A stretch of DNA of 32,000 bases, from NCBI GenBank assembly GCA_041659405.1, contig JBAZYK010000003.1:120001-152000 (forward strand). The letters run 5' to 3'. The DNA is from Candidatus Altimarinota bacterium. GTDB taxonomy: Bacteria; Patescibacteriota; Gracilibacteria; UBA1369. How positions within the stretch are numbered: position 1 is the stretch's first letter; every line of letters starts with the position of its first letter. The notes under the pieces were generated by a model. The model did no database searches. It was not told where the DNA came from and saw only the letters and a list, made by a program, of their open reading frames with translations. A program made the position numbers and the translations under genes. Below are positions 1 to 32,000 of this stretch, one piece after another.

Positions 1-1188
1 GGAGGCCAAGCAGACGATTATTTCGTTACTGAACATGAATATATCGTTGTGTATTGTCGTTCAGACGTTTTTCAGTGGAAAGATGAGTTAGTTCCTGTTG
101 ACGAGGCGAAATTTAACAAAGAGGATGAAAAAGGTAGATATACCGCTGTTAAATTAGCTAAATGGGGCAATACTTCTCGAAAGGAGGATAGGCCTTCTAT
201 GTATTACCCTGTAAAAATGCCTGATGATAAAAATGTTTATCCAATTGCTCCAGATGGTGGGGAAGGGCGTTGGCGAGTTGGCAAAAAACGAATGCAGGAA
301 CTTCTTGAAAATGATTTAGTATTCTGGGGTGAATCAAAAGGAACAATAATTCCTTATGAAAAAATTTACCGTAATGGGTCTGAAATACAAGCCTTGAAAG
401 ACAGGAGCGTTTTATATGAACTAGCTTCTACTGGTGATGGCACTAATGTTTTAACTGAAATTTTTGGAAAAAAAGATTTATTTGAAAATCCTAAACCCAT
501 TCAGCTTGTTCATTTTTTTGCAAGAAATAATACAGGTGATAATGATTTAATTTTAGATTTTTTCGCCGGCTCCGGCACGGCTGCCCACGCCGTCATGCAA
601 CTAAATGCCGAAGATGGCGGCAACCGGAAATGGATTTGCGTACAATTACCAGAAAAATGCAAAGAAGGAACTGAGGCACTAAAAACCGGTTTTGTAACAA
701 TTGCCGATATTGCCAAAGAGCGTATTCGTAGAGCTGGCAAGAAAATTAAAGAAGGGGCAAAGGATAAGAAACTTGATCTTGGATTTAAGGCTTTTAAACT
801 TGATGAAAGCAATTTCAAAATCTGGAATACACAAATAGCAAATGTAGAACAGCTTGAACAGCAATTGATGGATTTCATCGACAATGTCCGTCCTGAATCC
901 TCAGCTGAAGACATGCTTTATGAACTTATATTAAAGAGTGGCAAGGAACTGAATATCGCGATTGAAGAAAAACAGGCCGATGGATGCAAATATCATCGAA
1001 TTGGTGATGGCTCTTTGATTATTTGTTTAGCGGACAAACTCACAAGACCACTCTTTGAGACTATTTTAAAAGACAAGCCGGAAAAGATCATCACTTTGGA
1101 TCGATCTTTTGCCAATAACGACCAACTCAAAATCAACATAATGCTGGATGCAGAACGCGCAGGGGTGAAGGAATTTAAAGTAATCTAA
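1..1188 (+). CDS. mod: Type III restriction-modification DNA methyltransferase (Mod), 3' part; the 5' end lies outside the window
   Basis: Frame +1 is open from base 1, with no stop before the track's GTG at 49. The translation shows TEHEYIVVY at the left edge, the AdoMet-binding motif FFAGSGTAAHAV (FxGxG), and the tail ITLDRSFANNDQLKINI. I associate this layout with beta-class N6/N4 Type III Mod proteins. A Type III Res gene lies downstream in the same tightly coupled operon. Confidence 0.85.
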   Translation, partial: GGQADDYFVTEHEYIVVYCRSDVFQWKDELVPVDEAKFNKEDEKGRYTAVKLAKWGNTSRKEDRPSMYYPVKMPDDKNVYPIAPDGGEGRWRVGKKRMQELLENDLVFWGESKGTIIPYEKIYRNGSEIQALKDRSVLYELASTGDGTNVLTEIFGKKDLFENPKPIQLVHFFARNNTGDNDLILDFFAGSGTAAHAVMQLNAEDGGNRKWICVQLPEKCKEGTEALKTGFVTIADIAKERIRRAGKKIKEGAKDKKLDLGFKAFKLDESNFKIWNTQIANVEQLEQQLMDFIDNVRPESSAEDMLYELILKSGKELNIAIEEKQADGCKYHRIGDGSLIICLADKLTRPLFETILKDKPEKIITLDRSFANNDQLKINIMLDAERAGVKEFKVI

Positions 1189-1198
1189 AAATCACTTT

Positions 1199-1450
1199 AT
1201 GGAGCCACTAAAATTTTCTGACCACAAGGCAAAAATCATCGAAGCTCTCAATGCCCGAGGCCCACAACTTGGCATTCTTGAACCAATAGCTTTGGTAGAA
1301 GGATTTATTAATCAGCCATTACAAATGGAATTTACGGGGGGACTAGTTATTGGCGGCCCAGCAATTCCTATGGTTGCCGTTGTTGGTAATAACAGTGGAA
1401 GAATTTACTATTTTGCCCTTAAAGCTTTATTACCAGATATTCAATTATAA
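1199..1450 (+). CDS. Hypothetical 83-aa protein encoded between mod and res
   Basis: The ATG at 1199 lies 10 nt after the mod stop, and the TAA at 1448-1450 lies 1 nt before the next ATG. The core GGLVIGGPAIPMVAVVGNNSGRIYYF is rich in Gly, Val and Ile and looks beta-strand-like. I recognise no HTH and no family. The coding call rests on the ORF and its tight operon spacing only. Confidence 0.55.
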   Translation: MEPLKFSDHKAKIIEALNARGPQLGILEPIALVEGFINQPLQMEFTGGLVIGGPAIPMVAVVGNNSGRIYYFALKALLPDIQL

Positions 1451-1451
1451 A

Positions 1452-2174
1452 ATGGCTGATCCAATAAAAACAGCTACAGATAGGCCTGATACAACCCCTG
1501 CGACATTTGATGCTCCAACAGCTGCAGCACCCGTGGTTGCCCCTGCGTCTGGAGGAACTCCTGTTGGTCAAAATGTCACCACTCAGCAAGGAGAACAAAC
1601 TGTTCTTTCAAAATCAGATGTTGAAAAAATGATAAATGATGCAGTTGGAAAAGTTGATGAAAAAATACTGCCAATCACTGGGAAAATAGATAAATTCGAA
1701 AAAAGATTAGTAACTGATAAGGCCAGTTTAATGACTGTTTTTGGAATTTTTGCTTCTGTTGTTACATTTCTTTCTGTCGAAATTCAGTTTTTAAAAAATG
1801 TATGTGACCCACTACGTTTGGTCGGTTTTAGTCTGATTTTGCTGGCTTCACTGCTCTCATTTGTTTGGATTCTACACCTAATCGCTAATTATTGGATAAA
1901 CGAAAAAGTTAAAGACCATCCGAAACTGTTAGTGTTTTTTATATTTTTATTGTTTGTTTTTGGAGGATGGCTATTGTTTGCGGGTAAGGATGAAATTTCA
2001 TGCAGAGAAAATTTTTTGTATGAAAAATACAGCAACGATTTTAATACACGGCAGATTGAATTGAAGGATGGATTGGATAAGGAAATGAATGGATTTCAAG
2101 AACAATGGAGTTCGGATTTTAAAAATTTAGAACAAAAGATTAACGATATAAACAATAAAGCTAAAACACCATGA
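1452..2174 (+). CDS. Hypothetical 240-aa integral membrane protein (three predicted TM helices) encoded between mod and res
   Basis: Track ORF 1350..2174 overlaps the previous gene, and the first ATG after that gene's stop is 1452 (MADPIKTATD...). The N-terminus is rich in Pro, Thr and Ala. There are three hydrophobic segments: LMTVFGIFASVVTFLSVEIQFL, LVGFSLILLASLLSFVWILHLIANYW and LLVFFIFLLFVFGGWLLFAG. The C-terminal tail is charged. The stop TGA overlaps the res ATG (ATGA at 2171-2174). Confidence 0.65.
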   Translation: MADPIKTATDRPDTTPATFDAPTAAAPVVAPASGGTPVGQNVTTQQGEQTVLSKSDVEKMINDAVGKVDEKILPITGKIDKFEKRLVTDKASLMTVFGIFASVVTFLSVEIQFLKNVCDPLRLVGFSLILLASLLSFVWILHLIANYWINEKVKDHPKLLVFFIFLLFVFGGWLLFAGKDEISCRENFLYEKYSNDFNTRQIELKDGLDKEMNGFQEQWSSDFKNLEQKINDINNKAKTP

Positions 2175-4924
2175 AACTAAAATTTGAAGCCAATCAGGGA
2201 TATCAACTGGAAGCGATTCAATCAATCGTGGAAGTGTTTGAAGGCCAGCCACTGGAAAGCGGAGATTTTGAAATAGAAATAGCTCCAACTTCAAATCAGC
2301 TTCAAATTGGAAGCGAACTTTTGGTAGGAAATAGGCTTGTTATAGCCGAAAGCGAAATCATTAAAAATATTCATAAAATCCAAGGAAGAAATGGATTGGA
2401 GAAATCTAAAAAACAGATGGCTTCTAGCGGTTTCGGGTCTTCCGGGTTTGGCAGTGGTGGATTTGGTGGTGAGCCTGCCGAATATCTGGAAAGATTACAA
2501 GACGGCATGCACTTTTCGGTGGAAATGGAGACCGGTACGGGAAAAACCTACGTTTACCTCCGCACAATCCACGAGTTATACGCAAAATATGGATTTAAGA
2601 AATTTATTATCGTTGTGCCGAGCATTGCCATCAAAGAAGGCGTAATCAAAAATTTGGAAATCACGAAAGAGCATTTTGCCATGCTCTACAACAATCCGGA
2701 GATGGATTTTCATCTGTATGATCCACGCAAACGCGGACAGCTAAAGAATTTTTCAACAACAAACGCTTTGCAGATTTTAGTTATAAATATCGATTCTTTT
2801 GCCAAAAAGGACAATATCATCAATCAGGAATCAGACTGGGGCGTTCCGATTGAATACATCAAAGCTGTGAGGCCAATTGTGATTGTAGATGAGCCACAAA
2901 ATATGGAAACGCCAATTCGTAAGGAGGCAATTGCCAATTTGAATCCGCTCTGTACACTTCGTTTTTCCGCTACACACAAACATCCTTACAATCTTTTATA
3001 CAAGCTTGATCCGGTGCGTGCGTATGATTTGGGCCTGGTTAAAAAGATTGAGGTGGATTCCGTGTTTTCTGAAGATGCCTTTAATGAGGCTTATTTGCGA
3101 GTATTGGAAATTAAGAGCAATAAAATGAAAATTACAGCAAAAGTGGAGATTGATAAAAGCGATGATTATGGACTTCAGAAAAAGGCGGTGATATTACGAT
3201 CCGGTGATGATCTGTATCCCCTTTCCGGCCACCGTGAAGTTTATAAAGAAGGATATGTTTTGGACCAGATTAATATGGCTGAAAAATATGTATCTTTCAC
3301 GAATGGAAAAACTTATTACATTGGACAAAAGGATGAGGGACTTTTGGAAGAGATCATGAAATATCAAATCATTAAGACGATCCAAAATCATTTTGAAAAA
3401 GAGAAAAAGCTCAAAGATAAAGGCATAAAAGTCTTGTCACTGTTCTTTATCGATAAAGTGGCAAATTACAGAAGTTATAGTGAAAATGGCTGGGTGAAAG
3501 GCAAATTTGCCCAATGGTTCGAAGAAATTTACAAAGAATTTCAGGCAAAACCACAGTTTAAAGGGGTTTTGGAACATTCTGCGGACATAGTGCACAACGG
3601 CTACTTTTCTCAGGATAAAAAAACCGGTGCCTGGAAAGATTCAAAAGATAAAGGCGACGAAGGCGGCTCTTCTAAAGATGATGAACAGGCTTATGAATTG
3701 ATTATGAAAGATAAAGAGCGATTGTTGGACGTAAACACGCCTTTACGGTTTATTTTTAGCCATTCTGCACTTCGTGAAGGTTGGGACAATCCGAATGTTT
3801 TTCAAATTTGTACGCTGAATGAGACCCACTCTGAAATGAAGAAAAGACAGGAAATTGGCCGTGGTTTACGTTTGCCGGTAAATCAGGATGGCGAGCGTGT
3901 GTTTGACCAGAACATCAATATCTTGACGGTGATTGCGAACGAAAGTTATGAAAGTTTTGCCAGATCTTTGCAGACGGAAATTGAGGAAGAATGCGGAGTA
4001 AGTTTCACCGGAAGAATTAAAGATAAAAACAAGCGAAAACCGATACTCTTAAAAAAGGGTTATGAACTTGATCCAAATTTTAAGGATTTATGGGAAAAGA
4101 TCAAACAAAAAACGAAATACGATGTGAATTATCAGACGGCAGAATTGGTCAAAGAAGCGGCAAAAGTTTTGAAAGATATAGCGATTACCAAGCCAAGAAT
4201 CAGCAATGTCCGCGTGAGGCTGGAAATGAATGAAAAAGGTATTGAAACGCAAATGATAACAAGTTCAGGACAGGTAATTGAGAATAATTACGATCTTTCT
4301 TTGATTCCCGATGTTTTGGGCGGCATTCAGGCAAAAACCAAGCTTACAAAAACCACTATTCTGGATATTTTTAATAAAGCCGGAAAAATGACCGACATTC
4401 TGGTAAATCCTCAACAGCTCATGGATGAAGGAAGCAGAATTATTAACGAAACTCTCAATAAAATGATAGTGGATGGAATCAAGTATGAAAAAATTGCCGG
4501 AAGTTTTTACGAGATGCAACTATTTGAAAATGAAGAACTTGAGGGCTATTTGGATAAGTTGGTAGAGGTCAAAGATCAGAAGAAGACACTTTATGACCAT
4601 ATCCTTGTCGATTCAAGCGTAGAAAGCCAGTTTGCGCGAGATTTGGAAACCAGAGAGGACGTAAAATTTTACTTCAAGCTTCCGGGATGGTTCAAAATTA
4701 AAACTCCAATGGGGGGCTATAATCCGGACTGGGCGATAGTTTTTGAAAATGATAAACGAATTTATTTTGTTGCCGAAACGAAATCGGAAGGAGAAATCAG
4801 GGAAAGTGAGGAAATGAAAATCAAATGCGGCAGAAAACACTTTAATACTCTAGGTAATGTCCTTTTTGGTCGCGTGGAAAAAGTTGAAAATATACTTTTA
4901 GGAACTTTGGAGGGAAATCAATAA
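2171..4924 (+). CDS. res: Type III restriction enzyme Res subunit (SF2 helicase-nuclease)
   Basis: The protein is 917 aa. It carries Walker A METGTGKTY, a DEAH-like box IVVDEPQN, ALREGWDNPNVFQICTL, and a motif-VI-like QEIGRGLRLPV. The C-terminus has a PD-(D/E)xK-like segment, YNPDWAIVF...YFVAETK. Size and motif order match Type III Res proteins. Confidence 0.9.
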   Translation: MKLKFEANQGYQLEAIQSIVEVFEGQPLESGDFEIEIAPTSNQLQIGSELLVGNRLVIAESEIIKNIHKIQGRNGLEKSKKQMASSGFGSSGFGSGGFGGEPAEYLERLQDGMHFSVEMETGTGKTYVYLRTIHELYAKYGFKKFIIVVPSIAIKEGVIKNLEITKEHFAMLYNNPEMDFHLYDPRKRGQLKNFSTTNALQILVINIDSFAKKDNIINQESDWGVPIEYIKAVRPIVIVDEPQNMETPIRKEAIANLNPLCTLRFSATHKHPYNLLYKLDPVRAYDLGLVKKIEVDSVFSEDAFNEAYLRVLEIKSNKMKITAKVEIDKSDDYGLQKKAVILRSGDDLYPLSGHREVYKEGYVLDQINMAEKYVSFTNGKTYYIGQKDEGLLEEIMKYQIIKTIQNHFEKEKKLKDKGIKVLSLFFIDKVANYRSYSENGWVKGKFAQWFEEIYKEFQAKPQFKGVLEHSADIVHNGYFSQDKKTGAWKDSKDKGDEGGSSKDDEQAYELIMKDKERLLDVNTPLRFIFSHSALREGWDNPNVFQICTLNETHSEMKKRQEIGRGLRLPVNQDGERVFDQNINILTVIANESYESFARSLQTEIEEECGVSFTGRIKDKNKRKPILLKKGYELDPNFKDLWEKIKQKTKYDVNYQTAELVKEAAKVLKDIAITKPRISNVRVRLEMNEKGIETQMITSSGQVIENNYDLSLIPDVLGGIQAKTKLTKTTILDIFNKAGKMTDILVNPQQLMDEGSRIINETLNKMIVDGIKYEKIAGSFYEMQLFENEELEGYLDKLVEVKDQKKTLYDHILVDSSVESQFARDLETREDVKFYFKLPGWFKIKTPMGGYNPDWAIVFENDKRIYFVAETKSEGEIRESEEMKIKCGRKHFNTLGNVLFGRVEKVENILLGTLEGNQ

Positions 4925-4934
4925 TCCAAGATCT

Positions 4935-4958
4935 AAACCCGTCGAATTCGACGGGTTT
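4935..4958 (+). terminator. Putative intrinsic terminator after res
   Basis: There is a perfect 10-bp stem, aaacccgtcg / cgacgggttt, with loop aatt, starting 11 nt after the res stop. The T residues lie partly within the stem, so the U-tract is weak. Confidence 0.5.
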
Positions 4959-4975
4959 AATTGGAAAGTTAGTCA

Positions 4976-5003
4976 TTGCATTCCAGGCTAGATCCACTAT
5001 CAT
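4976..5003 (+). promoter_or_regulatory. Candidate sigma70-type promoter for the 5031 gene
   Basis: TTGCAT (4976-4981), a 16-nt spacer, then TATCAT (4998-5003), about 28 nt upstream of the ATG. This is a pattern match only. Confidence 0.3.
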
Positions 5004-5030
5004 GAAAAAAAAATCTTAACCAATAAATAT

Positions 5031-5495
5031 ATGAATCTAAATCCAGGTCAAAATCCGAATCCTATCAAAGGTTTCAAGCTTCCTAAAATTGTTATGATAG
5101 GATCAATCATCGGTCTTATTGGTACTATTCTTGGTTTAATTGGCGGAGGGATTGGAATATATGCCGCAATGAATCCACAAGGTGTCTTTAACTTTTTACA
5201 AAAGCAAAACATTTTAAATATTGGGAAGATGTTCCCCCAAGAATTGACTAATCCGGAAGTGCTATCGCAGGAATTGGTCAAAACCGGAAAAACGGCAAAG
5301 GCTAAAATAGTTGCTTTGGAGGATACCGGTAACACTTTTAATATGATGCCGGTTGTCAAAATGACTTTTGAAGTTGAGCCGGGAGTACAAGTTGTTATTA
5401 CTCAACCCATCGCAAGAGTCAACTTACCTTCTGTCGGTCAGTATGCTGAAATTTTGTATGATCCCAACGATCTTACAAAAGCCGCAATTAAATAG
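5031..5495 (+). CDS. Hypothetical membrane-anchored protein (N-terminal TM helix plus small beta-rich domain)
   Basis: The ORF is 154 aa. It has a Gly/Ile-rich TM segment, IVMIGSIIGLIGTILGLIGGGIGIYAA, followed by a soluble domain (...AKIVALEDTGNTFNMMPVVKMTFEV...YAEILYDPNDL). I cannot name a family with confidence. Confidence 0.6.
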   Translation: MNLNPGQNPNPIKGFKLPKIVMIGSIIGLIGTILGLIGGGIGIYAAMNPQGVFNFLQKQNILNIGKMFPQELTNPEVLSQELVKTGKTAKAKIVALEDTGNTFNMMPVVKMTFEVEPGVQVVITQPIARVNLPSVGQYAEILYDPNDLTKAAIK

Positions 5496-5511
5496 CGCAC
5501 CTATCAAACCG

Positions 5512-6756
5512 CTAAAGTTTTTCCGGAACTTCAAAGGCTACCAAAAATGCACTTCCGGATTGCTTGCCAGCTTCAAACCATTTCATAAATTTTGACGTAA
5601 CAGCATCTAAACCGGTTCCTTCCGCCAAACCAGCCGTTAAAGCTTTCGCCATTACTATTTGTTGTACCCCGTTATCAGACCCGAGATCTTTCATCAAACT
5701 ACTGGAAGCAAGGACAATAATATCCCCTTCCCCAATACCTCCAACTTTAGAATCTACAGGTTCAAATTTTTCAAAACCGGCCGCCATAGTATAAGCACCA
5801 GCCACAGCTTCTTCAGAAAGCCCCAAATCCTTAGAAGCTTCTGACAAACGTTCAGCACGGGCACCCAATTTGTTTTTATCCCATTTATTCCAAACTGTCT
5901 GCACTGGAAGTGAATCCAGCTCAAAACCGGCTTCACTTTCCGGATTTCTGTGGATGACAAAATACTGAATATCGCCAGCCGACGACACCTCCAGGACGTG
6001 CTCTTTTAAATCAAGTTCCGCTGCCAAAACAGCCACATTCGAAGAATTGGGCGCAATTGAAGAACTGGATTTAAGACCTTTTACAGCTTTATCCATCAAA
6101 GAAAGCATATCCGAAGAAGTAATTCCCGGATCAAAATTCAAAGCATGCGCAACACTAACCAAAGCCCCATTTGCCAAGATAGCAGCGTCTTTTTCCCCAG
6201 AAGAACCTTCCCCTTTAGCATCTGCGGCAAAAATTTGTAATTTATTGTTATCAACATCAGTCACAAGACCAAAACCAGCCCTATTTTTTGATGGATGATC
6301 AACATCCTGCACAACACCTGGAACCAAATGTCCAACAAAAGTTTTTCCACCCAGATCACAAATCAGCTCTTCATCTTCATTGGAACCACAAACCAAAGCA
6401 AGCGCCCGGGCATCAAGTAATTCCACAGAAGTAGGATCACCTTCTTTTAAGGGGAGACCCAATTCATGTAAATTCGTTATTCCCGGTTTTAAAACCAAAT
6501 CGGCATTACTGATTTTCGATCCAATCAGATTTTCTTTTGGACTTATTACATCCACAACCAATTTTCCACTTTCAGACCGAATACCAGGAACGACCTCTTC
6601 ACCTCCTTTAATAGACAAGTCCCAGTCTAATTCGCCTGATTCAGGCTTCTTTCCCAATCGATCATCCGGCACTGACACCACCCTGGATGTTTGATCATCA
6701 CCATCGTCACCACCATCTGGAGTTTGATTTGCCGCAAATTTTTTTATATCTCCCAT
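5512..6756 (-). CDS. Hypothetical protein with PP2C-like motif order but degenerate catalytic motifs
   Basis: The ORF is 414 aa with an acidic N-terminus. Motifs occur in PP2C order: CGSNEDEE (cf. RxxNED), FAADAKGEGSSGEKDAA (cf. VADGMGGHxxGExAS), SSAGDIQYF (cf. GDSRxY), GDIIVLASSSL (cf. GDxLLLCSDGL), and the terminal AFLVAFEV (cf. DNiTvvvv). The assignment is by eye only. Confidence 0.6.
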   Translation of the reverse strand: MGDIKKFAANQTPDGGDDGDDQTSRVVSVPDDRLGKKPESGELDWDLSIKGGEEVVPGIRSESGKLVVDVISPKENLIGSKISNADLVLKPGITNLHELGLPLKEGDPTSVELLDARALALVCGSNEDEELICDLGGKTFVGHLVPGVVQDVDHPSKNRAGFGLVTDVDNNKLQIFAADAKGEGSSGEKDAAILANGALVSVAHALNFDPGITSSDMLSLMDKAVKGLKSSSSIAPNSSNVAVLAAELDLKEHVLEVSSAGDIQYFVIHRNPESEAGFELDSLPVQTVWNKWDKNKLGARAERLSEASKDLGLSEEAVAGAYTMAAGFEKFEPVDSKVGGIGEGDIIVLASSSLMKDLGSDNGVQQIVMAKALTAGLAEGTGLDAVTSKFMKWFEAGKQSGSAFLVAFEVPEKL

Positions 6757-6956
6757 AAAATTTCTTAATTACATCAGTATATAATACAACAAATATCCAA
6801 ATATTACAACGCAACCACGCCTCATATCTTACAATTATTCCCTCAAAAATATTTCAACAAAGGTCCCGCTTGACCAAACCCGGGCGGAAAGCGAATAGAC
6901 TAAACCGGCATCTTGGCATAAACTGGCTACGCTTTTTAATGAGTCCCTGCCTTACT

Positions 6957-9911
6957 ATGCCTTACGTTGCCCTTGATCTTGAAACCACCGGTTTTGATGC
7001 CGCCAATGATCAAATTATTGAAATCGCCGCCATAAAATTTGAAAGCTCACCGGATGGAGAGCCGGATAAAGCCAAAATCTTGGATACTTTTAGTACACTG
7101 ATTAATCCGGGAATTGCGATTCCGCCCATGATCACGCATATAACCGGTATTAAAGCCGCAGATTTGGTTGATTCTCCGCGTTTTGAAGATGTTCGACAAA
7201 AGTTTTTAGCTTTTATTGGACGTTACCCGATTATTGGCCATAATATTGGCTTTGATGTGACCTTTCTTAAGCAAAAAGGCCTGCCAATAGATAACGAACT
7301 TTATGACACACTGGCAATGGCGGGCATTCTTTTGCCGGATTTGCCTTCGTATAGCCTTGATACACTCAGCCGCTTACTAAAAATCGAGCACAAAAATAAG
7401 CATCGTGCGCTTGATGATACCGAAGCCTGCCGCAAACTTTTCCTTATATTGGAGAAGAAAATTTTTGATATTGACCCACCGGCTCGGGCAAAAATCATCA
7501 ATCTTCTGGAAAAAAGCCGATGGCCTTTAAAAGACTTATTCTTAGAACGATTCAACCTCAAAGGTCGACCTCAAAGGTCGCTTTTCGGCAAGAAAAAACC
7601 AACGAATTCAGATAATTTTGACTTTGAAGCCGAGCTCGCAGCCAAAACAGACTCTTCAGCCATGACCGGAACCGAACATGAATCCGAAGTTGAAGGCCCC
7701 CCCGAAAATCAAAGCTCTTCTAACCTGATCGCCCAAGTTTTAACACCGGAAACTCTTGCCGATTTTTACGACAATGAAGGACCACTTTCCAAGATCATGG
7801 AAGAATACGAAACCCGTCCGCTCCAAAAACTGATGAGTGAAAAAATTCTTGATGCTTTTCAAAAAAGTCATTCTGCTCTGATTGAAGCCGGAACCGGCAC
7901 CGGGAAAACCGCCGCTTATCTTTTAAGCAGCGCCATCTGGAATCAATCTACGCAGCAAAAAATCGTTATTTCCACCTACACTCACAATCTGCAAAATCAA
8001 ATTTTGGAAAAGGATTTGCCGCTGGTGGAAAAGGCGCTCCAACAAATCGATCCGAATTTAAAACTAAAAGTTGCCATTTTAAAAGGACGCAAAAATTATC
8101 TTTCCCTAAAACGGCTTGAGCAATTCATGAAAAAGGATTTTCTTGAAGAATCCGAAGTTATTTTTTTGATGAAGGTCATTTTGTGGATCACACGCGCCGA
8201 TCAAGGCGCGAATCATGCCACCCAAAGCCAAAACACTGCACAATCTCATGAAACTCAAACCACCAACCCCGCTCGGCCATTTACCGGCGACCTGACGGAA
8301 TTAACCCTGCAAGGCCGGGAATTTATGCTCATCGACGAAATTTGTTGTATGGATCACGTTTGTCCGCATGACGACATGGCCTACAAATCAGGCTGCTATT
8401 TGATAAAAGCACGCGCAGCCGCGGAACAAGCCGATTTTATCATCATCAATCACGCCATACTCATTCAAAATGAAATCAGCGAATCGCCACTTTTGCCCGA
8501 ATACAACTATTTAATTGTTGATGAGGCCCATCATCTGGAAAAAATCACCACCGACGCGTTGACCATAACGCTGACGCTTAACATGTTTTTGCGGCCTTTT
8601 CAGAAAATCGAAAAAATTCTGCATTTGATCAACGACCCAAAGCAAAATGGCGATAATCTTAGCCAGCTGAAAAACGAAATCAATCATTTAATGAATCGCG
8701 TTGAAATCTTTTTTGGCTTGATTGGGATCTTTTTGGAAAAAGAAATGGATATGTTTCAATTTCAATATGAACTGAATCTGACTTCTAACAGACTTAATTC
8801 CGCCGACTGGCTTAAGGTAATGGATTCCGCCAAATCGGTCACAAGTCTTGGCGCGGAAGTTCTGACCAAAATTAAAAATTATCTTAATACTTTAGAAGGT
8901 CAGGTAGAAATTCAAACAGAACTTCTTCCGGAAACGGAAAACTCCTCAAACCTGCGCGGGTCCAAGAACTCCTTCAAAAACATGATCGCCGATTTTAAAT
9001 CCGGCCTTTATGAAAGTGAAAAACGCATTATCGACCTGAAAAAAGTCCTGCTTTCTGAAACTAAGCACAATGACATCACCTGGATTTTTAAAAGCCCGGA
9101 AGAGAGTATTGGGCTTAAATGCGCGCCACTTTCCATTGGCGAAAATCTGCACACCATGCTTTTTGGCAAAAAGAAAAGCATCATTTTGACTTCGGCCACA
9201 CTGCGCACCAACGGCAATTTCAATTACATTCGCGGTCAACTTTCGCTTAACAAGGATTTTCAGGAGCTCACACTCCCCTCTCATTTTTCCTATCCCGATC
9301 TGGTCAAAATTATTATTCCGGAAGATCTGCCAGAACCGGCTACAGAAGGCTATTTTTTAAGCTGCGCCAATTTGATTTACGAAATCATCAAAAAAAATGG
9401 TGGCCGGACTTTAGCGCTTTTCACTTCTAAAAAAGCCCTTGCCGCAACATTTCATCAAATCGCCCCAAAATTAAAAGCCGATGGATTCACGCTGCTTGCC
9501 CAAAACATGACCGGCGGCCGCGGCAAAATTCTGGAACATTTTAAGGATGAACCCGACAAATGCGCCATTTTGGGAACAGCCAGTTTTTGGGAAGGTGTGG
9601 ATATTAAAGGCAGCGACCTGACTTGCGTAATCATGCAAAAACTTCCCTTTGATCCACCGGACGATCCGATCATTGCCGCAAGATCCAGAAAGTATGTAGA
9701 CGCTTTTAACGACTACCAGGTACCACGTGCCATTTTGCGCTTTAAACAGGGCTTTGGCAGACTTATCCGCAGCAGCAAAGATACCGGCAGCATTGTAATT
9801 TTAGATACCCGCCTACTTCAAAAATCCTACGGCCACAAATTCCTGGAGTCACTCCCGGAGGGCATCAAAATTCTCTACGGCACCAAAAACAACCTGGCGG
9901 ATTTGCTGTAG
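6957..9911 (+). CDS. dinG: Bifunctional DnaQ-like 3'-5' exonuclease / DinG-family (XPD-like) ATP-dependent DNA helicase
   Basis: Exonuclease motifs are present: ExoI VALDLETTG...IIEIAA, ExoII IGHNIGFDVTFL, ExoIII HRALDDTEAC. Helicase motifs are Walker A EAGTGTGKT, the DEAH box LIVDEAHH, and the C-terminal SFWEGVDI and GFGRLIRS. The track's start is a TTG at 6870. I prefer the ATG at 6957 (MPYVALDLETTG), with the ATG at 6939 as the alternative. Confidence 0.9.
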   Translation: MPYVALDLETTGFDAANDQIIEIAAIKFESSPDGEPDKAKILDTFSTLINPGIAIPPMITHITGIKAADLVDSPRFEDVRQKFLAFIGRYPIIGHNIGFDVTFLKQKGLPIDNELYDTLAMAGILLPDLPSYSLDTLSRLLKIEHKNKHRALDDTEACRKLFLILEKKIFDIDPPARAKIINLLEKSRWPLKDLFLERFNLKGRPQRSLFGKKKPTNSDNFDFEAELAAKTDSSAMTGTEHESEVEGPPENQSSSNLIAQVLTPETLADFYDNEGPLSKIMEEYETRPLQKLMSEKILDAFQKSHSALIEAGTGTGKTAAYLLSSAIWNQSTQQKIVISTYTHNLQNQILEKDLPLVEKALQQIDPNLKLKVAILKGRKNYLSLKRLEQFMKKDFLEESEVIFLMKVILWITRADQGANHATQSQNTAQSHETQTTNPARPFTGDLTELTLQGREFMLIDEICCMDHVCPHDDMAYKSGCYLIKARAAAEQADFIIINHAILIQNEISESPLLPEYNYLIVDEAHHLEKITTDALTITLTLNMFLRPFQKIEKILHLINDPKQNGDNLSQLKNEINHLMNRVEIFFGLIGIFLEKEMDMFQFQYELNLTSNRLNSADWLKVMDSAKSVTSLGAEVLTKIKNYLNTLEGQVEIQTELLPETENSSNLRGSKNSFKNMIADFKSGLYESEKRIIDLKKVLLSETKHNDITWIFKSPEESIGLKCAPLSIGENLHTMLFGKKKSIILTSATLRTNGNFNYIRGQLSLNKDFQELTLPSHFSYPDLVKIIIPEDLPEPATEGYFLSCANLIYEIIKKNGGRTLALFTSKKALAATFHQIAPKLKADGFTLLAQNMTGGRGKILEHFKDEPDKCAILGTASFWEGVDIKGSDLTCVIMQKLPFDPPDDPIIAARSRKYVDAFNDYQVPRAILRFKQGFGRLIRSSKDTGSIVILDTRLLQKSYGHKFLESLPEGIKILYGTKNNLADLL
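7555..7580 (+). repeat. Perfect 13-nt tandem duplication (acctcaaaggtcg x2) inside the dinG interdomain linker
   Basis: Read directly from the sequence: 7555-7567 is identical to 7568-7580. The unit length is not a multiple of 3. Confidence 0.9.
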
Positions 9912-9959
9912 CTTCACCCAGGATAGAAAGAGGCGCCTCGTACGTGATTGTCGATATTT

Positions 9960-10859
9960 TTAATTTGACTGACCTTTTGGAGGATGTAAAACAGAAATAG
10001 CTCCATATACTGCAACTATTTCATCGATTTCACTTGGCGATGAATCATCTATGTTTTCACCTGCCGCTTTCGTAACAGCTTCTTTTTTCATCTCTTGGAT
10101 TACCACTTCATACTTTTTCAAAACACAATCATTATTTGGATCAATTTGAAAACCATTTTCATAAGCTACTTTTGCCCTTGCCCATTCACCATACTTAAAC
10201 AACAAATCACCATAAAAAAAGCATAGAGCGGAAGATTTTGGATTCATTTCAAGTGCCATTTTAATATGCTTAAAAGCATCCGGAAAATCTCCCATCATGT
10301 CAAAATATTGAGCAAGTTCAAAATAAATATAGGGATTATTGGGATCAAGCAGCAAAATTTGGTCAAAACATTCAACCAGGTTTTCAGTATCTCCTAATGT
10401 TTTATAAATATTGGCGAGTTTCAATAATGTATTTTTTCTTCCTTCCAAAGAAATAGCTTTCTCCAGAGCAAAAGTAAAAATATTAATAGCGCTTTCAAAA
10501 TCTCCATCCTTCAAATATAAACCTCCCAAGCGCGCAAGACGAGGATAAGTAGGCTGCGCATCAATTAAATACGCCAAATTTGTAATTCGGGCTTCAATAA
10601 ATTCCGGCACAACTTTTGCCACCATCCAAAAAACCTCCTCCAAAAGATCAGCCAAAACCGGACCACACTGCTCCAGCGCGGTATCAATGTCCATTCCTAC
10701 CATTAAATCAAGATCATCCCTCTTTCTGCATAAAAACTTCATCAAAGCAGGATCATTTTCGGCTTTTGCCATTATGGTTCCTATAACATTAGGATCAACC
10801 ACAAATTCCAAGTGGGAAATTTCATCCGGAGAAAAAGACTGATCAAGAATCTGGCCCAT
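9960..10859 (-). CDS. Tetratricopeptide-repeat (TPR) protein
   Basis: The ORF is 299 aa. It contains repeated 34-residue TPR-like units, for example LGGLYLKDGDFESAINIFTFALE, LANIYKTLGDTENLVECFDQILLLDPNN, FELAQYFDMMGDFPDAFKHIKMALEMNPKS and YGDLLFKYGEWARAKVAYENGFQIDPNN. Confidence 0.8.
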   Translation of the reverse strand: MGQILDQSFSPDEISHLEFVVDPNVIGTIMAKAENDPALMKFLCRKRDDLDLMVGMDIDTALEQCGPVLADLLEEVFWMVAKVVPEFIEARITNLAYLIDAQPTYPRLARLGGLYLKDGDFESAINIFTFALEKAISLEGRKNTLLKLANIYKTLGDTENLVECFDQILLLDPNNPYIYFELAQYFDMMGDFPDAFKHIKMALEMNPKSSALCFFYGDLLFKYGEWARAKVAYENGFQIDPNNDCVLKKYEVVIQEMKKEAVTKAAGENIDDSSPSEIDEIVAVYGAISVLHPPKGQSN

Positions 10860-10947
10860 TTTAGATATTTAAAACTTACAGGAGTGCAATTATAAGCCGA
10901 AAGGCCATAAAGTCAAGCCACTGGAAGCCCTTTCAAGGCCCCTTTTC

Positions 10948-10975
10948 TTGCAAAACGCCCGTTTTAGCCTATAAT
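10948..10975 (+). promoter_or_regulatory. Candidate sigma70-type promoter of the lemA-DUF2207 operon
   Basis: TTGCAA (10948-10953), a 16-nt spacer, then TATAAT (10970-10975), 25 nt upstream of the lemA ATG. Confidence 0.4.
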
Positions 10976-11000
10976 TATCACGATTTTTTAACCTTAAAAT

Positions 11001-11567
11001 ATGTCTACAACCATTTGGATCATTTTAGGAATAGTTGTCCTAATAGTTATCTTTGCAATCGGCATCTACAACGGTCTTATTCAGCTTAAAAACAAGGTGG
11101 ACGAAGCCTGGGCTGACATCGAGACACAACTCAAACGTCGTTATGACCTTATCCCAAACATCGTAGAAACTGTCAAAGGTTATGCCACTCACGAAAAAGG
11201 CACTTTGGAAGAAGTGACCAAAGCCCGCTCGGCAGCCATGGGCGCAGGAACTATGGAAGATAAAGCTCAAGCGGAAAATATGCTTTCCGGAACCTTAAAA
11301 TCACTCTTTGCACTTTCCGAAAACTATCCACAATTACAGGCAAACCAGAACTTTTTGGATCTTCAACAAACTTTAAAACAAGTGGAAGAACAACTTCAAC
11401 TTTCACGCCGTTATTACAACGCTACAGTTCGTGATTTCAACGTTAAAATTGAAGTTTTCCCAAACAACGTTTTTGCCGGTATGTTCAACTTTACCAAACG
11501 TTCATTCTTTGAAGTTGGATCTGAAACTGAACGCGAAAACGTAAAAGTTTCTTTTGATGCCAAATAA
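11001..11567 (+). CDS. lemA: LemA family membrane protein
   Basis: The protein is 188 aa with an N-terminal TM helix. It carries the characteristic LemA sequence IYNGLIQLKNKVDEAWADIETQLKRRYDLIPNIVETVKGYATHEKGTLEEVTKARS ... YPQLQANQNF..LQ..L...E..L...RRYYNATVRDFN. Confidence 0.9.
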   Translation: MSTTIWIILGIVVLIVIFAIGIYNGLIQLKNKVDEAWADIETQLKRRYDLIPNIVETVKGYATHEKGTLEEVTKARSAAMGAGTMEDKAQAENMLSGTLKSLFALSENYPQLQANQNFLDLQQTLKQVEEQLQLSRRYYNATVRDFNVKIEVFPNNVFAGMFNFTKRSFFEVGSETERENVKVSFDAK

Positions 11568-13434
11568 GCCACTTTTGAACGAAGAACAAAAAGCGAAACT
11601 TACCAGGGCCGTCCGGGACGCCAAACAAAATACCTTCTTCAACGGAGGTATTATTGCTTTTTTCCTGATAATTTTTGCCATCGGCTTTGTTACATTTGGC
11701 TGGCTGATGTACATGCAATGGCAATCCTCCAATACATCTACACAAAATAACTGGAAAATCCCCGAATTCAAAGTAAACATGGATATTTACCAGGACGGCC
11801 GGACCTTTATTACCGAAAACATTCAAGCGGACTTCAGCCAAGAAAAGCATCACGGCATTTTCCGCTACATTCCTCTTTATTATAATGACGATCAAAACCA
11901 GAAAATGGATCTGGGAATATATCTTCAAACCATTAGGGATGAAATAGGCAAAATCTGGACATACGACCAAAGTTATCTTCAGGATTCGATCTACTTAAAA
12001 ATTGGCGATGCTAATGTTTATCTTAATTCGCTGGAAACTTATATTATAGATTATCAGGTCAATCACGCCATTCGTTACTATAAGGATCACGATGAAATTT
12101 ATTGGAACATCACCGGAAACGATTGGCCGGTAGCGATTGAACACACCGAAGCAAGCATTACCCTGCCAAAAGACCTGGCTGAAAAAGATTTAAAATTCAC
12201 CTGTTTTACGGGGATAACCGGATCAAAAGACCAAAATTGCACACACAGTATTGAAAAAGCCGAAGATGGCAGCCAAATTTTCACCTTTAAAGCTGATAAC
12301 CTGAAAACTTTGGAAGGTTTAACTGTGGCAGTTGGCTTTCCTAAAGGTGTTATAAACGAAATCGCACCGGTTCCTTACCAAAGTGATTCATATTACCAGG
12401 GCTCTTCAAACGGAGACAATACACCAAATTGGACCATGATCTTCCTGGAAATTTTTGTCCTGCCATTTTTGCTTTCCATTATTTACACAATTTTGTGGTT
12501 TAAAAATGGACGTGATCCCAAAGCAGATAAAACGGCCATCATGCCAATTTATACGCCTCCGGCGGATTTAACCCCGGCAGAAATTGGTGCTTTGGTTAAA
12601 GATTATGTTGAAGAAAAAGACCTTTCCGCCACCATTGTGGATTTATGCGTGCGAGGTTATATGAAAATAAAAGAACTGGCCAACCACGATTTCCAGTTTA
12701 TAAAATTAAAAGATTTTGCCAAAGATAATTCCTTGAAAGATTATGAAAGAGAGTTACTGCACAGCCTTTTTAAGGATTTCGATAAACGCAAGTTGAGCAG
12801 TTTAAAACAACATTTTTCTCAAAGTTTTGCGAAGATCAAAAAAATTATTTATGAAAATTTAATTAAAAAAGGATTTTATGATTCTTCACCAGAAAAAATC
12901 ATCGATAAATTCCAGGGATTGGGTATTGCCTTTATTTTCTTTGGAATATTTTTTATAGCTCCGGTCTCTTTGTGGATTAGCGGAAGCCTTATTTTGAGCG
13001 GAATTTTATCGGGCATTTTTGCTAAAATAATGCCACGCAAAACCAAAGCGGGAGTCAATATGCGTCAACAAATTTTGGGTCTGGAAGAATATATTAAAAC
13101 TGCCGAAACCGATCGAATCAAATTTCAGGAAAAGGAAAATCTGTTCGAGAAACTGCTGCCCTATGCCATGGTTTTGGGCTTAACCGACAAGTGGACCAAA
13201 GCTTTTGCCGGCATTACCACTACCCCACCGGAGTGGTACGAAACCACAAGCTCCAGATCGATGGTCTTTTCCACGGACGTCTTCCTTTCGAATCTAAATG
13301 TAATGAGCACCAGCATCAGTGCAACCTTTTCAGCTCCGGCACCTTCCCACGGCAGCGCCTTTGGAGGCGGTGGTGGCGGAGGCGGTGGATCTTCCGGCGG
13401 CGGAGGAGGCGGCGGTGGTGGTGGAGCGTGGTAA
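11557..13434 (+). CDS. DUF2207-family membrane protein, paralogue 1, with poly-Gly C-terminal tail ending GGAW
   Basis: The ATG at 11557 overlaps the end of lemA; the track's start is a TTG at 11554. The protein has an N-terminal signal-anchor helix and an extracytoplasmic domain (HHGIFRYIP, HDEIYWNITGNDW). It also has TM helices, the box TAETDRIKFQEKENLFEKLLPYAMVLG, and the tail GGGGGGGGSSGGGGGGGGGGAW. LemA followed by DUF2207 is a gene pairing I recall as common. Confidence 0.85.
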   Translation: MPNKPLLNEEQKAKLTRAVRDAKQNTFFNGGIIAFFLIIFAIGFVTFGWLMYMQWQSSNTSTQNNWKIPEFKVNMDIYQDGRTFITENIQADFSQEKHHGIFRYIPLYYNDDQNQKMDLGIYLQTIRDEIGKIWTYDQSYLQDSIYLKIGDANVYLNSLETYIIDYQVNHAIRYYKDHDEIYWNITGNDWPVAIEHTEASITLPKDLAEKDLKFTCFTGITGSKDQNCTHSIEKAEDGSQIFTFKADNLKTLEGLTVAVGFPKGVINEIAPVPYQSDSYYQGSSNGDNTPNWTMIFLEIFVLPFLLSIIYTILWFKNGRDPKADKTAIMPIYTPPADLTPAEIGALVKDYVEEKDLSATIVDLCVRGYMKIKELANHDFQFIKLKDFAKDNSLKDYERELLHSLFKDFDKRKLSSLKQHFSQSFAKIKKIIYENLIKKGFYDSSPEKIIDKFQGLGIAFIFFGIFFIAPVSLWISGSLILSGILSGIFAKIMPRKTKAGVNMRQQILGLEEYIKTAETDRIKFQEKENLFEKLLPYAMVLGLTDKWTKAFAGITTTPPEWYETTSSRSMVFSTDVFLSNLNVMSTSISATFSAPAPSHGSAFGGGGGGGGGSSGGGGGGGGGGAW

Positions 13435-13436
13435 CA

Positions 13437-13501
13437 GATCGCTGAAAGCGATCCGCGCCCGCCCTAAAGCGGGCATAGCAAATAACTATCGCGCAGCGAT
13501 A
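13437..13501 (+). other. Three consecutive short GC-rich stem-loops in the gap between the DUF2207 paralogues
   Basis: The stem-loops are gatcgct-gaa-agcgatc (13437-13453), gcccgc-cctaaa-gcgggc (13457-13474) and tatcgc-gca-gcgata (13487-13501). None is followed by a T-run. Confidence 0.4.
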
Positions 13502-13537
13502 CATTATCAAAAACGAAAATTCATTTAATACCCCCCC

Positions 13538-15361
13538 ATGAAACTCACAAAAAAAATTGCGGCAGGAATAATTCTGATACTTACAATAACCCTGATATCC
13601 GCATTACATATTGGAAGTACAAATATCACAAAAGCCCAAGATTCCACATCTTTTGATGATTTTTCTTCTGATGTTACCTCCCCGGATTCCACCAATGATT
13701 GGAGCATCACAAATTTTGATGCCGATATTCAGGTTCAAAAAGACGGCTCCGTGTTGGTCGATGAGACAATCACTACCGACTTTCCACCGGAAAGTGAACA
13801 CCATGGCATTTTCCGCTTTATACCAATTAATTATAAAGACGATTTTGGCAATAATGTCTCAATCAAGCTAAAAGTTTTAAGTATCCAAGATACCAAAGGC
13901 AACGAATGGCCTTATGAAACCTCTTATTCCGGACAAAATATTACGTTAAAAATCGGTGATCCGGACAAAATAATTCATGGACAAAATATTTACAAAATAA
14001 CTTATCAGGTTGATCGCGCACTTTTGTTTTTAAAAGATCACGATGAACTTTATTGGAACATCACCGGTGATCAATGGGAAACAGACATCCAAAAAGCCAG
14101 TGCCACCATTACCGTTCCTGCGGAAATTCAACAAAAAGATTTAAAAGCGGATTGTTATACCGGCGCTTACGGCTCAACCGACAAAAAATGCGACCTTAAA
14201 ATTCAAGATAATACCACAACGGTAACTTCAACTACCGACTTTAAATATGGTGAAGGCCTTACAGTGGCCGTTGCTTTCCCAAAAGGAATTATTAAAGAGC
14301 CAACCGCCCAGGAAAAAATTACGTGGTTTTTAGCAGACAACTGGGGGTATTTCTTGCCGGTAATTGCCTTTATCGCCCTCTTTTCCCTTTGGTTCACACG
14401 CGGTCGTGATCCTAAAGAAGGCGTAAAAACGACCATAATGCCTTATTATGAAGCTCCGGATAATTTAACCCCCAGTGAAATTGGAACCCTGGTCGATGAA
14501 AAAGCCGATATGCAAGATATTACCTCCACAATTATTGATATGGCCGTGCGGGGGTATCTTAAAATTATCGAAATCCAGGAGAAAAAAATAATTTTCAACA
14601 AAACCGATTACGAACTGGAATTACAACAAGAATTTGAAAACGACAACAAAGTCCAGGAGCACGAAAAAGCTGTTCTAAGAGCCATTTTTGATGCTTCAAA
14701 CAACTCAAAAGGAGCAAAAGTTAAACTCTCTACACTCGCCAATAAATTTTACATGTTTATCCCGGGTATCAAAAAAAATATTTATGAATTAACGGTATCT
14801 AAAGGTTATTTCCCGGTAAATCCGGACAACGTTCGCAAAATATATTTAGGTGTTGGTATCGGTTTAATTGTTTTGGGATTTTTCAGTTTTATGTATTTCT
14901 CGAATGGCGGTTCTGTTTCAGTCCCCATTGGACTTGTTTTAAGTGGGTTGATCATCATAATTTTTTCCAATTTCATGCCGATCAAAACCAAAAAAGGAGT
15001 TGAGATCTATTACAAAATAAAAGGCCTGAAAGAGTTCATCAATACTGCCGAAGCCGATCGCCTTAAATTCCAGGAAAAAGAAAATCTGTTCGAAAAACTG
15101 CTTCCTTATGCCATGGCCCTTGGAATTGCCGAAAAATGGTCCAAAGCTTTTGAAGGAATCTATAAAAATCCCCCAAGCTGGTATCAAAGCAGCAATCCAA
15201 ACTTCATGAACAATTTTTCCACTTATTATTTTGTTCATAGCCTGAATTCGTTTTCCAACACAATGCAACAAACCCTGGCCTCCACTCCAAAATCATCCGG
15301 CGGAATTGGCGGAGGCTTTTCCGGTGGCGGCTTTGGCGGCGGCGGCGGCGGCGCGTGGTAG
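13538..15361 (+). CDS. DUF2207-family membrane protein, paralogue 2, with poly-Gly C-terminal tail ending GGAW
   Basis: The protein is 607 aa with a signal peptide, MKLTKKIAAGIILILTITLISALHIG. It has the same conserved boxes as paralogue 1: HHGIFRFIP, HDELYWNITGDQW, WFTRGRDPK and TAEADRLKFQEKENLFEKLLPYAMALG. The tail is GGGFSGGGFGGGGGGAW. Confidence 0.85.
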   Translation: MKLTKKIAAGIILILTITLISALHIGSTNITKAQDSTSFDDFSSDVTSPDSTNDWSITNFDADIQVQKDGSVLVDETITTDFPPESEHHGIFRFIPINYKDDFGNNVSIKLKVLSIQDTKGNEWPYETSYSGQNITLKIGDPDKIIHGQNIYKITYQVDRALLFLKDHDELYWNITGDQWETDIQKASATITVPAEIQQKDLKADCYTGAYGSTDKKCDLKIQDNTTTVTSTTDFKYGEGLTVAVAFPKGIIKEPTAQEKITWFLADNWGYFLPVIAFIALFSLWFTRGRDPKEGVKTTIMPYYEAPDNLTPSEIGTLVDEKADMQDITSTIIDMAVRGYLKIIEIQEKKIIFNKTDYELELQQEFENDNKVQEHEKAVLRAIFDASNNSKGAKVKLSTLANKFYMFIPGIKKNIYELTVSKGYFPVNPDNVRKIYLGVGIGLIVLGFFSFMYFSNGGSVSVPIGLVLSGLIIIIFSNFMPIKTKKGVEIYYKIKGLKEFINTAEADRLKFQEKENLFEKLLPYAMALGIAEKWSKAFEGIYKNPPSWYQSSNPNFMNNFSTYYFVHSLNSFSNTMQQTLASTPKSSGGIGGGFSGGGFGGGGGGAW

Positions 15362-15365
15362 AGGC

Positions 15366-18300
15366 CTAAAACGCAAAGACCCTCACAATAATCTTGGCAG
15401 CTTCACCGCGGGTGAGGTTGTTGTTTGGCCCAAACAGGTTTAACGGGTTTCCCTGGCCGTCAACATATCCGGAGATAAAGCTGTGATCAACCGCAAACGA
15501 AATGTATCTATAATACCACGCTGTTGCAGAAACATCAGTAAAAGTTAGCGCGTTTCCATGAATTTCCTGATCGGCATAGATTGTTGCCAAGACGACTTTT
15601 AGGGCTTCTGCTCGAGTGATTTGGTTAAACGGCAGGAAGTAATTTTTGGAACCGACCACAACTCCCAATGATTTTGCTTTAGAAACGGCTGCACTAAACC
15701 AATCGGTTGTGTGTACATCAAAGAATGGATTTTCGGTGGCTGCCGGCAGTGTTGGGAACTGGCACTGCATCACAATTTTCACCAATTCCGCTCTGGAAAT
15801 TGTATCATTTGGTCGATATTCGTTAAGGAGATTCCCGTTTGCATCTTTATATCCTTGAACATCACATTTCTGCTGGAGTTTTTCGATATAGGTTTCAGCC
15901 CAATGGTTTTGGGTATCTGTGAAAAGTGCTTGCGCTACCGGTTGTGTTTGAGGTTGTTGCGCCGGTTGCGCTGGTTGATTATTCTGAGTTGGCTGAGTAT
16001 TAAAAATAACGCCACTGCCGCCGGTGGTAATCGTGAATGAATTAATTCCAAGTGCCGTACCGGCATTTCCGGTTGCATCGGTAACAAGAATAGTACAGCC
16101 GGAATGAGTTCCAAGACTCATTGATTGAAATGTAATAGTATTGTCACCGGAAATTGCGCTGGTGGTTAAGCTTAAACAACTTCCTGAATATGTGATTGTT
16201 CCAGCTTCATCAGAACTGAATGTATAATTAGGAGTTGAGTCGATGGTTGAACTTGGAACTGCGAGAACTTCGGCTAAAGTTGGGGCGGTATTATCGATTG
16301 TGAATGTGGATCCGCTTGTTGGAACGGCTGTGATAACATTTTCCGCGACATCGGTTCCAATCGACATTGAAACAGTTGCAGTTGCAATGTTTCCAGCCGG
16401 TACATCCAAATCATACGTATATTCCGTGGTACTAACTTTTGTCATGGCTGTTGCCGACAAAACCGCATTATCAACTGCAATTTTAACTACAGGTGAGTCT
16501 GCCATTGGTTCATTAAATGTTGCTTTGATTATTAATGTATTAGCGTTTCTAACTGATTCTGTTGAGGCGTATGTAACCCCGGCATCTTTTGAATATGTAA
16601 TCGCTGCGGTTGGCGCGGTTGTATCAAAAGTCACCGCTGTTCTGCTAACCGCTGTTGCGGCGTTTCCCGCGTCATCGGTTGCGTTGAATGCAAATGTATA
16701 GACGGCTCCGCTAACCAATCCGCTGGAATCACTCGTACATCCGTTTGTTGTATCCGAAAGATCCAAGTTCGCATGTGCTCCGGTATTTTTCGCTGTACCG
16801 ACTAACGTACAGGTATGCGGAGCGCTGCCATCTGCCGTTCCTGAAGTTTGTGAAATTAAAATTGTTCCACTCGCGACTGCTTCGCTCAATGTATAACTCA
16901 CATCGGATGAAGTGGTGACATTATTTATTGAAGTACTTGCGGTTGGGCTCACGCTGCTGAATACCGGGATAATTGTATCGATTGTGTAATCGCTTGTGTC
17001 GGTAACGGTTGTTTGGTTTCCTGCGTTGTCTGTAACGGTCACGGTCACATTGTTGGTTGCATCATCTTGGCTGTCCATGGCGCCGGATAGTGATGTTGTC
17101 CAAGTATCTGATGAATTACTTCCAACCAAAGCCGTATCGCCAGCTTTAAAGTTTGCCGCATTAAAACTCACGGAAGAAATCGTGTCCGTGTTATTGTCGC
17201 CGGTCGCAAGTGTATCGTCCCAGGTTGGCACTGCGGTATTTCCATTCTTAAACGCGCCGCCCGTTCCCGTTGCTCCCGTTACGGAAATATTTGCCGCGGT
17301 TAATGTGGGCGCGATATTATCAACCGTCGCATTGGTTGTATCCGCTGCCGTAGTTGCATTTCCCGCATCATCCGTCGCTGTCACGGAAACATTTCTGTTT
17401 GTAGTGTCGATTATGCCTGCAATAACAGGAAAAGTTGCCGTCCAGGTTCCACTTGAATTGGTTGCAGCGACTGCCGCTCCTCCTCCAAATTGGCTAAAAT
17501 CAACCGTAACGGTTGAAATTGTATCCGAGTTATTTTGTCCTCCAGCGGTATTATTCCAGGTTGCCGTTACAGTATCGTTAATCTTATACGCGCCGCCCGT
17601 TCCACTTCCTCCGGAAATTGAAATATATGCATCGGTCACAGTTGGCGGCAAAGTATCCACCGCAAAAGCTGAAGAATACATGGTTGTTCCGGTTGCTGTT
17701 CCGTTGTTTGGCGTGATCCGCAGCCAAACGGTTAAATCATTCGTGTTGGGAATATCCGTAGCCGCGTTCCAGGCAAATGTAAGGGCAACGGAGCCATCGT
17801 TATTTGTATCAATTCCGGAAATGGTATTGGTGGAAATAGTCACACCATTTCCCTCTCCATTTTCAGAAGCGGATGCAATTGTGGCGTTAACCCAGGTCAC
17901 ATTGTTTGTGGAATATTCTACAGAAACAGATGTTGTGCCCAAACCCGCATCAACAATTGTTGAAGTGGCGGTGACAAGAGACGCGGAAGTCTGCGAGGCA
18001 TTTGGTTTACTGGCGACCGGAGCGGTGGTGGCGGGAATGGTGGTGGTGTTGAGAATAACTTTCACATGGCCCACAGGGGAAGCTGAATCTGCTCCGGCAA
18101 TATCAGTTTTCCCATCTGCATTAAAATCACCTGTGACTAAAACCCAATTACCTCCTGTTGTATAGTCTGTCTTCGCACCAAAGGTTCCGTCTCCTACACC
18201 TAATAGGACTGAATCTTTGCTACCACTAATTCCTACAACAAGATCGGTTTCTCCATCTGCATTAAAGTCGCCTGTAGCTGTTCCAAATGTATGAGCCCCT

Positions 18301-19223
18301 ATAGCAGTATTTGCTGCCGCACCAAAAGTTCCATCTCCAGTGGGAGAACCTAAGAGAACTGAAATGTTATTATCAGCATAATTTGCCACAAAAAGATCGA
18401 GTATGCCATCTGCATTGAAGTAGCCTGCGGCCATAGAGATTGAATTACCTCCTGTAATGTAGTTTGCTGCCGCACCAAAAGTTCCAAGTCCCGTACCTAA
18501 TAAGACTGAGACGCCACCGGCAGTACCTTTTGCATCAGCCAGGTCAAGATTACCATCACCATTGAAGTCGCCCATAATCAAATATTGTGGACCAGTTCCC
18601 GCGGCATAGTTTGTTGCCGTACCAAAAGCTCCATTTCCATCACCTAATAAAACTGAAATGTTGTTCGTGCTAAAATTTACCACAGCTAAATCGAGCTTAC
18701 CATCACCATCAAAGTCGCCTGCAACAGCCACCATTGGAGCAGTCCCTACAGGGTAATTTACTGCTGTATTGAATGTCCCATCTCCTCTACCCAACAAAAT
18801 TGAGACATTGTTATCACTATAATTTGGCACAGCAAGATCAGTTTTGCCATCACCATTAAAGTCACCTGCAACTGATGAAATTGGATTTGCTCCTACAGCG
18901 TATGGCACCGCCGCACCAAAAGTCCCATTTCCAATGGAAGAACCCAACAGAACTGACACAGTGTTACCATAAACATCTGCTATAGAAAAATCAAAAATAC
19001 CATCTCCATTGAAATCACCTTTGGTTATTGAATACGAACCATCTCCTTCGTTATAACTCGCATCCGCAGCAAACGTCACCGCCGCATGCGCCGATTTTGT
19101 TGATAACCCTAAAAATCCTATCCCAATAAATAAAAAGGATAACGCAAAAATCCCTAACTTTTTTAAATTTGTTCCAAAGTTATAGACTGAATTATTTTCC
19201 ATTTGTTTTTTATTTTTTTGCAT
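15366..19223 (-). CDS. Large secreted cell-wall-anchored protein: signal peptide, seven FG-GAP/VCBS repeats, tandem Ig-like modules, Q/P linker, three C-terminal SLH domains
   Basis: The protein is 1285 aa with a signal peptide ending ...STKSAHA/AV. There are seven repeats of the GDFNGDGKTDLAV type. Repeated modules end in T(A/V)TD(D/N)AGN. The linker is QPAQPAQQPQTQP. The three SLH-like units are FTDTQNHWAETYIEKL..., FFDVHTTDWFSAAV...ITRAEALKVV, and FTDVSATAWYYRYI...LTRGEAAKIIVRV. Confidence 0.85.
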   Translation of the reverse strand: MQKNKKQMENNSVYNFGTNLKKLGIFALSFLFIGIGFLGLSTKSAHAAVTFAADASYNEGDGSYSITKGDFNGDGIFDFSIADVYGNTVSVLLGSSIGNGTFGAAVPYAVGANPISSVAGDFNGDGKTDLAVPNYSDNNVSILLGRGDGTFNTAVNYPVGTAPMVAVAGDFDGDGKLDLAVVNFSTNNISVLLGDGNGAFGTATNYAAGTGPQYLIMGDFNGDGNLDLADAKGTAGGVSVLLGTGLGTFGAAANYITGGNSISMAAGYFNADGILDLFVANYADNNISVLLGSPTGDGTFGAAANTAIGAHTFGTATGDFNADGETDLVVGISGSKDSVLLGVGDGTFGAKTDYTTGGNWVLVTGDFNADGKTDIAGADSASPVGHVKVILNTTTIPATTAPVASKPNASQTSASLVTATSTIVDAGLGTTSVSVEYSTNNVTWVNATIASASENGEGNGVTISTNTISGIDTNNDGSVALTFAWNAATDIPNTNDLTVWLRITPNNGTATGTTMYSSAFAVDTLPPTVTDAYISISGGSGTGGAYKINDTVTATWNNTAGGQNNSDTISTVTVDFSQFGGGAAVAATNSSGTWTATFPVIAGIIDTTNRNVSVTATDDAGNATTAADTTNATVDNIAPTLTAANISVTGATGTGGAFKNGNTAVPTWDDTLATGDNNTDTISSVSFNAANFKAGDTALVGSNSSDTWTTSLSGAMDSQDDATNNVTVTVTDNAGNQTTVTDTSDYTIDTIIPVFSSVSPTASTSINNVTTSSDVSYTLSEAVASGTILISQTSGTADGSAPHTCTLVGTAKNTGAHANLDLSDTTNGCTSDSSGLVSGAVYTFAFNATDDAGNAATAVSRTAVTFDTTAPTAAITYSKDAGVTYASTESVRNANTLIIKATFNEPMADSPVVKIAVDNAVLSATAMTKVSTTEYTYDLDVPAGNIATATVSMSIGTDVAENVITAVPTSGSTFTIDNTAPTLAEVLAVPSSTIDSTPNYTFSSDEAGTITYSGSCLSLTTSAISGDNTITFQSMSLGTHSGCTILVTDATGNAGTALGINSFTITTGGSGVIFNTQPTQNNQPAQPAQQPQTQPVAQALFTDTQNHWAETYIEKLQQKCDVQGYKDANGNLLNEYRPNDTISRAELVKIVMQCQFPTLPAATENPFFDVHTTDWFSAAVSKAKSLGVVVGSKNYFLPFNQITRAEALKVVLATIYADQEIHGNALTFTDVSATAWYYRYISFAVDHSFISGYVDGQGNPLNLFGPNNNLTRGEAAKIIVRVFAF
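16608..16940 (-). repeat. 333-bp tract identical base-for-base to 30104..30436 (direct orientation, offset 13496)
   Basis: I aligned the two gene sequences by eye. There is no mismatch between these coordinates. Mismatches occur immediately outside, at 16607/30103 and 16941/30437. Confidence 0.9.
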
Positions 19224-19285
19224 TGAAAAAACCTTACCTTTTATCTACTAAAAGACCAAAGAAAATATACACGAAAACGGCCCAC

Positions 19286-19311
19286 AAAAACAACCCAAAA
19301 AGGTTGTTTTT
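19286..19311 (-). terminator. Putative terminator hairpin at the uvrB 3' end
   Basis: A 10-bp stem, aaaaacaacc / ggttgttttt, with a 6-nt loop abuts and overlaps the uvrB stop codon. The stem is A/U-rich, so the call is of moderate strength. Confidence 0.4.
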
Positions 19312-21328
19312 ACAATTTAAACTCCTCCCTAATCTGCTCGATTTCATCACGAAGTTCTGCCGCTTTTTCGAATTCCATATTTTGTGAAGCCATGTCCATT
19401 TGCGCTCCCAGTTCCTCCAAAAAGCGTTTCATTTCTTCACGCGGGACTTTCTTTGGATCAATATGACGTTCACCTTTTGCCGCCCCTTTATTATGTTCCA
19501 TCGCAATATCCTTAATCGCCTTCACAATTGTTTGCGGAGTAATTCCATGTTTTTTATTGTAATCCGATTGAATTTTTCTACGACGATTTGTCTCATCCAT
19601 CGCCTTTTTCATGGCATCGGTTACATGGTGCGCATACATCACCACAAATCCGTTAATGTTACGGGCACAACGACCAATGGTTTGAATAAGTGCCGGCGCC
19701 GAGCGCAAAAAACCCTGTTTATCCGCATCCAAAATCGCAATAAAAGAAACTTCCGGCAAATCCAAACCTTCACGCAATAAGTTAATACCGACCAAAACAT
19801 CAAACTTCCCAAGACGTAAATCACGCAAAATTTCAATACGTTCCATGGTGTCGATATCCGAATGCAAATATTTCACTTTCACACCAACATCGGTCAAATA
19901 TTCGGTCAGATCTTCCGATGAACGTTTGGTTAAAGTTGTAATCAGCACACGCTCTTTTTTGGCGACGCGTTTTTGAATTTCATTGATCAAATCATCAATC
20001 TGATGTTCACTTGGACGAACCTCAACTTCCGGATCTATAAGCCCTGTTGGACGAATAATTTGCTCAACAACATTGCCCCCGACTTTTTCCGAACTCAAAC
20101 CAAAAACAAGCTCTTTTGCGCCCGCTTTTTTAAGTTCATATTGAGCCGGAGTCGCTGAAACATAAATCACCTGATTAATGGCCTCTTCAAATTCATCAAA
20201 CTTTAGCGGACGATTATCATGCGCGGAAGGAAGACGGAAACCATAATCAACCAAAGTCTGTTTGCGTGAATAATTTCCATTAAACATTCCCCCAACCTGC
20301 GGAATTGTCATGTGTGATTCATCAATAATCATCAAATAATCATCCGGAAAATAATCCAATAAAGTGGCTGTAGGAGCGCCCGGAGCCCGTTTGCTAAAAT
20401 AACGTGTATAGTTTTCAATTCCCGTTGTATAACCCGTTTCCAGCAAAATTTCCAAATCATATTCGGTGCGGGTTTTAATGCGTTCCGCTTCCAGCATTTT
20501 GCCCTGAGCCCTAAGCTCGTCATATCGAATCACCAAATCTTCACGAATTCGTGCAGCAGCAGCCTGAATTTTATCTTTACTGGTCACATCATGCTTGGCC
20601 GGAAATATTTTAACCGATTGCAGCTCCCGAATTTCTTCACCCGTAAACGAATCGGCCTCACTGATGCGCTCAATCTCATCTCCAAAAAACTCCAAACGGA
20701 AAATCGTATCACGATCCGGTGGAAAAATTTCCACAGTATCGCCCAAAACATGGAACATACCCTGTTTAAAATCCATCTGCGAACGGGAATATTGGATGTC
20801 ACTAAGCTGTCTTAAAAGTTTGTCACGCTTGCGCTCGTCCCCCACCTTAATTTCCATGGCGAATTTGGAGTAATCCTCAACATCACCCAAACCATAAATA
20901 CATGATACCGAAGCCACAATCAAGACATCACGGCGCGTTAATAAATTCACCGTAGCCGCATGACGAAATTTGTTAATTTCTTCATTGATGGACGCGTCTT
21001 TTTCAATATAAGTGTCCGTAGACGGCAAATACGCTTCCGGCTGATAATAATCGTAATAAGAAACAAAGTAGCTGACCGCGTTATTCGGGAAAAATTCCTT
21101 AAACTCCGCGCAAAGCTGAGCCGCCAAAGTTTTGTTATGAGCAAGCACCAAAGTTGGCCTCTGCACCTGCTGAACCACGTTTGCAATAGTGAAAGTTTTC
21201 CCGGACCCCGTCACCCCAAGCAAAACCTGCTGCTTCTCCCCTTTTTCCAGATTCTTGATCAAATAATCAATCGCTTGTGGCTGATCTCCGGTCGGCTTAA
21301 ACGGTGAGACTAACTCAAATTTACTCAT
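19310..21328 (-). CDS. uvrB: Excinuclease ABC subunit B
   Basis: The 672-aa protein matches UvrB over its full length. Features include the N-terminus [20 protein letters not shown], Walker [11 protein letters not shown], the box IIDESH, and the C-terminal UVR motif [11 protein letters not shown]. Confidence 0.97.
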
Positions 21329-21457
21329 GACAAAAAACTTAGCTAAATAAAACAGCTTTTTCAGGATAGCTGAGCTATTTTAGACATGTAACCAATAAAA
21401 AGCAAGAGCGGTAGCCTAAAATGGGTACTTCGGGATCATCCGCGGGGCCATACCCGT

Positions 21458-22243
21458 TTATCCCACAGGTTTAAATGAATCCACCACATCCTGCATCACC
21501 CGATAAAGAAAATTATTTTTATACGGTTCAGAAACCATAATTTGCCCTGCCGATTTAAACATTGTCCCCAATCTAACCACCAGCCGCTCAGTAACTTCAA
21601 GCAACTGTTTATTATTCCAACCCCTTAATGCAATATTTGAAAAAAGAAAACGAAATATTTCATCAGAATAAGATTTCATTTGTTTGAACAAATGCGGATG
21701 ACGATATTCGGCAAGCTCAAGCGCTCCCTGCACCAAAGATTTTCGCGAAGATTGCTCCGCCGCAAAATCAGCCTCCCAATCTCCAAGCCTTCCCCTAACT
21801 TCTGTCTGCACTCTTTCAACCCGATATATTGCTTCCAGGCTCTTTTCCGGCTCCGATTTATCTTGCCCCCTCGGAAACAAAATAGCTTCAAATTTTGCCA
21901 TTACAGCATCTAAACGCGACCTCTTTCTTTGATGCTCTTCCTCAAAACCATCTCCGTTAAAAAAATCCTGTAAAGAGGGAATTTGGCAGCCGGAAGCTAT
22001 TTTTTGCAAAAAAGAAATCTCAAATTCTGCCAGCGGAGAGTCTGGATAATGTTGAAAGTGATGTCGAATACCTGCAAATAATCGCTCTTCAACAGAACTT
22101 CTACTTTCCCCGGAAAAATCAATCCAAATCCGCGTTAACTCTTTCCACTCCTCAGAAAACAAAATTTCCGACATTGGTGCCAACAACTCTTCCGGCACAG
22201 CTGAAGTCGCAATTGGAGCCGCGGGCGCACCACTCAAAGCCAT
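21458..22243 (-). CDS. Hypothetical protein (predicted all-alpha, no family recognised)
   Basis: The track ORF begins at a TTG at 22267. The first ATG is at 22243 (MALSGAPAAP...), which gives 261 aa. I recognise no motifs. Confidence 0.55.
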   Translation of the reverse strand: MALSGAPAAPIATSAVPEELLAPMSEILFSEEWKELTRIWIDFSGESRSSVEERLFAGIRHHFQHYPDSPLAEFEISFLQKIASGCQIPSLQDFFNGDGFEEEHQRKRSRLDAVMAKFEAILFPRGQDKSEPEKSLEAIYRVERVQTEVRGRLGDWEADFAAEQSSRKSLVQGALELAEYRHPHLFKQMKSYSDEIFRFLFSNIALRGWNNKQLLEVTERLVVRLGTMFKSAGQIMVSEPYKNNFLYRVMQDVVDSFKPVG

Positions 22244-22396
22244 AATCCAAAAAATACGTATAAACAAAACCGTGATACCACAATCAAAGTCCCGCAGACA
22301 ACCCTAAAACAAGATCTAAAGCCATAAACTTTCTATTTAAGTCCTTCTCGTATATACTGCATACGGTTTTCTTTATTATTTTACCTCACTACACCT

Positions 22397-22639
22397 ATGG
22401 TAAAACACAAACCAATGTGCTGGGTTGTCAGCCTTTTAGTTGTTGTCGGTGGTCTTAACTGGGGTCTTGTAGGCCTTGGCAGTCTAATGGGATCAGGAAC
22501 AAACCTAAACGTTGTTAACCTTCTTTTGGGAAGTGTCCCAATGGTAGAATCAATCGTTTACCTTCTAGTAGGTGTTGCAGCTCTATTAATGGGCTACATG
22601 TTCTTCACAGAAAAAACCTGCGCCTGCGAAAAAATGTAA
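22397..22639 (+). CDS. DUF378-family small membrane protein
   Basis: The protein is 80 aa with two TM helices. It has the signature VVGGLNWGLVGLG...NLVNLLLG...IVYLLVGVAAL that I associate with DUF378. Confidence 0.75.
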   Translation: MVKHKPMCWVVSLLVVVGGLNWGLVGLGSLMGSGTNLNVVNLLLGSVPMVESIVYLLVGVAALLMGYMFFTEKTCACEKM

Positions 22640-22661
22640 TTTTAAAAATTGAAATCAAAAA

Positions 22662-22691
22662 GGGCTTCGCTACAAGCGGAGCTCTTTTTTT
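22662..22691. terminator. Bidirectional intrinsic terminator between convergent genes
   Basis: The stem gggcttcgc / gcggagctc is 9 bp including two G-U pairs, with loop tacaa. It is followed by T7 on the + strand and preceded by A5, which reads as a T-run on the - strand. Confidence 0.65.
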
Positions 22692-22854
22692 ATGAAGATT
22701 TCAAACTATCCAAATAAGATTTCATTTCTGCCAAATTCTTAGTTTCTTTAACCTTACGCCCTTTCTTTGCATCTTCGGAAGCCACCAAAACCGCATCCTC
22801 CTGTGCGAGAGTTAAGCCATTCGCAGTCAAAAGTTTAAGATGAATAGTAGCCAT
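22690..22854 (-). CDS. Small 54-aa ORF coupled to the 308-aa orphan gene (below the ORF-track cutoff)
   Basis: I translated it manually as MATIHLKLLTANGLTLAQEDAVLVASEDAKKGRKVKETKNLAEMKSYLDSLKSS. Its ATG at 22854 lies 3 nt after the upstream gene's stop (TAA-TCT-ATG). Its own stop abuts the bidirectional terminator. Confidence 0.35.
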   Translation of the reverse strand: MATIHLKLLTANGLTLAQEDAVLVASEDAKKGRKVKETKNLAEMKSYLDSLKSS

Positions 22855-22857
22855 AGA

Positions 22858-23784
22858 TTATGCATTTAAACAGGCAATCAAACAACCTCTAAGGTCTGCG
22901 TCCCGATTACTCATTTCTTCTGGAATTTCAAGCCCTTCTTCGCGCATTGCCCTAATGGGTTTTATCCATGCAAACACTGGAATACGATCATCACCACCCC
23001 TGGAAAGATAATCTCGAATTAGCGGAAATGCAGCAGCTCGGCCTAATGCAACAATATCAGCTATAGCATCAGGATCCTCAGAGGCAAAGTAATTAGAGTT
23101 TGATTCCACAGCATCACAATGCTTTTCCCAACGCGTCACCGCGTCAGTGAATTTAGTTTCAAGAGGTGTCATTTCAGCTAATTGCGCTGGATTTTGCCTA
23201 GCTAATTCCGCCAATATTTCATCTAATTCATTCGGGATTAATGAAGTTCTTCTAGGATCTAAAGGTTCGTAATGATCATCATTTTTATCAACCATCCAAT
23301 TACGATAAGGATGATCCCACTGACAAGCTTCAGCAGTATTCCCCTGAGCATCAAGCGTAAAGATTCTACATTGACCAAGCCCTTCCTCGGAAATATTTTG
23401 GACAATTCTATACCCTTCCACATCTGACACGCGACGAGCCATTTCAATATCTTTAGGCAAATCGACAGTATCTCCCAACTCAGCAAAAAATTTTCCATCA
23501 TTTCCCATACCTAAAGCTCTCACTTTTGCCCTAGTCCAATTTCGCATTTCAAATTCCAAAAAATTTGCCGGCACAGCATATAAACGTGGATGAAAAGCCT
23601 CAGAAGTTTTTGGAATAAGTCGCTCCAAATATACATCATGTGCTCCACCAAAAAACTTTAAATCCACTGTTTCATGAACATTATCACCCAAAAGACGTTC
23701 TAAAATTTCCTTTCGCTTGGCAGCAATTTTAGGATCAGCTTCAATTGAACTTTCTTGATGATCTCCCGTCTGAGCTTCCGTCAT
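22858..23784 (-). CDS. Hypothetical acidic 308-aa protein (possible HEAT-like C-terminal segment), no family recognised
   Basis: The ORF is clean and starts at an ATG. The C-terminal segment DPDAIADIVALGRAAAFPLIRDYLSRGGDDRIPVFAWIKPIRAM weakly resembles HEAT/PBS-lyase repeats. Confidence 0.6.
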   Translation of the reverse strand: MTEAQTGDHQESSIEADPKIAAKRKEILERLLGDNVHETVDLKFFGGAHDVYLERLIPKTSEAFHPRLYAVPANFLEFEMRNWTRAKVRALGMGNDGKFFAELGDTVDLPKDIEMARRVSDVEGYRIVQNISEEGLGQCRIFTLDAQGNTAEACQWDHPYRNWMVDKNDDHYEPLDPRRTSLIPNELDEILAELARQNPAQLAEMTPLETKFTDAVTRWEKHCDAVESNSNYFASEDPDAIADIVALGRAAAFPLIRDYLSRGGDDRIPVFAWIKPIRAMREEGLEIPEEMSNRDADLRGCLIACLNA

Positions 23785-23854
23785 AAAATATAAATTTTAA
23801 AATAAACACCCAGAATCTAGCACCCAGTCCCCCTTAATGCAAACACAAGCCAAA

Positions 23855-24028
23855 TTACCCCTCAAAAAAATTCCCAACAGCATCCTTACCAAAACCCATC
23901 CCCACGTTTTGCAATCTTTTTAACATCAAGTCAAATACACCGCAGCAGCAAGCCGAAATTACGTCCTTCGTCAACGAAGCCGCGAATACAAAAGAAATTT
24001 TTAAAAAAGCAAATTGCCACTCATGCAT
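23855..24028 (-). CDS. Possible 57-aa small ORF (hydrophobic N-terminus, CCC motif) upstream of the 308-aa gene; very uncertain
   Basis: I translated it manually as MHEWQFAFLKISFVFAASLTKDVISACCCGVFDLMLKRLQNVGMGFGKDAVGNFFEG. It is below the ORF-track cutoff and has no supporting motif. The region could equally be a G-rich 5' UTR. Confidence 0.2.
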   Translation of the reverse strand: MHEWQFAFLKISFVFAASLTKDVISACCCGVFDLMLKRLQNVGMGFGKDAVGNFFEG

Positions 24029-24101
24029 GGAATTTTATGGGGAAGCAAACAGCTCTCCCAACCTAAACCCCAACAAATTTTTCTCGTTGCGCCCTGCGTC
24101 T

Positions 24102-32000: not shown

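Follow-up and report, generated by a model that had tools for sequence, protein, structure and literature searches.

A two-gene cassette that encodes a small soluble protein (ORF-A) followed by a three-TM membrane protein (ORF-B) repeatedly and preferentially lodges inside restriction-modification (R-M) operons of any type, in the same direction as the R-M genes and only bases away from them. The pair is an autonomous and horizontally mobile unit in which A always precedes B, the two genes being translationally coupled as judged by the gaps between them, and its range comprises Patescibacteria/CPR, Legionella, Chlamydiales and other lineages. Judged from sequence, the pair probably constitutes a not yet characterised supplement to anti-phage defence. 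No anti-phage defence is more abundant than R-M systems, on which CPR/Patescibacteria rely heavily, and genes embedded in R-M operons are a recognised, but little-explored, source of second-line immunity. Full-text searches of the literature retrieved such embedded accessory genes as a concept and no description of the A-B pair.

Two genes between mod and res of a Type III system

The copy that served as our starting point lies in the window, which is the whole stretch of 32,000 nucleotides of DNA that was analyzed. It is flanked by the two genes of a Type III R-M system:

1..1188, + strand: Type III mod (methyltransferase), 3' part, the gene being cut by the window start (PADLOC MTase_III, Pfam N6_N4_Mtase)
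1199..1450, + strand: ORF-A, 83 aa, N-terminal helix and three-stranded zinc-ribbon-like sheet (homologues, AlphaFold2 model)
1452..2174 (or to the TAA at 2178-2180), + strand: ORF-B, membrane protein of 240 aa, or 242 aa if TGA encodes Gly (homologues, AlphaFold2)
2171..4924, + strand: Type III res (helicase-endonuclease), 917 aa (PADLOC, Pfam, NCBIfam)

Direct reading of the sequence bears out the original prediction that two genes are present between mod and res. The mod frame is open from the window start to a TAA stop at 1186-1188, and ORF-A extends from an ATG at 1199 over 83 codons to a TAA at 1448-1450. ORF-B starts one base past this stop, at the ATG at 1452, and comprises 240 codons up to a TGA at 2172-2174, which overlaps the res ATG at 2171 (ATGA). 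The NCBI record of the source MAG (Candidatus Gracilibacteria, WC843_02360) gives ORF-B a length of 242 aa, which implies translation of the TGA as Gly (code 25) and an end of the gene at the TAA at 2178-2180. No in-frame TGA occurs in the 8783 codons of the window, and no gene other than the 240-codon version of ORF-B ends in TGA. The overlap with the start of res amounts to 4 nt with the TGA stop and to 10 nt with the TAA stop. Searches of the + strand between positions 1100 and 2300 yielded no promoter-like or terminator-like sites, the region counts being at or under the shuffle expectation, and no direct or inverted repeats that would form transposon-like borders bracket positions 1189-2174.

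The flanking genes had also been predicted to constitute a Type III R-M system, and the profile searches agree. The mod product is an N6/N4 beta-class MTase that matches PADLOC MTase_III (PDLC03634; 3e-91) over profile positions 267-621 of 621 and Pfam N6_N4_Mtase (9e-10), its N-terminal part lying outside the window. The res product, which has the SF2 helicase motifs and the C-terminal PD-(D/E)XK endonuclease domain of a Type III Res, matches PADLOC REase_III (PDLC03647; 5e-290) from profile position 1, Pfam ResIII (7e-15) and RE_endonuc (7e-35, residues 804-904), as well as NCBIfam PRK15483 (1e-97, which is under that model's cutoff). Since mod aligns to the last profile position and res from position 1, both R-M genes are intact around the insert. 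In the characterised Type III systems EcoP1I, EcoP15I, HinfIII and StyLTI, res comes directly after mod. The window resembles these systems in its intact mod and res, but here ORF-A and ORF-B occupy positions 1189-2170 between the two genes, and in L015 and L064, as in the window, mod and res are split by a two-gene cassette of 976-983 bp.

Two conserved protein families

Both ORF-A and ORF-B represent conserved families under purifying selection, with dN far below dS. The dN/dS values range from 0.04 to 0.2 for ORF-A and from 0.13 to 0.48 for ORF-B, with dS saturated. For ORF-A we identified 82 homologue clusters, and the mean column identity of its alignment across phyla is 56%, with F6, F36, G52, P57, G67, L74 and P79 as invariant residues (alignment A1). 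The AlphaFold2 model of ORF-A (mean pLDDT 90.8) consists of one helix and a three-stranded sheet. The protein matched no family in Pfam, NCBIfam, PADLOC or PHROGs and no fold in the PDB or BFVD, and we detected no HTH and no recognisable antitoxin, DNA-binding or sensor domain. The two zinc-binding CxxC knuckles that a zinc ribbon carries on its three-stranded sheet are missing from the ORF-A of the window, which has no cysteines at all. Three of 147 ORF-A relatives do contain a CxxC...CxxC pattern at equivalent positions, and these three match the zinc-binding domain PF08421 at sub-threshold values (2e-4 to 0.03). The fold of ORF-A is therefore probably derived from a zinc ribbon, the window protein not being a zinc-binding member. 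A role of ORF-A as an R-M controller (C) protein was rejected, in line with the original prediction, because the HTH is lacking and because a Type II operon (L082) has its own HTH_3 controller gene upstream of the cassette.

The ORF-B family is large: a profile search against 1.84 billion representatives returned at least 1012 representatives at 50% identity clustering (E<=1e-3), and the best 150 of these at least 1012 matches, which were inspected, were all clear family members and reached no annotated family. ORF-B had no family match in Pfam, NCBIfam or PADLOC and no match in the PDB, while PHROGs gave only weak matches to families of unknown function. The absence of a recognised family, which had been noted for both proteins from the letters alone, is borne out by these searches. 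A Pfam scan of 83 ORF-B relatives revealed no consistent family, the weak matches being scattered over unrelated hydrophobic families; Phage_holin_3_6 was matched weakly in 2 of the 83 (best 1.3e-5). One match of ORF-B to MFS_1 (E = 0.004, well below the cutoff) was discarded as hydrophobic noise. The following segments can be distinguished in ORF-B:

1452..1610, + strand: residues 1-53, P/T/A-rich disordered N-terminus (pLDDT 46-53)
1611..1724, + strand: residues 54-91, charged juxtamembrane helix, predicted cytoplasmic (part of model helix 54-116)
1725..1799, + strand: residues 92-116, TM1 with the family signature TVFGIFASxVTFLSVEIQ (alignment, AlphaFold2 model)
1809..1898, + strand: residues 120-149, TM2, after the short loop NVCDP with the conserved Cys118 (alignment, model)
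1923..1982, + strand: residues 158-177, TM3, after a K-rich loop predicted to be cytoplasmic (model)
1992..2165, + strand: residues 181-238, long acidic C-terminal helix, predicted on the outer face (pLDDT 95-98)

The AlphaFold2 model (mean pLDDT 79.8; helices 54-116, 120-149, 158-177 and 181-238) agrees with the originally predicted order of a disordered N-terminus, a charged helix, three hydrophobic helices and a C-terminal tail. The last approximately 25 residues of helix 54-116 are hydrophobic, and in the predicted architecture the part before TM1 is a coiled coil. Across the family, the N-terminal flank of TM1 is rich in K+R (mean 3.5), as is loop 2 (mean 3.3). TM1 is the most conserved segment; all of 88 members share G98, F100, F106, E110 and G125, and almost all share Q112 and F137. 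By contrast, residues 1-53 vary in length and sequence among homologues, their alignment columns being mostly gaps. Cys118 and Cys184 covary, since 60 members have both, 32 have neither and 9 have one (Fisher p = 7e-17). In short ORF-B members, TM1-TM3 and the partner ORF-A are retained, whereas the C-terminal helix is missing, as are both cysteines.

Genomic settings of the cassette

To define where the pair occurs, we surveyed the neighbourhoods of 59 non-redundant loci, whose hosts include, among others, Patescibacteria, Legionella and Chlamydiales. ORF-B directly follows ORF-A in 49 of the 55 loci with room for it, at gaps of −14 to +7 nt, and an ORF of 84-90 aa was found just upstream of each of seven divergent ORF-B proteins that were used as seeds (7/7). 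The juxtaposition of A and B in dozens of unrelated genomes places the arrangement beyond chance. The similarity of the window to the other loci at the DNA level is limited to positions 1189-2041, inside the cassette.

R-M genes were present within −3 to +4 genes of A-B in 26 of the 48 evaluable loci, those whose flanks were long enough for a judgement (28 of all 59 non-redundant loci), and these counts are lower bounds because the annotation of neighbours was based on rough ORF calling and on phmmer against a limited set of references, which also means that the other neighbours are incompletely known. Among the near genes, 53 of 166 are R-M genes versus 2 of 144 genes at 6 or more positions away (Fisher p = 2e-14), and every one of these 53 shares the strand of A-B. 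The gap between the upstream R-M gene and ORF-A ranges from −4 to +24 nt (21 loci), and that between ORF-B and the downstream R-M gene from −11 to +77 nt (12 loci). The host operons belong to Type I (13), Type II (7), Type III (5, plus the window), Type IIG (2) and Type IV (1), the cassette being stand-alone in the remaining loci. The Pfam-confirmed arrangements are:

HsdM..HsdS-A-B-HsdR: L014, L016, L028, L057
Mod-A-B-Res: window, L015
Mod-x-Res-A-B: L005, L036, P0172
MTase-RE_BsaWI-A-B-MTase: L022, L029, L031, L034, L082
Type IIG-A-B: L035, L038
GmrSD/HNH-A-B: L026

Two observations that would have spoken against the original prediction, a lack of co-occurrence with R-M and a lack of coding conservation, are thus both contradicted by the data. 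The prediction of a composite module in a Type III R-M operon is supported in part, as regards a recurrent and statistically strong link to R-M, but not as regards Type III, since Types I, II, IIG, III and IV all host the cassette; the same spread led us to reject ORF-B as a Type III-specific subunit. A specific physical coupling to DNA sensing by Res/Mod, which had also been proposed, is argued against by the five host classes and by the approximately 45% of evaluable loci that have no R-M gene nearby. The latter loci indicate that co-operation with R-M is not obligatory, and the combined pattern is more in keeping with an autonomous module for which R-M operons serve as a home. Other passengers share operons with A-B, namely KilA-N, AlbA_2/HATPase_c_4, DUF3800, RhuM and NTase_sub_bind.

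Stand-alone cassettes adjoin the FtsZ, YchF or Maf housekeeping genes in some genomes, and others are located next to recombinases, IS elements or a Zeta toxin. A stand-alone cassette of Legionella pneumophila lies at the edge of a mobile island, and in several Legionella genomes an ISL3 element interrupts ORF-B while ORF-A is intact, as would fit an ORF-B that is dispensable or toxic. When ORF-A was compared by tblastn to 72,556 plasmids and 50,697 phage records, no match was obtained. IMG/VR yielded only three matches, two of which duplicate metagenome loci with divergent ORF-A genes and no ORF-B.

Possible roles of the cassette

Our leading reading, to which we give somewhat less than an even chance and which is drawn from the sequences, is that A-B is a mobile cassette in R-M operons that would serve as an accessory abortive-infection or toxin-like module. 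Co-expressed with the R-M enzyme, it would provide a toxin-like or abortive-infection-like second line of defence. ORF-B looks effector-like on account of its three TM helices between long helices and of a TM1 with the invariant E110 and the nearly invariant Q112. As the effector, it might oligomerise through its flanking coiled-coil helices, and the two polar residues of TM1 might line or gate a membrane lesion. ORF-A would be its cytoplasmic, zinc-ribbon-derived partner, which would either restrain ORF-B or relay the trigger. Given that the host operons are mechanistically unrelated, contact with Res/Mod is a less likely trigger than some general effect of infection or of a restriction that has failed. 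Comparison of ORF-A and ORF-B to models of known defence, toxin, holin and SLATT effectors gave no match. A narrower version, which we regard as possible but somewhat doubtful, makes A-B a generic companion of R-M: ORF-B would kill or arrest the cell, or block DNA entry, once a restriction system of whatever type has failed or been subverted, with ORF-A as the cytoplasmic trigger or brake. The enrichment in R-M operons could, however, reflect no more than places where insertions are tolerated or co-transferred.

The closest parallel in layout is PrrC/EcoprrI, where an accessory gene for an anticodon nuclease within a Type I R-M operon guards the R-M enzyme and is thought to act as a suicide-type back-up (PMC12707154). 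Like PrrC/EcoprrI and RloC, A-B is positioned in R-M operons between the modification/specificity and restriction genes and is co-transcribed with them, as judged from the layout, the short gaps and the 53:0 strand bias. Unlike PrrC, it has neither an ABC-ATPase nor an anticodon-nuclease domain, and it resembles PrrC in neither sequence nor fold (Pfam, NCBIfam, PADLOC, PDB); its candidate effector is a membrane protein, and the cassette is not bound to one R-M family. Guards of the PrrC/RloC type are kept latent by the R-M enzyme and become active upon its inhibition; for A-B, the loci with no R-M gene nearby argue that any latency cannot generally depend on an R-M enzyme. Embedded toxin-like genes (HEPN, Sir2, ParB, REase-fold) have been described in R-M operons (Makarova et al. 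2012, PMC3506569), and in Campylobacter the rlo genes are passengers of unknown function embedded in Type I (hsd) loci (PMC2928727). A-B resembles these passengers in recurring in hsd or mod-res operons and differs from them in its protein families. To our knowledge, no described R-M passenger pairs a small zinc-ribbon-like protein with a 3-TM protein, and none has been documented across Types I, II, IIG, III and IV. As a small multi-TM protein with flanking helices, a defence context and a soluble partner, ORF-B also recalls the membrane effectors of defence systems and holins (SLATT domains, RexB, KwaA, ZorAB, class III holins), but neither A nor B had a PADLOC match and no SLATT or DUF4231 match was found in Pfam.

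It is also conceivable, though unlikely, that A-B is, as the original prediction had likewise considered, a selfish toxin-antitoxin (TA) or addiction cassette with ORF-A as the antitoxin and ORF-B as a membrane toxin, which hitch-hikes on R-M operons for co-transfer and stabilises them but takes no part in phage defence. Its anatomy is that of a TA pair, in that adjacent and co-directional genes, the small one upstream and abutting or overlapping the larger one (−14 to +7 nt), move together (49 loci; homology confined to the cassette), and the stand-alone copies beside recombinases, IS elements and a Zeta toxin, the inactivation of ORF-B by ISL3 in Legionella with retention of ORF-A, and the association with unrelated R-M types all point in this direction. 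MqsA/YgiT, a type II TA system, is likewise a tightly overlapping two-gene operon and has a zinc-ribbon antitoxin domain. A-B shares with it the abutting or overlapping operon with the small protein first, and rare ORF-A relatives have a four-cysteine ribbon; however, ORF-A has no HTH and no detectable MqsA homology, and ORF-B is a membrane protein rather than an RNase. More generally, the HTH, RHH or other DNA-binding fold of type II antitoxins is absent from ORF-A, and no family or fold match connects the pair to a DNA-binding antitoxin and a known toxin superfamily. Addiction modules are usually common on plasmids and phages, yet none of the 72,556 plasmids and 50,697 phage records contained ORF-A. 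The exact placement in R-M operons, with a strand bias of 53:0 and only bases between the genes, moreover exceeds what hitch-hiking needs, and TA and Abi functions can coexist. An improbable further alternative is that A-B is a dedicated accessory of the R-M enzyme, either a membrane tether at the site where phage DNA enters or a means to control restriction during establishment (restriction alleviation). In many operons (S-A-B-R, Mod-A-B-Res) the pair is co-transcribed from a position between the modification and the restriction genes, which is consistent with this, as are reports that some Type I enzymes associate with the membrane. Against it, the cassette accompanies five mechanistically different classes, including single-chain IIG and the modification-dependent GmrSD, on all of which a shared interaction surface is implausible; its position in the operon varies, as it follows Res in L005, L036 and P0172; and approximately 45% of the evaluable loci have no nearby R-M gene.

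The predicted topology of ORF-B raises another possibility, namely an envelope-level defence that works alongside R-M but independently of it and in which the C-terminal helix, predicted on the outer side, would act as a superinfection-exclusion-like blocker or sense the injection of DNA. By the positive-inside pattern, loop 1 and the C-terminal helix are assigned to the outside, the covariation of Cys118 and Cys184 (60/32/9; p = 7e-17) suggests an extracytoplasmic disulfide, and it is in the C-terminal helix and at the N-terminus that the family varies, as expected for a surface under diversifying pressure. Indeed, an outward C-terminal helix with a cysteine pair, as predicted, fits surface sensing or entry blocking as well as it fits a pore. 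Nevertheless, we consider this reading to have only a slim chance: the short ORF-B members keep the TM bundle and ORF-A while lacking the helix and the cysteines, which places the core function in the TM bundle, the topology is a prediction, and there is no similarity to known Sie proteins. Finally, the idea that ORF-A and ORF-B are not genes but reading frames that occur by chance in a long spacer between mod and res, to which the missing family annotation might have pointed, has practically no probability left. It is refuted by the conservation data, that is, by hundreds of homologues in several phyla with conserved order and spacing and by a dN far below dS, and both AlphaFold2 models are confident.

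If the defence or guard function of A-B is real, the defence repertoire would gain a new membrane effector as well as a new fold for a small protein, and A-B would help explain layered immunity in small-genome CPR bacteria. As a companion of R-M, the cassette would widen the guard principle of PrrC, which concerns one Type I family, to every R-M class and would be of special importance in CPR/Patescibacteria, and even as an addiction cassette it would show how selfish modules colonise R-M operons. The pair is a clean candidate, consisting of two unannotated families with at least 1012 ORF-B clusters at 50% identity, and both families would merit Pfam, PADLOC or DefenseFinder models. The cassette is also present in the culturable Legionella pneumophila, where it is open to deletion and testing.

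The operon and its two inserted genes

Direct reading of the sequence returned exactly the originally predicted coordinates of mod, the two inserted genes (referred to here as A and B) and res, which all lie on the forward strand:

mod (3' part): frame open from base 1, TAA at 1186-1188, + strand
ORF-A, 83 aa: ATG at 1199 to TAA ending at 1450, + strand
ORF-B, 240 aa: ATG at 1452, one base past ORF-A, to TGA at 2172-2174, + strand
res, 917 aa: ATG at 2171, inside an ATGA, to 4924, + strand

Both mod and res are genuine Type III genes and are intact. Mod matches the PADLOC profile MTase_III (PDLC03634, 3e-91) in an alignment that reaches the last profile position, and Res matches REase_III (PDLC03647, 5e-290) from profile position 1 and contains the Pfam ResIII domain plus a C-terminal RE_endonuc domain. 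We found no promoter-like or terminator-like sites on the + strand between 1100 and 2300, and no repeats bracketing the A-B insert. Downstream of the operon lie genes for housekeeping proteins (a DinG-like helicase, UvrB and a class II RNR) and SLH surface proteins.

The NCBI record of the source Candidatus Gracilibacteria MAG lists B as 242 aa, which implies that TGA was read as glycine (code 25) and that the gene ends at the TAA at 2178-2180. Within the window there is no evidence for glycine coding by TGA, which is absent from all 8783 codons of the 16 main genes. The stops are TAA (10), TAG (5) and a single TGA, that of ORF-B, while TGA is the commonest off-frame stop triplet (601). With no in-frame TGA and no other gene terminated by one, the window cannot decide between the two ends of B, which overlaps the start of res under both. 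TGA looks nearly unassigned in the source lineage. In five of the other A-B loci (L021, L044, L048, L056 and L069) ORFs become much longer when TGA is read as sense, so that A-B also occurs in genomes apparently using code 25 or code 4, where a survey restricted to table 11 would miss or truncate genes.

A and B are real, conserved genes. Homologue searches gave 82 clusters for A, and an alignment of 27 sequences from Patescibacteria, Legionella and other Gammaproteobacteria has a mean column identity of 56% and the signature GFINQP...IGGPxIPMVAVVGxxSGRIYYFALKALLP. For B, a word-indexed database gave 15 direct and 122 profile matches, and an exhaustive search at least 1012 cluster representatives (50% identity) at E <= 1e-3, 540 of them at E <= 1e-10. 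Conservation in B peaks in the first TM helix (TVFGIFASxVTFLSVEIQ), and G98, F100, F106, E110 and G125 do not vary among 88 sequences. With dS saturated, dN/dS against the closest relatives was 0.04-0.2 for A and 0.13-0.48 for B; this conservation excludes the possibility that they are non-genes. In agreement with the original prediction that neither belongs to a recognised family, A and B had no match in Pfam, PADLOC, NCBIfam or the PDB, and 83 diverse B relatives pointed to no consistent Pfam family. The pair as such is absent from Pfam, NCBIfam, PADLOC v2 and PHROGs, and full-text literature searches found no description of it.

A mobile cassette in restriction-modification operons

A and B together make up a two-gene cassette that is autonomous, mobile and translationally coupled. 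Scans seeded with A yielded 18 genome and 51 metagenome loci, or 59 A-carrying loci after removal of duplicates. Of the 55 loci with enough room, 49 have B directly after A (gap -14 to +7 nt), and in two loci (L007 and L009) the B-like protein is more divergent. When look-ups were seeded with seven divergent B proteins, each had an ORF of 84-90 aa directly upstream. At the DNA level the window resembles other loci only within 1189-2041, which identifies the pair itself as the mobile unit. Plasmid and phage collections contain no A, and IMG/VR hardly any.

In L054 (approximately 6661-7300) tandem A paralogues of 92 and 100 aa, preceded by an AAA-ATPase_like/PDDEXK_9 protein, are followed by a single B of 147 aa. 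The most divergent A homologues (37-43% identity; L017/L066/L076 at 1489-1713, L061/L075 at 7001-7240) lie on contigs that are viral per IMG/VR, with no downstream B in the gene maps, and may put the A fold to another use.

Neighbours were identified with Pfam and then with phmmer, using those annotated proteins as references. R-M genes were found within three or four genes of A-B in 26 of 48 evaluable loci, counts that are lower bounds, as ORF calling was simple and the set of references limited. They made up 53 of 166 near genes versus 2 of 144 genes at a distance of six positions or more (p = 2e-14), the far genes being drawn from the same loci and many metagenome contigs being short. All 53 near R-M genes are co-stranded with A-B; upstream, -4 to +24 nt separate the R-M gene from A (21 loci), and downstream, -11 to +77 nt separate it from B (12 loci). 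Insertion of A-B into R-M operons has thus happened repeatedly and irrespective of R-M type, with the pair carried as an operonic passenger.

R-M operons hosting A-B, by type (type; loci; arrangement and examples)
Type I; 13 loci; HsdM..HsdS-A-B-HsdR (L014, L016, L028, L057)
Type II; 7 loci; MTase-RE_BsaWI-A-B-MTase (L022, L029, L031, L034), DpnII (L047)
Type III; 5 loci plus the window; Mod-A-B-Res (L015, L064), Mod-x-Res-A-B (L005, L036), Res-A-B (L027)
Type IIG; 2 loci (L035, L038)
Type IV; 1 locus; GmrSD_N+HNH (L026)

Outside these counts, B-seeded look-ups added a Type I locus (L080), a BsaWI Type II locus (L082), an MTase with DUF6996/7 (L079) and a Mod-Res-A-B contig (P0172). The original prediction had envisaged, as one possibility, a composite module in which DNA sensing by Res/Mod is coupled to a membrane effector. 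The association with R-M on which it drew is real, and to that extent the prediction is not refuted; a restriction to Type III does not hold, because the same cassette occurs in Type I, II, IIG, III and IV operons and also with no R-M genes nearby. As the association is neither Type III-specific nor obligatory, a conserved physical coupling of A-B to Res/Mod is unlikely.

Among the other neighbours are SIR2_2, AAA-ATPase/PDDEXK_9, a Cas4-like nuclease and a Zeta toxin with IS110, and the remaining loci are ordinary, with neighbours such as FtsZ, YchF, Maf and NDK/HisRS. The L. pneumophila pair is solitary and borders a mobile island. Some L. pneumophila genomes (L070 and L073, 7432-8607) and L. 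gratiana (L004, 8426-9601) carry an ISL3-family transposase gene, inserted at an equivalent site 183 nt downstream from A, which splits B and leaves A intact; in other L. pneumophila strains (L071, L072) B is intact at 197 aa.

The host operons also carry KilA-N, DUF3800, AlbA_2(Schlafen)+HATPase_c_4 and RhuM passengers, as well as an NTase_sub_bind gene adjoining an HsdS fused to a Polbeta nucleotidyltransferase domain (L014 4868-5781; L016 5690-6547 and 8709-10130; L005 2444-4108; L035 2929-3963; L080 1438-4573), and appear to be general landing pads for accessory modules. In L002, a complete Gracilibacteria chromosome, the HsdR downstream of A-B is split into ORFs of 474 and 529 aa about 100 nt apart (8871-11984); it may have become a pseudogene, or the subunit may truly be split. 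In L082 a 729-aa tyrosine integrase (6516-8705, minus strand) adjoins the R-M operon and contains an intein (Intein_splicing + LAGLIDADG_3) inside its Phage_integrase domain.

Predicted structures and possible function

AlphaFold2 modelled A with a mean pLDDT of 90.8, as an N-terminal helix (6-23), three strands (30-40, 55-63, 69-73) and a short C-terminal helix. The model had no match in the PDB or BFVD at E <= 0.001, nor had the sequence in the PDB. Three of 147 family members have a CxxC...CxxC at the two turns and give consistent sub-threshold matches to the zinc-binding domain PF08421; on these grounds the fold is most likely a zinc ribbon whose metal site was lost in nearly all members, the window copy included. 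The B model (mean pLDDT 79.8) agrees with the predicted disordered N-terminus, helical stretch and three hydrophobic helices:

Residues 1-53: disordered N-terminus
Residues 54-116: long helix ending in TM1
Residues 120-149: TM2
Residues 158-177: TM3
Residues 181-238: very confident helix

Family mean K+R counts (3.5 before TM1, 1.6 in loop 1, 3.3 in loop 2, 2.4 after TM3) suggest that the N-terminus is inside and the C-terminus outside. C118 in loop 1 and C184 just after TM3 occur together in 60 members and are jointly missing from 32, with only 9 members having a single one (p = 7e-17); they would lie on the same predicted face, which would fit a disulfide. B has neither fold nor sequence relatives in the PDB.

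We tentatively favour the reading of A-B as an accessory module, toxin-like or acting by abortive infection, that would be expressed together with restriction and form a second line behind it. The anatomy of the pair is in keeping with this: A would be its small cytoplasmic partner, and B a small, oligomerisation-prone protein with three TM helices, in which a polar-studded TM helix is conserved best. The same-operon company of KilA-N, AlbA_2/HATPase_c_4, DUF3800, RhuM and HEPN/MNT-like passengers is compatible with an accessory module, and the loss of B but not A in Legionella with a dispensable or toxic B. Precedents for accessory genes embedded in R-M operons are PrrC-EcoprrI (PMC12707154), the rlo genes of Campylobacter hsd loci (PMC2928727) and the toxin-like genes described by Makarova et al. 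2012 (PMC3506569). Accessory modules embedded in R-M operons are known as a kind; the A-B pair itself belongs to no named family, lacking defining features of PrrC/RloC, C-proteins, classical type II toxin-antitoxin systems, zinc-binding ribbons and known membrane effectors.

We consider it rather less probable that the pair is a purely selfish toxin-antitoxin or addiction cassette. A dedicated R-M accessory or membrane tether would account for the operonic placement, yet the range of R-M types and the stand-alone copies make it improbable. The outward-facing C-terminal helix predicted for B could instead serve an envelope-level blocker or sensor, a role that we regard as doubtful.

Other genes in the window

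Directly after res are genes for a 154-aa protein with a hydrophobic N-terminal segment (5031-5495) and, on the minus strand, an acidic 414-aa protein (5512-6756), neither with a Pfam match. At 6870-9911, a 1013-aa fusion of an N-terminal RNase_T/DnaQ-like exonuclease and a DinG-type helicase (DEAD_2, Helicase_C_2) is a housekeeping repair gene and not part of a defence island. Two tandem DUF2207 membrane paralogues (629 and 610 aa) and two very large SLH-domain surface proteins, one also with FG-GAP repeats, occupy 11545-15361, 15366-19244 and 28295-31999; the SLH anchoring suggests an S-layer-bearing envelope in the source Gracilibacteria MAG.

Follow-up and report, generated by a model that had tools for sequence, protein, structure and literature searches.

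The question at this locus is how two diverged genes for surface proteins, here p1 and p2, came to hold a stretch of 333 nt without a single difference between them. All positions refer to the window, that is, the whole 32,000-nt stretch of DNA that was analysed (assembly GCA_041659405.1, contig JBAZYK010000003.1, positions 120,001-152,000), and the features of the locus are collected in Table 1.

The protein encoded by p1 consists of an FG-GAP repeat head (Pfam FG-GAP_3, E 9e-42), module X, putative Ig-like modules A, B, R, M4 and M5, a Q/P linker and three SLH domains (three C-terminal stretches, E 2e-26). The p2 protein has a DUF2341-containing head (E 6e-27), followed by X, A, an extra module A', B, R, unrelated modules, G/T and Q/P linkers and, again in three C-terminal stretches, three SLH domains (E 4e-27). 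Both genes are complete ORFs, each with its own start. On these matches p1 and p2 are paralogous SLH-anchored surface proteins with different heads and with the X-A-B-R stalk cassette and the anchor in common. In a tblastn search of the genome with each module, A, B and R were found in p1 and p2 only. The genome holds about 71 SLH-domain matches. The linker codons GCG CCA AC. (A-P-T, within the motif D-x-x-A-P-T) recur at nearly all module ends.

Table 1. Coordinates of the two paralogues, their compared segments and the genes between them
Feature	Position	Partner in p2	Strand	Description
p1	15366-19223		minus	1285 aa; ORF, Pfam and module map
3' end, p1	15366-15473	28295-28402	minus	93.5% nt identity; last 35 aa identical; 7 of 7 differences silent; dS 0.34, dN 0
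Q/P linker and first SLH, p1	15808-15968	28743-28903	minus	89% patch amid far more diverged SLH sequence
Module R, p1 copy (copy 1)	16608-16940	30104-30436	minus	aa 762-872; ends at inter-module linker ...FDTTAPT
Module B, p1	16941-17303	30437-30799	minus	87% nt, 90% aa; dS 0.51, dN 0.05; patchy
Module A, p1	17304-17663	31118-31468	minus	78% nt, 85% aa; dS 1.10
uvrB	19310-21328		minus	ORF; Pfam families; 89% aa to sister-species gene at same position
nrdJ-type ribonucleotide reductase	24223-28044		minus	Sole full-length ribonucleotide reductase large subunit in genome
p2	28295-34105		minus	1936 aa; full ORF from genome contig, past window edge at 32000
Module R, p2 copy (copy 2)	30104-30436		minus	aa 1224-1334; exact match to 16608-16940
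Extra module A', p2 only	30800-31117		minus	One-module indel, 321 nt = 107 codons; linker motifs V-D-x-x-A-P at bounds

The two copies of module R were identical over 333 nt (0 mismatches), and the match could not be extended by one base on either side. The tract corresponds to exactly 111 codons, in frame in both genes, and is the longest exact repeat of the whole 1.5-Mb genome (the runner-up, elsewhere, has 289 nt). The alignment of p1 and p2 contained 124 differences over 1060 aligned sites, and its longest identical run was that of 333 nt; none of 200,000 permutations of the 124 differences over the 1060 sites reached this length (maximum run 124 nt). Third codon positions differed at 0 of 111 in R and, in the module next to it, at 39 of 128 (P ~3e-18), and dS in R was 0 (0 of 84 synonymous sites). 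By a GENECONV-type criterion, the identity of the tract was significantly above that of the rest of the paralogue alignment. The identity over 333 nt is far beyond chance.

Module R itself belongs to a widespread repeat family, with 717 representative proteins at E <= 0.001, and is an ordinary in-frame module; a homology search returned only distant multi-Ig proteins as relatives. Its Pfam Big_13 score was below the cut-off (14.8 vs. 27 bits); homologues are frequently annotated as Big_13 or Big_12. A sequence search of the PDB with R gave no match, and the AlphaFold model, calculated with an 8-row module alignment, was all-beta with a mean pLDDT of only 56.

On the low-coordinate side of R, p1 and p2 were unalignable immediately beyond the linker codons of ...DTTAPT; the R tract extends to the very last codon of the sequence shared by p1 and p2. 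On the high-coordinate side, the first 392 nt had 52 mismatches and a 3-nt indel (~13%), mostly silent. Sliding identity within the module B pair ranged from 73 to 97%, with long stretches in which all differences were silent. The alignment offset from p1 to p2 changed from 13496 to 13817 across A', which scored slightly under the Pfam Big_13 cut-off (25.7 vs. 27 bits), and past A' homology returned at 79% (17318-17667 vs. 31135-31484). Along the cassette, dS fell from 2.7 in X to 1.10 in A, 0.51 in B and 0 in R. Within the anchor region, dS was 0.95 in the linker and first SLH domain, saturated in the second and third SLH domains, and 0.34 in the last 35 codons. Silent sites were homogenised, and selection at the protein level is therefore not the explanation. 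The stepwise fall of dS along the cassette, together with the patchy SLH end, is mosaic concerted evolution.

A preliminary description of this DNA, made by eye, had reported much of this pattern, and the computed alignment reproduced the zero-mismatch tract, the abrupt stop of homology at a module boundary on the low side, the difference of about one position in ten over the next ~370 bp, the extra Ig-like module of ~300 bp in the second paralogue, the homology at lower identity beyond it, and 3' extremes only a few percent diverged. Within the SLH region, which it called much more diverged, it did not list the 89% patch at the Q/P linker and first SLH domain. Divergence along the genes, proposed there as a check for uniformity, was patchy (0 in R vs. 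~13% adjacent to it).

A sister species (genome G001) has the same pair: one gene lies next to uvrB and the other is p2-like. The A modules of these two paralogues were 94% identical in nucleotides and 100% in amino acids over the 56 codons compared, and 95-97% in amino acids over wider stretches. Against the A modules of GCA_041659405.1, they were 60-64% identical in nucleotides and 55-59% in amino acids; the A modules of p1 and p2 were 83% alike in nucleotides in the same comparison, vs. the 60-64% between genomes. The module A tree grouped sequences by genome (split support 99/100). The comparison of both loci in a related genome, which the preliminary description had also proposed, thus had paralogues clustering by genome and not by locus for module A. 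The dS of uvrB between the two genomes (1.26) exceeded the dS of B and R, which places the homogenisation of B and R after the species split. Module R was not found in the G001 assembly, which is 95% complete and in which both genes are cut by contig ends; the two breaks lie within the cassette, and that of the p2-like contig follows an exact run of 55 nt. In the uvrB-adjacent gene of G001, an M5-like module comes immediately after B. When M4 of p1 and the post-R modules of p2 were sought in G001, SLH domains were the only matches. The heads at the same locus differ between the two species.

Contig ends in GCA_041659405.1 overlap by 127 nt, which indicates a de Bruijn assembly with k = 127; k-mers thus tie the terminal 127 nt on either side of both R copies to their unique flanks. 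An independent ENA MEGAHIT contig contained the whole of p1 with R unchanged, and the ENA assembly also contained the unique downstream flank of p2 with the first 121 nt of R (30104-30224, 0 mismatches). In another NCBI assembly, a contig broke ~123-125 nt into R of p1. A Logan contig of SRR6484324 was 100% identical to the upstream part of p2 and stopped exactly 30 nt inside a shared run of 50 nt, which is where k = 31 should break it. Three assemblies compared with each other differed by 1 base in ~45 kb. Of the four junctions of the R copies, three were recovered in other assemblies, wholly or in part; among the assemblies compared, the upstream junction of p2 (30436/30437) was present in GCA_041659405.1 alone. 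The ENA assembly traversed R of p1 unbroken, yet 30225-30556 of p2 was on neither flanking contig; in that sample the coverage of p2 may be poor, or p2 may be heterogeneous. If the repeat were simply two exact copies, p1 too should have been broken at the k = 141 of that assembly. A deletion allele was rejected as the source of the gap, as the break points had neither homology nor microhomology and 332 nt would be out of frame. An exact 57-nt pattern spanning the junction of R with its upstream sequence in p2 had no match in JGI metagenome contigs, and protein-guided scans found relatives of at most 59% amino acid identity in JGI metagenomes and at most 64% in GTDB genomes. Exact look-ups for the R unitig, guessed bridging fragments and the full p2 had none on record, and a homology search with a 204-aa bridging piece returned no near-identical fragment.

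The two copies of R are direct repeats flanking uvrB and nrdJ, as had been pointed out before, so that a crossover between them would excise the 13.5-kb segment with both genes. As uvrB and the sole nrdJ would be lost in this way, only conversion-type outcomes survive. No recombinase gene was found in the interval between p1 and p2. The likely origin of the 333-nt tract is that R was transferred, non-reciprocally and very recently, from one paralogue to the other, in either direction. The recent non-reciprocal recombination put forward in the preliminary description is supported by the sharp bounds of the tract, the extreme statistics, the homogenisation of silent sites and the flank dS of 0.5-1.1. 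The shuffling of exposed modules that it went on to suggest is not supported by the results: shared stalk modules were homogenised, there were no silent cassettes, and no variation was seen between assemblies.

The mechanism is probably RecA-dependent gene conversion. The genome has recA (463.7 bits, above the cut-off) and also mutS, and Peribacteria genomes have been reported with recA and the Ruv pathway (PMC4736985). RecA strand invasion would take place inside the already similar B/R region, the donor R would then be copied into the recipient gene, and resolution would occur where the shared cassette ends or shortly before that point. The transfer of R would be the latest of several conversions, and earlier ones, spread over time, would have affected B, A, the 3' end, and the linker together with the first SLH domain. 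Conversions so timed would have left the mosaic of silent-site divergence, with purifying selection holding the amino acid sequence between them. Conversion appears to be a by-product of paralogue similarity and not the work of a dedicated system.

Conversion of the classical two-ended kind requires homologous sequence to flank the tract on either side. A possible, though rather less likely, course of events is a one-sided one, with pairing in B, copying of R, and illegitimate or microhomology joining at the linker codons GCG CCA AC., by which one gene would gain a new module; this would be homology-facilitated illegitimate recombination or template switching. The identity reaches the last linker codon and the genes are unalignable beyond it, the same codons stand at nearly all module ends and bound the A' indel, and identity is highest where the shared block ends, whereas random two-ended tracts would favour its middle. 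The dS staircase through X, A and B, however, is that of ordinary homogenisation acting on the cassette too, the microhomology is only 8-11 nt, and the same picture would result from a conversion tract with its end in the final 10-20 nt of a conserved linker. The succession of B and an M5-like module in the uvrB-adjacent gene of G001, in an assembly where R was not found, agrees with an insertion of R, but with that assembly 95% complete and both genes cut by contig ends, R may be present there. An extended form, with the linker codons (D-x-x-A-P-T) acting as recombination joints, R newly inserted one-sidedly, and the ENA gap reflecting a still-polymorphic population, is unlikely. If true, a candidate-phyla-radiation bacterium would have been caught while shuffling domains at the level of modules, and linker joints would let whole modules be pasted, deleted and exchanged between SLH-anchored stalks in these small-genome bacteria.

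It is improbable that the identity is an assembly artefact, in which the R copies would not be truly identical or R of p2 would be chimeric through a merged edge or joined strain variants. In a short-read assembly with k = 127, R is longer than k and becomes one graph edge used twice, leaving a central ~79 nt (~16735-16813) unphased, where a few real differences could have been merged; the upstream junction of p2 was seen in GCA_041659405.1 alone, and the ENA assembly has a gap in p2. Every k+1-mer of the contig path, however, must occur in the reads, which makes 254 or more of the 333 nt truly shared, and direct repeats with unique flanks leave one linear path that uses all edges. Other assemblies confirm the whole of p1, the downstream junction of p2 with 121 nt of R, and a break inside R of p1 such as a real repeat would cause, strain mixing was slight (1 base in ~45 kb), and a few hidden differences would still leave the tract far below the divergence of its flanks. 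Programmed cassette exchange, that is, a dedicated surface-variation system such as pilE/pilS, vlsE or Campylobacter fetus sap, is very improbable: A, B and R occur in two complete genes only, without silent or partial cassettes (tblastn against the genome), no recombinase gene lies between p1 and p2, no homopolymer switch or phase-variation tracts were found upstream of either gene, contigs of two other datasets, from different samples, are identical wherever they overlap at the locus, and the result is homogenisation rather than diversification. These points stand against the large exposed proteins in a genome rich in SLH-domain matches (~71), the repeated linker motif at module boundaries, and the different heads of the two species at the same locus. 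Least probable, and close to negligible, is selection at the nucleotide level on an RNA or DNA element inside the coding sequence. Apart from the identity itself nothing was found in its favour; Rfam had no match in the window, the RNA fold of the tract was not unusual (z-score -1.18), and R is an ordinary in-frame member of its widespread family (717 representative proteins).

The proposed recent conversion between p1 and p2 has counterparts elsewhere. For ligA and ligB, which encode Ig-like-domain surface proteins of Leptospira, the shared stretch has been explained by recombination between the lig genes together with partial duplication (PMC7821625). The part shared by the lig genes is the 5' end including the promoter (~2.1 kb), whereas p1 and p2 share a single internal module, alongside stepwise older tracts and a 3' anchor that was homogenised separately. 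In p1 and p2 the domains, unlike those of Lig, are not Big_2, and the anchor is SLH and not a lipobox. Concerted evolution of babA/babB and related paralogues of H. pylori, and of tufA/tufB, is said to have been treated by Pride and Blaser in 2002 and in a review by Santoyo and Romero in 2005. As is proposed for p1 and p2, these are cases of RecA-dependent ectopic conversion of dispersed paralogues, with segments homogenised and variable parts kept distinct, and with paralogues closer within than between genomes. The H. pylori proteins and phylum are different, and exchange there demonstrably alters adhesin expression. Neisseria pilE/pilS, Borrelia vlsE and Campylobacter fetus sap resemble p1 and p2 in non-reciprocal recombination through shared conserved segments of surface or S-layer genes. 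Each of them either keeps silent donor cassettes or uses an invertible promoter, and diversity arises at high frequency. The pair p1 and p2, unlike them, consists of two complete genes without silent copies, and the outcome is identity. With only two copies of the modules and both genes complete, nothing indicates programmed cassette-switching at p1 and p2.

The process is already well known, and p1 and p2 are a clean new example and not a new mechanism. Active homologous recombination and repeated homogenisation of paralogues are documented here in an uncultured Peregrinibacteria-like bacterium with a reduced genome. Tracts like R break or mislead the short-read assembly of these genes, and similarity is no guide to the orthology of these modules. 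The large surface proteins of this bacterium are thought to mediate attachment (PMC4736985), and concerted evolution acts on the stalk and anchor of two surface proteins with different heads in no fewer than two species of the genus.

The p1 and p2 genes, which encode two paralogous SLH-anchored surface proteins, shared 333 identical nucleotides (16608-16940 and 30104-30436, respectively). As claimed in the preliminary description, identity was perfect; it was not extendable by one base at either end. The tract occurred in these two copies only in the whole genome (1,509,804 bases in 21 contigs; completeness 98.5%), and was the longest exact repeat of the assembly, followed by one of 289 nt on a different contig. 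It comprised exactly 111 in-frame codons, starting about ten residues past the linker that ends module B and ending with the last codon of the linker of module R, which holds it. On its high-coordinate side, 52 mismatches and one 3-nt indel were found in 392 nt, after which the alignment offset changed from 13496 to 13817, i.e., by an additional module of 321 nt in p2. These values slightly corrected earlier estimates of one difference in ten over about 370 bp and of an extra Ig-like module of about 300 bp. Past the extra module, homology returned at 79% (17318-17667 vs. 31135-31484), and the final 108 nt were 93.5% identical, in agreement with the lower identity and the few-percent divergence of the extreme 3' ends originally described. 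An additional patch (15808-15968 vs. 28743-28903) was 89% identical.

Both proteins were built, between head and anchor, of modules ~110 aa long in tandem, all with a terminal D-x-x-A-P-T linker. Modules X, A, B and R were common to both, and A', between A and B, was present in p2 only. Downstream of R, p1 and p2 were unrelated until the SLH triad and the Q/P-rich linker before it. The modules were only likely to be Ig-like, because Pfam Big_13 scores were below the cut-off of 27 bits (R, 14.8; A', 25.7), a PDB sequence search gave no match, and the all-beta AlphaFold model was of low confidence (pLDDT 56). Modules of the R type were widespread (717 representative proteins at E ≤ 0.001, with dozens of copies in some). 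The top matches of p1 among named genomes were Peregrinibacteria and other candidate-phyla-radiation MAGs, which fits the small genome.

Third-position G+C was 0.36-0.50 across the common modules X, A, B and R and 0.36-0.41 at the SLH ends. It was lower in the unique parts, at 0.27-0.29 for the heads and for modules M4 and M5 of p1 and 0.35 for the post-R modules of p2 (overall genome G+C 0.40), a pattern compatible with GC-biased conversion or with a separate origin of the cassette. A terminator-like hairpin and T run directly after uvrB, and an A/T-rich stretch before the p1 start (19224-19309), suggested that p1 is probably its own transcription unit.

Position and organization of p1 and p2, and Nei-Gojobori estimates of their divergence by module
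Feature	Position	Strand	dS, dN (p1 vs. p2)	Description
p1	15366-19223	minus		ORF, 1285 aa; six N-terminal FG-GAP_3 matches, three C-terminal SLH domains
p2	28295-34105 (window numbering; past window edge)	minus		1936 aa, read from genome contig; DUF2341, triple SLH end as in p1
X			dS 2.7 (saturated)	
A			dS 1.10	
B			dS 0.51, dN 0.05	
R			dS 0	
Linker + SLH1			dS 0.95	
SLH2-3			dS saturated	
Last 35 codons			dS 0.34, dN 0	

The alignment of R, B and A contained 124 differences in 1060 sites. When the positions of the differences were shuffled 200,000 times, the longest identical run reached a maximum of 124 nt vs. the 333 nt observed. None of the 111 third codon positions differed in R, vs. 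39 of 128 in B (P ~3e-18). In long stretches of B, p1 and p2 differed by silent changes alone (17037-17288), adjoining a short patch with 26% nucleotide differences and many amino-acid differences (16957-17040); B combined purifying selection with a variable loop. Selection at the protein level in B was strong and did not prevent silent divergence, so the silent-site identity of R requires recent copying. The tract had no Rfam match and its fold was unremarkable (z -1.18); nothing pointed to a nucleotide-level element.

That the finding was essentially an assembly artefact was very improbable. Contig ends of this genome shared overlaps of exactly 127 nt, indicating a de Bruijn assembly with k = 127, in which R would be one graph edge used twice. 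The outer 127 nt at both ends of each R copy were k-mer-linked to their own unique flank; only some 79 nt in the middle (about 16735-16813) could conceal merged differences. Given that the repeats are direct and their four flanks differ, one linear path alone used all edges. An ENA MEGAHIT contig of 50.7 kb (ERZ27249449) had a single difference from the window in 23,858 bases, and contained the whole of p1 and, at its other end, the downstream part of p2 up to 121 nt into R with zero mismatches. In a second NCBI assembly, residues 832-1285 of p1 were present as an identical 454-aa fragment, so the 138-kb contig that carries it ended about 123-125 nt into the R of p1, as would happen at the start of a repeat exceeding k. 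A Logan contig (SRR6484324) was 100% identical to the upstream part of p2. Of a 50-nt run that p1 also has, it covered the first 30 nt and ended there, precisely the prediction for k = 31. The junction of R with its upstream part in p2 (30436/30437) was not found beyond this assembly by sequence-pattern search and look-ups. Another ENA contig, which matched the genome at 100%, ended at 30557, and the 50.7-kb contig at 30224; 332 nt of p2 (30225-30556) were on neither, and the R of p1 was unbroken. With k = 141, the graph should have branched at each copy of a simple exact repeat; the gap in p2 could result from pruning at low depth, or from heterogeneity of p2 in that sample, such as a second allele. 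The two break points had no homology in common.

Comparison within the genus was with one congener, the sister species G001, in which one contig carried nrdJ, uvrB and then a gene in the p1 position, and another contig carried a p2-like gene (head 60% identical in aa); both contigs stopped inside the cassette. The A modules of the two G001 genes were 94% identical in nt, with no mismatch in the 55 nt next to the contig end, vs. 60-64% (55-59% in aa) with either A module of the present genome, whose own A modules agreed at 83% across the same 168 nt. A maximum-likelihood tree united the G001 pair (support 99/100). As uvrB of the two species differed by a dS of 1.26, B and R were homogenised after the species split. 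Repeated gene conversion classically leaves this pattern; a separate duplication of the cassette in each lineage was less economical, given that mosaic. RecA-dependent ectopic gene conversion was the best reading. Both recA (463.7 bits) and mutS were present, and recA and Ruv genes have been reported in Peribacteria (PMC4736985). Between the direct repeats lay uvrB, two genes without annotation and a ribonucleotide reductase gene, the only full-length one in this genome. A crossover between the repeats would excise all of these on a 13.5-kb circle, so only non-crossover outcomes should persist, as originally proposed. A serious, though less probable, alternative was a one-sided event that added R to one gene, with homology in B as the anchor and microhomology of the linkers as the joint. 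Identity peaked at the extreme edge of the common block and reached the last linker codon, with no homology beyond it at which a two-ended event could be resolved. These linker codons also occurred at nearly all module ends and bounded the one-module indel A'. In the p1-position gene of G001, an M5-like module came straight after B, and a search of the G001 assembly (95% complete, both gene contigs ending within the cassette) gave no R. Such an event would still be a non-reciprocal copy between both loci. The tract was confirmed, and its main interpretation in the preliminary description, recent non-reciprocal recombination, was supported.

The G001 gene downstream of uvrB had no FG-GAP head, and its first ~350 aa resembled the N-terminus of the other paralogue (54% in aa; a 299-nt stretch at 82%; G001 loci L047:6835-10017 and L048:11752-15117). 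At one and the same locus, the two species carried different heads and kept the stalk cassette. Two ORFs of 269 and 308 aa without Pfam match lay between uvrB and nrdJ (21458-23784), an island specific to this genome since both genes were only ~630 nt apart in G001.

The 1.5-Mb genome had 71 SLH-domain matches in some thirty proteins, and several further paralogue pairs with 85-95% identical segments (e.g., contigs C1:166763-167591 vs. C4:58903-59731, 95%); patchy exchange among surface-protein genes may be general in it. Within the window, lemA was followed by two tandem DUF2207 paralogues (11001-15361) with 73-80% identical patches (13015-13214 vs. 14960-15159; 11848-11892 vs. 13799-13843). 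Outside it, a 372-aa ORF without Pfam match (L050:3165-4283; C3:157164-158282) was related at 76-95% nt identity to further members of its family on C1 and C4. At the end of contig C11 (L055:2199-7084; C11:58698-63583), a non-coding repeat of ~300 nt occurred four times in direct orientation, at spacings of 3087, 688 and 811 nt, with two unannotated ORFs between copies one and two. Aligned without gaps, the copies were 70-99% identical to the reference one, and the best three had exact runs of 281-289 nt in common. They adjoined a tyrosine recombinase gene (Phage_integrase E 5.5e-41), in a layout of the integron-like or cassette-array type.

Paralogue conversion is known in bab/hop of Helicobacter pylori and in tufA/tufB, and the process in p1 and p2 matches both. 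The nearest described case was Leptospira ligA/ligB, two surface proteins with Ig-like domains, in which a nearly identical stretch stops inside a domain and gives way to unique ones; the lig genes are documented to recombine with each other (PMC7821625). Full-text literature searches retrieved no publication describing gene conversion in surface proteins of Patescibacteria.

A programmed switching system was very improbable: both genes were complete, no silent cassettes were found in the genome (A, B and R occurred nowhere beyond p1 and p2), no recombinase between the genes and no homopolymer tracts upstream of them, and assemblies of different datasets agreed base for base at overlaps. The earlier idea that surface-exposed modules are shuffled in this way was not supported; the visible effect is that two proteins with different heads keep similar stalks and anchors.
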